A stretch of DNA of 64,000 bases, taken from NCBI GenBank assembly GCA_913055735.1, contig CAJXKD010000001.1:1520281-1584280 (forward strand). Direction: 5' to 3'. The notes beneath the pieces were generated by a model that did not search any database, was not told the origin of the DNA, and saw only the letters and a program-made list of their open reading frames with translations. This DNA comes from an uncultured Rhodospirillales bacterium (GTDB lineage Bacteria; Pseudomonadota; Alphaproteobacteria; Rhodospirillales; UBA2165). The position numbers were made by a program, and so were the translations under genes. This document shows, one piece after another, positions 1-64,000 of the stretch; the first letter of the stretch is position 1, and each line of letters starts with the position of its first letter.

Positions 1-114
1 ACTCTCCGTCATCGAGAACTCCGGTTTATTGAGAGTGGCAGGCGACGGCGGCGGTATAGCAAACCGTCCGGGAGTGGGCCAGCCGGAATCTTTACGAAAC
101 TCTTTGGGAGCGCA

Positions 115-2019
115 CTACTCGGCAGCCGAGGCTTTTGCCGAAACGGATCGGGCGCCCTGGTATTCGGGGACCAGGGTCTTGGTTGCAGCCATCACGCGGT
201 CGATGTTTTCTTCCTTGCAGGCGACATCGATGCTTTGGAGTTCCGCCTCGACCGCCGGCAGCGGCATGGTGCGCGGCAACGCAAGGAGCAGCCCTTCGCA
301 CCGCGTGGGCACCAGAGGTTCGCCGCCGTGGAAAATCTCCTCGAAAAGTTTCTCCCCGGGGCGTAATCCGATGAAGTCGATCTTCACATCTTCGTCGACG
401 CGCAGACCGGCAAGCCGGATCATCTGTTTGGCAAGATCGACGATCTTTACCGGCTCACCCATATCCAACACGAAAATCTCGCCGTTTCCGGCTTCCGTTT
501 GGCTGCCGAGGGCCGAGGCCTGGAGCACGAGTTCCACCGCTTCACGAATGGTCATGAAGTACCGCTTCATATCGGGATGGGTAACGGTCAAGGGGCCGCC
601 CTTGGCAAGCTGTTCGCGGAACAACTCCACGACCGATCCCGTCGATCCGAGAACATTGCCGAACCTAACCGTGATGAACTCCGGATCGGTTTCCTTGCGC
701 GCGGCGTTGAGCGCCTGGCAATAGATTTCCGCGATCCGCTTCGATGCACCCATCATGCTGGTGGGGTTGACGGCTTTGTCGGTCGAAATCTGAACAACGG
801 CGCGTACACCCGCATCGCGGCTGGCATCGGCAACATTCTTAGTGCCGATCACGTTGGTCGCCATACCCTCGAATACGTTCGTCTCGACCAGGGGAACGTG
901 TTTAAGCGCCGCCGCATGGAAGACGAGCTCCGGGCGTTCATCGGCAAATATTTTCGTGATGCGGGTGCGGTCCCGGACGTCTGCAATCAAGGACGTTCGG
1001 GCCAAGTGGGGCCATTTTTCGTCGACTTCCCGGTCGATGTTGAACAAGTTGTATTCGGACGCGTCTATCAGGATCAGGTGCGCCGGACCGAGATCGGATA
1101 TTTGGCGTACGAGCTCGCTGCCGATACTGCCGCCGGCGCCGGTTACCAGAACGCGTCTGTCCTTAATCAAGGCACGGACGGGCTCGCGGTTAAGCGCCTT
1201 TTGGGGGCGTCCGAGCAAGTCTTCGACGTCGACCGGTCTAACTTCGATCGCGCCGTCAACGCTTTTGCGGAAGTCCGTCAGTGCGGGCATGCGTGCGAGG
1301 GTCATGCCCAGCGAGTCGCAGTCCTGCAGCAGTTTTTGGAGTTGGATGCCGTCGAACGTATCCGCGGTGACGATAACCCGGCTTGGTTTTTGCGCGCGCC
1401 TTTCCAATTGTTTGACGATCGTGGCAATGTCGTCGACGGTACCCATCACTTGAACATCGTGAATACCCCTGCCAACCCGGCCCCCGGTGCGCGCGACGAT
1501 ACCGACGACGTGGTAGTTGGCGCCCGGGCGATTCATCGCCCGGATGAACATCTCCGCGCCATCGCCGGCACCGGCCAACAAGACGGGGACACGCGTGTCC
1601 CCTTCGCGGTAAAGAGACCAATCGAGCCCCCGGTCCTTGAACAGCCGATAAATAAACCGCGGCCCGCCGAGAAGCGCGATCAGAATGAACCAATTGATAA
1701 CCGGGAGGGATCGCGGCAAATCTTCGAGCCGCGTGGTTGCGAACATGATCACGACGAAAATCAAAACGGCGAGACTGGCGGACTTGGTGATGGTGATCAG
1801 GTCCGGCAGAGAGGCATAGCGCCAGACGCCGCGGTACATGCGCATCGACCAGAAAACGGATGCCGATACCAGGGTGAACACGATGGTCCCCAGAACCAGC
1901 ATTTGCATGTCGTAATAGATGATCGCGTCGCCGACCCTGAGATACATGGACAGGACAAACGCGACCGCGGCCATGATGACATCATGGGCAAAAGCAACAT
2001 AAGCGCGGTTGACGTTCAT
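115..2019 (-). CDS. Membrane-anchored nucleotide-sugar 4,6-dehydratase, CapD/WbpM/PglF family
   Basis: 634-aa ORF with ATG start. Hydrophobic N-terminal helices are followed by the Rossmann motif VLVTGAGGSIGSEL and the MGASKRIAE catalytic region typical of CapD/WbpM/PglF proteins. Confidence 0.9.
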   Translation of the reverse strand: MNVNRAYVAFAHDVIMAAVAFVLSMYLRVGDAIIYYDMQMLVLGTIVFTLVSASVFWSMRMYRGVWRYASLPDLITITKSASLAVLIFVVIMFATTRLEDLPRSLPVINWFILIALLGGPRFIYRLFKDRGLDWSLYREGDTRVPVLLAGAGDGAEMFIRAMNRPGANYHVVGIVARTGGRVGRGIHDVQVMGTVDDIATIVKQLERRAQKPSRVIVTADTFDGIQLQKLLQDCDSLGMTLARMPALTDFRKSVDGAIEVRPVDVEDLLGRPQKALNREPVRALIKDRRVLVTGAGGSIGSELVRQISDLGPAHLILIDASEYNLFNIDREVDEKWPHLARTSLIADVRDRTRITKIFADERPELVFHAAALKHVPLVETNVFEGMATNVIGTKNVADASRDAGVRAVVQISTDKAVNPTSMMGASKRIAEIYCQALNAARKETDPEFITVRFGNVLGSTGSVVELFREQLAKGGPLTVTHPDMKRYFMTIREAVELVLQASALGSQTEAGNGEIFVLDMGEPVKIVDLAKQMIRLAGLRVDEDVKIDFIGLRPGEKLFEEIFHGGEPLVPTRCEGLLLALPRTMPLPAVEAELQSIDVACKEENIDRVMAATKTLVPEYQGARSVSAKASAAE

Positions 2020-2127
2020 TTGCCGGTCAATCTTCCTGCTTGGTTTTCGGTCCCGTCGGCGTAACGGAAGTTAGCACACCCGGACAGGGACGCCATACTA
2101 TTGGTTTTCCTCAGGGAATCCCGTGTC

Positions 2128-3096
2128 TTAAGGCTGGGAACGGAACCAAGCCACCGTTTTGGAGAGCCCGCTATCAAATGTTTCGGGCGGCGCCCACCCC
2201 AGGAAAGAGCGGATTTTCCGGTCATTCAGGACCAGCGTTCCGGTAAGTCGCTGGATTTGATCCCTTTTGCCGGTCACGGTACCGAGGAGCCCAAGCAGGC
2301 TTCGGGGGGCGTTCATCAAGCGGGGCGGGCGTCCCAATTTCCCGCGAATGCGGCGGATCAGCTCCGCTGTGGAGACCGGCTCGCCGTCGCTGACGAAAAA
2401 GGCCTCGCCCGCTGCCTTCGGGTGCTCGGCGGCGACGGCGATGGCATCGCCAAGGTTATCCGCCGAGATCAGGCTGCGTTTATTGGCGACAGCGCCAAAG
2501 GGCAACGGAAACGGCGTATCGCAGAGGCGAAGCAAGGCAAGGAAATTTCCTTTGACGTGCGGTCCGTAAACCAATGGGGGGCGCAGGATTACGGTTTCCA
2601 GCCGCGACGACCGGGTGATGTCCGCCAACACCTGCTCCGCTTCCAGCTTGCTGATCCCATAAGCGTCTTCGGGAGCCGGTGGGGTGGTTTCATCGAGGCC
2701 GTCGGTGCTGCTGGTTTCTCCGATCGCTTTGACCGAGCTCAGAAATACCAGGCGTTTTACGCCCGCTGCGACGGCCGCTTCCGCCAACCGGCGGGTGCCG
2801 TCGACATTGACGCGCAGGTAGTCGGCCAAGAGGGTTCCTTGTGGGTCGCGTGCCTTGTCGGTCATGACATGGGTGCGCGCGGCGAGATGGACGATGATAT
2901 CGGCGCCGGCGACGGCCCGCGACCAATCCATGTCCGGACCGAATTCCGGCACCACGTAGAGAGGCGTTCCTTCCGGCCCGGCCCGGTGGGCGGTGTTACG
3001 TGTTGTGCCTGAAAGAAGATGGCCGCGCTTCCGCAACGCCATACAGACGGCATGGCCGACGAACCCATTGGCGCCCGTAATGAGTACCCTGCTCAT
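2128..3096 (-). CDS. NAD-dependent sugar epimerase/dehydratase (extended SDR, GalE/WbpK-like)
   Basis: 322 aa. N-terminal ITGANGFVGHAV glycine-rich motif and YGISK (YxxxK). ATGA start/stop overlap with the upstream gene at 3093-3096. Confidence 0.75.
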   Translation of the reverse strand: MSRVLITGANGFVGHAVCMALRKRGHLLSGTTRNTAHRAGPEGTPLYVVPEFGPDMDWSRAVAGADIIVHLAARTHVMTDKARDPQGTLLADYLRVNVDGTRRLAEAAVAAGVKRLVFLSSVKAIGETSSTDGLDETTPPAPEDAYGISKLEAEQVLADITRSSRLETVILRPPLVYGPHVKGNFLALLRLCDTPFPLPFGAVANKRSLISADNLGDAIAVAAEHPKAAGEAFFVSDGEPVSTAELIRRIRGKLGRPPRLMNAPRSLLGLLGTVTGKRDQIQRLTGTLVLNDRKIRSFLGWAPPETFDSGLSKTVAWFRSQP

Positions 3097-4364
3097 TGAG
3101 CCGCCGACAAGGTATCGACGGCGCGGGCGGCATGGTTTCCCTCACCTCCGGCCGCCTGTTCGTAGACAGTGAGCACCTTCCGCGCCTGGGCCTCGCGGCT
3201 ATGGCGGGGCGCCGCCGCCAGCGCCGCTGCGGCAAGGCGCGCGCGTAACTCGCTATCGGTGGCGAACTTTAGGGCCGCCTCCGCGAGCGCGTCGGCATCT
3301 TCGGCGGCGACAACCAGGCCGGCATTCTCACCGGCAACGATCGCGCTTGCTTCACCGGCGGGGGCGGCGAGGAGGATGGGGAGACCCATGGCCATCGCTT
3401 CGAAGATCTTCGACGGAATGACCCCGGCGAAGACGGAAGAATTCTTGAGATGGACCAGGGCAACGTCGCATAGGCTCCATACCGCGGGCATGGCGCTTTT
3501 GGGTTGCGATGGCATGAAGACGATATTCGTCAGGTTTCGGCGCTTTGCTTCGGCAATAAGGTGATCGCGCTCGGCTCCGGCACCGGCAAGAAGGAAGCGG
3601 ATATTGTCCCGATCGCGAAGCTTCTCGGCGGCATCGAGGACATTGCCGAGGGCGTGTGCCATGCCGTGGGTGCCGACATATCCGATGACGAATTTGCCGG
3701 TGAGTCCCCATTTTTCGGCTAGTTCCGGATCGCGCGTTTGCGGGCTATAGCGGGACGTGTCGACCCCGTTGATGACGACCGCGATCTTGCCGGGATCGAT
3801 CCCGCGTGAGACGAGGTTTGTCTTGAAGGATTTAGTAAGGGCGATGATCGACGCGGATTGCCGGTAAAGAAACAACTCGAGCTTTTCCAGCGACCGGATC
3901 GCGATACCCCGCTTCATAGCGCCGACCGCTTCGATGGAGACCGGCCATAAATCACCAAGTTCGAAGACGAAGGGAACGCGGCGCAAGGCGCCCACCAACC
4001 ATCCCGCAACGGCGGAGAAAAATTGCGGCGATGTTGCCGTGACGATGTCGGGACGTTGCTGGGCCAGTGCCCCTATGGTGCCGGTGACGAGGAAACTGAG
4101 AAAGTCGAATGTTCGACGCGTCACGCCGCGGTTTGCGGCGATGTAGGTTTTGACCCGCACGACACGAATGCCGTCCATCTCTTCCGTTTGATACCACCGG
4201 TTCCGGTAGCCATCGAACAACTTGCCATGGGGAAAGTTCGGCGCACAGGTAACGACGGTAACCTCATGTCCCCATTTCGCCCAATAGACGGCCCGTTCAT
4301 AGACGCGGGTGGCGGCGGCATTGGTTTCCGGCGGAAAATTCTCGGTCAGGAAAAGGATTTTCAT
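3093..4364 (-). CDS. Glycosyltransferase family 4 (GT-B), WbuB-like
   Basis: 423 aa. The N-terminus MKILFLTENFPPETNAAATR and the C-terminal SKIFEAMAMGLPIL (E-x7-E region) are typical of WbuB-type GT4 enzymes. ATGA overlaps on both sides. Confidence 0.75.
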   Translation of the reverse strand: MKILFLTENFPPETNAAATRVYERAVYWAKWGHEVTVVTCAPNFPHGKLFDGYRNRWYQTEEMDGIRVVRVKTYIAANRGVTRRTFDFLSFLVTGTIGALAQQRPDIVTATSPQFFSAVAGWLVGALRRVPFVFELGDLWPVSIEAVGAMKRGIAIRSLEKLELFLYRQSASIIALTKSFKTNLVSRGIDPGKIAVVINGVDTSRYSPQTRDPELAEKWGLTGKFVIGYVGTHGMAHALGNVLDAAEKLRDRDNIRFLLAGAGAERDHLIAEAKRRNLTNIVFMPSQPKSAMPAVWSLCDVALVHLKNSSVFAGVIPSKIFEAMAMGLPILLAAPAGEASAIVAGENAGLVVAAEDADALAEAALKFATDSELRARLAAAALAAAPRHSREAQARKVLTVYEQAAGGEGNHAARAVDTLSAAQ

Positions 4365-5371
4365 GCCGTGGCTCCCTTGCGCCAGGGGCCGACGAGATAA
4401 ATCAACAGCAGGACAACCATGATGCCGGCCCCGACGAGGGCCGGCAGAGGGTCACTGATCGAAAGGGAGGCAAGGCCGATCAGCACCAGATTGCAGATGG
4501 CAATTGCCGAGGAAACCGCCGCATGGCTTTTGCCTGCCTGTACCGCGCGTTGATAGAAATGATTGCGGTGGGCTTGCCATACACGCTCACCGCGTACGGC
4601 ACGCCGGATCAGCGTAATTGTCGCATCGACTAAATAATAGAGGGGCAGGATAAGTGCCGCGGCCCATTGCCCCTCCGCGGCCAACCGCAACAAGAGCCAG
4701 CCGAGCAAGAATCCGAGGGGGATGCTGCCGATATCCCCGAGGAAGATACGCGCCGGATGCCAATTCCACTTGAGAAAACCGATGGCCGCGCCCGCCATCA
4801 CCGCGCCGGCAAGGCCGAGTTCTTGTGTCGTTGCGGTCACGCCGAAAATCAGTGCTGACCCAAGACCGATGGAAACCGTTTCGACTCCCGCGATCCCATC
4901 GATGCCGTCCATGAAATTGAATAGGTTTATGAACCAAATCCACAGCAAAAGGGCGGCGATCCGATCCAGGATGCCGGGCAACAAACCTTGAAATATGGGG
5001 GAGGATGGCGGGACGGCCGCGAGGACAAGGCCGGCGGCGGCGATATGCGCCAAAAGCCGCCATTTCGGGGCGATACCGCCGGTGTCGTCTTTCCAGGAAA
5101 TCCAGGCGAGGCCGATGGCGGCGCCGATCAAACAGACGAGTTCTGTTTGAAAGGAGTCGGGACTATTGAGCGCATAAGCAGCGATCCAGCCCAGAAATAT
5201 GATGGGAATGATCGCCCAGCCGCCGCCACGAACCGTGGGTTCTTCGTGGCTGGAGCGTTCATTCGGAACGTCCAGTATGGCCCGGTCGGCGAGCCGTTGC
5301 CGAACGAACCCGGTGGCGATGAGCGCAAGGACGGCGGAGAGCCCAAACGCGATGACGAAGCCGACGATCAT
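4361..5371 (-). CDS. Polyprenol-phosphate:HexNAc-1-phosphate transferase (WecA/WbpL/MraY superfamily), initiating enzyme
   Basis: 336 aa, hydrophobic throughout (about 10 helices). Carries the signature NLFNFMDGIDGIAG. Confidence 0.85.
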   Translation of the reverse strand: MIVGFVIAFGLSAVLALIATGFVRQRLADRAILDVPNERSSHEEPTVRGGGWAIIPIIFLGWIAAYALNSPDSFQTELVCLIGAAIGLAWISWKDDTGGIAPKWRLLAHIAAAGLVLAAVPPSSPIFQGLLPGILDRIAALLLWIWFINLFNFMDGIDGIAGVETVSIGLGSALIFGVTATTQELGLAGAVMAGAAIGFLKWNWHPARIFLGDIGSIPLGFLLGWLLLRLAAEGQWAAALILPLYYLVDATITLIRRAVRGERVWQAHRNHFYQRAVQAGKSHAAVSSAIAICNLVLIGLASLSISDPLPALVGAGIMVVLLLIYLVGPWRKGATA

Positions 5372-5439
5372 GGAGCCTGTATACCCCAGATGAGTCGCGC
5401 GTCAATCAGTGCGATGGGGCCGCGCGGAAGGGGATGGCG

Positions 5440-6405
5440 TTATGTCGGTTCGGATTGCCCATCCAACTGCACTTGGCAGTCAGCGAGGATACGGACAACG
5501 TCGACGCCGAGCGCGAGGCTCCTACCCGCTTTGTGACCGTTGGTCGCCCCATTGATCGCGCGGCAGAATTCTTCGACGGCGACGGTTAGGGGCAACGCAT
5601 CGTCGAGGGCAATGGGCTTGGGGCCCTCCCCTTTGTCTTCGACCAATTTGTTGTTACCGACATCGTCATATATCCAGACGCCGTCATCCGTCCGGACCTC
5701 GAAACGCCGCATTTTTCGGGGCAACATGTTGGATACCCGGATATCTGCTGCAATATCGCGTTCGAATGTCAGTTCGATCGCAACGCTTTCTCCGATGCCG
5801 TCGACCAGAGACTGCAGTTCCGTACGCCGGGCGGTGATGGTGGTCGGGTAAAGGCCGAGAAGTGCGAGAATCATCGCCACATCGTGGCTCGCCCAGTCCC
5901 AAAGGACGGGAACGTTGGTTCTAAACGGCCCCCGATTTCCGGCAGCGCTTGAAATGCTGACGGAGCTTGTTGTGCTCGACATGGATCGCCGTTTCAGTTC
6001 TCGGAACGCCGGGCTGAAAAGGTGGGTGTGGTCGACGACGACCAACCCGTCTTGGCTCCGTTGAAGATCCAATAGGCGCTCCGCCTGCCCGATATCCATC
6101 GTCAGGGGTTTTTCCACCAAAACCGGCTTGCGGCTCAAAATGGCCGCTTCGGCCATCTCGGCATGCAACGCGGGCGGCGTGGCGATGATGACACCGTCGA
6201 GGTCGGATCGGGCAATGAGCGTATGCCAATCTTGCGTCATGACGCAGGAAGGTTCGACCAAGGACGCGGTCACCGGATTGCGGCTGGCAATGGCGCGCAG
6301 TTCGATGCCGGGTAGGTCTTGTATCGTTTGGATATAAGCCCTGCCCCAACGGCCGGCCCCGATCAGGCCCAGTTTCACGGGAGGGCTGATCGCAGAAGCG
6401 TTCAT
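5440..6405 (-). CDS. Gfo/Idh/MocA family sugar oxidoreductase
   Basis: 321 aa. N-terminal dinucleotide fold KLGLIGAGRWG and the conserved VLVEKP segment. Confidence 0.7.
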   Translation of the reverse strand: MNASAISPPVKLGLIGAGRWGRAYIQTIQDLPGIELRAIASRNPVTASLVEPSCVMTQDWHTLIARSDLDGVIIATPPALHAEMAEAAILSRKPVLVEKPLTMDIGQAERLLDLQRSQDGLVVVDHTHLFSPAFRELKRRSMSSTTSSVSISSAAGNRGPFRTNVPVLWDWASHDVAMILALLGLYPTTITARRTELQSLVDGIGESVAIELTFERDIAADIRVSNMLPRKMRRFEVRTDDGVWIYDDVGNNKLVEDKGEGPKPIALDDALPLTVAVEEFCRAINGATNGHKAGRSLALGVDVVRILADCQVQLDGQSEPT

Positions 6406-6415
6406 CGTCTGCGGG

Positions 6416-7477
6416 CTATAACTGTCCCGTATACGCTTGATCGCTCCAGTTCAAAAACCGGGAAAGTCCTTCATCCAGCTCAATACGTGGGTGGAAGCCG
6501 AGTTGAAGACGGGCTTTGCGGATGTCGGGGCTCCGGCGCATGGGTTCATCGGCCGGATAACTGTCGGGGTATTCGATCAGATTGAATTCTACGTCGCGGT
6601 GACTCACCGCCTTCATCCTGTGGGCGAGGTCGATCATCGAGATTTCCGGTTGAGGGTTGCCGATGTTGTAGGCCTCTCCCGCCACACCGTTCAGAAAAAC
6701 AAGAATGAACCCGAAGATCGCATCCGTGACGTAGCAAAACGTTCGCGTCTGACTTCCGGAGCCATAGACATTAAGTGGCTGGCCCGCCTTGATTCGATTG
6801 GCGAAATTGGGCAGGACCCGATAGTCGGTTTCCTGCATGCCGGGCCCATAAATGTTGAATGGCCGGATAACGTTGGTGTGGGTGCCGTTCTTATTGTGGA
6901 AGATGTAGCACAAGGTCTCACCGACGCGCTTACTCTCGTCGTAGCAGGCGCGCGGACCCTGGCAGGAAACGTTGCCACGATAGCTCTCGGCCATGGGAAC
7001 GTGTTTGGGGTCCGGATCTCCATAGATTTCGCTCGAAGAGAAAAACGTAAAACGAGCATCGTGCTGGTCTGCGAGTTCCAACATGTTGCGGGTGCCGGTG
7101 ATGGCAACTTCCAGCGTCTCCAGCGGGTAGGCTCGGTAATAGAATGGGCTCGCGATGCCGGCGGCGTGGATGACATAGTCGATGGAACGGTCCGTCGAAT
7201 ACGGATTGATCACATCGTGCTCCACGAACGTGAGATTTTCGGACTGCGGTATTTCCGCGCCTGCATCGCCCGCGGTGATGAGATTGTCGAGCGCAACAAT
7301 GTGGACTGGTTTTTCGAGCAGCTTTTCATTCAACCGGAGAAATACATCGGTGAAATAACGGCCGAGAAATCCCCGGGCACCGGTGAGCAAAACCGTTTTC
7401 CCGGCAAACGCTTGTGCCACGGCGCCCAGGCGGGCGCAAATTTCGTCGATGTCGCTTGAAAGGAGAGGGGCTGTCAC
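6416..7477 (-). CDS. UDP-glucuronate decarboxylase-like extended SDR (UXS / ArnA C-terminal type)
   Basis: 353 aa with GTG start. Motifs VLLTGARGFLGRY, YDESKRVGE (YxxxK) and VIRPFNIYGPG. Confidence 0.75.
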   Translation of the reverse strand: MTAPLLSSDIDEICARLGAVAQAFAGKTVLLTGARGFLGRYFTDVFLRLNEKLLEKPVHIVALDNLITAGDAGAEIPQSENLTFVEHDVINPYSTDRSIDYVIHAAGIASPFYYRAYPLETLEVAITGTRNMLELADQHDARFTFFSSSEIYGDPDPKHVPMAESYRGNVSCQGPRACYDESKRVGETLCYIFHNKNGTHTNVIRPFNIYGPGMQETDYRVLPNFANRIKAGQPLNVYGSGSQTRTFCYVTDAIFGFILVFLNGVAGEAYNIGNPQPEISMIDLAHRMKAVSHRDVEFNLIEYPDSYPADEPMRRSPDIRKARLQLGFHPRIELDEGLSRFLNWSDQAYTGQL

Positions 7478-7479
7478 GG

Positions 7480-8724
7480 CTAGAACATCCTCACGTTGGG
7501 GAGCGGGACAATAAATCGGCCGCCGTCTTCGCTAAAGGCACGATGGTTGGCCATGATGGGCTCGGCAAAATTCCACGCAAGTACAATCAGATAGTCCGGC
7601 CGCCGATCATAGATCGCCTCACTAGGCAGAACCGGCACATGAAGACCGGGCGAATATAGTCCCTGTTTCCACGGGCTGTCGTCGGCGATGAAATCGATCA
7701 CGGTTCCATCCAGGCCGAAATGATACATCAAGGTGGTTGCCTTGGCGGGGGCGCCGTATCCGGCGATCGTCGCGCCGCCCGATTTAAGCTTGGCGAGCAA
7801 GCCCGTAAGCTCGGCTTTTACGAAATCAATACGAGTTGAAAATCGCGAAAGCGTTTCTGCCTTGTCGAGACCCATCGCGCGTTCTTCGTCGAGGCGCTCG
7901 GCGACGGTTCCGTCGCCGGTATCGTTCGCGCCGGCCAACCGAACGTGACAACGAAGACTGCCGCCATGTGTGTCGATCCGTTCGGCCCGGGTCAGCTTCA
8001 GTCCGTGGGCGGCAAAGAAGCGCTCAAGCGGGAGCACCGAATGATAGGAAAGATGTTCATGATAAATCGTGTCGAAGAGGGTTTTTTCGTAGACATCGGC
8101 GAGATAGGAAACCTCGAACACGAACACCCCGTCATCCGCCAACAAAGTCCGGATGCCGTCGGCGATCTCTCCCAGATCGTCGGCATGGGCGAAGACATTG
8201 TTCGCCGTGATCACATGCGCCGGCCCCCGTTCCCGCCGCAGTTTGCCGGCCAACGCGCTATCGAAGAAGACGGGCAAGGTCTCGATGCCGCCCTCGGTAG
8301 CCTGCCGGGCGATTTTGCGGGCGGGATCAACTCCTAAAACCGACATCCCCGCCTTCTTGAAAAAACCGAGAAGGGTGCCGTCGTTCGAGCCGATGTCGAG
8401 AACCAGGCTTCCCGACGGTGGCGCGTATGTTCGTAGGATGTCTCCTGCGTAGCTCTCAAAATGGCCGACGAACGCGGGGGATGTGCCCGACACATAGACG
8501 TAATTTTCGAACAACAACTTCGGATCGACGACGTTTGACAGCTGCACATGGCAGCATGCGTTGCAGAACATAACGTCGAGAGGATAGACCTCTTGCGGTT
8601 GATCCAGTGCGTCGGCGGTGACGAATGCATTGGCGGGCGGCGTCGGTGTTAGAGACAGCACCGGGACAAGATCGCGGCCGCCACAGAGGCGGCAATCTTT
8701 GCGGATATGATGAAGGGGCGCCAC
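7480..8724 (-). CDS. NDP-hexose C-methyltransferase (TylCIII-like, class I SAM MTase with Zn-ribbon)
   Basis: 414 aa with GTG start. N-terminal Cys pairs CRLCGG...CNACCHVQL, SAM motif LVLDIGSNDGTL, and a C-terminal domain as in sugar C-methyltransferases. Confidence 0.75.
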   Translation of the reverse strand: MAPLHHIRKDCRLCGGRDLVPVLSLTPTPPANAFVTADALDQPQEVYPLDVMFCNACCHVQLSNVVDPKLLFENYVYVSGTSPAFVGHFESYAGDILRTYAPPSGSLVLDIGSNDGTLLGFFKKAGMSVLGVDPARKIARQATEGGIETLPVFFDSALAGKLRRERGPAHVITANNVFAHADDLGEIADGIRTLLADDGVFVFEVSYLADVYEKTLFDTIYHEHLSYHSVLPLERFFAAHGLKLTRAERIDTHGGSLRCHVRLAGANDTGDGTVAERLDEERAMGLDKAETLSRFSTRIDFVKAELTGLLAKLKSGGATIAGYGAPAKATTLMYHFGLDGTVIDFIADDSPWKQGLYSPGLHVPVLPSEAIYDRRPDYLIVLAWNFAEPIMANHRAFSEDGGRFIVPLPNVRMF

Positions 8725-8736
8725 CGGTGATCAGGA

Positions 8737-9195
8737 TCAATGATCGTGCTTGTGTTCCGGTGTCGGATTGATCGGGTCTATGCGCACGACGTCCGCTTCG
8801 TAGACTTCCTGCTCGCGGGAATTGCGGCCGAGCGTCAGAAAAACCGTATCTTCCAGGAACACCATCGCGTGATCTTCCATAGGGGGCGTGAAGAAAAGCT
8901 GGCCGGGGCCAACGGTCACCTTGCCGGCATCCGCGGAGCTACCATGGGGCCGATGGTAGTAGTCGATGGAACCGGAGATCACGTAGCAATAATGCCAATC
9001 CGTCTTGTGATAATGATTGGCGCGGACGGAGCCCTTCTTGGACGTGATCATGACGGCACTTTTCATAACCATATCAACCAAGGGGATGATTTCTCCGCGG
9101 TCATCCTTGAATGATTTATCCAACGGCACGATAACGCCTTTGGGCCAGCTGGCGCGTTCCTCATCGGTCGGCGGTTCGAGGATGATTTCCGTCAT
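8737..9195 (-). CDS. RmlC-like cupin (NDP-sugar epimerase/isomerase-like)
   Basis: 152 aa. FKDDRGEI plus a His-rich strand RANHYHKTDWHY. Sits directly downstream of the C-methyltransferase. Confidence 0.55.
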   Translation of the reverse strand: MTEIILEPPTDEERASWPKGVIVPLDKSFKDDRGEIIPLVDMVMKSAVMITSKKGSVRANHYHKTDWHYCYVISGSIDYYHRPHGSSADAGKVTVGPGQLFFTPPMEDHAMVFLEDTVFLTLGRNSREQEVYEADVVRIDPINPTPEHKHDH

Positions 9196-9260
9196 TCAGT
9201 TTCTCCACGTGTTCTTGTCGATTTCTGCACCGCTGAGAGTCAACAAATTCTTTACGCGGC

Positions 9261-9959
9261 CTATCGCAGCCTTGTTCGAAAGATCGTCGCGATTACGCCG
9301 ATGGCGTGATGACCGCGAATTTTCTTCCCTTCAGCATAAGAGCGACTGAAATAATTGACTGGAACCTCATATATCAAATCCGCCTTGCGCACGACCAATC
9401 CTAAAATCTCCGCATGTTGGGCCCATCCTTTCACCCGGAGATCGTTTGGATCGAGTAGATCGCGCCGGTACATGAGGTAGCAGGTGTAGATGTCGGTGAA
9501 GGTGGTGTTGTTGAGCATATTGAACAACAACGTGACTATCTTGTTACCCACCCAATGCCAGAACATCGTCACCCGCGCCATTCCCAACGACCGAAACCGG
9601 CTTCCCATCACGACATCCGCGTCGAACTCGACAACGGGCTGCATCAAAAATCCATAGTCGGCTGGGTCGTATTCGAGGTCGGCATCTTGAAATAGGACAT
9701 AGTCGCCGGTCGCTTCCTGCAGCCCCGCGATAACGGCAGCTCCTTTCCCTTGGTTCTGCTTCCGATTGATGAATTTCGAATACAGATCCGGACGCGTTTC
9801 CAGCAATTCGACGGTGCGGTCAGTCGAGCCGTCGTTGATGACAATTATTTCTAGGTTAAGCCCTGCATCCTGCTGCTTTTTGACGCGGCTCAGCAGCTCA
9901 AGGACGGTGCGGTCCTCGTTATAGACGGGAACGATGACGCTAACGCTGGGAGGCGCCAT
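9261..9959 (-). CDS. Glycosyltransferase family 2, DPM1/ArnC-like polyprenol-phosphate glycosyltransferase type (no TM tail)
   Basis: 232 aa. Motifs VSVIVPVYNE, IVINDGSTDRT and FQDADLEYDP (DxD region). Confidence 0.75.
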   Translation of the reverse strand: MAPPSVSVIVPVYNEDRTVLELLSRVKKQQDAGLNLEIIVINDGSTDRTVELLETRPDLYSKFINRKQNQGKGAAVIAGLQEATGDYVLFQDADLEYDPADYGFLMQPVVEFDADVVMGSRFRSLGMARVTMFWHWVGNKIVTLLFNMLNNTTFTDIYTCYLMYRRDLLDPNDLRVKGWAQHAEILGLVVRKADLIYEVPVNYFSRSYAEGKKIRGHHAIGVIATIFRTRLR

Positions 9960-9995
9960 GGAAACTCGGGAGATGCTGAAGATTGCTGGAAGGGA

Positions 9996-10829
9996 TCATG
10001 CCGGGCGTTCGAACTCTGCGACAAGATACCATCCGAACCGGCGTTTCAATGGTGCATCGAGCCATTTCGGTATAAACGGCAGGATCGGCTCATCCTGTTG
10101 GGTCGCCGTTGTTTGTATGTTGGTCAGTCCGGCGTCGCGTAGGCAGCGTGCCATTTCGGGGCCGGTGAAATGGCGGTGATAGTAGCCGTCGACGAATAGA
10201 TCCTGGATCGTTTCGAGATTGTAGCCCTGAAACAATTTTCCGCGAACGATCAGCCACCACAATCCCCGCAAGTAATAGACGACGCTGGTCTTATGATAGA
10301 CCATGATCAGGCCCTTGCCGCCTGGTTTCAGCACCCGTGCGATTTCCGCCAGGGCATTCTCGGTCTTGGGGGAATGATGCACCACGCCCCAGGAAAGGAC
10401 GTAGTCGAAGGAACTGTCCGCGCATCCGAGCGCTTCGGCATTGGTACGCAGAGTCTTGACGTCGAGTCCTTGAAGCCGCGCGTTCTGAGCGGTCAGGGTG
10501 GTGCCTTGTTCGGTGATGTCGACCGCGGTAACTGCGGCGCCTTTGCGGGCCAACAAACAAGACAGGACGCCAACCCCACAGCCGAGGTCGAGGACATTCA
10601 TGCCGGTAAAGGTGCGGTTTGCAAAGAACGCCGTTAGGAATGGGCTGCGCGCTAAAAGATATTTTTCGATAGCCTCAAAGCGTTCGGCGTCGGTCGGGAT
10701 GCGGTCGTCCGAATGCCAATCGGCATAGGACATGGGCATCTTTTCCCACCACAGGCGGTTCTTTTCCTCCGGCGCGGCCGTTTCGTGGTCGACCGCTACA
10801 CGGGTGCCGTAAATACCGTCAGCGGGCAT
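9996..10829 (-). CDS. Class I SAM-dependent methyltransferase
   Basis: 277 aa. Motif I MNVLDLGCGVGVL. 11-nt overlap with the upstream gene. Confidence 0.75.
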   Translation of the reverse strand: MPADGIYGTRVAVDHETAAPEEKNRLWWEKMPMSYADWHSDDRIPTDAERFEAIEKYLLARSPFLTAFFANRTFTGMNVLDLGCGVGVLSCLLARKGAAVTAVDITEQGTTLTAQNARLQGLDVKTLRTNAEALGCADSSFDYVLSWGVVHHSPKTENALAEIARVLKPGGKGLIMVYHKTSVVYYLRGLWWLIVRGKLFQGYNLETIQDLFVDGYYHRHFTGPEMARCLRDAGLTNIQTTATQQDEPILPFIPKWLDAPLKRRFGWYLVAEFERPA

Positions 10830-12015
10830 AATTCAATATCTCGTTTGGTTGATTGGAGGGGTTGCCGGCGACATCTTCGAGCAAGCGGACAATTTCACGG
10901 TCCCAATCGAAACCGAACTGGTCCTTGCGTTCCCGCGCGAGTACGCGGTTTTGATCGTGCGCCGCCGGATCGTCGGCGAGTTCGCGAATGCGCTTGGCGA
11001 GGGCATCGACATTGCCGGTTGGGAACAACAGTGTGTCGTGATGCAATTGTGCGCGGTGGGCGTCGATGTCGGAGGCAAGGACGCAGGTGCCCGCTGCCAA
11101 GGCTTCCAGAACGACATTAGGACAAGCATCCTGGAATTGTGTTGGAACCACCGTCAGGTCAAACTTTTCCATCAGCCGGTGTGCGCCATTGGCACGCCCG
11201 ACAAAAGTGACTGTGTTTTCCAGGCCGAGTGTTTGAATCATCCGCGGTACCGCATTCTCTTCCGGTCCATAGCCTAGGACTACGGCGGCAATGTCCGGTC
11301 GGTCTCTCAGTTGATGCATCGCCTGGAGGAAAATATCAAACCCCTTGGCACGAAAAAATATCTGCCCGACGATTCCCACGAGAAATCGGCCGTCGGACTT
11401 CAAGCGGTCTATTTTCCGAACGATCTCCGGATCGGGAAGTTCGCGGCGTGCTTGGGAATCGGCGTCGTTGGCAAGTGTGGTAATGCTTGGCATTGGGATC
11501 TTGATGCGGGACCGAAGGTGGTTTTCCATAAACGCGGCCACCACGGCAATGCGGCTGACCCGCGGCAAAACGAAACGTTGTATGGCAGGATACAGAAACG
11601 CAGTGATACGGCTTCTGAGCCGTGTCCGCCAATGCAGCGCCTGGGTCGCCTGAAAGGTTTCGCAGGCATAGGTGTCGCCCCGCATAAAGAAAAGATGGGG
11701 AACTTGTTTAAGGTTGGGATCGGTCAGGCACCCCAGGGTGTCGTACTCCCGCACAGTGAAAATTGTATCGACATCGGCCAGCGCGCCGCGATGCAATTTG
11801 AAGGCGCGGCGTAAGCGCAGGACCCAGCCGATTATGCCTGGAAGCCACCCGTAGGCGGCGGGCACGGTCAACAGCGTGCTCCCCCCGGGCGCCTCTCCGC
11901 CGGGCGCCATCCAGAGGACGGTGTGGCCGGCAGCTGTCAGGGCGCGGGCCATGCGTCTCTGGCGGTCCAGCGCGCCATGCCCGCCGGTATGAATTGTGGT
12001 GGTGAGGAATTTCAC
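10819..12015 (-). CDS. Glycosyltransferase, GT-B fold (GT1/GT4 family)
   Basis: 398 aa with GTG start. C-terminal VPTQFQDACPNVVLEALAAGTCVLASD is typical of retaining GT4 enzymes. First gene of the leftmost minus-strand operon. Confidence 0.65.
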   Translation of the reverse strand: MKFLTTTIHTGGHGALDRQRRMARALTAAGHTVLWMAPGGEAPGGSTLLTVPAAYGWLPGIIGWVLRLRRAFKLHRGALADVDTIFTVREYDTLGCLTDPNLKQVPHLFFMRGDTYACETFQATQALHWRTRLRSRITAFLYPAIQRFVLPRVSRIAVVAAFMENHLRSRIKIPMPSITTLANDADSQARRELPDPEIVRKIDRLKSDGRFLVGIVGQIFFRAKGFDIFLQAMHQLRDRPDIAAVVLGYGPEENAVPRMIQTLGLENTVTFVGRANGAHRLMEKFDLTVVPTQFQDACPNVVLEALAAGTCVLASDIDAHRAQLHHDTLLFPTGNVDALAKRIRELADDPAAHDQNRVLARERKDQFGFDWDREIVRLLEDVAGNPSNQPNEILNYAR

Positions 12016-12083
12016 CTGTGTGCCGAGCTCCGTTTACTTAAATCCATGGATAAATCCCGACACTGTCGTGTATAACCGCGAGA
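12016..12083. promoter_or_regulatory. Divergent intergenic region that must hold promoters for the 12015-leftward operon and the 12084 plus-strand gene
   Basis: Positional inference only. A 68-nt AT-richer spacer lies between two divergent start codons. No consensus element was confidently read. Confidence 0.3.
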
Positions 12084-13115
12084 ATGCTCAGGCGCGGACT
12101 AATCAATCTTACAATCCTTGTTATAGCGGTCGTCGTCGGATCAGGACTCATTGAAGCCGGTGTTCGCGTCCTGTATCCACAATTTGACCCTTCCGGCCAT
12201 TTGAAATTGCGTACAAACGATCAAGGCGTGCCATTGATCGTCGGGCCGGGTATCTATCGTCAGGTCAAAAACACGGGCGATTTCGATGTGGAGGTCGCGG
12301 TCAATGACCTTGGTTTTCGTGAGGAAAAACCATTGTCGGCGTCGACGCCTAAAGATTTATTTGTCGTAGGCGACTCGTTCGCATTGGGCTGGGGGGTTGC
12401 AGTCGAAGATCGGTTCTCAAATGTGCTTGAGAGGGCGCTCAAGGGCCCGCAGGTGTTCAACATTAGCGTACCTACCGGTTTCGACGGCTATGCCAGCCTT
12501 ATCGACTATGCCAAGCATCACGGCGCCAAAGTGAGTCGCCTTATAGTGGGCGTGACCATGGAAAACGATCTCATGGACTATCGCGCCAGGGGCCTGACTA
12601 AATTGCCGGAGGGGCATCGATCATCGCCGGGCGGTTCGCGATTGGTGGCGGTGAAGAACCTTTTGACGCAGCACTCTGCGGCCTATTTCATGCTGACCAC
12701 GGTTTTTCATGCCACGCCGGTTTTGAAAAAAGCGGCAGTCGAAATCGGATTGATTGTCCCGAACCTTGAAGCGCCCCACTTGTTCAACCTGGTTCCCCGT
12801 GTAGTCGATCCGTCGGTGCAGCGCCTGTACGAAATCACGCGTGGCTACGGCGACGTCACGATCCTGATTGTGCCGTCGCGCGCCCTTTGGGTGGGAACCG
12901 CTGAGCAACGAGAACGTGCCGCGCAGATACATACGGATTTTGTTTCTCACCTTCGAAAATTGGGTATGCGAGTTGTTGATCCTCGTTCCCGTATGGAGGT
13001 GTCCGGAAATCCGTTGCAGTTCCATTTTGCCAATGACGGCCACTGGAATAAGAAAGGCCACGCGCTTGCGGCAAAGATGTTGGTTAACGAACTGGAAAAG
13101 CGCCAAACTCGGTAG
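12084..13115 (+). CDS. Membrane-anchored SGNH/GDSL-type hydrolase or acyl(O-acetyl)transferase-like protein
   Basis: 343 aa with ATG start. N-terminal TM helix LINLTILVIAVVVGSGLI, block I FVVGDSFALGWG, and block V-like NDGHWNKKGH. Confidence 0.55.
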   Translation: MLRRGLINLTILVIAVVVGSGLIEAGVRVLYPQFDPSGHLKLRTNDQGVPLIVGPGIYRQVKNTGDFDVEVAVNDLGFREEKPLSASTPKDLFVVGDSFALGWGVAVEDRFSNVLERALKGPQVFNISVPTGFDGYASLIDYAKHHGAKVSRLIVGVTMENDLMDYRARGLTKLPEGHRSSPGGSRLVAVKNLLTQHSAAYFMLTTVFHATPVLKKAAVEIGLIVPNLEAPHLFNLVPRVVDPSVQRLYEITRGYGDVTILIVPSRALWVGTAEQRERAAQIHTDFVSHLRKLGMRVVDPRSRMEVSGNPLQFHFANDGHWNKKGHALAAKMLVNELEKRQTR

Positions 13116-13116
13116 A

Positions 13117-13794
13117 TTATTGTGCATCGTGCTCGGCTGCGGGGATTGGCACTAGCCATTTCTGCAACTCCCCCAATCCGTGGATACATTTTACGTCAGG
13201 GGGAAAAGATTGGGGCTCTGAAGCAGAAGCAATACCGATGAAATCCGTACTGGCGGCTTGGGCGGCATAGAAATCAAGTGTGGAGTCGCCGACAAACAGC
13301 AGTTCTTCCGGGCTAAACCCGTGGGCGCGGCAAATTTTTCGAAGAGCGTCACCTTTGGTCGTCGGGCTTCCGAATACGCCCTTGAAATAGCTCAATAAAC
13401 TCTGGTGCCGGAGAATTTCGAGCAGCTCCTCTTCGGGAGTTGCGGATACGATATAGATCGGAATCCGTCCTGAAAACCGTTTCAGAACATCTTTGGCGCC
13501 CGGCATCAACTCGCACTCGGCAACGCGGTTCTTGACAAGGTTGCCGAATTCATCGGCAAGCCGTTTCGCCTCCTTTTCCGGCAACGGTTGTCCGATAATA
13601 TCGCGGAAGATCAGCTCGAACTTTCGGAGCCGGTTGAGGCCCAAATGCTTTTTGTGAAATGCGACCGCTGCGTCGACGTGTCGCGGCGCTTCCACGGAAA
13701 AGAGGGTAGAAATGGCTTGCGTCTTAATGTCGTTTGAATCGACGATCACGCCGTCGAAATCAAGCGCCAGGACCTGGTATCTCAGAGAACTCAT
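13117..13794 (-). CDS. HAD-superfamily hydrolase (phosphatase-like)
   Basis: HAD motif I VLALDFDGVIVDS lies near the N-terminus when the ATG at 13794 is used. The longer track ORF to 13857 begins with TTG. The C-terminal FVGDS motif is present. Confidence 0.7.
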   Translation of the reverse strand: MSSLRYQVLALDFDGVIVDSNDIKTQAISTLFSVEAPRHVDAAVAFHKKHLGLNRLRKFELIFRDIIGQPLPEKEAKRLADEFGNLVKNRVAECELMPGAKDVLKRFSGRIPIYIVSATPEEELLEILRHQSLLSYFKGVFGSPTTKGDALRKICRAHGFSPEELLFVGDSTLDFYAAQAASTDFIGIASASEPQSFPPDVKCIHGLGELQKWLVPIPAAEHDAQ

Positions 13795-13900
13795 TGCGGT
13801 GCTATCTGGTTGAATTTTTGTGGCGGTCTTAAGTTGCTCGCCGCTCAGCTGAGGCAAGATAGGAAGCTGTAGATGGCGTAACCCCTAAAGGCAGATAGGT

Positions 13901-14824
13901 CTACTTCCAATACCCGGCGACGGGACCTGTGGTGCCGCGGATGAGCAGTCGAAACGCAGAGATATTGCCAAGTACGCGGTCCCAGCGCGGTTTGTCCAGG
14001 TGGCGCATCAGCGCTCCAAGATTGATGGCGAACGTGCCAAAAATTGCCCACGCGACGTGCGGTAAGGAGAATTGTTTCATCTTTCGCGCAAAATATACGC
14101 GATTGTATATCTGCTGCCGGCCGAAATCCCGTTGGCGAGCGTCCGAAATCGGCCGTGAATAGTGCATACAACGTGCCTCTCCGACAACGAACAGCCGGTA
14201 TTTACGTGAGACGCGATAACTATAATCGATGTCCTCCATGTAACCGTGACCTTCATACCATTCGTCGTAGAGGAACTCTTCGACGACCTTGCGTCGCCAG
14301 ATCGTTGCTCCGCCATATAACCATTCGGTTTCCGTCGTATTCTCGACATAGGGAATAGCTACGGGATGGGCGGACGGCAGCATGCGGCCGATCTGTTTTC
14401 CCGTGATGCCAAAAAACTGCAATAGGCGTGAGTGCTGAAGTTGCGGTTGATTGCGGATGCTCAGAGCCGCGCCGCCGGTATCCTCCGAAGCATTCCTCCA
14501 AAATTGCAGCATCCGCTCTGTTGCGTCCGCATCGAGTTCCAAATCGTCGTCGAGATATCCGGCCAAGTCGATTCCGTCGGCCAAAGCGGCCATACCCGCG
14601 TTACGTTGCTTCGACAAGGAGGGCGGAAAGCAGCGCACGTATGTAATCGGCAGTTTCGGAAACTCCTTGCATACGCTGGAGATGTCCGGGTTGCTGCCGT
14701 CAACGATGACGATTTGGTGCGGCATTTCGGTCTGTGCGGCGAGGCTTGCGAGAAGTACGCGTAAATCATCGGGCCGGTCTTTGGTGGGAACGACGTATGC
14801 AAGCCGATGCGGGGAATTGTTCAT
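13901..14824 (-). CDS. Glycosyltransferase family 2
   Basis: About 307 aa from the ATG at 14824 (the track ORF begins one codon earlier at a TTG). Motifs YVVPTKDRPDDL, IVIVDGS and YLDDDLEL (DxD). Confidence 0.7.
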   Translation of the reverse strand: MNNSPHRLAYVVPTKDRPDDLRVLLASLAAQTEMPHQIVIVDGSNPDISSVCKEFPKLPITYVRCFPPSLSKQRNAGMAALADGIDLAGYLDDDLELDADATERMLQFWRNASEDTGGAALSIRNQPQLQHSRLLQFFGITGKQIGRMLPSAHPVAIPYVENTTETEWLYGGATIWRRKVVEEFLYDEWYEGHGYMEDIDYSYRVSRKYRLFVVGEARCMHYSRPISDARQRDFGRQQIYNRVYFARKMKQFSLPHVAWAIFGTFAINLGALMRHLDKPRWDRVLGNISAFRLLIRGTTGPVAGYWK

Positions 14825-14890
14825 CAACGCTCGTGAATGATTGAGAATGGTGCGGTGGGGGGGGCGAAAGAGGTTCCCTACGTTGGCGCG

Positions 14891-15877
14891 TCAGGGAGCT
14901 TCAGATTTCCTACCAAGCGCTTTTAGCTTTCTTTTCAACAAAATGACTCCCGGTGGCGTAAGCAGGACGGCGAGATCATAAAACCGGCCTTTCAGATGCC
15001 GCCTGTTTTGTGGCTTCAGCAGTTGATACCAGTTCATTTTGAAATATGTACCGTGGCGGATATTCGCGTCCGTGTCGGAAGCGCGCATACCGGGATGGAC
15101 TTCAATCTCGTTCACCGAGTTCGGTTCCACCCAATAATAGGCAAAATAAAGAGAATGACGGGCTCGCTTCGCCATGTCGCTGATCGGTTCGACGCCGTGA
15201 AAAGCCGTGGGGTTGCACGCAAAAACGACGGCTCGGTTGAACAGGCAGGGAACGCGTTTGACGCTTTTCTTGCCGGTCCTATCAAACAGATGCAGCGCAC
15301 CGCCATCTTCATCTTTCCAATCCGGCGAAAGATAAAGAACGACATTCAAGACATGGGGAATTCCTAACGATTGGTGGTGGCTATGGTCGACGTGAGAGCC
15401 CAGGATGCCGCCCGGCGCTGTCATGTGGTAATAGCCATATTCGGTGTTGTAGTAAGGGTCGGGTATCAGTGACTTGAAGCCGGTAAGGGCCTCGAAATAC
15501 TTTAGTACATAAGGGGCAGCATATTTTGACGCCAACACCTGGAGGTACTCGGGAACCGAATCGCCAGTGCTAATGGTTTTCTTGTTCTGCGCGTCGTCCG
15601 TGAAGTGAACGTTGAAGGTGTGGACGTCGTGCACCAATGATCGAATGGCGGCATCCGCAATATCGGGCGCAAGGAAATCATCGATAATAAGATGAGGGAA
15701 CGGGTCCGCGTGTCGATAGGCCGTTCTCGTTTGTTCCAGAGGGGGGAAGTTGAACACGGTTTCCGGATCACGGAATACGAGCTCGTGGATTTCTCCCCGT
15801 GTAACGTCAGCGGGCTTGTCGGTGTTACTCAATTTACGTGCTTCCTGGCCGGATAGGATTTTCCATTGTTCCGGCAA
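14891..15877 (-). CDS. 2-oxoglutarate/Fe(II)-dependent oxygenase-like protein
   Basis: 328 aa with an apparent TTG start. HxD in GSHVDHSHH, a distal His in AFHGVEPI, and the GGALHLF strand. Confidence 0.55.
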   Translation of the reverse strand: MPEQWKILSGQEARKLSNTDKPADVTRGEIHELVFRDPETVFNFPPLEQTRTAYRHADPFPHLIIDDFLAPDIADAAIRSLVHDVHTFNVHFTDDAQNKKTISTGDSVPEYLQVLASKYAAPYVLKYFEALTGFKSLIPDPYYNTEYGYYHMTAPGGILGSHVDHSHHQSLGIPHVLNVVLYLSPDWKDEDGGALHLFDRTGKKSVKRVPCLFNRAVVFACNPTAFHGVEPISDMAKRARHSLYFAYYWVEPNSVNEIEVHPGMRASDTDANIRHGTYFKMNWYQLLKPQNRRHLKGRFYDLAVLLTPPGVILLKRKLKALGRKSEAP

Positions 15878-15924
15878 CGATAGGGTTTTCCGAAAGTTTC
15901 TTCCATCATTCTTATCCGAAGCTC

Positions 15925-17754
15925 CTATACGGCCATCGTTGCAAGGATCTGGGTTCGGTCAATGGGAGACATATAATCTTGGAGCCGCTGAACGCGCCGC
16001 TTGATATCTACGCTGTTTAACGGTTGTTCAGCGAACCTGGCGACGGCATCGGCTATTTCGGATGGCGTACGGCAACGGACACGCAGGTCTTCCGGAACTT
16101 TGTCGAAATCGGCAGCGGTGTCCTGGGCAACGAAGAAAACCGGAAGGCCCGCACAGATGGCTTCGAAAGCGACACCCGTCGTGTTGTAGGCGACGGCGTC
16201 GGCACTCTCTAGCAAGCTCCAAGTATCGAGCTCGCTAAAGGAAACGTTGCCTGGATCGCTTGGGATGGCGCGCGTAATTTTCTCGCGGTCGTCATGCGAC
16301 ATGGACGGATGGAAATTGACCACGACGCGAAGCTCTATGGCGGGGAGAAGTTTAGTGCTCAGCCACACCTTACGCAGAAGCTCTCTCGACTCTTCAACTC
16401 CCACGCTCATCGGACAAAACAACGTAAACGTTTCCCGTTGGTTTGGTGCAGTTTCGCTTAGGTTTCGGTCCCCTATTTTGTCAAAGATGTTTTGGTACCT
16501 TACGGTTCCGCCAACCTGAACACGCGAAGCCGGATAGCCGTTTTCCAAAAACCATTGTCGATAGGCGCCACCCATAACCAGAAGCTGATCGGGTATACGT
16601 TCTTTCCTTATGTTCCGGTCGCTTACGAAATAGCGGATCGAATCCATCGATATGGCTGGGTGCAACACACCGACGCAATTAACATCTCGAAACTGGTTTG
16701 ACCTCAGCCCTTCGAGCAAAACGTTTTCCCAAGGCTGATTTTCATATGTGTAAACGATGTTGTGCGGCTTAAGGCCAAGAGGGACCAGGCGATGCATCAG
16801 ATACCGAAACTGGATCGCTTGGATAGGTCGCCAGGTAGACATCTCTCTGAACGCAGCGAGAGCGATGACGCCACTGACATCGATTCCTTGGAGCGAAACC
16901 TTTTTAATGAGGTTCCTGCAGAATCCGAAATATGTAAAACAGGATGTGAGAACTTCCGAGAAACGCCATGTTTCCTCAACGAAGATAACAGGCGCACCGG
17001 TTTCAAGGATCTTCTCCGCCGTCGTCGCAAATTCTTCAACCCAGCTACGCAGTTGGACCAGATATGCAACGCGGTGTCCGGCTTCGGCAAGGACATGTGG
17101 TAAAACGCCGAGCGCGGAATGAACCTCAGCCGGGGCGCTGCCACGAAACGTCTTAGAATCGGCCCAGACTATAAGCAGTGTATCCACCTGTTCGAGTTGC
17201 TGAGGCAGCGGATAACGTCGGCGAAGTTTCTTTAAAATACGCCGCCTCTTCAAAAAAGTTCTCAGTCCTGCGAGCCGTGCCCGTACTGCGCCCAGCAAGC
17301 AAGAAAACACAGTCGATAATGCCGGCGGAGAGCCTTGCAAAACCCTGGCGGTGTCGCTGTCATCGGTTACGACGATATCTGTTCGATCCTGAGTGTCGCT
17401 TTGGGCGATCGCGAGCCGGTATAGGAGATTGCGCTGCAGATCGTGAAGATATGGGTTCAACTCGCTCATGTCGCTCGCGGCCCAAGGGAAATAGGGCGCG
17501 TCCGCCGGCCAGATATACGAATCCAGGTTTCTCAGTAGGTGTCGGTGCTTCCGGAGGGCGGCGTTCATGACTTCATTCATGTCGCGGACAGCCAAGTTTT
17601 GACCGTTAAGCTCTTTGAACTTTAGCCAATCATCATAGGATGTTGCGCAGTACCAGAGAGAAGTAGGCTCGCCGCCGGCAATGTCCCGGACATCCTCTGG
17701 CATGATCGCGCTTAGCGGTTTAGCGATAGTTTGCACCGCAGCCCGTCTTTCCAC
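15925..17754 (-). CDS. Large hypothetical protein with GT-B-like C-terminal half (possible glycosyl- or glycerophospho-transferase)
   Basis: 609 aa (GTG at 17754; an alternative ATG lies at 17703). The C-terminal VVNFHPSM...SADAVAYNTTGVAFEAICAGLPVFFV resembles nucleotide-sugar-binding Rossmann halves. I do not recognise a specific family. Confidence 0.35.
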   Translation of the reverse strand: MERRAAVQTIAKPLSAIMPEDVRDIAGGEPTSLWYCATSYDDWLKFKELNGQNLAVRDMNEVMNAALRKHRHLLRNLDSYIWPADAPYFPWAASDMSELNPYLHDLQRNLLYRLAIAQSDTQDRTDIVVTDDSDTARVLQGSPPALSTVFSCLLGAVRARLAGLRTFLKRRRILKKLRRRYPLPQQLEQVDTLLIVWADSKTFRGSAPAEVHSALGVLPHVLAEAGHRVAYLVQLRSWVEEFATTAEKILETGAPVIFVEETWRFSEVLTSCFTYFGFCRNLIKKVSLQGIDVSGVIALAAFREMSTWRPIQAIQFRYLMHRLVPLGLKPHNIVYTYENQPWENVLLEGLRSNQFRDVNCVGVLHPAISMDSIRYFVSDRNIRKERIPDQLLVMGGAYRQWFLENGYPASRVQVGGTVRYQNIFDKIGDRNLSETAPNQRETFTLFCPMSVGVEESRELLRKVWLSTKLLPAIELRVVVNFHPSMSHDDREKITRAIPSDPGNVSFSELDTWSLLESADAVAYNTTGVAFEAICAGLPVFFVAQDTAADFDKVPEDLRVRCRTPSEIADAVARFAEQPLNSVDIKRRVQRLQDYMSPIDRTQILATMAV

Positions 17755-17769
17755 GATGAACAGATGATT

Positions 17770-18900
17770 CTATATCAGAGTGCACGATTTGCACGGAGAC
17801 ACGGATTGGCGCCTGCCGTTTAGATGCTGTTCGCGCAATGCTTGATACTTCGGCCCGGTCCAAATCTCGCTGATGGATTCAAGCTCGGCGTTACCTACCG
17901 ACAAGTGCGAGCGATAGTCCACATCGCATGGATTAACGCGTCCGTCCCACCAGACAAATGTCCTACGCCATAGATCGGAGCACGGTGTTTCGATACCGTT
18001 CTTCGGATCGTCATAGGGGTTTTCCCAAGGGTTGTACTTGACGAACGCGACCTGGTCGACGAGGTCGTGCCAAAACGCCTCAATATCGGAAAAAACCTGC
18101 TCGTCAGCATATTTTACGCCGGAAACGCGCGTCACCGTTCGAGAGCTCGGATAGTCACGTTGTTTGATCTTGTTGAACATGCGGATATTGGCGAGCACCA
18201 CATCGAGTTTTCCGTTCACGCGTAGCGTGGCATAGAGATCCGGGTCTGCGGCATCGGCCGAAAACACCACCGTGTTGGGTTCAGCGGCGAGGATTGCATG
18301 TATTTTTTCCTCATTCATGAAGGATGCATTGGTATTGATTTTCAAACCGAGAAACTTGCCCGCGAGATATTCCAGCATTCCCACGATTTCTCTCGCCATC
18401 AAGGGTTCGCCGCGCGATGCAAGCGTCACCGCTTCGACCTCGTCCTCAATTTGATCGACAATATGCTTAAAGGTATCAAGCGTCATCATTCCCATGTGAC
18501 CATGTCGGCCCTGGGTGAGCATTTTGTCGGTCTGATAGCAGAAAACGCATCGGTAGTTGCAGATCGACGTCGGCTCAATCTGAACACACGGCGGGAATCC
18601 ATCCAGTTTCTGTTTGTTTGGATAAACGTCGTACCGATAGCGATAGTAGAGATACCTGAAAACCTCGTCATCCGTCCGCAAGCGCCGGATTTCCTCCGCG
18701 ACGAAGGGCGTAAGGTGAAACTCCGATTCCGGCCGTGGATTCAATATCTCATCAATTGCCGCTTTGATGATCGTGCCGCGGGTTCCGGGCACGGCGTCCG
18801 CCTTGTCGGAGATACGACGGATCCGTTCGTTGGCGGCATCCCCCGACTTGGCGCCCGCCAGTTCCGCGAAACTGTTTGCTTTTACGTATGTATCGCTCAT
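17770..18900 (-). CDS. Radical SAM enzyme with SPASM/twitch-type C-terminal Cys-rich domain
   Basis: 376 aa. IEPTSICNYRCVFCYQ (CxxxCxxC) plus the C-terminal CSDLW...DGRVNPCDVDY...SPCKSCT. Confidence 0.85.
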   Translation of the reverse strand: MSDTYVKANSFAELAGAKSGDAANERIRRISDKADAVPGTRGTIIKAAIDEILNPRPESEFHLTPFVAEEIRRLRTDDEVFRYLYYRYRYDVYPNKQKLDGFPPCVQIEPTSICNYRCVFCYQTDKMLTQGRHGHMGMMTLDTFKHIVDQIEDEVEAVTLASRGEPLMAREIVGMLEYLAGKFLGLKINTNASFMNEEKIHAILAAEPNTVVFSADAADPDLYATLRVNGKLDVVLANIRMFNKIKQRDYPSSRTVTRVSGVKYADEQVFSDIEAFWHDLVDQVAFVKYNPWENPYDDPKNGIETPCSDLWRRTFVWWDGRVNPCDVDYRSHLSVGNAELESISEIWTGPKYQALREQHLNGRRQSVSPCKSCTLI

Positions 18901-18974
18901 CTCTGGTTACTTTTTCGAGGCCAAGGCCGACACAGTTGAAATCGACCGCTTGACGGGTGGCGCTGTGGATTTTC

Positions 18975-19682
18975 TCATTCGCCGCCAGCTACGGCGATGA
19001 CTTGATTGGTGGTAAAGGCGTTCTTCTCCGAGCCGTACCAAAAGAGTGCTTCCGCGATTTCCTCGGGACGAGCGGCACGTTGCACGGGTATTTTCTCAAC
19101 TCGCTCAGCAAGGCTCCGTTCTGGAAGATGGGCATGAATCCTGGTATCCGTTACGCCGATCCGCAAGACGTTCACATACACACCACTTGCCGCCCAAGCC
19201 CTGCAACTGCCGGGGATGAATTCCTGCATATGCTTAGACAGCGAATAGCAATAGCTTTGGCTGCCACCGCCATATTTCACGCCGATACTCGACGCATGGA
19301 CGAAACGGCCAAAGCCTCTGCGCAGCATGGCAGGCGCCAGGGCCTGCATCAATATGATGCCCGGAAGGGCATTGACCGAAATGGCTCTCAAAATATCTGC
19401 CGCTTTGGCATCTTCGAATTTTAATGGCTTGAGTTCCGCGGCGAGATTGACGAATGAGTCGATATTTTGAAGTTGCTCGGGTTGCCGTTCGATCACCTTC
19501 TCCAATTCGGAGATATCGGAGAAGTCACACTTCCAGTCCATAAACGACCGAGACACGAACGCATCAAATTCGGGACGTCTCGTTCGATAGTGGCCGACGA
19601 CTTCCCAGCCTTCATCGAGATAGCGGCGGCAAAGCGCGAGACCGATATCCGAGCTTGCCCCGGCAATCAGAACTCGTGGCAT
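18975..19682 (-). CDS. Short-chain dehydrogenase/reductase (classical SDR)
   Basis: 235 aa. Motifs IAGASSDIGLAL and YSLSK (YxxxK). Confidence 0.7.
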   Translation of the reverse strand: MPRVLIAGASSDIGLALCRRYLDEGWEVVGHYRTRRPEFDAFVSRSFMDWKCDFSDISELEKVIERQPEQLQNIDSFVNLAAELKPLKFEDAKAADILRAISVNALPGIILMQALAPAMLRRGFGRFVHASSIGVKYGGGSQSYCYSLSKHMQEFIPGSCRAWAASGVYVNVLRIGVTDTRIHAHLPERSLAERVEKIPVQRAARPEEIAEALFWYGSEKNAFTTNQVIAVAGGE

Positions 19683-19709
19683 TGTTCAATCAAGACCGGT
19701 TTCACGAAT

Positions 19710-20477
19710 TCACCCATCATTCGTCTCGCCAAAGGTCCGCACCCAGTACTCCGCCTGAGGCATCTGCCATTCGTAGTCAACGTCCAGCCCGCCGGTTTGG
19801 CGCAGGGGATAGATTTTTTGGCCCATCCATTTTTGAGGCAACATGCCGTCTTCCAGGTGCTCGAGGTTATTCGGCCGTACGATGGATACGCCCATATCGG
19901 CGAACCATGCATCGCCTTGTGAATCGCGATCGCAATTCAACGTTTTTGGGTCACCAAAAGTTTCGAAGGGGACAAATGGTTCGAGAAGTCCCTCGGTATT
20001 TATTCGCCGTGCCCGCAACGGACTCCACATATTGTAACAGGAAACGGTAACGGCCGAATCGTATTCGGGATTCTCGTCCAGGACGCTTACCCCTTCTTCG
20101 ATACTGGCGATCGAGACCGTCGGCGAATTGGCCATCAGGAGAATCAGTAGATTTACGGTTTCTCCCGATTTTTCTGCTTTCTCACGGATAACCGACCATG
20201 CATGAACATAGGCATCTTCGCCGAGAGCTTCTTTCGTACACAAATAGTCCGGCCGATCGATAATCTCGGCGCCGAAATCACGGCCGATCGATTTGATCCG
20301 CTCGGAATCCGTCGAGACGAATATGCGGTCGACACTCGGTGCCTTTCTTGCCACTTCGAGCGGGTATTCAAGCATTGGTCGCCCATTTATAGGGGCGATA
20401 TTTTTCCCCGGATATCCAGTTGATCCCTCCCGTCCGATCAGGATGGCGACTACCAGACCGTTGTTTTCTTTAGGCAT
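19710..20477 (-). CDS. Cytidylyltransferase of the CMP-NeuAc synthetase (acylneuraminate cytidylyltransferase) family
   Basis: 255 aa. The N-terminal VAILIGREGSTGYPGKNIAPINGRPMLEY is the P-loop-like motif of this family. It is the second such gene in the window. Confidence 0.6.
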   Translation of the reverse strand: MPKENNGLVVAILIGREGSTGYPGKNIAPINGRPMLEYPLEVARKAPSVDRIFVSTDSERIKSIGRDFGAEIIDRPDYLCTKEALGEDAYVHAWSVIREKAEKSGETVNLLILLMANSPTVSIASIEEGVSVLDENPEYDSAVTVSCYNMWSPLRARRINTEGLLEPFVPFETFGDPKTLNCDRDSQGDAWFADMGVSIVRPNNLEHLEDGMLPQKWMGQKIYPLRQTGGLDVDYEWQMPQAEYWVRTFGETNDG

Positions 20478-20486
20478 CTGTTCCTC

Positions 20487-21356
20487 TCATCTGCGGCAAT
20501 GCCAGTTGAAATATCGATTGTGCGCTGGTCGCACGTTCATTTCCGCTGGAACTCTTTTCTCAACAGCGAAACCCACGGACTGGATCAGGTCTTGCACACG
20601 GGCAATTCCCTCGGGATCGCATTCATCGAGTTCGACAACGATTGAACGCAAACGAGAATCCATGAGAGTTTGTCGCGCCCCGTTAAAAATTTTTTCTTCG
20701 ATTCCGTCGACATCGATTTTGAGGTGAGTGGGGAATGGTAAGTCTTTCCGTCCTGCCAACCCGTCCAAGGTCATGCCGATTATACCTTGCCGATATTTTG
20801 AAGTGTTTCGGTCTGCTGCCTGCGCCATGACAAACTGCGCATGTGCCCCGCCTGGTTCTGCCGACGTCTGTTCGAGCACACCTAAGCCGTCCTCATCGGA
20901 GAGGGCAAGGCAATAAGCGTCGATCAGCGATGAAAATTCGTTGAGGGCTATATGCGACGTAAGTAGGCTAAAATTCGCTGCTCCCGGTTCGAATGCGACG
21001 ACCCTTATCCCGTGCCGCGCGGCGTAAAGGCTGTACAGCCCGATATTCGCCCCGATATCCCACATTACGTCATCCGAGCCGAATTCATCGATCCATGCCA
21101 GGGTCTCTGGCTCCTTCTCGTGAAAACTATCGATGCGATAGCGGACAATTGGCGACAGCCCATAGAACTTTAAAACCCCGGCGCTGGTGGCGACTTCGAC
21201 GATTTCGTGGATACGGGCGCCGAAGGCCTCCTCGATCACGGGTATCAATTTCCGCCGAACGGTTTTGGGAAGAACGGAAAAAGGCGCGCGAAATACCTGC
21301 ACCATCATCCTGCGGGCTAGGGCTCTGAGGCCTGTTCGAAACTGCATCGTCGTCAT
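20487..21356 (-). CDS. FkbM-family methyltransferase
   Basis: 289 aa. Motif MWDIGANIGLYSLYAARHG. Confidence 0.75.
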   Translation of the reverse strand: MTTMQFRTGLRALARRMMVQVFRAPFSVLPKTVRRKLIPVIEEAFGARIHEIVEVATSAGVLKFYGLSPIVRYRIDSFHEKEPETLAWIDEFGSDDVMWDIGANIGLYSLYAARHGIRVVAFEPGAANFSLLTSHIALNEFSSLIDAYCLALSDEDGLGVLEQTSAEPGGAHAQFVMAQAADRNTSKYRQGIIGMTLDGLAGRKDLPFPTHLKIDVDGIEEKIFNGARQTLMDSRLRSIVVELDECDPEGIARVQDLIQSVGFAVEKRVPAEMNVRPAHNRYFNWHCRR

Positions 21357-21399
21357 CTCGTTTGAGCGTGCCCTCAGACTCTATGTTTTTCGGATACCA

Positions 21400-22746
21400 T
21401 TAGGCGGCCGTTGCGAGTTGGTCAGTTAGATTGAATACGTCGATCAAGACGCCGCCTGCCGTGAAGTTTTCCCCCGCGGCTCTTCCTAAAAATGTCACGT
21501 TCGAAAATCTGTTGGCTTCCGTAGTGACAAGATCACGGGTGTTCCGTGTCAACCGCGTGGTTGGCAAGGGAAACCCATTCGCGAGATTCTCACCACGCTG
21601 ATACAAAAAGCGTGCATCGGGATCGACGACGCCGATCCTGACCATCTCCGACTTAACCAGTTCCAAGTCTTTCCCCACGTCACGCATCGACGGGGAGATG
21701 ACTTCCGCTGTGAGGTGGAAGACATCTTTTTCGTTTCGTTGCACGTTTGAATACAAGGTAATTCGGAATGTCAAAAAGCTAGGATCATGACACTGGATCA
21801 AATAGGCCGTCGTCAGAGGCGGACGATCAAACGCGAAATGGAAAAGACTTGTATATAGACGTTCGTGAGGGGCGGGCGATGCGCTTCTTTTGGTTCCTCG
21901 ACAGGCTTTGACAAAGAAGGGGATGGGAACCGTCCACAAAAGATGCGTCGTTTGAAGGGTTTTCCCGTTAGAAAGCGTGACGGCATTCACTCTGTTATTC
22001 GTAAATACAATCTCATCGATACTCGCCCCGGTAACTACTTTAACGTTTAACTTCTCTAAGCGGTCCTTCAACAAGTCGATCCATCGGCTGATTCCGCCGT
22101 GGGCCGGATAGAAGTTCCTTAAATCCGACGCCCCCTCCTTGGAGGAGTGAAACGCGAGCTTTCTGTCGTAGATCTCGAGCTTCTTTAGTTCTCGCGAAGC
22201 CTCTGGAGTTAATCCCCGGAGGCGCCCCAAGCCGAGAAGGCCGTGCGAACCGGGGGCAAGTTCATCGAGAGCACATCCATAATATTTGCCGCAAACGATC
22301 GGCTGGAATAGACGCTCGGTGAGCGTGTCACCAAAGTTCGCGCGCAACTCCTGTTCCAGGTTTTCCGGCTCTGCGTAGGGCGATGTACAGTTGAGCAGTT
22401 CGACCATGCCCTTTTCGTAAATGTCGTCGTCCAACTGTCGCATGTCGAGGAAGGGACTTTCTGCATCGAGCACACCCCCGTAAAAAGATCCCGCCTCCAG
22501 ATTCTCCAGTACGCGCCATTCAGGTTCCTGTATTCCATCGAAAAGTATTTCATCGAGGCGCTGAACGCCGGTGGATCGAAGAAAATGTGATCCGCAATCG
22601 AACGAAACGCCCAGCTCGCACGTTGTCGATTTGTAAAGCCCGCCGATTTCCGCCTCACGTTCGACGAGGCACACCTCGACTTTGTTTTCCGCAAGCAGGA
22701 TCGCGGCGACGATCCCAGCTATGCCGCCTCCAGCAACAACAATCAA
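21400..22746 (-). CDS. FAD/NAD(P)-binding oxidoreductase (amine-oxidase / UDP-galactopyranose-mutase-like fold)
   Basis: 448 aa with an apparent TTG start. The N-terminal IVVAGGGIAGIVAAILLAE...VEREAEIGG is a dinucleotide-binding beta-alpha-beta motif. Confidence 0.6.
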   Translation of the reverse strand: MIVVAGGGIAGIVAAILLAENKVEVCLVEREAEIGGLYKSTTCELGVSFDCGSHFLRSTGVQRLDEILFDGIQEPEWRVLENLEAGSFYGGVLDAESPFLDMRQLDDDIYEKGMVELLNCTSPYAEPENLEQELRANFGDTLTERLFQPIVCGKYYGCALDELAPGSHGLLGLGRLRGLTPEASRELKKLEIYDRKLAFHSSKEGASDLRNFYPAHGGISRWIDLLKDRLEKLNVKVVTGASIDEIVFTNNRVNAVTLSNGKTLQTTHLLWTVPIPFFVKACRGTKRSASPAPHERLYTSLFHFAFDRPPLTTAYLIQCHDPSFLTFRITLYSNVQRNEKDVFHLTAEVISPSMRDVGKDLELVKSEMVRIGVVDPDARFLYQRGENLANGFPLPTTRLTRNTRDLVTTEANRFSNVTFLGRAAGENFTAGGVLIDVFNLTDQLATAA

Positions 22747-22832
22747 AGGTCTTTAATCCTTCCGGAAATTGGGGTTTGAGTGACGACCAATGGGTCCATC
22801 TTGGCTAAGCGACCGTTGGTAATTGACTTCGT

Positions 22833-23540
22833 TCATGGCTTTTCGGCGACGATATGCCACTCACCGACAATCTCGGGGACGCTGAGTTTGAGGTTCTCGA
22901 TCGTATGATGCTTGAGTTCCAAAATCGTCCAATCTCGGAAGAGCACGGATCCGATCTCGGCCCGCGAATAGAACTTGATCTGGCCGACGCCGGCAAGGGG
23001 CCCCGTTATATCAATCGTCACTCCATCGGGGCCGTTCCGTCCTCCGCGCGTGGTGGTGTCGCTATAGATCTCGTTGTAGAATTTTCCGGTTGGTTTCAAG
23101 ACGCGGAAAACTTCATCGACAGCCCGTTTGGCAGCAGTTCCTCCCGTCTGCGAGATCGCGGCCCGGTTGATCGCGAAATCGAAGAAATTATCGGTAAACG
23201 GGAGATCCGTGAAATCACCGGTAATAAAGGTTCCTTCCAGATTTTCGGCATCAAAACGATTCTTGGCGAACTCGATGGCGCTGCTGCTTGCATCGATACC
23301 GAAGACTTCATGGCCCTCGCGTGCCGCAAACCAAAGATTGTTTGCGGCGCCGCATCCGATTTCCAGGATGCGTAATCTATCGGCGTGCCCTACTTGCGTT
23401 CGGTATCTGAATACGAAGGAAACCACGCCGGAATAAGGGTATAGATTTAGCTGCTTGCCATCGGCGTAGATATTCTCCCATATTGGGTCAAATGTTGTGG
23501 CAAGTGGCATGCCATCGTTGCCAGGCTCATTGTTGGGCAA
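22833..23540 (-). CDS. Class I SAM-dependent methyltransferase
   Basis: 235 aa (TTG at 23540; an alternative ATG lies at 23510). Motif I LRILEIGCGAANN. Confidence 0.75.
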   Translation of the reverse strand: MPNNEPGNDGMPLATTFDPIWENIYADGKQLNLYPYSGVVSFVFRYRTQVGHADRLRILEIGCGAANNLWFAAREGHEVFGIDASSSAIEFAKNRFDAENLEGTFITGDFTDLPFTDNFFDFAINRAAISQTGGTAAKRAVDEVFRVLKPTGKFYNEIYSDTTTRGGRNGPDGVTIDITGPLAGVGQIKFYSRAEIGSVLFRDWTILELKHHTIENLKLSVPEIVGEWHIVAEKP

Positions 23541-23606
23541 TTTCAGTTCTCCAGATAGAAATATTAGAAGTGACCGCCGGTTTTGGCGCCGTCGGAAAAT
23601 CAGACA
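23541..23606. promoter_or_regulatory. Divergent intergenic spacer between the 23540-leftward operon and the plus-strand FemAB-like gene
   Basis: Positional inference only. An AT-rich stretch (agatagaaatattagaag) lies between divergent starts. Confidence 0.3.
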
Positions 23607-24629
23607 ATGAATGATGACCCGTCAAAGTTTTACGCCCCGGGAATAATGGATTTATCGAGTTACAGCCTTGAGCGTGGATCGCCTGGGTCGGATTGGGACA
23701 GTTTTGTTGAGGTCTCGCCACAAGGAACGATCTTTGCTCTTGGTGCATCCCTGCAATCTGCCCGTGGGACCCAGAGCATTTGGTATTGCAAAAAAAACGA
23801 AGAGATAAAAGCAGGCATTGCTCTCTTGGAAAGCGAGGATGGGCATTCCTGTTTGCACGACGGGTTGATCGTCTACACCGGCATCTTGTTTGCGCCCCAC
23901 GAGAGCAATCAATCGCCCGCACAGATCAATTCTGAAAATTTTCGGATTACCTCGTCGATCATAAACAAATTAACAGACATGTACCGGACGGTAGAATTCT
24001 CACTTCATCCGTCGTTCGAAGATATGAGACCATTCCTGTGGCACAATTTCTCGAATTCCGGTCCGAAGTTTTCGTATACGCTTCGCTATACCAGCCTTCT
24101 CACTCTGGATAGCGCATTTGGGAAAGAAGAAATCGACGGTAATCCCGTTTATCTCCGCTGTAACAAGTCAAGACGACAGGAGATAAGGAAGTTTCTGGCG
24201 TCCGATATCGAGGTGGTCGAGGGGTTTTCGGAACCCGACTTTCTCTCTCTCTATCGGAAAACCTTCGACAGTCAGAACCTACAAGTCTCCGACCGGCAAC
24301 TGGACTCGATTTCTTGCTTGGTCCGAAATCTGGCGGCGGCGGACCGGTTGAAAATGTTTACGGCCTATGTCGGCGACGGCGCGCCGGCGAGTGTCGCGCT
24401 TATCGGACTGGATAGTAAAAGGGCATACTATTTGTTCGGTGCAAACGATCCCGAACACAAAACCAGTCCCGCTGGAACGGGAGTGTTATGGGAAGCATTT
24501 GCGCGCCTTTCCATGGCCGGTATCAGAGAAGTGGATTTGGAAGGAATCAACAGCCCGGCTAGAGGATATTTCAAGCTTAGTTTCGGTGGTTCGATCACGC
24601 CGTACTATATCGTGAAAATAGATCAATGA
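23607..24629 (+). CDS. FemAB/BioF2-like GNAT-fold acyl- or aminoacyl-transferase
   Basis: 340 aa from the ATG at 23607 (the track ORF starts at a TTG at 23583). The C-terminal ...KRAYYLFGANDPEHKTSPAGTGVLWEAF...FKLSFGG resembles the FemAB/Acetyltransf_6 type. Confidence 0.55.
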   Translation: MNDDPSKFYAPGIMDLSSYSLERGSPGSDWDSFVEVSPQGTIFALGASLQSARGTQSIWYCKKNEEIKAGIALLESEDGHSCLHDGLIVYTGILFAPHESNQSPAQINSENFRITSSIINKLTDMYRTVEFSLHPSFEDMRPFLWHNFSNSGPKFSYTLRYTSLLTLDSAFGKEEIDGNPVYLRCNKSRRQEIRKFLASDIEVVEGFSEPDFLSLYRKTFDSQNLQVSDRQLDSISCLVRNLAAADRLKMFTAYVGDGAPASVALIGLDSKRAYYLFGANDPEHKTSPAGTGVLWEAFARLSMAGIREVDLEGINSPARGYFKLSFGGSITPYYIVKIDQ

Positions 24630-24658
24630 ATGCTCGAGGCATTCGGTTCCGCGAACCG
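24628..24658. terminator. Two adjacent short hairpins between convergent genes (candidate bidirectional terminator)
   Basis: GAATGC-tcgag-GCATTC at 24628-24644 and CGGTTC-cgc-GAACCG at 24644-24658, followed by TTT. They lie in the 33-nt gap between the two stop codons. The stems are only 6 bp. Confidence 0.4.
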
Positions 24659-24662
24659 TTTC

Positions 24663-25586
24663 CTACCTGATTCCTTTCACGGGTTTTGCCGACGCCGTAT
24701 CTGCATTTTCCACGCACTCCCCGGCTTGATCTAATTCTTCCGTACATTGAAGCAACCCAAGCCCGAGGTCCATGTAGCTATCGCGGATTAACCGTCGGCC
24801 GGTTCGCGGCGCATAGCTGTATGGAGTTTGTTGATAGTGCCCAACCTTCTTCCCCTCATTGAAACGCAGTTCGATGTCGGGGCCGAGCATCTCCTTGATC
24901 ATGCTTAGCATATCCCGCGTTCGCATCCGTTCGTGTCCCATCAGGTGATAAATCCCGTTTTCATATGCGGGACTAAGTATATCGCAAGAGGTCTCGGCGG
25001 CATCGTGAACATGGATATACTCGCGCACCTCGTTGCCGGTCCCCTGATAGGAAATCACGCCGTCCCTGAGGGCTTCCTGCAGCATACGCCTCACCGCGTT
25101 ATCCGATCCGGCACGCGGCCCATAAAGCGAGCCAAACCGCAAGATCGTATATGGAAGGTCGAAGACCTCCTGATAATCCTGGGTCAACTGCTCGCAAGCC
25201 TGTTTGGTGCTGCGATAGAACATGCCTTGATTGCTATAGACGTATACCGAACTGGCGAGAACAAATCTGCGGACGGCGTTAGCACGTGCCGCTTCCAGAA
25301 CTTGCGTTGTTCCCACTATATTGACTTTGACGGTCTCTAGCGGGTTGTCGCTGGCCATCGCGATGTCGGCGATCCCGGCAAAATGGAAGACGCTTTCGCA
25401 TCCTTGAATTGCCTTCTCGACGATTTCGGTGTCGAGTATATCGCCGACGATCATGGTCTGTTCGGGACGCAGGTACGGCGAATGTTCCCGATCCAAAATC
25501 ACGACATCGTACCCGCGCGCGCTCAGTGCGTCCGAAACGTGGCTGCCGAGGAATCCGGATCCACCTGTAACCAATACCTTATGCAT
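24663..25586 (-). CDS. NAD-dependent sugar epimerase/dehydratase (extended SDR)
   Basis: MHKVLVTGGSGFLGSHV from the ATG at 25586 (the track ORF begins at a TTG at 25610), plus YRSTK (YxxxK). Confidence 0.75.
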   Translation of the reverse strand: MHKVLVTGGSGFLGSHVSDALSARGYDVVILDREHSPYLRPEQTMIVGDILDTEIVEKAIQGCESVFHFAGIADIAMASDNPLETVKVNIVGTTQVLEAARANAVRRFVLASSVYVYSNQGMFYRSTKQACEQLTQDYQEVFDLPYTILRFGSLYGPRAGSDNAVRRMLQEALRDGVISYQGTGNEVREYIHVHDAAETSCDILSPAYENGIYHLMGHERMRTRDMLSMIKEMLGPDIELRFNEGKKVGHYQQTPYSYAPRTGRRLIRDSYMDLGLGLLQCTEELDQAGECVENADTASAKPVKGIR

Positions 25587-25606
25587 TTTCTCTGATCGTT
25601 TCGTAT

Positions 25607-25738
25607 TCAATATGTGTATGCCCTGTAAGAAGTTTTCCGATCGGAAAGCAGGCCTCTGATCGTTTTGATTGCCGTCGAATCGACGACAACACCATCAAAA
25701 TCGAGAGCGAGCGCGTTTATTCCGGTATTGCCTTGCAA
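25607..25738 (-). pseudogene. Relic of a HAD-hydrolase gene (N-terminal about 20 codons only)
   Basis: The translation INALALDFDGVVVDSTAIKT (about 25664-25720) parallels the start of the intact HAD gene at 13117-13794 (VLALDFDGVIVDSNDIKT). Similarity then stops and the frame ends at 25607. It lies in the only sizeable non-coding gap inside the long operon. Confidence 0.45.
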
Positions 25739-25797
25739 TAGATCGGTCCTGTTTATATCTGAGGTTCGCGCCCGTGCGCCAATATTCACGTTTACGG

Positions 25798-27540
25798 TTA
25801 GACGACCGACGTCGGACCGGCCGCTTTCCCCGTCGCCAGCATCTTTGCGTCGCTGTCCATTGGGAATGTCTTCCTCAGCCACTCTTCCAACGAGGCCCTT
25901 CCGCGAATGACTTCCACACCGTGGTTCTGATTGCCCGACACCTTAAGCTGCCCGGATGGATCGTAATATATCGAAGGTTTGCCGAGATTGGCAGCACTAG
26001 GAGCCGTGCTAGAGAAGGGGATCGAGATACTGGCCGCCGTTTTCTGCATCAGCCGTTGCGCGGCGATTTCGTGATCGATGTTCGTACAATGACCGGATTC
26101 AATGATTTTGTTTGCAAGGCGCAGTTGCTGTTTACTGCTAAATTTACTGATTTGCCCGGTTCTGGTTCTTTTCGCCTTTAAAGCCATATGGATGCCCAAA
26201 TTTTCCAGGGACTCGGATATATCCGTAAGAAACTGGCAAACATATTTTTCCGAGTAGATGCTTTTGCGCTCACCGTGCAATACGAAATAGCTGTCCCTCA
26301 GGACCGGTATATCGAAAACGGAAACGGTTCTTGCAGGTAGGTCCGGGAGGTCTCTGCCGTTGTCCTGCAAAGGAATATTGCCCAGGGGAATGATTTCCGG
26401 ATCACCTTGGGCGACGCTTTTTATCCAGTCTTTCTGAAACTCATCGCTTACGAGATAGCGCTTCCAGTTCAGCAGCAAATGTTCCGGATTTACCGGCGGC
26501 GGTGTTTGATCCATTGCAAACTGAATGGGTTGGTTGTTGATCGAATAATAAACGATGGCGGTCTTTACGCCGCGTGCTTCGGTTTCCGCCACCCAAAGGG
26601 GGCGTCCGCCGACGCCGGTGTGCGTGGAAATATACCAGTTGGGGAGCCGGTCGTCCGATAGGCGACGCAGATATCTGATTTCCAGCGCATCCTGAATAAG
26701 CGCTGGGGCATAAACCCTTCCTTGAATCCAGCGCAATGCCGAAATCGCGATCACCTTGAAACAATCCACCCCAAATCCCAATACATTCAAGGTGCCGGTC
26801 AGCGGAGGAAAAGCCAAAGGACTGAAAACCACCTCCGCGCTTGCTCGGTGAAATGTGCTGTTCGGCTGACCGACCAGCACCCAGCCCTTCGGTCCATTTT
26901 TGCCCAAATGTTCGACGATGTAGTTCGGTAGCTGGTACGACGGATGATCGTGCGCGTCGGCCGAAAAATTCTGTGTGGGAAAACGCTCGGCGATCCAGTA
27001 CGGCGGCCGCAGATCGAAACGCCGGTTTTTCCATGCATGTTCGAAGTATTGCTTGGCCACACGGAAACCGTAAGCGATGAAACGAAGTTGACGCATTTTC
27101 CATGCAATGTTGCTTTTGGGCATATCGACCTTAATGCCCTGCGCCGCGAACTTCTCGCGCCAGACGTCGGGGGCGGCAAGCGAGATCGCCCTGCCACCGC
27201 TGATCGCCAACGGAAGCTTCCAGAATATCGCACTCCCCAGAGCATATTTGAGCACGGCGGTGCAGGCCCGCGCGTCGATCTCGGCAGTGGTGCAGTGAGA
27301 GCCGTAAAGAATCTCGTCCGTTTTTGCGACAAGTGGCACTTTGCTAACTTCGGTCAGTATCCGCAGGCCCTTCCACGGATCACCGTCAGGGCGCTGCGTT
27401 TGCCGTAGCGCCTGCAAACGCAGCCGTAACTCGCGTCTCGCAATTCGGCCGGCAAAGTCGCGACAGATTGGAATTTTTCCTATGAGACTCCGCAATTTCT
27501 CCGGCACCGGATCAGTCGATCTCTTCCAATAGGCCGTCAT
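25798..27540 (-). CDS. Large conserved-hypothetical, possible transferase (C-terminal IPFSSTA block reminiscent of 'PFTS-motif' polysaccharide biosynthesis proteins)
   Basis: 580 aa from the ATG at 27540. The longer track ORF would overlap the upstream gene by 179 nt. The function call rests only on a weak motif recollection and context. Confidence 0.3.
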   Translation of the reverse strand: MTAYWKRSTDPVPEKLRSLIGKIPICRDFAGRIARRELRLRLQALRQTQRPDGDPWKGLRILTEVSKVPLVAKTDEILYGSHCTTAEIDARACTAVLKYALGSAIFWKLPLAISGGRAISLAAPDVWREKFAAQGIKVDMPKSNIAWKMRQLRFIAYGFRVAKQYFEHAWKNRRFDLRPPYWIAERFPTQNFSADAHDHPSYQLPNYIVEHLGKNGPKGWVLVGQPNSTFHRASAEVVFSPLAFPPLTGTLNVLGFGVDCFKVIAISALRWIQGRVYAPALIQDALEIRYLRRLSDDRLPNWYISTHTGVGGRPLWVAETEARGVKTAIVYYSINNQPIQFAMDQTPPPVNPEHLLLNWKRYLVSDEFQKDWIKSVAQGDPEIIPLGNIPLQDNGRDLPDLPARTVSVFDIPVLRDSYFVLHGERKSIYSEKYVCQFLTDISESLENLGIHMALKAKRTRTGQISKFSSKQQLRLANKIIESGHCTNIDHEIAAQRLMQKTAASISIPFSSTAPSAANLGKPSIYYDPSGQLKVSGNQNHGVEVIRGRASLEEWLRKTFPMDSDAKMLATGKAAGPTSVV

Positions 27541-28858
27541 CGACAAGAATTTCACACAATCGCAAGATTTCTTGCACCGGTTGGCCGGTGCGTTCGGCGA
27601 GGAGGGCCGCGTCCGTGTCGCCGTCGGCCAAGGCCAAGATATCCATGATGAGTTTCGTGTCGCTTGCGAGCGGCTTACGTTGACCGCCAAGTGAATCCCT
27701 AAGGTTGCGTTTACTTAGATGCGGTTCGCCAACAAGTCGCGCCTTCCAAAGGCGCATGGCCTCAAGTGTTTCGAAAACCTTCCGATACAAATAGAACGAT
27801 TTGGCGAACCCCTCGGGCGAAATGACGGACATATCATCCAGGGATGTATGGTATTCTGGATACCGCCCATAAGCGGTCCGCATGATGGAAGCGACGGGAA
27901 GGTCCGCACCGGGGCTGCAATATTGGCGCTCGTCGCTCGCTCTGTCCTTAAGGAAATCGTAGGCAACGAAGTCCGGAGCAATCTTCTCGAGCACCCTGCG
28001 CGCAGCCCGGTCCGCTCTCGTGTTCCCTGTCCGCGACGGCATAAACGAAACGTTCCGGTCGTCGCCGACACAGGTCAATACGAACCCTGCCACCATTTTG
28101 GATTTCATATGGTTGAGATTACGCGAGAGATAGACGATCGGCCCGATTGTTTCCGGCACGAAAACAATCCGGTATGTGTATCTGTTTTCTCTATTGGAAA
28201 GCATGCACGCCAGAAATGTCGCCAGAGTCGGCCCCGACACCTCATTGTTCGCGAGCGAAGGATGACAGGTGTAGGTGGAAATCAGGATCTCTTTGTCGCT
28301 GTGGCCGGGAATGATGAGATCGGCATAGCTAAGGCTGCCCGGTTTTAAATCGCTGTCTACAACGACCTTGTATTTGGCTTCCGAAAGCTCGAGCCGCTGA
28401 TTGTGCGATATGCAAAACCCCCAACGTCGCCGGTAGTAGGACGTTGCGTAGGGTATCGCATCGGGAAGGTCAGGGAGGGAATGCAGATGCTTGTCCAACT
28501 CCTCGCGCGTCAGGACGCCTTCGAATGGTTCGCTGTATCCCATGAGATGGAGATTGTTGTCCGTAAAGCTGACAACCCGCTCTCCGGACATGGTTGCGAT
28601 ATAGGCATCTTTGACATTCCATTCATCGGGTACGGTCCAGTCGAAGCACTCGGTTCCGGACGGCACTTCATGAATATTCAGCGCCGGCAATTTTTCCTTA
28701 ATCATGGCCAGCGTCTGCCGCACGCCGTCGCCGGTAATGCTGCGGTTAAACGGAAATATCCGTTGAGCGAAGACATACATCTCTTGTCCGAGATGTTGTA
28801 TCTCGGGACCGAAGTCTTCGTTCGGCTTCCAGCGCGATTGATGAGGTTGGGTTTGCAT
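27512..28858 (-). CDS. Aminopeptidase-like DUF4910/DUF2172 protein with C-terminal winged-helix tail
   Basis: 448 aa. Motifs FPFNRSITGDGVRQTL, HEVPSGTECFDWTVPDEWN, IPYATSYYRRRWGFC and CHPSLANNEVSGP match my memory of this family, which recurs in polysaccharide loci. Confidence 0.7.
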   Translation of the reverse strand: MQTQPHQSRWKPNEDFGPEIQHLGQEMYVFAQRIFPFNRSITGDGVRQTLAMIKEKLPALNIHEVPSGTECFDWTVPDEWNVKDAYIATMSGERVVSFTDNNLHLMGYSEPFEGVLTREELDKHLHSLPDLPDAIPYATSYYRRRWGFCISHNQRLELSEAKYKVVVDSDLKPGSLSYADLIIPGHSDKEILISTYTCHPSLANNEVSGPTLATFLACMLSNRENRYTYRIVFVPETIGPIVYLSRNLNHMKSKMVAGFVLTCVGDDRNVSFMPSRTGNTRADRAARRVLEKIAPDFVAYDFLKDRASDERQYCSPGADLPVASIMRTAYGRYPEYHTSLDDMSVISPEGFAKSFYLYRKVFETLEAMRLWKARLVGEPHLSKRNLRDSLGGQRKPLASDTKLIMDILALADGDTDAALLAERTGQPVQEILRLCEILVDDGLLEEID

Positions 28859-28886
28859 TACGGTGGGAAGTGGTCGGACCCGGCTC

Positions 28887-29135
28887 TTAGGATAGCTTGT
28901 CCAGCAACAGGTCGGCGATCAGCCCGGCACTCAGCATTTCGATTTGTTCCTCGGGCGTCAGCACGATGGAGAATTCTTCCTCAATAGCCATGACAACGTT
29001 CAGGTGGCGGATACTGTCCCAAGAGTCTGTTGTATCCGGTGACGTTTCGCGCGTGATCGCTTCGGTTGGGATGTCCAGCACATCCGACAATATCGCGGCC
29101 ACCTGATCGAATACCTCTTTTTCGGTCGGTTTCAT
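28887..29135 (-). CDS. Acyl carrier protein
   Basis: 82 aa, acidic, with a four-helix-type length. DSWDSIRHL is a phosphopantetheine-attachment-type serine motif. ATGA overlap with the FkbH-like gene. Confidence 0.75.
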   Translation of the reverse strand: MKPTEKEVFDQVAAILSDVLDIPTEAITRETSPDTTDSWDSIRHLNVVMAIEEEFSIVLTPEEQIEMLSAGLIADLLLDKLS

Positions 29136-31003
29136 TTTCTTCCTATCTTGTGAACCTGCATGAAACGTGGGTACGCTTCCAGATTGGCGGCGTCTAAGTC
29201 GGCCTCGAAAATTTCATCGTAATCCGTGCGCCTAAATCCGGCATCGAGGTAGAAATTCTTCACCACTTCATTCTTTTTTGTCGGCAAGTAGACACCGCGA
29301 AGCCGACTCGCACCGCACTCCAGGGCCGACTTCTTAAGATAGGTCAGAATACCGGATTCGATCTTCCGGCCGAGGACCCGGCAACTCATCAGAAAGGTGT
29401 CGATCTCGTATGATGAAAAATCGATTTTCTTGAGGATCTGGACACCGATTAGACCGTAGTCGCCGAACTTGTCACGAGCTTTGGCAACGCTCAGTTCGAT
29501 ATTGTCCGATTCCAGGAACTCGAGGATATCCGCCATCGTGTAGCGACGCGTTGTCAGGTTGAACTGATTTGTCTTATTGATCAGTTGCACGACACGTTCG
29601 TATTCACCTGGTGTCGGAGCCCCAATGTGAAGTTCGAGATCAAGCGAACTTAGAAACTCATCCTCACTGGTCGCCGATCCGAGCAACTTCTTCCGGCCTT
29701 GTTCGGCATCGTAGGATTTGACCCGAATAGCGTCCTCGTGGGTAAGGCGTAATGCCAGCAAATGACTTTCAGACAACAGGCGTTCGCAATATCTGGAAGG
29801 TTCTGTCCCAAGGTGTACCACGGTCACTTCAGGCAGTGCGGTTCTGACTTCCTCGCACTCGACGGGATTGTCATCGGCGAAAACAAGTGACTCGAGGCCG
29901 ACACCGATTTCGTCGGCGATCTCAATAAGGTTCTGGGATTTTCGCGACCAGTTGACCTTTTTGATAGTGAAATCGTCCCATTTGAGAGGCATGTCCGTAT
30001 GGGTCTGGAAGGCCTCCAATACATCGTCGAGATTGTTCTTGCTAGCGATGGCGAGAACGATCCCGGTCTCGCGGACGGCTTTAATCAACTTCTGAAAATT
30101 TCGGTAGGCATTGCCTGGGTGATCACCGGATACTTTTAGTGCCAATGGCCCGTCTTCACCGACAATGCCGCCCCACAGTGTATTGTCGAGGTCAACCACA
30201 AGCACCTTTGCGCGCGGCCGTATCATGGCGTGGTAAAGTCGGCCGAGGTCATGCGCCAATACGTTCACCGCTTGCGCCGAAATAGGCGAAAGAGTGTGGT
30301 CCGCATTTACAGGATCAAACCATTGATCCCGTCCGGTGTCGGCAACGGTGTTCGCGTAGTCGTATACGTAAGTGTTCTCGAATTCTCCGCTCATTTCCGT
30401 GATAAGCGCGTTGAGCCTGTTTACCGCGGAAATCCGACTTTCCCTCTGATTGGCATCCATAAAATGCCCTAGCCCCCTATTCATCGGGATCATCGAATTG
30501 AGAACCAAGGGGAGCCGGCTCGCGCGCCGGAATGCCTCAATTCCGTTTCGCAGCCGGGCCGCGAAGTCGTCTACCTGTTGGGCGATTTCCGTTGCCGCCG
30601 CGAGATCTTGCGTGACCAGCGGTAGTTCTTGTTCGAGATGCAGGAGGAGCTGCACCAGCTGCGTTTCGGCCCGGAGACTTGCGTCGGGCTTGTGCAATAC
30701 CGCTTCCCATTGTTGGTAGGGAACAAATTCGGCTTTGAGGCGCATTCCCCGGAGCGCCATACAAATACCGAGGGGCGCCTCAAGCGGGTTCAGCGTAAAG
30801 CTCGATAGGAACGCGACATGAAAATCCTGTCGCGTCTCCGTGCCCTGATATTTCCCGATCTGGTTCCAAAGCCAATCGATATCGCGCCGGGGTGGTTTAT
30901 CGATGGAGCTGGATGGGATGATTGTGGCAAGGGCGCCAAAATTGCCACTTTCAAGCACCTTTGCCGTCGCTGAACGGTCAATGCGCATGGCAGACGACGT
31001 CAT
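29132..31003 (-). CDS. FkbH-like HAD-IIIC phosphatase/acyl-loading enzyme
   Basis: 623 aa. HAD motif I VLVVDLDNTLWGG and the C-terminal FLMSCRVLGRKIE...GVYLPTKKNEVVKNFY block characteristic of FkbH-domain proteins. Confidence 0.8.
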   Translation of the reverse strand: MTSSAMRIDRSATAKVLESGNFGALATIIPSSSIDKPPRRDIDWLWNQIGKYQGTETRQDFHVAFLSSFTLNPLEAPLGICMALRGMRLKAEFVPYQQWEAVLHKPDASLRAETQLVQLLLHLEQELPLVTQDLAAATEIAQQVDDFAARLRNGIEAFRRASRLPLVLNSMIPMNRGLGHFMDANQRESRISAVNRLNALITEMSGEFENTYVYDYANTVADTGRDQWFDPVNADHTLSPISAQAVNVLAHDLGRLYHAMIRPRAKVLVVDLDNTLWGGIVGEDGPLALKVSGDHPGNAYRNFQKLIKAVRETGIVLAIASKNNLDDVLEAFQTHTDMPLKWDDFTIKKVNWSRKSQNLIEIADEIGVGLESLVFADDNPVECEEVRTALPEVTVVHLGTEPSRYCERLLSESHLLALRLTHEDAIRVKSYDAEQGRKKLLGSATSEDEFLSSLDLELHIGAPTPGEYERVVQLINKTNQFNLTTRRYTMADILEFLESDNIELSVAKARDKFGDYGLIGVQILKKIDFSSYEIDTFLMSCRVLGRKIESGILTYLKKSALECGASRLRGVYLPTKKNEVVKNFYLDAGFRRTDYDEIFEADLDAANLEAYPRFMQVHKIGRK

Positions 31004-32181
31004 CGGATGAGTTCGCCTCCCGATATTACAAGCGTTTCGCCGTTGACGTAGTCGGCATCGAGCGACGCCAGGAACGAAACAGCGCCTGCGATATCCTCGG
31101 GTTTTCCCAACCTCCGGCTAGGGTTCTTCGCAGCCGCCACCTTGACTTGACGCTCAGGCACCTTGGCCAGCATCGCCGTTTCAGTCATCGACGGCGCGAT
31201 CAAGTTCGCTCGGATTCCAAATCGTGCGTACTCGATCGCCACACATTTCATCAATGCATTTAACGCACTTTTCGCAACAATGTAGGGCGCCATTTTCTCC
31301 GGGGGATTCGCCAACGTGTAACTTGAGGAAATGGCGATTAGCCGACCGAATCCCAAAGATTTCATATGCGGAAGGAAACGGTTGAGGACGGCATGCGTGC
31401 CGCGAAGCGAAATGGCCAATTGGCGGTCATATTGGCTGTAATCGGTTTCCAATGCATCAACGTAGGTAATCGGTGCGCTCGCGCAGAAGACGATTGTGTC
31501 GGGGGGGCGGCCGAACTTGCCGACGATGGCGTCGAATGTCTTCGCGGCACATTCATCGTCGGCGATATCCGCTTGGATGCCTAGAAGCGCCTCGTTATTC
31601 AAACCGACCAACGCCTCTGCGTCGTCGCGTGATTGTCTGTAGGTGAAAGCAACGCCGAAACCGTCATCGACCAGGCGTTTGGCGGTACTTGCGCCTATTC
31701 CGCGCGAGCCTCCGATAACGAGGGCGGTCCGGTCATTCGGCGGTGTGTTGTCTTCGGTTTCGTCGGCGTCAGCGACGTCCAGAACCTGGACACGGGCGTT
31801 GCCTTCGAGAACGGTCTCGCCGTTTTGGTTTGTCGCGGAAACAAAAAGGTCCATTGTGTTCGTCGACTGAGAAAGTTGCGCCACCGTGGCAACGATTTCG
31901 ATCTCATCGCCGAGAAAAACCGGAAGCCGGAATTCGAAGTTCTGTGAAAGCCAGAGCGCGCCGGGTCCGGGGAGTTCCATGCCGATTATGCGGGAAACAA
32001 TGGCCGCATAGGATGAGCCGTGCGCAACGACCCGGCGAAACTTGGTGCGTTTGGCGAACTCGGGATCCATATGCAGCGGGTTGCGATCGCCGCTTAGTTC
32101 CGCGAAGGATTCTATGAACTTCTGGTCGAGTCTTATTCTCGATCGAGCTTGTTGTCCGATATGAAACTTGGTGACAGACAT
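31000..32181 (-). CDS. Fusion protein: MaoC-type (R)-hydratase hot-dog domain + FabG-like SDR reductase
   Basis: 393 aa from the ATG at 32181, one nt after the GNAT stop. Hydratase-2 motif ELSGDRNPLHMDPEFA, followed by ALVIGGSRGIGAS and YIVAK. Confidence 0.75.
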   Translation of the reverse strand: MSVTKFHIGQQARSRIRLDQKFIESFAELSGDRNPLHMDPEFAKRTKFRRVVAHGSSYAAIVSRIIGMELPGPGALWLSQNFEFRLPVFLGDEIEIVATVAQLSQSTNTMDLFVSATNQNGETVLEGNARVQVLDVADADETEDNTPPNDRTALVIGGSRGIGASTAKRLVDDGFGVAFTYRQSRDDAEALVGLNNEALLGIQADIADDECAAKTFDAIVGKFGRPPDTIVFCASAPITYVDALETDYSQYDRQLAISLRGTHAVLNRFLPHMKSLGFGRLIAISSSYTLANPPEKMAPYIVAKSALNALMKCVAIEYARFGIRANLIAPSMTETAMLAKVPERQVKVAAAKNPSRRLGKPEDIAGAVSFLASLDADYVNGETLVISGGELIR

Positions 32182-32182
32182 G

Positions 32183-32755
32183 CTACTCACTTTCGAAAAA
32201 ACGCGTGCGGCGATGATCCCATTCATCGGCAAGAAGGCCGTATTCGATTGCGTCGACGGCCTCTCCGTTTCCATCGACAGCGGCCTGGCGCCTTACTCCT
32301 TCTCGAGTAAACCCCAGCCGGTGAAAATTAAACAGGGAAGGAACATTGGTCGATAACGCATCCGCCCAAATTCGCCGAAGCCCCAAGGTTCTGAATCCAA
32401 AATCAAAAAGAGCTGCTTGGGCCTCGATGGCGTAGGGACCGCCCCAATGGCTACGCGATCCAATGAGATAGCCGTAACTGGCAACATCGTCGAATGGATC
32501 TTTGTTCAAGGAAATTGTGCCGATCTTTTTTTCCGCATCCACGACGATGCAGAAAAAATAGCTGTTGGGGGCGTCGATCTTGCCGCGCGCGGACACCTTG
32601 ATGCGTTCCACGTCCTGGGCGATGTGTCTGACATATAGATGTTTGATGACTTCCTCATCTGCGAACCAAGACAGATAAGATTCGTCGATGTCACTTTCGA
32701 TGAAAGGTCGAAGTGTCACGTTGGGCATGGGGAGCGTCGGAATTTGCCGAGTCAT
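32183..32755 (-). CDS. pseH: GNAT N-acyltransferase, RimL/PseH-like
   Basis: 190 aa. Acetyltransf_3-type layout (VTLRPFIESD...GYLIGSRSHWGGPYA...FHRLGFTREG). It sits between pseF and the ACP module. The symbol is tentative. Confidence 0.4.
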   Translation of the reverse strand: MTRQIPTLPMPNVTLRPFIESDIDESYLSWFADEEVIKHLYVRHIAQDVERIKVSARGKIDAPNSYFFCIVVDAEKKIGTISLNKDPFDDVASYGYLIGSRSHWGGPYAIEAQAALFDFGFRTLGLRRIWADALSTNVPSLFNFHRLGFTREGVRRQAAVDGNGEAVDAIEYGLLADEWDHRRTRFFESE

Positions 32756-33474
32756 TTTCGCGAGGTTTCGGGTTCCGATTGTGTTTTCGCTCTGAAAAGA
32801 GCTTCGGCAACCGCCCAGTCCTCCATTGTATCAATATCTAAACCATGGGCACGGGAAAGCGGATAGCCAAGGAAACCCTTGTCCGCGCCAGCACCCTCCG
32901 AACTTAAGACCGTTCCCGGCGAAAATACGGCAAACGTTCCGCTGTCGTGGTACTTGGGCGCGAGGTCGTTTGATCGGACGGCAAACATTCCGGGCTGACA
33001 GGGGTGAAGTATCCCATCCGGCGACATCTCGAACGCCCACTCGATTGGCACGGCGTAATCGCAGACCGCGAGCATCGAATGCCGGCCCTCGTGTTTTGCA
33101 AAGAGACGTGCCGCTCCTTCAAGATCGGCGACGTCGATCAAAGGAGCACACGCCATCAGCAACCAGATCTCGTCGAACGAGTGGCCGTTTTCCGAGAATT
33201 TTTCGCAGACAAACTTCAAAACCGGCATGATCGGTACGTCGTCCCCCGCTAGATTATCGGGACGGAGGAACTCCGGCTCGAACCCGAGCGTGGTCACGAT
33301 GTCGGCGACCTCTTGGTCTTCGGTCGATACATGCACGGTTTCAAACAAATTACTTTTATCGACGGTGTCCAGTATATGCCCGATCATCGGTTTGCCACAG
33401 AAATCGCGAATATTCTTGCGCGGTATTCTCTTGCTTCCGCCGCGGGCGGGCACGATCGCAAGGCGCCGGGTCAT
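32752..33474 (-). CDS. pseF: Pseudaminic acid cytidylyltransferase-type CMP-sugar synthetase
   Basis: MTRRLAIVPARGGSKRIPRKNIRDFCGKPMIGH from the ATG at 33474, which gives an ATGA overlap with the WbqC-like stop. The track ORF starts at a GTG at 33483. Confidence 0.7.
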   Translation of the reverse strand: MTRRLAIVPARGGSKRIPRKNIRDFCGKPMIGHILDTVDKSNLFETVHVSTEDQEVADIVTTLGFEPEFLRPDNLAGDDVPIMPVLKFVCEKFSENGHSFDEIWLLMACAPLIDVADLEGAARLFAKHEGRHSMLAVCDYAVPIEWAFEMSPDGILHPCQPGMFAVRSNDLAPKYHDSGTFAVFSPGTVLSSEGAGADKGFLGYPLSRAHGLDIDTMEDWAVAEALFRAKTQSEPETSRK

Positions 33475-34169
33475 TGGGCGCACCCCGATCGAATGATGTT
33501 TTGACTTGCGGGACCGGCGTTGAACAGCAAGTCGATAGCGGACAGATAGGGAATGAAGTCTCCATATAACTGTTCGTAGACGGGATGGTCATATTGAAAA
33601 TAGCGCAAGTCGATGCTTTGGCGTTCGAGGGCGTTGGATTCGTCCAAATAGACCTTCGAACCCGGCGGTGAAATATACGTGTCACCGCCGACGCGCGTAC
33701 AGATCGAAGCCAGGAGCTCGGCCTTGGCTCCGGTATGTTCAATATCGCTCGCCAACAGTATTGGGGTTTTTAATTCAAACATCGACGAGAGCAAGCGGAT
33801 GAGGTCGATCGTTAGAGCGGCGAGCTGGGCGTATCCCCTGCCCAATATCTCAAGCAGGCTGGGTCCGTACTCCGCAAAGTAGGCTGCGTTGGAGTAGTTG
33901 TGAGTTAATGACTTGATATGATTGGCCGGAAAATCACGCGTGGCATCAACCTGGACGTCACAAATTCGTTGATCACGTTTGCCTTTTGAAATGACGGGAA
34001 CGGTCAGCCAACTGGGCCCGTTGGCCGTCTTAATCCGATTGCGTTGTTGCCATGATCGCCGTGTGAATTGCACGGTATCCAGAAGTACGAACACATCGAC
34101 GGTGTCAATCAGCGCGAAATAGCCACACCAAGGCAAATAGGTCGGTTGCATTATGGCGACCTTGGTCAT
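33471..34169 (-). CDS. WbqC-family protein
   Basis: 232 aa. The N-terminal IMQPTYLPWCGYFALIDTVDVFVLLDTVQF is characteristic of WbqC-like proteins. Confidence 0.75.
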   Translation of the reverse strand: MTKVAIMQPTYLPWCGYFALIDTVDVFVLLDTVQFTRRSWQQRNRIKTANGPSWLTVPVISKGKRDQRICDVQVDATRDFPANHIKSLTHNYSNAAYFAEYGPSLLEILGRGYAQLAALTIDLIRLLSSMFELKTPILLASDIEHTGAKAELLASICTRVGGDTYISPPGSKVYLDESNALERQSIDLRYFQYDHPVYEQLYGDFIPYLSAIDLLFNAGPASQNIIRSGCAQ

Positions 34170-35074
34170 TCTTCTATCGCCAGTCCAATGCCGTCGGCGC
34201 CAAAGTTGTTCCCGTTATAGAACATGAAATGTTGGCCGTTGTGTTGAACAACAGCCGCGTACTCGATCATTTCGCTGTCAAAACCGGAATTGGAGATATC
34301 GATTCCCGAGGCGTCGTCCATTCGTTCCCATGACACGCCATCTTCCGACTCGGCGTATCCGATCCGATACGTTTTACCCCGGAACGAGTACCACATCCGG
34401 TAAAGGCCATCTTCTTTCAGAACCCATGGACGCGAAATGGCGTACTCGTCGTTAGACAGAAAATCGATCGAAACCCGGCCTTCGCGTATCCACTGTTCGC
34501 CATCGGATGAGTGGGCAAACTTGATATGATATTTTGGGAGCGTTTCGCCGCTGGTTTCACGCCACGCCGTGTTTGTCGTGTACCACATTTTGTAGTCGCT
34601 GGAATCCTTGAGAACGTAAGAGGCGGCCATGAAATAAGGATCGATGTCGCTCCGTGAAAAGTAGGGGGCCGGCGAGGTTTTTTGGAAAGTCTTACCGTTG
34701 TCTCGGCTCGTTGCGGTTCCGATCATGGCGTAAAAGGGGACGCGTTTTCCCTGCATCCAGCCAATATAGAAGAGCCGCTTGCAGCCTCCGTCCGTGACGA
34801 TACAGGACGGAATTACGGCGCTGTCGTCGAAGAGGCCGAGGTCTCCCAGTTGGACGATAGGTTCTACACTAAAATCAAGGATCTCGTTTGGTTTCTCGAC
34901 GTTGATCGTAAATGCGCCCACCTGGCTTAGGTTGTTACTGTTACGGCCGGCAAAATAGACTCGAAAATACCCATCTCCCAGGTCATCCGGCGTCGGAACC
35001 CAAGCATGACTTTTCAGCCAGTCCGCGCGTCCGGCAGGCTCGAAAATAAGGCCAAGTTTTTTCCAGTGAAACAA
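34166..35074 (-). CDS. Beta-propeller, glycoside-hydrolase-like (GH32/43/68-clan-like) protein of unknown role
   Basis: 302 aa with an apparent TTG start. Repeated aromatic-rich strands (YFRVYFAG, KMWYTTNTAW, YRMWYSFRG, HFMFYNGNN). The family assignment is tentative. Confidence 0.4.
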   Translation of the reverse strand: MFHWKKLGLIFEPAGRADWLKSHAWVPTPDDLGDGYFRVYFAGRNSNNLSQVGAFTINVEKPNEILDFSVEPIVQLGDLGLFDDSAVIPSCIVTDGGCKRLFYIGWMQGKRVPFYAMIGTATSRDNGKTFQKTSPAPYFSRSDIDPYFMAASYVLKDSSDYKMWYTTNTAWRETSGETLPKYHIKFAHSSDGEQWIREGRVSIDFLSNDEYAISRPWVLKEDGLYRMWYSFRGKTYRIGYAESEDGVSWERMDDASGIDISNSGFDSEMIEYAAVVQHNGQHFMFYNGNNFGADGIGLAIEE

Positions 35075-35120
35075 CGATTAGAGCGTTCTAGAAGGCCGCG
35101 TCAGTGACCGATCGATCGAA

Positions 35121-35783
35121 TTAGCGTAATGCTTCCGTCTTATAGACATAGACGGTGAATTCCCAAAGGGGATAGTCGTGCCGAATCACAACGTGGCGGC
35201 TTAAGTTTTTGACGCAGAAAGAAAATACACTCGCGGGATCTGCGTAGAATAGGTGGTCGTCTCGGTAATCGACATAAGAGGTCATGAGATTGAAGGCGAT
35301 TCCCCGGCGGCAGAGTTGGAACATACGTTCAATCATCGTCTGTACATAGGACCACCATTCTTCGTCAGTTGCATTCCCTTTGACGGTAAACAGGCCTGAA
35401 TTAATGACGTAGTCCCCAATCATCCAATCTTGTTGGTGTGCTCTTATATTGGCAACGTGAAGGTCGGCGGTTTCTCCGAGACGCGTTTTTGCAGCTGCAA
35501 TCATGTCCTCCGAAATATCTGATCCGACGTAGTCGCAAGCAACACCATTCGTCTTTAAGTAGTCCCGCATATGCGCCAAGCCGCATCCAACATCATGAAG
35601 CCGTTGGCCAGACAGATTTCCAACGTCGCATAGGATCTCGAAGCGCATTTCTTGGGACTCGGTGTTCGACCAATTAACGCCTTTCGGACTATCGCCAAAC
35701 TGCTTCAGCGCAGTCTCATAATATGACCTTGATGCCGATTCCAATCCGGCGAAACTCTGATTTTTTGGAGTGTCGACAGTCAA
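35121..35783 (-). CDS. Class I SAM-dependent methyltransferase
   Basis: 220 aa with a TTG start overlapping the upstream stop. Motif I RLHDVGCGLAHM. Confidence 0.7.
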   Translation of the reverse strand: MTVDTPKNQSFAGLESASRSYYETALKQFGDSPKGVNWSNTESQEMRFEILCDVGNLSGQRLHDVGCGLAHMRDYLKTNGVACDYVGSDISEDMIAAAKTRLGETADLHVANIRAHQQDWMIGDYVINSGLFTVKGNATDEEWWSYVQTMIERMFQLCRRGIAFNLMTSYVDYRDDHLFYADPASVFSFCVKNLSRHVVIRHDYPLWEFTVYVYKTEALR

Positions 35784-36796
35784 AATTGATCTTCCTCCAG
35801 AGTCTCGTCTTGCGCTATTTCCCGCCGCGTCGATTTTCCAACAACGTGGGCAATGTCTCTAGGCAGAATGCCCGATCGCGCGCGTTTGACGGCGAGCATG
35901 TCGGCGTTCACCACCGTGCCCGGAGGGATGATCTGTTTGGCAACGAGCACCTTCCGGTTGATCAGGCGTTTCTCGGCTTCGTATTTGACGGGATAGGACG
36001 TTGTCTTGCCGAGCGCGGCTTCGACGTTCCGGATGGCACTTACCATTTCATTGAGGGGCTGGGGTTCGAGCGCAAAGTGATGGTCCGGTCCATCTAGGGA
36101 ATTGTCTAAGGTGATATGTTTTTCGATGACCCGTGCGCCCAACGCAACAGCCGCCACAGGGATGGAAGTATGTTGTGAGTGATCGGAGAAACCGATGGGA
36201 ACGCCAAAGGTTTTGGAAAGCCAGTCGATCATTCCCAAGTTGCAGTCGGCCGGCGCGGTCGGATAGTCGGAGACACAGTGTAGTATACACAATGGGACAT
36301 CGCGTGTTTTGCGGATACACGACACGGCGATCTCAATGTCCTGCGCGGTCATCAGCCCCGTCGATAAGAATATCGGGCTACCCGTTCTTGCAGAAGCTCG
36401 GATCAGTGGAAGGTCGTGGACTTCCGGTGACGCGATCTTGATGAAGGGCGCGGCGTCGTTTTCCACGAGCAGCGAGACGGCCTCTTCGTCAAACGGCGAT
36501 GCACAAAACCCGATACCCGCGTTTTCGCATTCGGCGATAAGATCAGGAATCCACTCACGAGGTAGTTCCAATGGCGCGAGGACCTCATGGGCCGGAGAGT
36601 TTTCCTGAACCAGCCAATCGGCACGAAAGATCTGGAATTTCGCGAAATCACATCCGGCTTGTGCCGCGACCTGTATGAGCCGTTTTGCCTGGTCCAATGA
36701 TCCGTCGAAATTAGACCCGATTTCCGCGACAATAATGGCGGAGCCGGTGGGGTCGGCAAGCCTTTTGGCGACGTCTGCATTTGTCCTATTGGTCAT
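35780..36796 (-). CDS. pseI: Nonulosonic acid synthase (NeuB/PseI/LegI family) with C-terminal SAF domain
   Basis: 338 aa. Motifs IVAEIGSNFDGSLDQAKRLIQVAAQAGCDFAKFQ, GFSDHS, and a C-terminal SAF-like VAKQIIPPGTVV. Pse specificity is inferred from the neighbours. Confidence 0.7.
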   Translation of the reverse strand: MTNRTNADVAKRLADPTGSAIIVAEIGSNFDGSLDQAKRLIQVAAQAGCDFAKFQIFRADWLVQENSPAHEVLAPLELPREWIPDLIAECENAGIGFCASPFDEEAVSLLVENDAAPFIKIASPEVHDLPLIRASARTGSPIFLSTGLMTAQDIEIAVSCIRKTRDVPLCILHCVSDYPTAPADCNLGMIDWLSKTFGVPIGFSDHSQHTSIPVAAVALGARVIEKHITLDNSLDGPDHHFALEPQPLNEMVSAIRNVEAALGKTTSYPVKYEAEKRLINRKVLVAKQIIPPGTVVNADMLAVKRARSGILPRDIAHVVGKSTRREIAQDETLEEDQF

Positions 36797-37833
36797 TCGT
36801 CAAACAACTGTGCGATACGTTTCTCGATCCTCGAATAGGCTAATCCGTCGATAAGCGTACTGCCTCGCTCGGCGTACCGGGATCTTAGGTGAGGGTTGCT
36901 GAGGAACTCGCTTAAGTCGTCGGCAAGTTTGTTCCTTTCCATTTTGTCAGCGCGGCCCGCGTAGAATACGAAATCCCCGTCGATAAAATTCCTGATTACG
37001 GCACTATCGTGATCGAATTGCGTGATCATAAGTGTGGGAACGCCGGCTGCGGCTGTTTCATACTTAATCAAGCCTTCTCCGGTGATGGCGATATCGGCCC
37101 AGGCCAAGTGGTCGCTGAGATGAGGGGAAAAGGGGACTACCTCGCAAACGCTTAATTTCCTTGCCGCCTCTTCAATTCCGTCGCGACAACCGGCTGTCAT
37201 GGCAGGGCTCGTAGCAACACGGACTTTGATCGTAGAATAAGTCAGCTGGGCAATCGCATCGAGCACAAGGGGAGTAACGCACATTGGATCGCTTCCACTA
37301 ATGCAAACGAAGATATTCTCCGCCTGCCGAACGATTTCCTTGTTTGCGCGCAGCTTATGAAGAGAAGGATCGCACAGGAAAAAGCTTAGCCCTAATAAAG
37401 TACGGTCAGACACCGCCGATCTCGCAGGTGCATCCGACGGACATTCATATGGAACGATGGTAAGTGCTGTTCCCAGCTTTGGAACGCGGCAGTCCGAAAT
37501 CCCGACCGTTTTCTTGGCGCCGAGAGCGGAGAGCTTCTGGTGATACTTTTCAAGCCGAGATGGTGTTTTCAGGTTTTCCTGCTGACATAGATCTGTAACC
37601 AGCAAATCTGCCTTAGTGTCCTGGACAACTGTAAAAGTTTGATTCGCATCCTCCTCGATGGTCAGCACCGGGGGGAGGAAGCGGACGTCCCATTGTTCCA
37701 GCGGCACTAATCTCATCGCGTCTTCCGTACCGGGTAGCCTGCGCGTAACAAATACAAACGGTTTCTCAAAAGGCAGTTCTTCGGCAAGCCGCCAGCACCT
37801 AACAAGATGCCCCAACCCGACGGAAGTCCCCAC
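36793..37833 (-). CDS. pseG: PseG-like UDP-sugar hydrolase (GT28-type GT-B fold)
   Basis: 346 aa with GTG start. Motifs GLGHLVRCWRLAEEL, VCISGSDP and ADIAITGEGLIKYETAAAGVPTL follow the PseG pattern. Confidence 0.6.
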   Translation of the reverse strand: MGTSVGLGHLVRCWRLAEELPFEKPFVFVTRRLPGTEDAMRLVPLEQWDVRFLPPVLTIEEDANQTFTVVQDTKADLLVTDLCQQENLKTPSRLEKYHQKLSALGAKKTVGISDCRVPKLGTALTIVPYECPSDAPARSAVSDRTLLGLSFFLCDPSLHKLRANKEIVRQAENIFVCISGSDPMCVTPLVLDAIAQLTYSTIKVRVATSPAMTAGCRDGIEEAARKLSVCEVVPFSPHLSDHLAWADIAITGEGLIKYETAAAGVPTLMITQFDHDSAVIRNFIDGDFVFYAGRADKMERNKLADDLSEFLSNPHLRSRYAERGSTLIDGLAYSRIEKRIAQLFDE

Positions 37834-37858
37834 GTCAGCTCTGAAAACCGCTTTCAGT

Positions 37859-39142
37859 TCAGGGTTTCCTAAAAATGGGTTCCGTAACCTTGCCGTCCAT
37901 GCGGGCTTCGAAATCCATTTTCTCGTGCGCCTCTCGGAACAGTTTGAACACGTCTTTATAGACGTCCAACGTGAAGTTCAATTCCTGCTCCCCGTGCGAG
38001 GCCGTGGGAAGATGCACGCCAAAGAAAAGGAGCCCCCGCTTATGGCATTCCTGCATGAAATAGCTGCGTCTCAACCGGCTTTGATATTCATCATCGTGCG
38101 GAAAAGTCAGAATTGAGCGTGCGTCGAGTCCGATCAAACGGATCGAATTCTCGAGCTTATTTGATGCGATCATTTCAGAGATTGCGTCTGAAAGCTGCCG
38201 ACCGTAATCCCAAATGTGGTCGATGACGGAAAGGCGGTCAAACTCTTCGATTGTCGCCTTGCATGCAGCAAGTGCAGTCGCATCGCCGCCGAACGTGCCG
38301 GAAAAGAATATGTCGTCGAATATTTCCATGACGTCCCTTCGGCCAACAACGGCCGATAGCGGGGCGCCGTTCGCCATCGATTTTCCGAAGCATGCCAAGT
38401 CCGGATAGACGCCATAATACTCCGCGGCACCGCCATAACGGATACGGAATCCGTTGATGATCTCGTCAAACACAAGAAGCGTGCCATGTTCCTGAGTTAT
38501 TTGGCGAACAGCCTCGAGAAATCCAGGCTCGGGTATTTCGACGCCAACTGCCTCCATGATTACAGCGGCGACCTGATTCGGGCGGGCCGTCAACTCGCGT
38601 CGAAGCGACTCCAAATCGTTGTAGGTGAAAGAGTGGGTCAGTTCTTTTACCGCGCCGGGAACGCCGCCGCTCCGAGTTGTCGTGCCAATATACCAATCGT
38701 GCCAGCCGTGATAGCCGCAATAGACGATGTGCTCCCGTCCGGTAAAGGCGCGCGCCGCTCTAATTGCCGCTGTCGTAACGTCGGAGCCGTTCTTTCCAAA
38801 CCGCACCATGTCGGCGAACGGGACTCGGCGAACGATCTCCTCCGCGACTTCCACTTCCAGTGGGTGCATTTGACTCATAACCGGTCCACGCCGAAATTGG
38901 TCGGCGACGGCTTTTGATACGGCGTCGTTTCCATATCCGAGAACGATAGGGCCGAGTGCCATTAGATAGTCGAGGTACTTGTTTCCGTCGACATCCCACA
39001 CCCATGCGCCGTCACCTCGTTCTAGATAAGCGGGTGAGACCCCTCTAATCCATTGGTTGGGGCCTTTCGAGAAGGTTTGGGTGGCTGACGGAATAACTTT
39101 ATAGGCGCGCGCAAGGAGGCTTTCCGACCGAGGCATCGACAT
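37859..39142 (-). CDS. Class III PLP aminotransferase (glutamate-1-semialdehyde aminomutase-like)
   Basis: 427 aa. Motifs LVFDEIINGFR and ACFGKSMANGAPLSAV (PLP lysine). Confidence 0.8.
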   Translation of the reverse strand: MSMPRSESLLARAYKVIPSATQTFSKGPNQWIRGVSPAYLERGDGAWVWDVDGNKYLDYLMALGPIVLGYGNDAVSKAVADQFRRGPVMSQMHPLEVEVAEEIVRRVPFADMVRFGKNGSDVTTAAIRAARAFTGREHIVYCGYHGWHDWYIGTTTRSGGVPGAVKELTHSFTYNDLESLRRELTARPNQVAAVIMEAVGVEIPEPGFLEAVRQITQEHGTLLVFDEIINGFRIRYGGAAEYYGVYPDLACFGKSMANGAPLSAVVGRRDVMEIFDDIFFSGTFGGDATALAACKATIEEFDRLSVIDHIWDYGRQLSDAISEMIASNKLENSIRLIGLDARSILTFPHDDEYQSRLRRSYFMQECHKRGLLFFGVHLPTASHGEQELNFTLDVYKDVFKLFREAHEKMDFEARMDGKVTEPIFRKP

Positions 39143-39184
39143 TTTTGTTCAGACCATTTGCTGTGGTTGGTTTATCCGATTTCG

Positions 39185-40084
39185 CTATGCAGGCCAATTG
39201 GACGGATTCAGTACTTTCTCGTCGTCGATCGCCCAAATGCTGAAGTCGAGGTGACGGCAATGTTCTTGACGCGCGGCAGCGATGACTTCGCTAAGCTGTT
39301 CCGGCGTTTCTCCGCCGACAATTACCGCCGAAACGTTTGCTTGGTTCAATACGAAGGTCAGGCAGGCTTCGAGCATGCTGGCCCCTTTGTCTTGCAACCA
39401 GATTTGAAGTTCTCGCACGTGGCTGCGAATAGAATCGAAATGTCGAGGCAGACATTGCGGTTCCATAAGCAACAATCCCTGTAGAAAAGCGGAACGCACG
39501 TGAATTTCCGTGCCCTGCGCGTCAAGAGTATCCAAGGTTCCACATTGTAGAGCGCGTTGGTCCAAGATGTTCAAGGGAAGCTGAACGATGTCAGCGGGCA
39601 GCAGACCGTTGATGGCGGCAATCTCGTCGGGTGTGTATGCTGAGTAGCCGATCTTTTCGGCGCGCCCAGATTTTTTCGCATTTTGGAGTGCGTCGATAAG
39701 ATATTGCCCGCCTGGCTTCAATAAATCCGCGCCATGATGAATCAAAAGGCCATAGACCGAGGGGGTTCCGAGCCGCTGTAGTGACCGATCCAGGCATTCC
39801 GACAGTTGTTCTCCATGCGCCGGGGTGAGTTCCGCGTCCGGGAATGCGGGTGTCTTCGTAACGATGCGCGGCTGCCAGCCATGGGGCCGCAGGTCGCCTA
39901 CTATCGCTTCGCTCCGTCCGTATCCGAAAGCCGTATCAAGATACGCAACGCCAGCGTCGGCGGCTGTGTTAAGAATCTCTCTGGCCATTGATTCAGATGG
40001 GCACCCGGTCACATTGGCGATCCCATAATCCATGCCGAGCTGGACGGTGCCCAATCCAATTCGGGCAACGCGGTCCTTAGCCAT
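39185..40084 (-). CDS. Aldo/keto reductase
   Basis: 299 aa. The N-terminal RIGLGTVQLGMDYG and overall TIM-barrel AKR pattern (YLDTAFGYG). Confidence 0.8.
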   Translation of the reverse strand: MAKDRVARIGLGTVQLGMDYGIANVTGCPSESMAREILNTAADAGVAYLDTAFGYGRSEAIVGDLRPHGWQPRIVTKTPAFPDAELTPAHGEQLSECLDRSLQRLGTPSVYGLLIHHGADLLKPGGQYLIDALQNAKKSGRAEKIGYSAYTPDEIAAINGLLPADIVQLPLNILDQRALQCGTLDTLDAQGTEIHVRSAFLQGLLLMEPQCLPRHFDSIRSHVRELQIWLQDKGASMLEACLTFVLNQANVSAVIVGGETPEQLSEVIAAARQEHCRHLDFSIWAIDDEKVLNPSNWPA

Positions 40085-41267
40085 CGCAGGTTTCTTTTAC
40101 CGCGAGGATCACGTGTTCGACCTCGTCGTCGGTCATATCTTGAAAGAGCGGCAAGCTAAGACAGGAGGCATAGTATGATTCGGCATTCTCGAATTCGGCG
40201 GCAACATCCCCGAGGCGTTCACGATAGAACGGGTGCCGATAGATCGGCAGATAGTGAACTTGACTACCAACGCCCCGCTCGAGGAGTCGCCTCATCAAGT
40301 CGGTTCTGTTTTTGTGCAGTGCGGCAAAATCAAAAGTGACGATATATAGGTGCAGGGCGGAGTTGGCGCGCGCCTGCGGCGACATCTGGAGCGGCTGTAT
40401 TCCTGCCGGTTTGCTGAAGGCCTCATCGTATCGTGCAACGATCTCCCGGCGCCGCGCGATGAATCGATCTAGCTTGTGGAGTTGCGACAGACCGAGCGCC
40501 GCGTGGATGTCGGACATCCGATAGTTAAAGCCGAGAAGCTGCTGTTCCTGATACCAACCCGCCACGGAATCCGTATCCGGGTACGCCTGCTCCTCATCGA
40601 TGAACCGGTTTGCGTTCTTTTCGATGCCGTGGTTGCGCAACAACCTCAACTTGGCGGCAACGTCTTCATCATTGGTCACGATCATTCCTCCCTCGCCACT
40701 GGTAATCGGCTTAACGGGGTGAAATGAGAAAACCGCCATGTCGCTGTCGGCGCAGCACCCTACGGGTTCGCCTGAACTATATATCGCTCCAAGCGCATGG
40801 GACGCGTCCTCGATGATTTTTCTTCCTCCTGCCAGCTCGCGTAGTTTCTTCACGTCGCCCGCCAGCCCGGCAATATGGACGGGAAGAATGATATCGGTTT
40901 CGGGATGTTTTGCGAGTGCACGCTCCAGGCTTGCCGCCTCCATACCGAGGGTCTTGGAGTCAATGTCCACAAGGCCAGCATCTGAACCGCAATACAGGAG
41001 AGCGTTTGCCGTTGCGGAGAACGTGATCGCGGATGTCAGGCCGTGATGTCCGGTTGCTGCTCCCGCAGCCAGGCATGCGATATGAAGAGCCGCCGTGCCG
41101 CTGCTGACGGCGACGGCGTGTTGCGCTCCGACGCGGTCGGCGACCGCGGCCTCGAAGCGCTCGACGACCGGCCCCTGCGTTATGAGGTCGCTTTCCAGAA
41201 CGCGAACAACGGCTTCGATGTCGTCGCGTTCGACGAGATGGCGACCGTAATTTAGAGGGCGACCCAT
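40077..41267 (-). CDS. pseC: DegT/DnrJ/EryC1-family PLP aminotransferase, PseC-type
   Basis: 396 aa from the ATG at 41267, preceded by GAGGAA. The longer track ORF overlaps the pseB stop. Motifs LITQGPVVERFE, SSGTAALHIA and SFHPVKPITSGEGG. Confidence 0.75.
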   Translation of the reverse strand: MGRPLNYGRHLVERDDIEAVVRVLESDLITQGPVVERFEAAVADRVGAQHAVAVSSGTAALHIACLAAGAATGHHGLTSAITFSATANALLYCGSDAGLVDIDSKTLGMEAASLERALAKHPETDIILPVHIAGLAGDVKKLRELAGGRKIIEDASHALGAIYSSGEPVGCCADSDMAVFSFHPVKPITSGEGGMIVTNDEDVAAKLRLLRNHGIEKNANRFIDEEQAYPDTDSVAGWYQEQQLLGFNYRMSDIHAALGLSQLHKLDRFIARRREIVARYDEAFSKPAGIQPLQMSPQARANSALHLYIVTFDFAALHKNRTDLMRRLLERGVGSQVHYLPIYRHPFYRERLGDVAAEFENAESYYASCLSLPLFQDMTDDEVEHVILAVKETCDG

Positions 41268-41281
41268 TTCCTCGGTTCTTC

Positions 41282-42277
41282 TCAGTCTTGTGTCTTGTCG
41301 ATTATTCGGGCGAGTCCGTCGGGACCGATCCAATCGGTATTGCCGTCACTCGTATAGGCGAAGTTTTCGTCGACGGGCTTGCCCGTCTCTCCCCCATAGG
41401 GGGCTGTGTGGTCATACCCCCAAAACGCATTATCGGGATAGATTAGATAGTAGTTGTCGAACTCCAAGGTATGGCGTGCCTCGTCGCTGGGGATCATGAT
41501 CTCGTGTAGCTTCTCGCCGGGTCTAATTCCGATAATTTCCTGCTCGCATTCGGGGCCGATTGCCGTCGCGAGGTCTGTGATTTTCATCGATGGAATTTTT
41601 GGAATGAAAATCTCGCCCCCACGCATAAGACCTAGGCAACGTTCGACAAATGCCGCGCCTTCGGCAAGGGTGATCCAAAATCTCGTCATTCGGGCATTCG
41701 TGATCGGAAGCTTTCCCGTTTTTCTGCGTTCAAGAAAAAACGGTATAACGCTGCCGCGCGATCCAACCACGTTTCCGTACCGTACCACCGAAAAGGTCGT
41801 ATCACTTCCGTGTGTCAAATGATTTGCGGCTATGAAGAGCTTGTCTGAACAGAGCTTCGTTGCGCCGTAAAGATTGATCGGATTGACCGCTTTGTCAGTA
41901 GACAAAGCGATAACGCGACCGACGCGTTGTGCGACCGACGCGTTAATTATGTTTTCGGCGCCGATCACGTTTGTTTTGATACATTCGATCGGATTGTATT
42001 CCGATGCGGGCACCTGTTTCATAGCCGCGGCATGTACGACGATATCTACGCCTTCGAGGGCCGTCGTAAGGCGGGTCTCGTCGCGCACGTCCCCCAAGAA
42101 ATAGCGTAGATTTGGATGGCTTACCTCCTGTGCCATCTCGTATTGCTTGAGTTCGTCGCGAGAGTAGACGATCACCCGCGCTGGCGTGCTGTTCGAGAGA
42201 ATTCGTTTTACAAACTCTTTTCCAAACGAGCCGGTGCCGCCCGTGATGAGTATCGCTTTGTCATCTAACTTGGACAT
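41282..42277 (-). CDS. pseB: UDP-GlcNAc 4,6-dehydratase (inverting), PseB/FlaA1 type
   Basis: 331 aa. ILITGGTGSFGKEF, VYSRDELKQ and STDKAVNPINLYGATKLCSDKLF closely track Helicobacter FlaA1 as I remember it. Confidence 0.85.
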   Translation of the reverse strand: MSKLDDKAILITGGTGSFGKEFVKRILSNSTPARVIVYSRDELKQYEMAQEVSHPNLRYFLGDVRDETRLTTALEGVDIVVHAAAMKQVPASEYNPIECIKTNVIGAENIINASVAQRVGRVIALSTDKAVNPINLYGATKLCSDKLFIAANHLTHGSDTTFSVVRYGNVVGSRGSVIPFFLERRKTGKLPITNARMTRFWITLAEGAAFVERCLGLMRGGEIFIPKIPSMKITDLATAIGPECEQEIIGIRPGEKLHEIMIPSDEARHTLEFDNYYLIYPDNAFWGYDHTAPYGGETGKPVDENFAYTSDGNTDWIGPDGLARIIDKTQD

Positions 42278-42292
42278 TCTGCTTTCTTTGCT

Positions 42293-43180
42293 TCAATTGT
42301 CTTGAGGGGTGAGGTTCAATATATCGATTCCGTCGGTAACCGTCGGCATGGGGCGAGTGAGGAACTCCGCCGCCTTCTTCGTACACAAGGACATGTCGTG
42401 CGGCCGCGGAGCTTGCAGCCCGGCGTTTTCAATCTCTGCGGGCCTTACTAGGCCGTTGGGCAGTGCCAATTTCCTGCACAAACCGAGTGCGAATTCATAC
42501 TTCGATATGCGCTCGCTCGCGGCGACGTGATACACGCCGCTTCCTTCATGTTCCGCAATCTCAACGATCATGGGGACGAGATGATTGAGATGAATGGGTG
42601 AAAAGAAGGAATCGACGAATGCGTCAATTCCGCGGCCGGAACACAGCCCCTCGACCATCCAGTCTGACAAAGATTTGCGCCAAGGAAGCGCGTTACCGAA
42701 AAAGTTCGTGCGCACAACGAGGGCCGTCGGTGCGGCATCAAGCGCGCGCCGTTCACCTTCGAGTTTGCTGCGCGCATACGCGTTAATCGGATGGGGTGGC
42801 GTCGTCTCGCTGACGAACGGTTTGGTGCCGTCCCAAAGATGGTCAGTGGAGATAAAGATAAACTTGACGTTTCGGGCCGCGCAGGCACGTGCAAGTTGCT
42901 GTGTAACGTCCGCATGTATTCTGAATGCGGTATGCTCGTCGTTCTCACAGGCGTCGACGCTGGTGAGTCCTGCCGCATGCACAATGACATCCGGGCTAAA
43001 CTTCGAGACCAGCTCATCGGCGTCGACCAACTGGGTTAAATCTTGAGCGAAGACGTCGATTCGTTCGAATTCCATCTTGTGAGAATTTACGATCCCGACG
43101 ACGCTGTCGCCGGCATTCGCGAGATACCGACACATCGTTGCTCCAAGGAGCCCTGAAGCACCTGTGATAAGCCAACGCAC
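42293..43180 (-). CDS. RmlD-like NAD(P)H-dependent sugar reductase (dTDP-4-dehydrorhamnose reductase family)
   Basis: 295 aa with a GTG start abutting the ABC gene stop. Motifs WLITGASGLLG and YARSK. Confidence 0.6.
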   Translation of the reverse strand: MRWLITGASGLLGATMCRYLANAGDSVVGIVNSHKMEFERIDVFAQDLTQLVDADELVSKFSPDVIVHAAGLTSVDACENDEHTAFRIHADVTQQLARACAARNVKFIFISTDHLWDGTKPFVSETTPPHPINAYARSKLEGERRALDAAPTALVVRTNFFGNALPWRKSLSDWMVEGLCSGRGIDAFVDSFFSPIHLNHLVPMIVEIAEHEGSGVYHVAASERISKYEFALGLCRKLALPNGLVRPAEIENAGLQAPRPHDMSLCTKKAAEFLTRPMPTVTDGIDILNLTPQDN

Positions 43181-45055
43181 CTAGCTGTCCGCTACTTCCC
43201 CGGCGTGTTCGGCGCCGGTACCGCCCAAGTTTGCGCGTTCCGCCCAGGAATTGAATTCGGGCAAGTCCGTTTTAAGCTGATCAAACGAACCTTCGCCGAC
43301 CAATCTGCCATCCTTCAGAAAAACCAGTTTGTCACAGCTTCTTAAAGTGCTCAGGCGATGTGCGACGATAACCAGGGTTTTGTCGCCGGCCAGATTCCGG
43401 AGCGTCTTAGTGATGCGGGATTCGGTTTCGACATCAAGGGAGGATGTTGCTTCGTCAAGCACCAGTATCTCGGAGTTGAAATACAAAGCCCTGGCAATCG
43501 CGACACGTTGACGTTGTCCGCCCGACAGTTGCACGCCGGCCTCCCCAACCACCGTTTCGACCCCATTCGGCAATGAAGCGACAAAATCCGAAAGCTCCGC
43601 ACGCTGAATTGCGGCTGCCTGGGCCTGATCACTAATTTCTTCATCCGAAAGGCCGAACGCGATGTTACGCCGTAACGTGTCGTCCAACAGAGTGACGTTC
43701 TGTGGAACGTATCCCATGGACCGGCGTATGGCCGCTTCTTCTCCCGGCCGCGGTTGGCCATCAAACAAAATTTCGCCGGATTGCGGTTTAATGAGACCCA
43801 GCAGAAGTTGGATTAAGGTGCTCTTGCCGGCGCCTGAGGGGCCGACGATGCCGACGCTTGCACCTGCAGGAATGTCGAAGGAGATATCGGTAATGCCCGA
43901 ATTTCTGCTTTCGTAATGATAGCTTACGTTGGCGATGACGATGTTCTCTTGGAGTGTCGACGGTCGAACGACTTGTTGCGGATCTCGATCGGTTCGTATG
44001 GTGGTCTCAGGCTCGAACCAATCTCCAAAAAGCTCCATATCCTTTTGTATTTGGGCAAACGCGGGTATGGCGATTCGGGCGTCATTCAAGGTTGCCACGG
44101 TGCGTTGTACGGTCGGCATGAGCCTCAGCATCGAGGCGGCAAAGAGCGCTATAAACGGTACAATATTGTCACCAGTCCAACCCAGATACGCGATCAGTAC
44201 GAAACCGCAGACGGAGATAACACCCACGACCTCCAGTATTTGCTGCGGAACCTGGCGATAGGTTTGATTGAGGTACGTGAGCCGAGCGATATCGTTCGCC
44301 GCCGCTCGAAACCGTCGGATGAAATACCGGTATTGATCCAAAACCTTGATGTCGATAATCGCCGACAACGCCTCCAACTGTGAGAAATTGTAGGCGCGAT
44401 TAGCCTCCTGGTTTATGGCGCCCAGTTCGCGCATTGGTGCCGCCGAAAACCACCAGAAACCGAGAGCGCCCACCCCGATTACGACGATCGCGATTGCCGC
44501 CGCCAGCGGATTTGCGAACACCAGCATGCCGGCGATTGCGAGTGCCAGAAAAAGGTCCGATACGAGCCCGCCAATCGGTTGAATGATCTTGTTGTACCAG
44601 TTGGGCACTGACGTGTTCAGATTACGCAGCAATGTTGCGGCATTCTGCTCGAAGTGGAAGCTTGCGGGTGCTTCGAGATAGGTGCGGAATAGCTGTTCGG
44701 TGATTCGTGTTCGATCGAGATTGAAAACTTTTCCGACCCAATACGTTACGCCGACACTTACAACGCTCTTGAAGATGATAAGACCCGCCAACACGATGCT
44801 GAGGGCCGCGGCGAGCTGTGCATTTGTATAGCCTTCTACCTGATCGACCGGTATCCATTGGGAGAAGTTGTCGACCCGCGTTCCACCGGCTAGCAGACCG
44901 ACGATCGGAAAAATGAGTCCTAGGCTGACGAGGTCCAGCACCCGAAGCGATGACAATGCAACAATGGAGGCAAGCACCAGCCTTCGCGTGCGTTTTCCGG
45001 CTAGGCGAAAGCTCTGAAAAAATATTCGGCTAAGAGCCATTCTTTGGGTGATCAT
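43181..45055 (-). CDS. Fused TMD-NBD ABC exporter (MsbA/PglK/ExsA-like half transporter)
   Basis: 624 aa. An N-terminal six-helix-type hydrophobic half, Walker A GPSGAGKSTL, signature LSGGQRQRVAIARAL, and Walker B ILVLDEATSSLD. Confidence 0.85.
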   Translation of the reverse strand: MITQRMALSRIFFQSFRLAGKRTRRLVLASIVALSSLRVLDLVSLGLIFPIVGLLAGGTRVDNFSQWIPVDQVEGYTNAQLAAALSIVLAGLIIFKSVVSVGVTYWVGKVFNLDRTRITEQLFRTYLEAPASFHFEQNAATLLRNLNTSVPNWYNKIIQPIGGLVSDLFLALAIAGMLVFANPLAAAIAIVVIGVGALGFWWFSAAPMRELGAINQEANRAYNFSQLEALSAIIDIKVLDQYRYFIRRFRAAANDIARLTYLNQTYRQVPQQILEVVGVISVCGFVLIAYLGWTGDNIVPFIALFAASMLRLMPTVQRTVATLNDARIAIPAFAQIQKDMELFGDWFEPETTIRTDRDPQQVVRPSTLQENIVIANVSYHYESRNSGITDISFDIPAGASVGIVGPSGAGKSTLIQLLLGLIKPQSGEILFDGQPRPGEEAAIRRSMGYVPQNVTLLDDTLRRNIAFGLSDEEISDQAQAAAIQRAELSDFVASLPNGVETVVGEAGVQLSGGQRQRVAIARALYFNSEILVLDEATSSLDVETESRITKTLRNLAGDKTLVIVAHRLSTLRSCDKLVFLKDGRLVGEGSFDQLKTDLPEFNSWAERANLGGTGAEHAGEVADS

Positions 45056-45088
45056 CGTTGCGGGGAGCGTTGGTTTTCCGTCCGGAAC

Positions 45089-46252
45089 CTACGCTGGGAC
45101 GTATTTCGCCCGGACGTCATCATTTGGAAAGTATTCGTCCAGCTTCTGATTTTGTTGAGCGTACCAATCCGTCAAGAATCTCTTTTGTGTGGGTGAGTAC
45201 AATTCCCAGTCAAGATAGAGATAGGATTCAAGAAGCTCGATCTTGCGACGCGAGGAAAGCAAAAGCCTGCCAAGATTTCGCCACAGGTACAAATCCATAA
45301 GGAATTTGGAAACGCTTTTCAGCCGACCCGACTTCTGGGATTTTTCGTAGAGAGAAAACAGGCTGTTTTCGATTTGAAGGCTAAGGGGGACGGACGTCGC
45401 CATTTCAAAGGAGTGTTTCCAGAAAAATAGACGGCGGAACCAAATCAATATCTCGATCGTGAATGCGGAGTAGGCCTTGTTGTAAACTGTCGTCGAGGTA
45501 ATTTGCGGAACGGAATCGTCTCCGCGCCCCAATACGGCCAAAATTCTTTTCAGAAAAGCGTCTCTGTCGCTGATGAATTCCTCGAAAAAAAGTGTATGTA
45601 CGTTATCTCTGCCAAATTTGGCGTTGCAGAACTCGATCAAATTCCCGTAGTCGAGCGCCAGCGCATTGACCGTCCGTTTTTTGAAGAAATTATCTTTGCC
45701 GCGGGCAAAAAATCTACCGCTTCGAAAATTCAGATACTCATCGAACGAAATCTTCTGCCCAGCCTTTATTTCTTGTTTGTACATCGACTTGAGCATGCCG
45801 AGTTGGTTCCTGATGACGATGATGATTTTGGCATTCGGTGCGATCGCTGAAACGAGCTCCATGTTCCGCTTGAAGGTTTCCGGCGGGTCGGCGCTTAGGG
45901 CTTTCTCCGCGGGCTGCGTAAACGACTGCTCGCCGGGGACATCCGAGAATATCGGGAATCCGAGTCCTTCGTCGCTCACAATGACTGTGTCGGCGTTCTC
46001 ATTCTCTAAGATCGCTCGCGCATCATTGGGGCGAAATGAATCGCCGATCCGGTAGCATTCGTGATCGAACCGGCCGGTCCGATAGAATTCATCAAGGACG
46101 GTTGTATTAAACGCCACGGAAATTCCATCTAGGGCTGGAAAGAACAGGCCCTGCAAGTAAGAACTTGCCGTCTTGTTCAGTCCAACGTGGAAAATGTAGT
46201 TTTTGCCGTTGCCACCTGAATCTGGTGCCATCGGCAAACCGGTCCCACCCAT
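45089..46252 (-). CDS. Sulfotransferase-like P-loop protein
   Basis: 387 aa. FHVGLNKTASSYLQ resembles a 5'-PSB loop and IVIRNQLGMLKSMY resembles a 3'-PB motif. The start abuts the upstream stop. Confidence 0.45.
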   Translation of the reverse strand: MGGTGLPMAPDSGGNGKNYIFHVGLNKTASSYLQGLFFPALDGISVAFNTTVLDEFYRTGRFDHECYRIGDSFRPNDARAILENENADTVIVSDEGLGFPIFSDVPGEQSFTQPAEKALSADPPETFKRNMELVSAIAPNAKIIIVIRNQLGMLKSMYKQEIKAGQKISFDEYLNFRSGRFFARGKDNFFKKRTVNALALDYGNLIEFCNAKFGRDNVHTLFFEEFISDRDAFLKRILAVLGRGDDSVPQITSTTVYNKAYSAFTIEILIWFRRLFFWKHSFEMATSVPLSLQIENSLFSLYEKSQKSGRLKSVSKFLMDLYLWRNLGRLLLSSRRKIELLESYLYLDWELYSPTQKRFLTDWYAQQNQKLDEYFPNDDVRAKYVPA

Positions 46253-47728
46253 TCAGTTCTGTCCCTTACCGATCTCATTCAATTTGTTGAAGATGGTGTC
46301 GGCGAACAGCGCGTAGCCGCGTGGGTTAAAATGGCCCATTACGATACCAAGTTCCTTGGGTCCCCCGAGCGGAAACAGAGCGCTTTTGTCGTCGACCGCT
46401 TTTAGAACCGGCTCGAAATTCAAGACATTTATGCCCTTACCGCGGAGTGCGGACAATAGAAGTGGCTTGTAATCGTGAATGGTACAAATCCGGCCGTCGG
46501 TTGATCGTTTTGCAGACCCGAAAAGTATCCCGCGATCAGGGTTCGACACGAAAAGGAATTTCCCCCCGTCCTTGGTTGCAATCCCGCTCATTCGCGTGAT
46601 GACGCTCTCTAGAATAGAAAAATTCCGGCTCAATGCTTCCGTGTCTGGCCGTCGCCAGTTTCCATTGCAGGGGAGAGATTTCTGAATTGCGGGCTTTAGC
46701 AGCATGCGGATGTGATATAGCGTGGTTATCCGATGCGTCGGATTCTGATTCTTGTAACGGACATTGTCCGCCTCTCGCGCGCTGAGCACCTCGCTGGCTA
46801 GGTCACGGATGTCGTCATCGGGCATGTTCTTCACCTCGCCCATTGCGCCCGCATCAGTACCCGCCGACGCGCTGAATTCCTCCAGTTTACGTTTCTCGTA
46901 ACGTGATACGACCTCCCACAGCGCCAAAATGTCTTTGTCGATTTCGTGCTGGTCTCTTTTTCTCAGACCTTGCTCGAAGTCCGCGTCAGTGACGTATCGC
47001 ATCAACAGGTCGGATTGCCGTTCCCAGGAAATATCTCTCAGATCGTTGGCGTCGAAATGTAGATATACGACAAAACGGGCTTTTACATTTTTCCCATATT
47101 CGATGTAGGCCGCCAAACTCGATAGCGGTCCGTTTCCGCCGCGTCCAAGATTCAGAACGCTGAGGTTTTTGGACCGGAGGACGCCGGCAATATTCTGGTG
47201 GGGTTCGACGGAATAGCCCTGTGCGTAACTGTCGCCGACGAGCACCACGTCGATGGTTTCTCCCTTTTCTATTTTCTCCCAAACGTCGTCGGGATTGTTG
47301 AAACCGTGCCGATCCGAAAAGAAGTCGGCGAAATATCCGTTTTCGTTGCTCAGAACGACACGAATTCCCGATGCATCACCGGGCGGGAAATAAGGCTCCC
47401 GCCATTGATCAAATACCTTCTTGTTGGCGTAGTACTGCGGGCCGATCGACTTGGTGATTCGTTCTCCCCGTTTTCTTTCATCCTCTATGTATTGCGTGTG
47501 GTGCCGGCGATCATATTTGATACCGCGTTTGGCGGCAGCTTTCTCGAGCCGCTCGACTTCCGTCGACTCTCTTTTGCCGTACTTTACGGCTAGGAGGTCC
47601 CGATAGATTTCTTCTTTCTTCTCTGCTCTGAACGCAATCTCTAAAGCGACGTTAATCAAGAAGATCGTCGTCAATGAGGAGATCAATACCAGAAGAGAGG
47701 AGAAGAAAATCTTCTTTAAATTTTTCAT
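46253..47728 (-). CDS. Membrane-anchored SGNH/GDSL-like hydrolase/acyltransferase-like protein
   Basis: 491 aa. N-terminal TM helix IFFSSLLVLISSLTTIFLINVAL, block I VVLVGDSYAQGYS, and a C-terminal GHFNPRGY. Confidence 0.5.
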   Translation of the reverse strand: MKNLKKIFFSSLLVLISSLTTIFLINVALEIAFRAEKKEEIYRDLLAVKYGKRESTEVERLEKAAAKRGIKYDRRHHTQYIEDERKRGERITKSIGPQYYANKKVFDQWREPYFPPGDASGIRVVLSNENGYFADFFSDRHGFNNPDDVWEKIEKGETIDVVLVGDSYAQGYSVEPHQNIAGVLRSKNLSVLNLGRGGNGPLSSLAAYIEYGKNVKARFVVYLHFDANDLRDISWERQSDLLMRYVTDADFEQGLRKRDQHEIDKDILALWEVVSRYEKRKLEEFSASAGTDAGAMGEVKNMPDDDIRDLASEVLSAREADNVRYKNQNPTHRITTLYHIRMLLKPAIQKSLPCNGNWRRPDTEALSRNFSILESVITRMSGIATKDGGKFLFVSNPDRGILFGSAKRSTDGRICTIHDYKPLLLSALRGKGINVLNFEPVLKAVDDKSALFPLGGPKELGIVMGHFNPRGYALFADTIFNKLNEIGKGQN

Positions 47729-47762
47729 ACTGGGATGCGTTATCGCCCGTGACCGCGTCTGA

Positions 47763-49397
47763 TTATAGGCCGGATGCGCTTCGGTCTTTTTCGATCAGGA
47801 CGTCGCCAACGATAAGCGCGTCGAGGCCGCACCCAAAAAATGTCATCAACGCATCCCGAGGCGTTTCGACGATCGGCTGGCCATTTAGATTGAAGCTTGT
47901 ATTCAGAATCACGGGTGTGCCGGTCAGTTTTCCGTAGGATTCGATAAGTCGATGATAGGTCTCGTTTTGCGCAGGTTTAACGGTTTGCAAGCGTGATGTG
48001 CCGTCGAAGTGGACGACGGCGCGAATTTGATCCGCAGTCGCCGGTAGAGCGTCGACGGCAATAGACATGCTCGGGAATTCAAGGCCTTTTGTGTCGAAGA
48101 ATCGGTCTGCGGATTCAAACAATGCCGATGGTGCGAAAGGACGAAATTCCTCCCGGTACTTGATGCGTGCATTGACTTTGTCTCGCATGTTGGCGTCGCC
48201 CGCCGTTGCGAGGATGGACCGGTTGCCCAATGCGCGCGCTCCCGCTTCCGATCTTCCTTGGTGCCAGCCAATGATTTTACCGTCCGCTAAAAGCTCGGCG
48301 CCGGTTTGGGCTGGATCACCAAGCGTTTTGTAAGCGACGCCATTGGATTGGAGTTCGTCAAGAATATCGTCATTCGAGTACGCCGAGCCAAGATACGGTG
48401 TCGTCATGGGGGCGGGCGTGTCGCCGCTCCGTGCGGCACCGAGATACGCGCACCCCGCGCCCAGTCCGCGGTCCGCTGCGACCGGAGAGACGTAAACGTT
48501 TTCAAACATTCCAGAAAAAAGTATCAGACGGTTTGCGACGCAATTCAGCGCCGCTCCACCAGCAAAACAAAAATTTGGTATTTCAGGAAATCGCTCGTGC
48601 AGGCTTTTTACCAGCTCAAACAGGCATGATTCAAAATGCGCCTGTGTGCTTCTCGCAAGATTACGATGAAAATCGGTAATTTCTTCGCCAGGCTTTCTGC
48701 TCGGTTGTCCGAAGAATTCCGCCAGCTTTTCCGAATAGAGGGGTTCAAACGGTGACCGGACGACCGGTTCGTTGCGCATGAACGAGTTTTCGAACGTCCA
48801 TCCCTGTCCGTTCAATTTGAGAACTGGATTGAGATCGAAAGTATTCTCGCCGTAGGTCGCCAGGCCCATAAGTTTGTATTCATCAAGATCGGCGAAGCCC
48901 AGGTAACGCGTCATCAGCGTATAAAACATTCCGAGCGAGTTCCGGGCCGGGATGTCATCAAGAATTTGAAAGCCGTTCTCCCTTGAGGCGATTGCCGTCA
49001 TGCCGGAGGAGCCGTCTCCGGTTGCATCAAGCGACAGGCAAATTGCTTTGTCGAACGGCGAACCATAGAAAGCCGTCGCGAGATGGGCCTCCTGATGATG
49101 AACCCGTTCTATTTTCGGCCGGGTTCCGAATTGGTGGCGAAGATAATCAGCCCATCGTTCATCCGCCTCGTCGTATGTGACGCCGGTGGTGACAAAAACA
49201 TCGATGTCTTCGAAGCGTATGCCAGCTTCCGCGAGGCATGCTTTGATCGAATAATTGGGTAGGTAGCCATACGATGATTTGATGCGCAGGTACCGTTCTT
49301 CCTCGCATATCGCAATTAACTCGCCGTCTATGGCCAGCGCCGCGGAGGGGTCGTGCTGATTGATGGTCACGCCGCCGTGTAGACCCAAAACGATCAT
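47763..49397 (-). CDS. Carbamoyltransferase (NodU/CmcH family)
   Basis: 544 aa. The N-terminal MIVLGLHGGVTINQHDPSAALAIDGELIAICEEERYLRIK is the family hallmark. Confidence 0.85.
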   Translation of the reverse strand: MIVLGLHGGVTINQHDPSAALAIDGELIAICEEERYLRIKSSYGYLPNYSIKACLAEAGIRFEDIDVFVTTGVTYDEADERWADYLRHQFGTRPKIERVHHQEAHLATAFYGSPFDKAICLSLDATGDGSSGMTAIASRENGFQILDDIPARNSLGMFYTLMTRYLGFADLDEYKLMGLATYGENTFDLNPVLKLNGQGWTFENSFMRNEPVVRSPFEPLYSEKLAEFFGQPSRKPGEEITDFHRNLARSTQAHFESCLFELVKSLHERFPEIPNFCFAGGAALNCVANRLILFSGMFENVYVSPVAADRGLGAGCAYLGAARSGDTPAPMTTPYLGSAYSNDDILDELQSNGVAYKTLGDPAQTGAELLADGKIIGWHQGRSEAGARALGNRSILATAGDANMRDKVNARIKYREEFRPFAPSALFESADRFFDTKGLEFPSMSIAVDALPATADQIRAVVHFDGTSRLQTVKPAQNETYHRLIESYGKLTGTPVILNTSFNLNGQPIVETPRDALMTFFGCGLDALIVGDVLIEKDRSASGL

Positions 49398-49463
49398 TTT
49401 ATTCTGGCCTTATTTGGAGATTGGAAGGTTGAGAGTATTAGAGTTGCTCACCGGAAGGCGCAA

Positions 49464-51353
49464 CTATCTCGGAAAAAGATCGAACATGGCAGGCGCATCT
49501 TTCATTGGAAATTCGCCAGTCTTCAAATCTTCGATCCGGAGGCCGAAAGCCGCCAGCCGTTCGCGCCAATACTCGGATTCGGCCAGCCGGCGCTCAAAAC
49601 GGTCAATCAGCGTCTGATCGACCTCGCCGTTCTCCAAGCATTGCAGAAATCCTTGAAAATAGAGCGCGAAACCGTTTTCCGGCGAAATGACCTCTGAAAG
49701 AGTCTGTAGATGTGCTCGCAACTGCGCCAGTTTGACGGGGCGGCGTTCAAAGAATATCCGGTGAAAATTGAGGGTATAATTCATATAGAACCACATGTCG
49801 GTAATTTGGCCGGGGGTCAGAACATCATCCGGTGCGACGCCAGCGAAGGCCGAGGCGAACAGCGCTTCCGCAGGCCTTTGCCCTTTTTCGATCTCCGCCT
49901 GTTTGCCGTAGGAACCACCCATGAAGCGGACCTCGCCGGCTTTCTCGTCCTTGATAATCCCCTGCTCCACCATCGCATCGTGGATCGGCGTATTGGGCAG
50001 CGGCTGAAGAGGCGATATCCGATACCAGTCGCAGTCCATTTCCCGGGCGACATCGATGGTGTCCTGCACCATACGGAACGTCTCTCGGGGAAACCCGACC
50101 ATCAAGAGAACGGATGTGTGGATTTCCTCGTATTTCCGCAGGACACGAGCAGCTTCGAGGAAAACATCGACCGTCCCCGGTTTGCGGATTTCACGAAGGA
50201 TACCCGCATTTCCCGATTCCATTCCGATATTGACGGCAATGCATCCTGATTTAGCCATCGCGTCCACAACCTCGTCGGTGCAGGAGCTGGCGATCAGGCC
50301 GTTGGTGGCATCCCACGTAATGCCAAGATTGCGCCGCGCGATCTCGTCGAACATGGTAATCGCCCGGCGATGATCCTTCAGGAGGTCGTCGTCAAGCCAC
50401 ATGATATGATCGACGCCGTACGTGTTGACCAACTCTTCGATTTCATCAACGACCTGTATCGGATCGCGGCCTCGTACGCCCTTGCCGTTGAAGTTCCTAA
50501 CAGAACAAAATGTGCATTGCGCACGACATCCGCGATTCGAGAGAACCGTGGCAAACACGGCATCCTTGGGTTTAAAGCAATAGAAAGCGCCGATGGTGCC
50601 GTATCTGGAATATTCCGGGATTTCCATGAGATCGTAGGCCGGCGTAACGTCCACGTCGTCGGCTTCGGGGCGGCAATCTTTCATAAAATAATGACGTTCG
50701 GTCGAATTAGGTGCGCCGACACTCGGCAATACCGCAATCATCTGTCCCAGGCTTTCGGGCTCGGACGTGCCGTTAATGCAGCGGACGAAATTCGCGATTG
50801 CTCCTTCTGCCTCGCGCAAAAAGGCAAAACTCACGGCCGGAACATCGTCGAGCACGTGTTCTACATCGTTCGATACATGAACGCCTCCGATCGATACGAC
50901 ATAGTTCTTTTCCGCGATGTAATTGCAGACCCGTTTAAGAGATTCATGGGTCATGGTGAACATGCAGGTGACGCCTACGAAATCGGGCTCAAAGTCCTCC
51001 AGGACGTCGTCCAGCTTGGCCTGCCATGTGGCATCATGATCGAAATCCTGCTCGCGGGCGGCAGTATTCGCCGTGCGCAGGATTTCTTGGTTCAAGTTGC
51101 ACAGCTTTACGTCGACCCCGATCCTGCGGAGCTTTTCCGCCACGATGCCGAGGCCGTAAGGCGGGTAGTTGGTGTACCGGCCGCGTTTGGCCGTTTCGAA
51201 GCGGAACAACCCGCTGTCGGCGTCTGGCGGGGTAACTAGGAGTACCTTTTTGATTTGTCCGTTCGGGAACAAATCTGCCATTTGCTTTACCAGGGCATGC
51301 AAGTCGGACTTGTCCCCGATGGGCTGGTGGTTAAATTTCCTGATCTCATTCAT
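49464..51353 (-). CDS. B12-binding (class B) radical SAM enzyme
   Basis: 629 aa. An N-terminal Rossmann-like KKVLLVTPP...CMFT region is followed by SNRGCRAQCTFCSV (CxxxCxxC). Confidence 0.8.
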   Translation of the reverse strand: MNEIRKFNHQPIGDKSDLHALVKQMADLFPNGQIKKVLLVTPPDADSGLFRFETAKRGRYTNYPPYGLGIVAEKLRRIGVDVKLCNLNQEILRTANTAAREQDFDHDATWQAKLDDVLEDFEPDFVGVTCMFTMTHESLKRVCNYIAEKNYVVSIGGVHVSNDVEHVLDDVPAVSFAFLREAEGAIANFVRCINGTSEPESLGQMIAVLPSVGAPNSTERHYFMKDCRPEADDVDVTPAYDLMEIPEYSRYGTIGAFYCFKPKDAVFATVLSNRGCRAQCTFCSVRNFNGKGVRGRDPIQVVDEIEELVNTYGVDHIMWLDDDLLKDHRRAITMFDEIARRNLGITWDATNGLIASSCTDEVVDAMAKSGCIAVNIGMESGNAGILREIRKPGTVDVFLEAARVLRKYEEIHTSVLLMVGFPRETFRMVQDTIDVAREMDCDWYRISPLQPLPNTPIHDAMVEQGIIKDEKAGEVRFMGGSYGKQAEIEKGQRPAEALFASAFAGVAPDDVLTPGQITDMWFYMNYTLNFHRIFFERRPVKLAQLRAHLQTLSEVISPENGFALYFQGFLQCLENGEVDQTLIDRFERRLAESEYWRERLAAFGLRIEDLKTGEFPMKDAPAMFDLFPR

Positions 51354-51356
51354 GGG

Positions 51357-52256
51357 TCAATTGACTCGCTGAAGTGCATCAAGAAGCCGGACTTTGGCAC
51401 GGACCGTTTTTTCCGGCGGTGTAAAGGTCAATCCAAGACTCCCGACAGCAAGCCCATTATCCAGCCAGGCATTCGTTGGCCGCGGTTCCGAATAGGTCAG
51501 CTCGCTGAACCGGATAGGTTCAAAGCTCATCTTATCGCCAAACGTGCTTTCCGCGATGATCCACTCACATAGTTGGGTTCTGGAGACGGCCGGGCAAGCC
51601 GCAAGATGGACGATCTTGGGGCGGTCCGGCAATTTTGCCAATTCTACCACGCCCCGCGCGGTGTCGTTAATGTCCGAAATATTGATCAAATTGTCATACG
51701 CCATTCGTGCGTTTCCGGAAAGTAGGTGGTGATAAGCATCCTTAACCGCGCAGTGGGAGTCAGGGTCGCCCGGCACGTTCCATCCTGTCCGCATAACGCA
51801 ATGATTACCTTCTAGAGAAAGCAGGAAGTCCTCCACCTCCACTTTCATGCGACCATAAAGGTTGAGGGGATTCGGAGAAACCTCTTCGGTATAGCCGCCG
51901 TCTCGTCCGTCGAAAACCTGGTCCGTGGACATGAAGAAAACGGATGCCCCCCGGTCTTGGCAGGTCTTTACGAGACGAACCGTTGCATCAACGTTCAGTT
52001 CTCTAGCCTTCGCCTGATTCTCGAAAATCCATCCAGGGGAACCGTAGGCCGCAAGGATCAAAACCGTGTCTTGGTTGCCGATATCCGGAATGCTGCATGT
52101 CAAATCGCCGCTTATCATCTCGAATTTTATCGCATCCGGGGTGGTGCGCCGATGGGCGGTTGCAACAACGGGTATTGCTGATTGGCGGGCGGTATTTACG
52201 ACCGACGTGCCGATAACACCCGAACCGCCAACGACGATGAGACGTCCTTGGTCCAT
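51357..52256 (-). CDS. RmlD-substrate-binding-type sugar-nucleotide reductase/epimerase (SDR)
   Basis: MDQGRLIVVGGSGVIGTSV from the ATG at 52256 (the track ORF uses a TTG at 52265 overlapping the upstream stop), plus YGRMK. Confidence 0.55.
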   Translation of the reverse strand: MDQGRLIVVGGSGVIGTSVVNTARQSAIPVVATAHRRTTPDAIKFEMISGDLTCSIPDIGNQDTVLILAAYGSPGWIFENQAKARELNVDATVRLVKTCQDRGASVFFMSTDQVFDGRDGGYTEEVSPNPLNLYGRMKVEVEDFLLSLEGNHCVMRTGWNVPGDPDSHCAVKDAYHHLLSGNARMAYDNLINISDINDTARGVVELAKLPDRPKIVHLAACPAVSRTQLCEWIIAESTFGDKMSFEPIRFSELTYSEPRPTNAWLDNGLAVGSLGLTFTPPEKTVRAKVRLLDALQRVN

Positions 52257-52261
52257 TCCGA

Positions 52262-52795
52262 TCAAAGGCGTTCCATCGAACGCAAGACGTTCGATAGGTA
52301 TTCCTGCTGGGATTTCTTATCGTCTTCTTCGGACGGTGCCCATTCCGCATAGATGGTTTCTTGACGGCGGAACGGGCCATTTGTCACTTCGTGGAAGATG
52401 ACGAACTCCGTTTCTGGAATAATCATGTGATATAGGGGCTTGGATAGCCGATAGAAAAGGTTCTTTCCCGTTCCGGCGGCGCCCAGATCGAGCGTTTGAA
52501 GTATTTGTCCGTTGTCGTCGAACAGGATCAAAAGCAGCTCGCCTTCAATCATATGAAAGGATTCGCTCTTGTTCATATGTTTGTGCGGCTGACAGTACAT
52601 TCCCTTTTTATGGACGATGACCATCTCATGAAGCGGATCGTCCGTTGTCTTATGGGCGTTTATTCTCACCCGGTTGCGCGCGTTCGTGCTCGCGAGTTTT
52701 TTTAGAGCCTCTATCTGGGCCGGCGAAATATAGGTGACCGGGTTTTCGGAGACGAAAACCTCTTCATTCAGACGTTTAAAGGCGTCGAGACTCAT
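52262..52795 (-). CDS. WbuC-like cupin-fold protein
   Basis: 177 aa. RINAHKTTDDPLHEMVIVHKKGMYCQPHKH is a His-rich cupin core, as in WbuC-family proteins of O-antigen loci. Confidence 0.55.
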   Translation of the reverse strand: MSLDAFKRLNEEVFVSENPVTYISPAQIEALKKLASTNARNRVRINAHKTTDDPLHEMVIVHKKGMYCQPHKHMNKSESFHMIEGELLLILFDDNGQILQTLDLGAAGTGKNLFYRLSKPLYHMIIPETEFVIFHEVTNGPFRRQETIYAEWAPSEEDDKKSQQEYLSNVLRSMERL

Positions 52796-52802
52796 AATCC
52801 GA

Positions 52803-54059
52803 TTACCGTACCAAATCGGGATGGCGCTTTAGGAACGATAGCGCGATTTGCGTTTCGCCATTCCAGGCGCGCCCTTCCAGGGCAATATTCCAGAAAGTGT
52901 CGATCATCTTACGTTCCTCGCCGTCGAGAACGCGCCGATCTTCCAAAATCTCTTCCATCTCGACGGCCAGATCGAGGATTTCCTCCGGCGTATTCTCAAT
53001 AAGCTCGATACCCGCGTCGGAGAACTGTTTCGTGAACACGAACTGCCCAGCCCCGGACCCAACTATCTCCGAGAATGTCATGAACCGTTTTTGCTCCTTG
53101 GACCAGTACCGTTTGGGAATCCACAAATCCGTGGCCCGTGCCTTGAAGACATTTAATGCTTGTAATGGCGCTACATTACAGTTCGCGACTGGCGTGTGAA
53201 ACAGCCGGGGGAGATCAAGTACGCCGGACGCAGTTGCCACGCAAAATTTTGAACGAAAAGCGAGATAAATATCGCGTTCTTCGGTTCGGTGACGACTAGG
53301 ATAATCGACAATTGCCGGATCGGCCGTCTCCAGACTTTCGGAAACATGGGCTCCCGCTCGAACGACACCCATCCCTTTGGACGCAAATCGCTGCGCCATG
53401 GGAAGCATGTTTTGGATGCTGGAATCCCGATAGTCGTGATAGGACCAATCTTTACTTGGGCTAATATGATCCAAATGCGCCGCATCGCGGTTGGCAAACA
53501 GAATGACCTGCTTTTCCGGCTCGATTCCTAGGCTTGTGAGCCATTTGTCGCCGCGTTCGATGGTTTCCTTGTCGAGAACAATTGGTGGCGGGGCCTCGAG
53601 AGTAACACCCTCCCGGTCCAAGGAACTTACGGCCAAAGAATGGCGCTCCCAGTTGGGCAGTTGTCGGCTGGCCGCGTCGACATACTCGCTCAGTTGAAAG
53701 AACCGCATTTTCTTGCGGACGAGGTGGTACAGACAATTATTGACCGGCTGCGTGGTTCGGAAAAAAACGTCGATGTATCCTGCGTGTTTTCCGGACGCCC
53801 GTTCACAAAGGTAGGTATGGCATGCTCCTGCGAAATGGCCGATACGGCCCGTATCAATCCGGCAAATCCTGATGGAGATCCACGGCCACGTGATCCGCAT
53901 CAGAACGGCGGCCGGAAATCCAATCAATCCGACGAGAATCGACGAAAGGAGCCGCCGGAGCGCCAGCCGCGGATTGGTCTGCGCGGTTCGAAGCTTGCGC
54001 ACGAACACGGCAGGTAAGTTGCGAAGAGCCACGGGTTCCTTGTTGACGGCTGCAGTCAT
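52803..54059 (-). CDS. Putative glycosyltransferase resembling the 'TIGR04372 family' type
   Basis: 418 aa from the ATG at 54059; the longer track ORF overlaps the transketolase gene. The blocks TGRIGHFAG, FANRDAAHL, HDYRDSSI and VDYPS...DIYL match my recollection of that family. This needs HMM confirmation. Confidence 0.4.
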   Translation of the reverse strand: MTAAVNKEPVALRNLPAVFVRKLRTAQTNPRLALRRLLSSILVGLIGFPAAVLMRITWPWISIRICRIDTGRIGHFAGACHTYLCERASGKHAGYIDVFFRTTQPVNNCLYHLVRKKMRFFQLSEYVDAASRQLPNWERHSLAVSSLDREGVTLEAPPPIVLDKETIERGDKWLTSLGIEPEKQVILFANRDAAHLDHISPSKDWSYHDYRDSSIQNMLPMAQRFASKGMGVVRAGAHVSESLETADPAIVDYPSRHRTEERDIYLAFRSKFCVATASGVLDLPRLFHTPVANCNVAPLQALNVFKARATDLWIPKRYWSKEQKRFMTFSEIVGSGAGQFVFTKQFSDAGIELIENTPEEILDLAVEMEEILEDRRVLDGEERKMIDTFWNIALEGRAWNGETQIALSFLKRHPDLVR

Positions 54060-54097
54060 TCCAAAGGTTGATCGGGTGTACGCGCCGATGACCACAT

Positions 54098-55015
54098 CTA
54101 TGAATTGATGGACGTCAGAATGGCCGAGGGTGACAAGCCGTGTTCGGCGAGTAGTTCTTGATGGCTGCCGTAACAATGGATGAACTCATCCTTCAAGGAA
54201 TAGCAATCAAGGCGCGCAGACGTTCTGGTATCGAACGCGATCTCTTTTACACGTGAGCCAAGGCCACCGTGCGGAACGTGTTCTTCAATCACGACGACAT
54301 GCTTGTGCTCGGCCAGAACGCTCGCGATTCCGTCTCGATCCAAGGGCTTGATTGTATGACAGGAATAGAGCGAAACGGATTGCCCCTGTTTTTCTAACGT
54401 CTCGGAGATCTCGGCTGCCATCGCGACTGTAATCCCGTAGGACAAAATCGCGATATCCGATCCCTTTTTGAGGCAACGAATCTTTCCAATGGCAAATGGG
54501 TCGAGAGCGGCACTTGTCAAATCCGGTTCACCCGCTTTTCCCAGGCGCATATAGACAGGTCCGTGGCTTTGTGTCGCACACCATTCCGTCGCCGTCCACA
54601 TCTCGTTGGGATCGCAGGGTGCAAGAACGGTCATATTGGGGATAGCGCTAGCGACCGCCACATCTTCCATCGTGTGATGAGTTCCTCCCAGCGTTGAATA
54701 AATGACGCCTGCGCCCATACCGATCACGGTGACGGGTAGGTTTTGGTAGCAAAGGTCGTCTCTCACCATTTCGAACGGCCGGAATAGGGAGAAGGTCGCA
54801 ATCGTATAACAAAACGGCCGCATGCCATTTAGTGCCATGCCCGCGGCGATTCCGATCATGGCTTGTTCGGCGACGCCGCAGTTCACGAACCTCTCGGGAA
54901 AATCCTCGCGGAAATTGACCATGGAACCGGCCGGCGAAATATCCGCCACGATGGCGCAAATACGGTCGTCGGTCTTGGCAATTTCGTAAATTGCATCGGC
55001 AAACTTGTTCCTCAC
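54098..55015 (-). CDS. Transketolase, C-terminal (pyrimidine-binding + C-terminal domain) subunit
   Basis: 305 aa with a GTG start overlapping the upstream stop. Motif FVNCGVAEQAMIGIAAGMALNGMRPF. Confidence 0.85.
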   Translation of the reverse strand: MRNKFADAIYEIAKTDDRICAIVADISPAGSMVNFREDFPERFVNCGVAEQAMIGIAAGMALNGMRPFCYTIATFSLFRPFEMVRDDLCYQNLPVTVIGMGAGVIYSTLGGTHHTMEDVAVASAIPNMTVLAPCDPNEMWTATEWCATQSHGPVYMRLGKAGEPDLTSAALDPFAIGKIRCLKKGSDIAILSYGITVAMAAEISETLEKQGQSVSLYSCHTIKPLDRDGIASVLAEHKHVVVIEEHVPHGGLGSRVKEIAFDTRTSARLDCYSLKDEFIHCYGSHQELLAEHGLSPSAILTSINS

Positions 55016-55836
55016 GATGAAACCTCCGCGAGTTCGTCAATAGCTTGCCGGTATTCCTCCGGTGTAGGCGATCGATAATGCCATACCGGAACGTTTTCCA
55101 TGTAGGAGACCCCTCGTCCTTTGATCGTATTGCCGATAAGCATGAAGGGTTTGCCGCCTTTCCGTTCCGTAATCGCCTTGAACACCGCCTCGGCATCGTG
55201 ACCATTCACTTCAACCGCTTCCCACCCAAACGCTTCAACCTTTTCGCGGATCGGGTAAAAGGCGGGATGCGTCTCGGAAGTGCGGCCAAAGGACTGGAAA
55301 CCATTGTGGTCAAGGAGCGCAATCAGATTGTCGGTTTTCAGGTTGGCCGCCATCATCATGGCTTCCCAGGTCGACCCCTCCTGGAATTCGCCGTCGCTTA
55401 GTACTGCGAAAACCTTTCCTGTCTTGCGATGAATATACTTTTCCGCATAGGCCATTCCCGTTGCCAATGCCATCCCATGACCCAGCGATCCCGTCGACGC
55501 TTCTATGCCGGGAACGCCATAATCGGGATGGCAACCGAGCCGCCCCTCCGGCTTGCAGTAAAGTGCGATATCTTCCTCGGTGAGTATCCCGAGATCTTCG
55601 AGGATCACATATTGAACGAGGCAGCCGTGGCCCTTGGACATGATAAATCGATCTTTGTCTTCCGCTGCGCCATCTTGCCGCATAAGCGCGTGATAGACAC
55701 AATCGACCATTTCCATCGCCGAGAAGGCGGCCGCAGCATGCAACGCTGTAACCTTCTGGGATATATCAAGAATGCGCTTGCGATACATTTTGCACCGCTT
55801 CTGCGCAGCGTTTACGTCAAAACTATTCTGAAGCAA
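55012..55836 (-). CDS. Transketolase, N-terminal (ThDP pyrophosphate-binding) subunit
   Basis: 274 aa (TTG at 55836; an alternative ATG lies at 55788). Motifs SKGHGCLVQY, GSLGHGMALATGMA and VLSDGEFQEGSTWEA...LLDHNG. Confidence 0.85.
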   Translation of the reverse strand: MLQNSFDVNAAQKRCKMYRKRILDISQKVTALHAAAAFSAMEMVDCVYHALMRQDGAAEDKDRFIMSKGHGCLVQYVILEDLGILTEEDIALYCKPEGRLGCHPDYGVPGIEASTGSLGHGMALATGMAYAEKYIHRKTGKVFAVLSDGEFQEGSTWEAMMMAANLKTDNLIALLDHNGFQSFGRTSETHPAFYPIREKVEAFGWEAVEVNGHDAEAVFKAITERKGGKPFMLIGNTIKGRGVSYMENVPVWHYRSPTPEEYRQAIDELAEVSS

Positions 55837-55859
55837 TGTTTTCAGCCGTCTTTGAGTGG

Positions 55860-56510
55860 TCAGTCAATTATCGTCCAGTACCAGTCACCGGTATAACCGG
55901 CTTCGTCAAATAGTTTTATCCATCCGTCCGGGTAATCGTGGAACATTGCCGTAAGCACCCAACTCTCGAAAATTTCCTTTTGCTCCGGCGTTCGGTAGCT
56001 GTCTACTTGAACGAATCCGCGCCCAGGACTTAGGCGCTCGAATTCGCGTAGCGCCTGCGCGCACCGGTCGCGAGGCAAGTTATGGATGGTATTGATTGAT
56101 AGAACTGCGTCGAATGTTCCATCGGGGAAGGGGAGTTCATCGGCGCTGCCCAGGTGCAGACGTCCCACCGTTTCCCGCTCGCAGTTCATCAAGGCGTATT
56201 TTGAAATATCGACGCCGTACGCATCGATTCCGATTGCCAATAAGTCTTTGACGAGGAAACCTTTGCCGCACCCGACATCCAATACCTTGGCACCTGGCTC
56301 GAGCCCAAAATGTTCGACGATATCGGTAGCTACAGGCTGCCAGCGGCCGTCATAATAGTACCCGCCATATCCGTATTCGCGTGGTCCGTCGAAATAGACC
56401 TCGCCATATTCCCTTGAAATACGCACATGTTCGTCGGATTTAGCCGTTTCGCGTGCTTTGACATTGCGTTTGCCCTTGGGCAATGAGCGCAGGAGATTAA
56501 CCTCAACCAT
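55860..56510 (-). CDS. Class I SAM-dependent methyltransferase
   Basis: 216 aa. Motif I AKVLDVGCGKGFL. Confidence 0.75.
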   Translation of the reverse strand: MVEVNLLRSLPKGKRNVKARETAKSDEHVRISREYGEVYFDGPREYGYGGYYYDGRWQPVATDIVEHFGLEPGAKVLDVGCGKGFLVKDLLAIGIDAYGVDISKYALMNCERETVGRLHLGSADELPFPDGTFDAVLSINTIHNLPRDRCAQALREFERLSPGRGFVQVDSYRTPEQKEIFESWVLTAMFHDYPDGWIKLFDEAGYTGDWYWTIID

Positions 56511-56516
56511 TGTTAC

Positions 56517-57398
56517 CTAACCTAGTGCCTCATTCTGAATTTTGGCTAAGCCCTCGGCCAACTCCAAATAGCGAAAATCGGGAAAGGCCTCTTGTGTTGC
56601 TTGATTATTGAATGCCCTAAAGCCGTTGTGGGGCATCGGTCCGGTGCGAGGTGTGCCTTTTACCGTCACTGAAGGTTCCGATAAATCCGCGATCATCTCG
56701 GCGATCTTCCTAAAGGATATGACGTGGCCCGTAACCGCATTCAGCACGCCTTGGCTTCTATGCCAGGCAATAAGCCTGATCAACTCTGCCACATCGTTAA
56801 CATGTACGTGGTCGCGACGTTCCTCGCCTTCGCCAAACAAAACAATATCCTCGCCTTGTTCCGCAAGTCGTCGGAATTTGTTGGGACCGTAACCATTGTG
56901 CGGATCTTCGGCTCCATAAATCAAAGTAGGGCGCAAGATCGCGAGCGGGCAGTCCACGGCGTCCTTTAGCATGACCTCGCGCGTAAGGTGCATAATGCCA
57001 TGTAAGGAACTTGGCTCGGCACAAGAAGACTCGTCCAAAAGTTCCATGCTGTCTCTATAGACAGCATCTGAGCTGACATACATCACGTGCGCTGGGGATG
57101 AGCGTTCAAGCGCGCCGGAGACCGCCTCCATCATCTTGATGTTGCTAACTAGCATTGACGTATTCTTGCAAGGTGCTTCGGCAGCGATGATCAACACGGT
57201 ATCATCTGGCTCAATAGACTCCGAAAGGCGATCGCCGGCCCCTTGCGCAAGAAGGTCGATTTCTTGGCGACCAAGCGCAAGGACCGGCGTTCCTTCGCCA
57301 TCGAACGCTGTTCGTGCAGCTTTTCCGACAAAGCCGGCCGCGCCCAGTATGACAACTCTCGTGGGTCGGCGAAGGGGCCTGTTTAAGTGCTCAAGCAT
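56517..57398 (-). CDS. NAD-dependent sugar epimerase/dehydratase/reductase (SDR)
   Basis: 293 aa. Motif RVVILGAAGFVGKAA. 8-nt overlap with the upstream gene. Confidence 0.65.
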   Translation of the reverse strand: MLEHLNRPLRRPTRVVILGAAGFVGKAARTAFDGEGTPVLALGRQEIDLLAQGAGDRLSESIEPDDTVLIIAAEAPCKNTSMLVSNIKMMEAVSGALERSSPAHVMYVSSDAVYRDSMELLDESSCAEPSSLHGIMHLTREVMLKDAVDCPLAILRPTLIYGAEDPHNGYGPNKFRRLAEQGEDIVLFGEGEERRDHVHVNDVAELIRLIAWHRSQGVLNAVTGHVISFRKIAEMIADLSEPSVTVKGTPRTGPMPHNGFRAFNNQATQEAFPDFRYLELAEGLAKIQNEALG

Positions 57399-58695
57399 GT
57401 TGTTTTCGTGCAGTCGCGTCGATTTTTGATGGTGGTTTGCCGAGCGTAAAATGATCCAGTCCGGCGTCGATTAATTTTCCGGACTGCCATATACCGTATG
57501 GATCTATGACTGTCCGACCCCGCATGCGTTGGGCCAAATCGTGGGGGTCGATTTCTCGGTAAGCTGGCCACGGCGTCATCACCGCAACGGCATCCGTATT
57601 TTCGCAAGCTTCCAAGGGGTCGTTCGTGACATCGCAGGAAATATCAGCTTCTTCTGCGGTCACGATGGGATCGTGCGCTTTGACGTTGCATTTCTCTAGA
57701 TTCTTTAACAGGCTCAAAGCGGGGGAGTTCTTTGTGCTGTGTGTGTTCTCTTTGTAGGCGAGGCCCAGAATGCCGACGTCGGGATTGCAGTTCTCGTTCA
57801 GAACCTCGCGCTTCAGCGTTTCCCAAACCCAATCGCGCCGTCGCTGGCTATTGACGAGCCAGGCCTCAATGAGACTGCCGTCGGTGTCGTGCCTTTTCGC
57901 TAAGGTAGCTACCGTCGCGAGGTCGCGCTCCAGATTGCCCCCGGCCAGTCCTAATCCCGGTTTGAGATAACTGAATTGCCCGATCCGGCGGTCGAGTTTC
58001 AAGGCCGGAACGATCTCTGACCAATCGGCTTCAATCTGTTCGCAAATTTCCGCCATCATGTTGGCGACGCTGACCGAAGCAACCAGGCACATATTGATCG
58101 AGATTTTCGCCAGTTCGGCACTCTCATAACGCATTGGTAAAATGGGGCATTCGAACGCCGATAGAAAAGCTTCTAACCTTGGATCGATCGGTTCGTGGGG
58201 ATTGCCGCAACCGACGATAATCCGTTCGGGTTTGAGTGCCCTAGTTATGGCTTGGCCGAATACCAGGGTCTCGACTTGATAGTATAAACGTGTAGGCGAA
58301 CAGCCGATGCCACGCGTGAAACCCGGCGGCACTTGGCAGAGAATGACCAGCAAAGCATCCTCACTGGCGTTGTCTTCGATCAAACGGAACATTCGTTCAA
58401 TCGTGCGTAAATCTCCTTTGCCGGAATCATCTGTCGGCACGTCTATCGACAGATACACGACGTCGCAGCGGCTTAAGTCGGTCGCATCGTTGGTAAAAGT
58501 GATGCGGGTGCGATTTGCCATTATGGTTTCGCTGAGGTCGGGTTCGCTGATGTGAAACCGGCCCGCCTTGAGGTCTTCGACGAGTTTCGGATCGTCATGA
58601 AAGCCGATCACGTCGAAGCCGCGTGCTGCAGCAGCGGCGGCAGAGCATAGACCCAAATGCGTCATTCCTGCGAAAGCAACAACGGGTCTGTTCAT
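57391..58695 (-). CDS. Nucleotide-sugar 6-dehydrogenase (UDP-glucose/GDP-mannose dehydrogenase family)
   Basis: MNRPVVAFAGMTHLGL from the ATG at 58695, which gives an ATGA overlap with the upstream stop, plus GLAYKENTHSTKNSPA. Confidence 0.8.
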   Translation of the reverse strand: MNRPVVAFAGMTHLGLCSAAAAAARGFDVIGFHDDPKLVEDLKAGRFHISEPDLSETIMANRTRITFTNDATDLSRCDVVYLSIDVPTDDSGKGDLRTIERMFRLIEDNASEDALLVILCQVPPGFTRGIGCSPTRLYYQVETLVFGQAITRALKPERIIVGCGNPHEPIDPRLEAFLSAFECPILPMRYESAELAKISINMCLVASVSVANMMAEICEQIEADWSEIVPALKLDRRIGQFSYLKPGLGLAGGNLERDLATVATLAKRHDTDGSLIEAWLVNSQRRRDWVWETLKREVLNENCNPDVGILGLAYKENTHSTKNSPALSLLKNLEKCNVKAHDPIVTAEEADISCDVTNDPLEACENTDAVAVMTPWPAYREIDPHDLAQRMRGRTVIDPYGIWQSGKLIDAGLDHFTLGKPPSKIDATARKQHA

Positions 58696-59657
58696 TGACA
58701 ACCCTTTTTCTCAGTCGTGCCGGTTAGTCCGGTTTGTCTTGCCAATGCGTTCAGCTTCCGACTGAGCCACAAGTCGTTGTCAAGTGTCGTTCCCGTCCCC
58801 TTTCTGCAAAGCTCAACGAAATGTACATATTCGGTCTCCCAAGTGGGATCCGTTTGTACGAGGCATACGGATTCTTCGGGCGGACGTCCGCTCGGAAGAA
58901 TTCTCGTCCGTCGTGTGAAAGTGCTCGGTCCCCATTTGCACAGACTGTCAATATGCGCGCTGCCATTCTCTGCGTAAATGTCGCAGGTGAAGTGATTGCG
59001 CCAACTGAGCATCGACATCTCGAGTTGGATTGCGGGATAACCTTCACCGGTAACGACGATATGATCGAATGCCCGGTTTTCGTGTCGATGGGCGCCTTGG
59101 ATACGGAAATCGACATTGAAACCGTCGCCGAACCAAAATCGCAGTGTATCCAGCAGGTGACTGCCAAGATCCGTAAGGACGCCGGCGCCTGTGTCGCGCC
59201 AGGCACTTTCACGTACCAAGCGGGCGGTACCATTCCCATAGAACATTCGCAGCGAGTAGATCTTTCCCAAGTCGCCGCTCGCAATGAGATCGCGCATTCT
59301 CACGAAATGAGGCTCAAACCTGTGATTGTACGCCGTGTAGCAAACGACATTGTTACGTTGGGCAAGCCTCGATAAGTCGCTAATTTCTTGCTCGTCGGAA
59401 CTAATGATCGGCTTTTCGACAAGCACATGCTTCCCGTTGCCAATAAGAAAGGAGAGCATGGCCAGTTTTTCGCCATCCGGCACACACAGCAATGCCGCGT
59501 CGTAGTCCGTCGATGGCACGTCGTAGAGGCTTTTGTAGGTGGCGCTATCAATTGCCGGGTCTACGGTCGCGACGATGTCGCTGCCGGCGACGCTCATCCT
59601 TTTCATCCCCTGCACACCCAATCCCACGATGACGATTCGTAACGATTTGGAATTCAT
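58692..59657 (-). CDS. Gfo/Idh/MocA family sugar oxidoreductase
   Basis: 321 aa. Motifs LRIVIVGLGVQG and HVLVEKP. Confidence 0.65.
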   Translation of the reverse strand: MNSKSLRIVIVGLGVQGMKRMSVAGSDIVATVDPAIDSATYKSLYDVPSTDYDAALLCVPDGEKLAMLSFLIGNGKHVLVEKPIISSDEQEISDLSRLAQRNNVVCYTAYNHRFEPHFVRMRDLIASGDLGKIYSLRMFYGNGTARLVRESAWRDTGAGVLTDLGSHLLDTLRFWFGDGFNVDFRIQGAHRHENRAFDHIVVTGEGYPAIQLEMSMLSWRNHFTCDIYAENGSAHIDSLCKWGPSTFTRRTRILPSGRPPEESVCLVQTDPTWETEYVHFVELCRKGTGTTLDNDLWLSRKLNALARQTGLTGTTEKKGCQ

Positions 59658-59664
59658 GACAGAG

Positions 59665-61218
59665 TTAGGCTCCGTAACCCGCCGTTTTTTCGATCTGATT
59701 GATACGACTCAGCACGTCTGCGGGTTTAACCGGAATATTGCCGTCATATTCGCATTCGCACGCGGCTGCGAACGACCCCAATATTGCCGCGATAACCGCG
59801 TTCTTGGTCGCCAACATGGATAGCGTGGCGTAGGCTAAAAGTGCGTCGCCTGCCCCAACCGCATCGACGACGGTTCGCGCGAAACTATCTATCGAAAAAT
59901 ACGTGACACCGTCTTCTTCGCTCGACGGAAAGGTCGCGAATACGCCGCGGTCCCCCAGTTTTAGGATGAGCAATCGGCATCCTGTCTCTCCCATTAGTGA
60001 ACCGGCAAGGCTGCCGACCGTCGAGTCCTGATCTGCGAGCGCAAACCGCGCTTCACGTTCGTTCGGTGTAATCAGATCGAAATCCTTGAACTCAGTGATA
60101 TTGCCCCATCTGCTCGCGACCTGACTATCGGCGACCTTATAGACGTCTGCCGGAATTGCGTCGGTTAAGACGGGTACGGTAAGCTGATTGAAAATTCCAT
60201 GGCGGAAATCGCTGAATACCACCGCGTCCGATTTTGTATTTTTCAAAGTCTCGCTCAGTTCCTCCAAAATCGTATCCGAGATGGACCGATTGTCGAGCGT
60301 ATCTACTTTGAGCAGCCGATATCCGCTAGCGATTATCGCGTTCTTGTTTGTTGTCGGCCGAGTTTGATCAATGATCGCTTTGCAGTCTATCCCCGCTTCC
60401 GTCAGGCCTTTTACGACGAAGTCTGCGTAGCGGTCCTTACCGAGTACAGTCGAGAACACGACCTCCGCACCTGCGGCGCGCATATGCTGGCAGACAATTC
60501 CGGCGCCGCCAATATAGTCGTCCTGCCCTAGGTATCGAACGCTAAACGTGGGTGTTTTGGTCTGGCCACCGATTAGAGACGTACGAGTGTAGCTGTCTAC
60601 GATGGTGTCGCCGAGAACATGGACCTTGAATCCCTTCATCTGATCGACGGCCTTTCTGAGGTCGTCAAAAGAAAGGCCATTTGAATGCATTAGGGACAAG
60701 AGCTTCTCGATTTGAAGAGCCGGCGGTGCAAGGTCGATCAGCTTTGAAGAGGAGTATACGACGTCCCCTGGCGTGAAAATCATCTCGCCGCCGTATCCCT
60801 CGACTAAATCCGCCTCTTCTTGCGTGGCAGGTGGAAGTCCGCCCCCCATATATTCGAAGCCTTTTGCGAAATAGTCCGGCTGCAAATAGTTTATGTTTTC
60901 TAGGGGTTTGGCATTGTGATCGATGATCACGTAGTCGACCATTTCGAACGCAGCAATGTTCAAGGCACGCAATCGTTCCGGCACATGTGGCCGATAGGTC
61001 CCTTTCTTAATATGCTTGTCGGCCGTGATGCTGGCAATCAGGATATCGGCTTTCGTCTTGGCGTAGGCTAAGTGGCGCACATGGCCGGGGTGCACGACGT
61101 CGAATACGCCATGACACATGATGACCTTTTTTTCACGCGGAAAGCCGCCAATGACTTTTTTCAGATCCTCACGATCGCGGAGTTTGAAGCTGTATTTTTC
61201 GAAGAATTCCGTGGTCAC
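59665..61218 (-). CDS. Bifunctional sugar-phosphate nucleotidyltransferase + PfkB sugar kinase (HldE/RfaE-like with inverted domain order)
   Basis: 517 aa with GTG start. The N-terminal CHGVFDVVHPGHVRHL...ITADKHIKKG..RP resembles RfaE domain II. The C-terminal VHVLGDTIVDSY...GGAGIV...DAVGAGDALLA resembles the PfkB/RfaE domain I kinase. First gene of the long operon. Confidence 0.7.
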   Translation of the reverse strand: MTTEFFEKYSFKLRDREDLKKVIGGFPREKKVIMCHGVFDVVHPGHVRHLAYAKTKADILIASITADKHIKKGTYRPHVPERLRALNIAAFEMVDYVIIDHNAKPLENINYLQPDYFAKGFEYMGGGLPPATQEEADLVEGYGGEMIFTPGDVVYSSSKLIDLAPPALQIEKLLSLMHSNGLSFDDLRKAVDQMKGFKVHVLGDTIVDSYTRTSLIGGQTKTPTFSVRYLGQDDYIGGAGIVCQHMRAAGAEVVFSTVLGKDRYADFVVKGLTEAGIDCKAIIDQTRPTTNKNAIIASGYRLLKVDTLDNRSISDTILEELSETLKNTKSDAVVFSDFRHGIFNQLTVPVLTDAIPADVYKVADSQVASRWGNITEFKDFDLITPNEREARFALADQDSTVGSLAGSLMGETGCRLLILKLGDRGVFATFPSSEEDGVTYFSIDSFARTVVDAVGAGDALLAYATLSMLATKNAVIAAILGSFAAACECEYDGNIPVKPADVLSRINQIEKTAGYGA

Positions 61219-61605
61219 GCGGCAAACCTATTCGACGATGTGGCAGACGATTTCATTGAGGGCGTGTCGTCACAATAGATGTGACGCAGAATAGCCAGTA
61301 GAGAAAAAGTGAACAATGGAACAAGAACCTCAGATCGATTCGATGGCGCTGGACAGCGAGGCGTGCTGTATGCGCGGTTCGGAAGAAAAGACAATATGGA
61401 TTTTTGGTTGGATAAAATCGTGATGCGAAGGGGCAAGTAGTCTTCAAGATTCGATTTGGCCACGCGATCCCACGTGACTGATTTTCAAAACGAAAGTTCC
61501 CCCCATAGGCCAATGCTGTGACATTGCTAGTGATTCGATCAATGGATATACCTGAGTAGAGTTCCCCGAACCATCGTGTGATTAAGGTTAACTTTAGGTC
61601 ATCGA
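61219..61605. promoter_or_regulatory. 387-nt divergent control region (largest non-coding stretch in the window)
   Basis: Lies between the start of the 37-gene minus-strand train (61218) and the plus-strand membrane-protein gene (61606). Locally AT-richer, and contains the repeated octamer listed separately. Confidence 0.45.
61338..61539 (+). repeat. Three direct copies of GATTCGAT (61338-61345, 61448-61455, 61532-61539) plus an inverted 7/8 copy ATCGAAT at 61601-61607 overlapping the ATG at 61606
   Basis: Read directly from the sequence. The spacings are 110 and 84 nt. This is a candidate operator/regulator-binding motif. Confidence 0.5.
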
Positions 61606-63507
61606 ATGACGAATCCGATTCCGGCCAGAACGTATTTTATCTACGCAGCAATGGTGCTTGTTACGGCGACTATATTTCTCCTGAGACACCATGAAATTCA
61701 CGGCGAAAATTACTACTACTGGTTCTTTTCAAAGGCCTTTCTGGAAACGGGGCGTTTTCCTGTTTTTGACCGAAGCCCGATAACGGCCCTTTACTTGGCG
61801 CCGTTTGCGGCATTCGGCTTTCCCGTTGGCGTTACGGCAGAGTTTGTTTTTCGTTCTTTTGTGGTCGGTGCCGGCCTGTTCGTATTTCTTCGGTTACTGG
61901 TCGGTCCCACAATTGCCGTGTTCGGCGCTCTTCTTTGGCTACCGTATTTGGAGGATGCGGCACCCATGGGCCAAGGACTCGGTTTGGTATGCGTTTTGTT
62001 TGCCGTCTGGATCAGGGTTTGTCATCCCAATGTCCGGCTCTCGACCTTTTATGCCTTGCTCGTTTTGGCATACATGTTCCGCCTTGATTTCGCCGCGCTA
62101 ATCCTCCTGTTTGCGATATTTGATGCCGTCAATTTGTTCCTCCGGCGTGGACACCTGAACAATATCCTTGAGAGTTGTCGTCCCCGTCTATCGGACTGGC
62201 CTGTTGTTCTTGTTGTTGGATTGGTAGTTTGGTTCCTTGTCGCACAGTGGGATTCCCCATGGAACAATGCTTATGGACAGCCCGTTCCGTGGCTGCCTGT
62301 CGACAACCCAAAAAGTCTCGGCCAAGCGAATTTCATCCTGCTTCTGAACAACTGGGCGATCGCGCAGGCTGATATCCTGCCACCCGACTACGATATCTAT
62401 TTCACTCATGAAACATTGCTCGGTGGCTACAAGAACGTGTGGGGCATCGTCGTCCACAATGGCCCTCTTGTCGCTGCCCTCATCGATAAGAGCATCATTG
62501 AGTTGATCAAGGGGTGGGTTTGGATGACGTCCTTGCCGCGCGCGTACCTTTTCCCAAACCTGAGCATACTGAGTCACTTTACGGTTCTTCTCGTTATTTT
62601 CGGCGCCGCTTTCAGTAAGTGTGCCGACAGTCGTTCGCTCAAAAGCCTCTTGGCGATCTTCGTTCTTGGCCTGATTGCATTGAAGGTGCCGCAAATCTTC
62701 GGCGGTGGCGGATCCCTTCGACACTTCGGTGGAACGGTTCCGGTATTTTTGATGGCGGCTCTCGGCGTTGCGGCGGCTATAAGCCGAGTCCTGGACAGGG
62801 ATGAAAAAATCGATGCGTGGCTGCTTGTCGGCCTGCTTCTGATTAGCGGTTTCTATTTGATGGATCGCGTTCTCGCTTTCTTCGATGGGGCGGTGTCTTT
62901 TCCGGCGGTCCAAATGGGGCTTCTGTTGACGGTCCTTATCGCGATGTTGGTTGTTCGCTGGGGGCCCGATGTTTTGAGGCGCCTAAGCAGGCGTTGTGGC
63001 GCCCTGATTTCGGTCGTCTCCATTCTTGTTTTCGCGACGCCACACCTCACTTGGGGCCCCATATTTCGGGACTTGGCTCACGATATATACAATGGAAGTT
63101 TTTCGATAAATGAGTTGCGCGAAGGGGAAAGATCACCGCGGAGAATTGCAAAAACTGCGCTTCCGTTGATAAAAAATTGTGAAGGCATCCTTACGACAGA
63201 TGCGTTGTTCTTCGCTGCCTTTACGCCGCTTCCGATCGACAAGTTCCATTCCAGCTTTGAAATACCACCCTTCGGAAGCTTCGCAACGGGCGAACTCGGA
63301 AAACTAGACCCTGCTACCATCGACTGTCTTTTAATTCCGTCCTACCTCGAGAAAACCAAGGCAAATGCCATCAATCTGCAACGACGGTACCGCGAGTATA
63401 TATTGCCTTATGCGCGCCATCTGAAATCACTGGGAGCCCGAAGCTACAAGTTGCCCGATTACGGCGAAGTGATTGTCTTGAACGGACAGGCCCCGTCACC
63501 GGACTAA
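61606..63507 (+). CDS. Polytopic membrane protein, GT-C-fold-like glycosyltransferase (ArnT/PMT-like) candidate
   Basis: 633 aa with ATG start. About 13-14 hydrophobic helices plus a roughly 145-aa soluble C-terminal domain. The first loop GENYYYWFFSKAFLETGRFPV aligns by eye with the ArnT loop [21 protein letters not shown]. Confidence 0.4.
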   Translation: MTNPIPARTYFIYAAMVLVTATIFLLRHHEIHGENYYYWFFSKAFLETGRFPVFDRSPITALYLAPFAAFGFPVGVTAEFVFRSFVVGAGLFVFLRLLVGPTIAVFGALLWLPYLEDAAPMGQGLGLVCVLFAVWIRVCHPNVRLSTFYALLVLAYMFRLDFAALILLFAIFDAVNLFLRRGHLNNILESCRPRLSDWPVVLVVGLVVWFLVAQWDSPWNNAYGQPVPWLPVDNPKSLGQANFILLLNNWAIAQADILPPDYDIYFTHETLLGGYKNVWGIVVHNGPLVAALIDKSIIELIKGWVWMTSLPRAYLFPNLSILSHFTVLLVIFGAAFSKCADSRSLKSLLAIFVLGLIALKVPQIFGGGGSLRHFGGTVPVFLMAALGVAAAISRVLDRDEKIDAWLLVGLLLISGFYLMDRVLAFFDGAVSFPAVQMGLLLTVLIAMLVVRWGPDVLRRLSRRCGALISVVSILVFATPHLTWGPIFRDLAHDIYNGSFSINELREGERSPRRIAKTALPLIKNCEGILTTDALFFAAFTPLPIDKFHSSFEIPPFGSFATGELGKLDPATIDCLLIPSYLEKTKANAINLQRRYREYILPYARHLKSLGARSYKLPDYGEVIVLNGQAPSPD

Positions 63508-63906
63508 ATCGTCGAACGTTCTTTTCTCACGGATGTAGTCCGCTTCCGAATAGTGGTCCGAGGCCAGAACCAAGCAGATGCTATCCGCAATCATCGGGGT
63601 AATGACAAGCCATGACATGGGCGGAACGTAAAGTCCACGGTCCCTGGTATCGAGCAGAAACGAATCGATGCGCCCGCTAAACTCCAAATCGACGCGAAAC
63701 GAACCCGCCAGACAAATTAGGAACTGCTCCAGCTCCTTGTGTGCATGGCCGCCGCGTTCGATATCTGGAAGGCAGTCATATATATAGAAGACCCGCTTGA
63801 TTTCGAATGGAACGTGATCTCCGCATTCGGCCACACCCAGGGTGCCGCGCACCGGATCCCGGATTTCTGAAAGGGACACGAGCCGTGGTTCGAGAGTCGA
63901 CATCAT
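63496..63906 (-). CDS. FdtA/WxcM-like cupin (NDP-4-keto-6-deoxyhexose 3,4-ketoisomerase family)
   Basis: 136 aa from the ATG at 63906. Motifs RGTLGVAE, PFEIKRVFYIYD, ERGGHAHKELEQFLICLAGS and ASDHYSEADYIRE. 12-nt convergent overlap with the plus-strand gene. Confidence 0.8.
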   Translation of the reverse strand: MMSTLEPRLVSLSEIRDPVRGTLGVAECGDHVPFEIKRVFYIYDCLPDIERGGHAHKELEQFLICLAGSFRVDLEFSGRIDSFLLDTRDRGLYVPPMSWLVITPMIADSICLVLASDHYSEADYIREKRTFDDLVR

Positions 63907-64000
63907 TTGAATTCGTTCTCGGCTTCCAGGTCGTTCAACAGACGTCCCGTCAGGACGAGCCGCGCGCATAGGAAGTTGAACGGAACGACGAAAAACAATA
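63903..64000 (-). CDS. 3' end of an upstream minus-strand gene running off the right edge (product unknown, hydrophobic C-terminus)
   Basis: My hand translation gives an open frame from the window edge, ...LFFVVPFNFLCARLVLTGRLLNDLEAENEFK*. It ends in a TGA that forms an ATGA overlap with the FdtA-like start. It is too short for the ORF track. Confidence 0.35.
   Translation of the reverse strand, partial: LFFVVPFNFLCARLVLTGRLLNDLEAENEFK

Follow-up and report, generated by a model that had tools for sequence, protein, structure and literature searches.

A 633-aa membrane protein in an alphaproteobacterial glycan locus is probably the GT-C-fold transferase of a three-component glycosylation system

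What does a 633-aa polytopic protein do inside a 60-kb glycan locus of an uncultured Rhodospirillales bacterium? An earlier note on the window, i.e., the whole stretch of 64,000 nucleotides analysed here, proposed that it is a GT-C glycosyltransferase using a polyprenol-phosphate-linked donor, and neither a Wzy nor a Wzx protein. We searched for its relatives, modelled its structure, and compared the gene neighbourhoods of the family.

The gene and its family

The ORF is present exactly as the note had described it and, as also stated there, it is divergently transcribed; the gene on the other side is HldE-like. The features around it are as follows.

61606..63507, + strand: gene of the 633-aa polytopic GT-C-fold glycosyltransferase (the target), of an unclassified family; ATG start, from the ORF list
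59665-61218, - strand: HldE-like gene, divergent from the target
61219..61605, no strand: intergenic region of 387 bp from which the HldE-like and GT-C genes diverge, the presumed promoter region
63496..63906, - strand: FdtA-type sugar 3,4-ketoisomerase (Pfam FdtA, 1.2e-40), with which the convergent downstream operon ends

The promoter scan of the intergenic region found no sigma-70-type site, and the terminator-like matches all lie within coding sequence. At its other end, the target converges with FdtA, which overlaps its stop by 12 bp. Because they lie on opposite strands, co-transcription of the target with the downstream operon, which carries the synthase and flippase genes described below, is excluded. 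The target is the sole large plus-strand gene in its part of the window and has no paralogue among the window's other 600-aa ORFs.

A word-indexed homology search retrieved only the target and one relative with 50% identity, both when started from the single sequence and when started from a profile of 79 sequences. The exhaustive HMMER search retrieved 251 clusters at 50% identity with E<=1e-3, of which 107 reach E<=1e-30, with members in uncultured lineages such as Omnitrophota and Planctomycetales, among others. Conservation in 251 clusters means that the target is a real gene and no chance ORF.

Pfam and NCBIfam scans of the target gave no match at E<=10, PMT_2 and PMT included, and the PDB sequence-profile search returned nothing beyond a meaningless match at E 0.56. 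There is no Pfam match to STT3 in the target or its relatives, and YfhO is absent from the matches of the target and of 79 relatives at E<=1. The note had aligned the first extracytoplasmic loop by eye to the ArnT loop-1 motif. This alignment lacks statistical support, though the best path of hhalign reproduces it: the family profile against E. coli ArnT reached a probability of 0.09% (E 0.57), in a comparison where the ArnT homologues are all at least 76% identical and provide no deep ArnT profile. The target is not a member of the ArnT family (GT83), and these searches do not link it by sequence to any characterised family of GT-C enzymes.

Predicted topology and fold

The hydropathy scan of the target shows 11 strong TM segments and its AlphaFold model has 13 TM helices, in line with the 13 to 14 or so that had been claimed. 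The model was computed from an alignment of 90 sequences (pLDDT 91.4, pTM 0.92) and was used instead of an earlier AF2 model from 2 sequences, which was unusable (pLDDT 36). Three parts of the protein stand out.

61684..61824, + strand: extracytoplasmic loop 1, residues 27-73 (from the translation, model helices, conservation, and positive-inside topology)
62242..62553, + strand: large periplasmic loop, residues 213-316, after TM7, with near-invariant N220, N221, P231, D263, and Y265
63094..63504, + strand: C-terminal periplasmic alpha/beta domain, residues 497-633 (from the model and conservation)

The predicted topology of the target places the N-terminus inside and the C-terminus outside. 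In all 90 family members, the N-terminus is predicted to be inside and loop 1 outside, and the predicted cytoplasmic loops are richer in K+R than the short periplasmic ones (90/90; means of 15.9 and 3.1). The large loop that had been read from the sequence exists, with 104 aa where about 110 had been estimated, but by our count it follows TM7 and not helix 8. Similarly, the soluble C-terminal domain is there, but spans about 134-137 aa, against the 145 or so that had been claimed.

Loop 1 is the proposed catalytic and donor-binding loop. In the model, it forms two short juxtamembrane helices between TM1 and TM2 (35-48 and 58-68), and its residues 32-54 read HGENYYYWFFSKAFLETGRFPVF. E34 (codon 61705-61707) is found in 87 of the 90 members and W39 in all of them; the loop also carries R56, P58, and Y63. 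The C-terminal domain, proposed to bind the acceptor, carries an EIPPFG motif and two cysteines, C525 and C574, that are 99% conserved in the 90-member family and form a putative disulfide. The near-invariant residues E34, R56, E79, R159, N220, D263, and R372 cluster on the predicted periplasmic face. Such a cluster of polar residues is what one finds in GT-C active sites, and it argues against a non-catalytic polytopic protein, e.g., a transporter or a flippase of the lipid-linked sugar. Such a protein would fit with the small flippase being undetected in most relatives' loci and with the catalysis of the target being a prediction, but this genome has GtrA, a candidate flippase, and unrelated transporters had probabilities of 0.13 or lower in the fold search. 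We regard a non-catalytic role as extremely improbable.

All 17 matches of the model with probability above 0.8 in the Foldseek search of the PDB are GT-C enzymes. The fold matches include AglB, STT3, PglB, EmbB, PIG-U, ALG3, and Pmt4, with AglB (7e9s_A) on top (E 7.3e-4, probability 1.00) and 3rce_A, also of the AglB/PglB/STT3 group, at a TM-score of 0.36. These E-values are marginal, a single one being <=1e-3, and the global TM-scores are in the range of 0.3-0.36. Weaker matches are PimE (probability 0.75) and DPY19 (0.60), and ArnT is not among the top 50 matches listed. A search of BFVD for phage GtrC-type proteins gave no phage Gtr match and returned a single archaeal-virus membrane protein. 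The best structural matches are oligosaccharyltransferases and not monosaccharide transferases.

Proteins of the GT-C fold are polytopic, with about 7-14 TM helices (PMC11127046; PMC10920833). Following the three-component framework and the GT-C criteria of PMC11127046, we find in the target the number of TM helices of the superfamily, a predicted outside-facing loop 1 with a conserved acidic residue, and similarity to solved GT-C structures. The current classification assigns the GT-C fold to Wzy polymerases and ligases too (GT-C_B and related clans; PMC10920833), which makes the opposition between GT-C and Wzy or ligase in part a false dichotomy; the evidence places the target with the GT-C_A-type enzymes.

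The note had kept as an alternative a polymerase (Wzy type) or an O-antigen ligase (WaaL type), i.e., an enzyme of GT-C_B or related clans that uses Und-PP-oligosaccharides. The window has no other candidate for these functions, and faint EpsG matches were found in the Pfam scan of 3 of the 79 relatives (best E 8e-4). Against this, neither Wzy (Wzy_C included) nor O-antigen ligase HMMs match the target, nor do those of transporters, and the top 50 fold matches listed include no structure of a Wzy, WaaL, or SEDS protein, though WaaL is in the PDB (7TPG, cited in PMC10920833). Furthermore, the ABC exporter of the locus suggests a Wzy-independent pathway and the family has a conserved linkage to Und-P-sugar synthases (see below). 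We rejected this hypothesis, which is very unlikely, on these HMM, fold, and context grounds.

Gene neighbourhoods and the lipid-linked donor

A three-component system of the Gtr/Arn type has a polyprenol-phosphate sugar synthase (a GT2 with TM helices at its C-terminus), a small multi-TM flippase (GtrA, SMR/EamA, or MATE), and a GT-C transferase. Candidates for the other two components are encoded next to the target, in an operon that continues beyond the window. Its remainder was found in contig L002, which is 100% identical to the window at 51606-64000 (an overlap of 12,395 bp).

63903..64000, - strand: final 31 codons of a small flippase-like gene of the GtrA family (PF04138), truncated at the window end and complete at L002:12298-12738
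L002:14746-15657, - strand: GtrB/ArnC-type GT2 of 303 aa, 2.8 kb downstream of the target and outside the window
9261..9959, - strand: soluble DPM1/ArnC-like GT2 of 232 aa (best PDB match Pyrococcus DPMS 5mlz at 4e-20, then ArnC at 3e-16)
52803..54059, - strand: TIGR04372-family glycosyltransferase, without Pfam match, which recurs beside family members in other loci
43181..45055, - strand: MsbA/PglK-like fused ABC exporter (context only)
4361..5371, - strand: WecA-like polyprenol-phosphate hexosamine-1-phosphate transferase (Glycos_transf_4), initiating enzyme of the locus (context only)

The operon encodes FdtA, GtrA, a methyltransferase, an Acetyltransf_6 protein, the 303-aa GT2, a hexapeptide acyltransferase, DegT, RmlA, and RmlB, a content that points to a dTDP-3-amino-3,6-dideoxyhexose pathway. 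The translation of the window at 63903-64000 is the C-terminus of the GtrA protein (PF04138), which provides a small flippase 396 bp from the target's stop. The 303-aa GT2 has the traits of the synthase: its residues 2-299 align full-length to GtrB (5ekp, 4e-40) and ArnC (2.5e-24), and its C-terminal part carries two TM helices (at about 231 and 261).

The same association is found across the family. A search with a 12-sequence alignment identified loci of relatives in genome contigs (3) and metagenomes (41), and gene contexts were counted in 19 de-duplicated relatives, each flanked by 6 kb or more of sequence. Sixteen of the 19 have a GT2 of the Und-P-sugar-synthase type within 6 kb (13 full-length GtrB/ArnC-like and 3 short DPM1-like), at spacings as small as 2-8 bp in some loci. 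Small proteins of the GtrA or EamA/ArnE-like kind were detected in 5 of the 19. In locus L010, an EamA/ArnE-like protein lies directly upstream of the family member. All relatives examined are located within polysaccharide or sugar-nucleotide loci. The presence of a synthase-type GT2 near these relatives, and in this genome, suggests that the donor is a lipid-phosphate-linked sugar, as expected of the GT-C superfamily.

The note had suggested that the GT2 at 9261-9959 could make this donor, and correctly called it DPM1-like. We do not favour it for this role, since it is 52 kb away and the full-length GtrB-like GT2 is 2.8 kb downstream of the target, which makes the latter the better candidate in the most parsimonious reading. 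The distant GT2 is still a candidate, as short DPM1-like GT2s homologous to it are found 2-6 bp from family members in two loci (L020 and L027).

These neighbourhoods also matter for the closest structural matches. A GT66-type oligosaccharyltransferase would transfer a whole Und-PP-linked glycan, flipped by a PglK/MsbA-like transporter, en bloc to a protein or lipid. AglB, STT3, and PglB are the best fold matches and, like the target, have 13 TM helices with an extracytoplasmic domain at the C-terminus, an arrangement like that of PglB. Both a WecA-like initiator and a PglK/MsbA-like exporter are encoded in the window, and no Wzx-, Wzy-, or WaaL-like polytopic ORF was found in its 64 kb. However, the W[WYF]DxG motif (the WWDxG type) is found in none of the 90 members and a loop-1 DxD, searched within the first 80 aa, in only one, STT3 lacks a match as mentioned above, and the C-terminal domain is much smaller than in GT66. 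The family is linked to Und-P-monosaccharide synthases (GtrB/ArnC/DPM1 type), which oligosaccharyltransferases do not require, a context that suggests monophosphate-linked single sugars. We find this alternative improbable and rejected it on motif grounds.

We conclude that the target is probably the periplasm-facing GT-C-fold transferase of a three-component glycosylation system of the Gtr/Arn type. The model, the HMMs, and the topology, which are the checks that the earlier note had suggested, together with the adjacent GtrA and GtrB/ArnC-type GT2 and the context of the relatives, bear out its main proposal.

Proposed mechanism and related systems

In the cytoplasm, RmlA, RmlB, FdtA, the DegT aminotransferase, and the hexapeptide acyltransferase would produce a dTDP-3-amino-3,6-dideoxyhexose derivative, tailored by the products of the FemAB-like and methyltransferase genes of the convergent operon. 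The GtrB/ArnC-type GT2 of the operon would load a sugar, most likely this derivative, on undecaprenyl phosphate, and GtrA would bring the lipid-linked sugar to the outer leaflet. There, the Und-P-sugar would be held in the membrane groove of the 633-aa protein, with the periplasm-facing R56, R159, and R372 as candidate phosphate ligands and loop-1 E34, possibly with E79, as candidate base or metal ligand. A single sugar would then be transferred to an acceptor bound by the loop 213-316 and the C-terminal domain with its putative disulfide. Of this picture, the fold class, topology, conserved residues, and gene association are computational results, and the donor lipid, the identity of the sugar, the acceptor, and the roles of the residues are inferences.

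The acceptor is most likely the polysaccharide of this 60-kb locus, for which the MsbA/PglK-like ABC transporter is the likely route to the periplasm. The same chemistry might instead serve an O-glycosyltransferase like PMT, PgfM1, or PgtC2, with proteins of the periplasm or the cell surface as acceptors. The best NCBIfam match of the 303-aa GT2 is PgfS (3.6e-44, below the equivalog cut-off), GtrB/PgtC2 and PgfS/PgfM1 pairs modify Ser/Thr-rich protein regions (PMC11092751), and Pmt4 and DPY19 are among the fold matches. Yet the nearby genes include no candidate acceptor protein, PMT and YfhO have no Pfam match in the target, and the relatives lie in the polysaccharide or sugar-nucleotide loci mentioned above. 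A protein acceptor is unlikely, and we retain the polysaccharide.

The proposed system has the same three parts as GtrA/GtrB/Gtr* (GtrC) O-antigen glucosylation in Shigella and Salmonella, and its galactose-adding equivalent in Klebsiella. Like the Gtr* enzymes, which lack sequence similarity to other families (PMC11127046), the target is a GT-C without such similarity. In contrast to these systems, its donor is probably a dTDP-derived 3-amino-3,6-dideoxyhexose derivative, given the operon, instead of glucose or galactose; the GT-C is encoded convergently and not in a gtrABC operon; it has a conserved C-terminal domain with a putative disulfide; and its gene lies on the chromosome, within a glycan locus of 60 kb, and is not phage-borne. 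The modification of lipid A with Ara4N follows an analogous logic, with an ArnC-type synthase, a small flippase (ArnE/F), and ArnT, a GT-C that has 13 TM helices and a periplasmic domain at its C-terminus. Loop 1 of the target is ArnT-like in having an acidic residue followed by an aromatic-rich helix, but the two proteins differ in the sequence and fold searches described above.

Citrobacter youngae ORF12, founder of CAZy GT136, belongs to a three-component pentofuranose system (PMC11127046). Like the target, it is a GT-C without similarity to GT families that was found by fold prediction and gene context, and it acts on a glycan of the ABC-transporter pathway and ends in an additional periplasmic domain (PMC11127046). 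Its system differs in having a PRPP-dependent synthase, which is not GtrB-like, a MATE flippase, and a CBM as extra domain. Finally, the YfhO/CsbB/GtcA, PgfM1/PgfS, and PgtC2/GtrB systems of Firmicutes combine a GtrB-type synthase with a GT-C acting outside the membrane, as proposed here, and modify, in these Gram-positives, teichoic acids or Ser/Thr-rich proteins (PMC11092751); the target differs from them in lacking a YfhO match.

No concept is overturned by these results, as the class of mechanism is well established; it is the family that is unclassified and new. A more specific and tentative suggestion, which may well not hold, is that it is a new GT-C family at the CAZy level, transferring dTDP-derived, heavily tailored deoxy-amino sugars (e.g., N-acylated 3-amino-3,6-dideoxyhexose) from undecaprenyl phosphate, in a conserved module with the TIGR04372 glycosyltransferase, a WbuC cupin, and a split transketolase. 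To our knowledge, no three-component system with such donors has been reported.

Few glycosyltransferases are as difficult to annotate as GT-C enzymes, since their families have next to no sequence similarity to each other, and new CAZy families, e.g., GT136, are still created enzyme by enzyme. Since the 251 clusters have no Pfam or NCBIfam model, their members currently carry no family annotation. The combination of a GT-C fold, E-x4-W in loop 1, a C-terminal domain with EIPPFG, and linkage to a GtrB/ArnC/DPM1-type GT2 would provide an annotation rule for the large glycan loci of uncultured bacteria. The target might be of use in glycoengineering with rare deoxy-amino sugars, and its family would mark organisms that decorate their surface glycans after export.

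A family of polytopic membrane proteins

The 633-aa open reading frame at 61606-63507 (+) is present as described in the earlier note, with an ATG start. No other large gene lies on the + strand in its part of the window, and no paralogue was found among the other ORFs of about 600 aa in the window. Its immediate neighbours are:

59665-61218, - strand: HldE-like kinase/nucleotidyltransferase gene, upstream and divergent across a 387-bp spacer
63496-63906, - strand: FdtA gene, downstream and convergent, overlapping the stop of the 633-aa ORF by 12 bp

The HldE-like bifunctional enzyme has a domain order swapped relative to HldE, with the cytidylyl/adenylyltransferase domain N-terminal and the PfkB kinase C-terminal.

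The 633-aa protein has no match in Pfam-A or NCBIfam, even at E<=10. Besides the protein itself, a word-indexed search of 5.8 billion proteins recovered a single metagenomic relative, of 50% identity. When 1.84 billion representatives were searched exhaustively by HMMER with a two-sequence profile, 251 proteins were found at E<=1e-3, of which 107 also pass E<=1e-30; full-length sequences (560-680 aa) are common among them. The family is therefore real, though it lacks a database model; the relatives with a named source come from three MAGs, assigned to Omnitrophota, Planctomycetales, and an unclassified bacterium. In an alignment of 90 sequences, at 19-49% identity to our protein, W39 is the sole invariant residue and about 30 positions are near-invariant, including E34, R56, P58, Y63, E79, R137, Y149, R159, D173, N220, N221, D263, Y265, R372, C525, P554-P555-F556, C574, and R594. 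The profile of this alignment had no real match among all PDB sequences (the best had a meaningless E of 0.56). When 79 members were searched singly against Pfam, only faint sub-threshold matches were found: EpsG in three (best 8e-4), DUF6057 in two, and the Alg9-like Glyco_transf_22 in one.

Fold class and topology

Hydropathy analysis of the protein revealed 11 strong transmembrane (TM) segments, a hydrophilic gap of ~105 aa after residue 213, and a hydrophilic C-terminus of ~150 aa. AlphaFold gave a pLDDT of 36 from two sequences and of 91.4 from the 90-sequence alignment (pTM 0.92, all five models at least 89). The latter model has 13 TM helices, of which TM1 spans 7-26. Between TM1 and TM2 the loop contains short helices at 35-48 and 58-68, TM7 is followed by a helical loop of 104 aa (213-316), and the C-terminus forms an alpha/beta domain (497-633).

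The best Foldseek match of this model in the PDB was AglB (7e9s_A, E 7.3e-4, probability 1.00), followed by AglB 3wak, human STT3 (6s7t_A, 8b6l_I), EmbB (6x0o), and PIG-U (8imx_U), and then by PglB (3rce_A, 6gxc_A, 5ogl_A), yeast STT3, ALG3 (9s6r_A), DPY19 (7zlh_A), Pmt4 (9e61), and PimE (9dm5). GT-C enzymes account for all 17 matches that exceed a probability of 0.8; none of the MFS transporters, pyrophosphatases, or GPCRs scored above 0.13. With marginal E-values and low global TM-scores (0.3-0.36), these matches are evidence of fold class, not of family membership. Wzy polymerases, O-antigen ligases, and SEDS proteins also have a GT-C fold (GT-C_B, clans GT-C1 to GT-C3) and use Und-PP-oligosaccharides (PMC10920833). 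Neither WaaL nor SEDS structures occurred among the best 50 PDB matches listed, although the PDB does contain structures of these kinds (for WaaL, 7TPG, cited in PMC10920833). The HMM and fold evidence, with no match to Wzy_C or WaaL, speaks against membership in Wzy_C or WaaL and supports the earlier reading of a GT-C glycosyltransferase rather than Wzy/Wzx.

In viruses, the only good structural match was an uncharacterised 326-aa protein of a Nitrosopumilus spindle-shaped virus (BFVD A0A514K2W1, probability 1.00, TM 0.63 normalised to the viral protein), a hint that this archaeal virus may encode a GT-C-like membrane protein.

When the model helices were mapped onto the family alignment, predicted cytoplasmic loops averaged 15.9 Lys+Arg and the short periplasmic loops 3.1, a rule obeyed by 90/90 sequences. 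Because of this skew, the N-terminus is predicted to lie inside, and loop 1 (27-73), the loop 213-316, and the C-terminal domain outside, in agreement with the earlier placement of loop 1. In 99% of members the C-terminal domain retains C525 and C574, consistent with a disulfide formed under oxidising conditions. The loop string quoted in the earlier note corresponds to residues 32-54; its by-eye alignment to the ArnT loop-1 motif carries no statistical weight (hhalign against E. coli ArnT, probability 0.09%), though the best path gives the same alignment.

The glycan locus and the convergent operon

The window is one very large glycan locus, nearly all on the - strand, with the following genes besides the HldE-like enzyme:

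PglF/WbpM-like membrane dehydratase and WecA-like initiating transferase
GT1 and GT2 enzymes
nonulosonic-acid set: PseB-like, DegT, NeuB, and CMP-transferases
C- and O-methyltransferases; two radical-SAM enzymes (one B12-binding, one SPASM-type)
sulfotransferase; carbamoyltransferase; UDP-glucose dehydrogenase
43181-45055: MsbA/PglK-like fused ABC exporter
about 52262-52795, - strand: WbuC-type cupin (DUF6016)
52803-54059, - strand: TIGR04372-family glycosyltransferase, without a Pfam model
54098-55836, - strand: split transketolase

The nonulosonic-acid, sulfotransferase, carbamoyltransferase, radical-SAM, and several C-methyltransferase genes imply an unusually decorated glycan. Besides the GT-C protein, only three polytopic proteins are encoded: the dehydratase, the WecA-like enzyme, and the ABC exporter. 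No polytopic ORF resembling Wzx, Wzy, or WaaL was found in the 64 kb, and export appears to rely on the single ABC transporter. Four sizeable ORFs, all on the - strand, have no Pfam match or only a faint one: 15925-17754 (609 aa), 25798-27690 (630 aa), 29132-31003 (623 aa), and 36793-37833 (346 aa). Because the 630-aa ORF shares 179 bp with a DUF4910 gene (27512-28858), its real start probably lies further downstream.

The window ends 493 bp past the GT-C gene. A 195-kb metagenomic contig carrying this gene (L002), 100% identical to 51606-64000 of the window, reveals the remainder of the convergent operon, whose genes in its own direction are:

1. RmlB-like dehydratase
2. RmlA-like nucleotidyltransferase
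3. DegT aminotransferase
4. hexapeptide acyltransferase
5. GH130-like protein
6. 303-aa GT2
7. FemAB-like Acetyltransf_6
8. methyltransferase
9. GtrA (PF04138), whose last 31 codons are in the window (63903-63998)
10. FdtA

Residues 2-299 of the 303-aa GT2 align to the solved Synechocystis GtrB (5ekp, 4e-40) and to ArnC structures (2.5e-24). At its C-terminus are the two TM helices of the GtrB/ArnC family, and in NCBIfam it matches PgfS and ArnC best. Together, this GtrB-like GT2, GtrA, and the GT-C protein supply the three components of a Gtr/Arn-type system, and the synthase and flippase genes sit among a full set of genes for a dTDP-3-amino-3,6-dideoxyhexose (Fdt/Qdt-type) pathway. A second metagenomic contig with a 100%-identical GT-C gene (L012, JGI12445J12830_1000606) lacks the 350-aa methyltransferase (L002:12749-13801), and its GtrB-like gene lies 1803 bp from the GT-C gene, against 2844 bp in L002; this is strain-level variation in sugar-tailoring genes.

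Relatives, proposed mechanism, and classification

We collected 52 loci with relatives, called their ORFs, and searched them with phmmer; de-duplication at 90% identity left 35 groups, 19 of them with at least 6 kb of total flank. A GT2 aligning to GtrB or ArnC into the C-terminal TM region lies within 6 kb in 13/19 groups. Three others have only a short soluble DPM1-like GT2 within that distance, and three have neither type, one being a truncated gene at a contig end. Gaps to the family member can be very short, both for full-length synthases (4 bp in L026/L028, 8 bp in L046, 71 bp in L013) and for the short type (2 bp in L020, 6 bp in L027). The E. coli K-12 chromosome has about two GtrB/ArnC-type genes in 4.6 Mb; judged against this density, the 84% co-occurrence of a synthase within 6 kb would be far above chance. 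In 5/19 groups we detected a small protein of the GtrA or EamA/ArnE-like type, and an adjoining FdtA gene is seen again in L001 (50% identity) and L040 (~30% identity).

Directly upstream of two distant relatives we found different candidate lipid-sugar flippases, a 323-aa LPG_synthase_TM protein (L004:1864-2835) and a 131-aa EamA/ArnE-like protein (L010:9599-9994); the flippase component appears interchangeable among these systems. The TIGR04372 glycosyltransferase, WbuC-type cupin, and split transketolase recur beside GT-C relatives in many unrelated metagenome loci, the first in 8/19 groups and directly adjoining the family member in L008, L027, and L040, which suggests that the four form a larger conserved module.

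The working of three-component systems is established (PMC11127046): undecaprenyl phosphate is loaded with a sugar by a synthase and the lipid-sugar is flipped by a small transporter, after which a GT-C enzyme, whose active site follows TM1 and faces outward, hands the sugar to an acceptor in the periplasm. The fold class, topology, conservation, and linkage described here are computed results; the donor, the acceptor, and the residue roles are inferred. The GtrB-like GT2 would load the operon product, or another sugar, onto Und-P, GtrA would flip it, and the 633-aa protein would pass it to the acceptor. Candidates for a base or metal ligand are E34 in loop 1 and E79 at the outward end of TM2; candidate phosphate ligands are three outer-face arginines, R56, R159, and R372. 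The acceptor may be bound by N220, N221, D263, and Y265 of the large loop and by the C-terminal domain. The earlier note had named the 232-aa GT2 at 9261-9959 as a possible donor synthase; that GT2 is indeed DPM1/ArnC-like, but the GtrB-like GT2 just past the window is the likelier synthase. We keep the former as a second candidate because GT2s of its type pair with relatives elsewhere. The acceptor would most simply be the ABC-exported polysaccharide of the locus. It may conceivably be a protein instead, as the GtrB/PgtC2 and PgfS/PgfM1 pairs glycosylate proteins (PMC11092751).

The 633-aa protein would work like GtrC/Gtr*, ArnT, YfhO, PgfM1, and GT136 ORF12. It was rejected as a member of YfhO, of ArnT/GT83 (no HMM match), and of the GT66 oligosaccharyltransferases (WWDxG in 0/90 members, loop-1 DxD in 1/90). 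Among GT-C_A families, GT53, GT83, GT39, and GT57 use lipid-P-monosaccharides and GT66 lipid-PP-oligosaccharides (PMC10920833). Since its fold matches include members of GT66, GT53, and GT39, the protein is best described as belonging to an unclassified GT-C family with GT-C_A-like architecture. The mechanism class is already well known; the family, if characterised, would merit the rank of a new GT family, and an Und-P-linked 3-amino-3,6-dideoxyhexose donor, if true, would be unusual.
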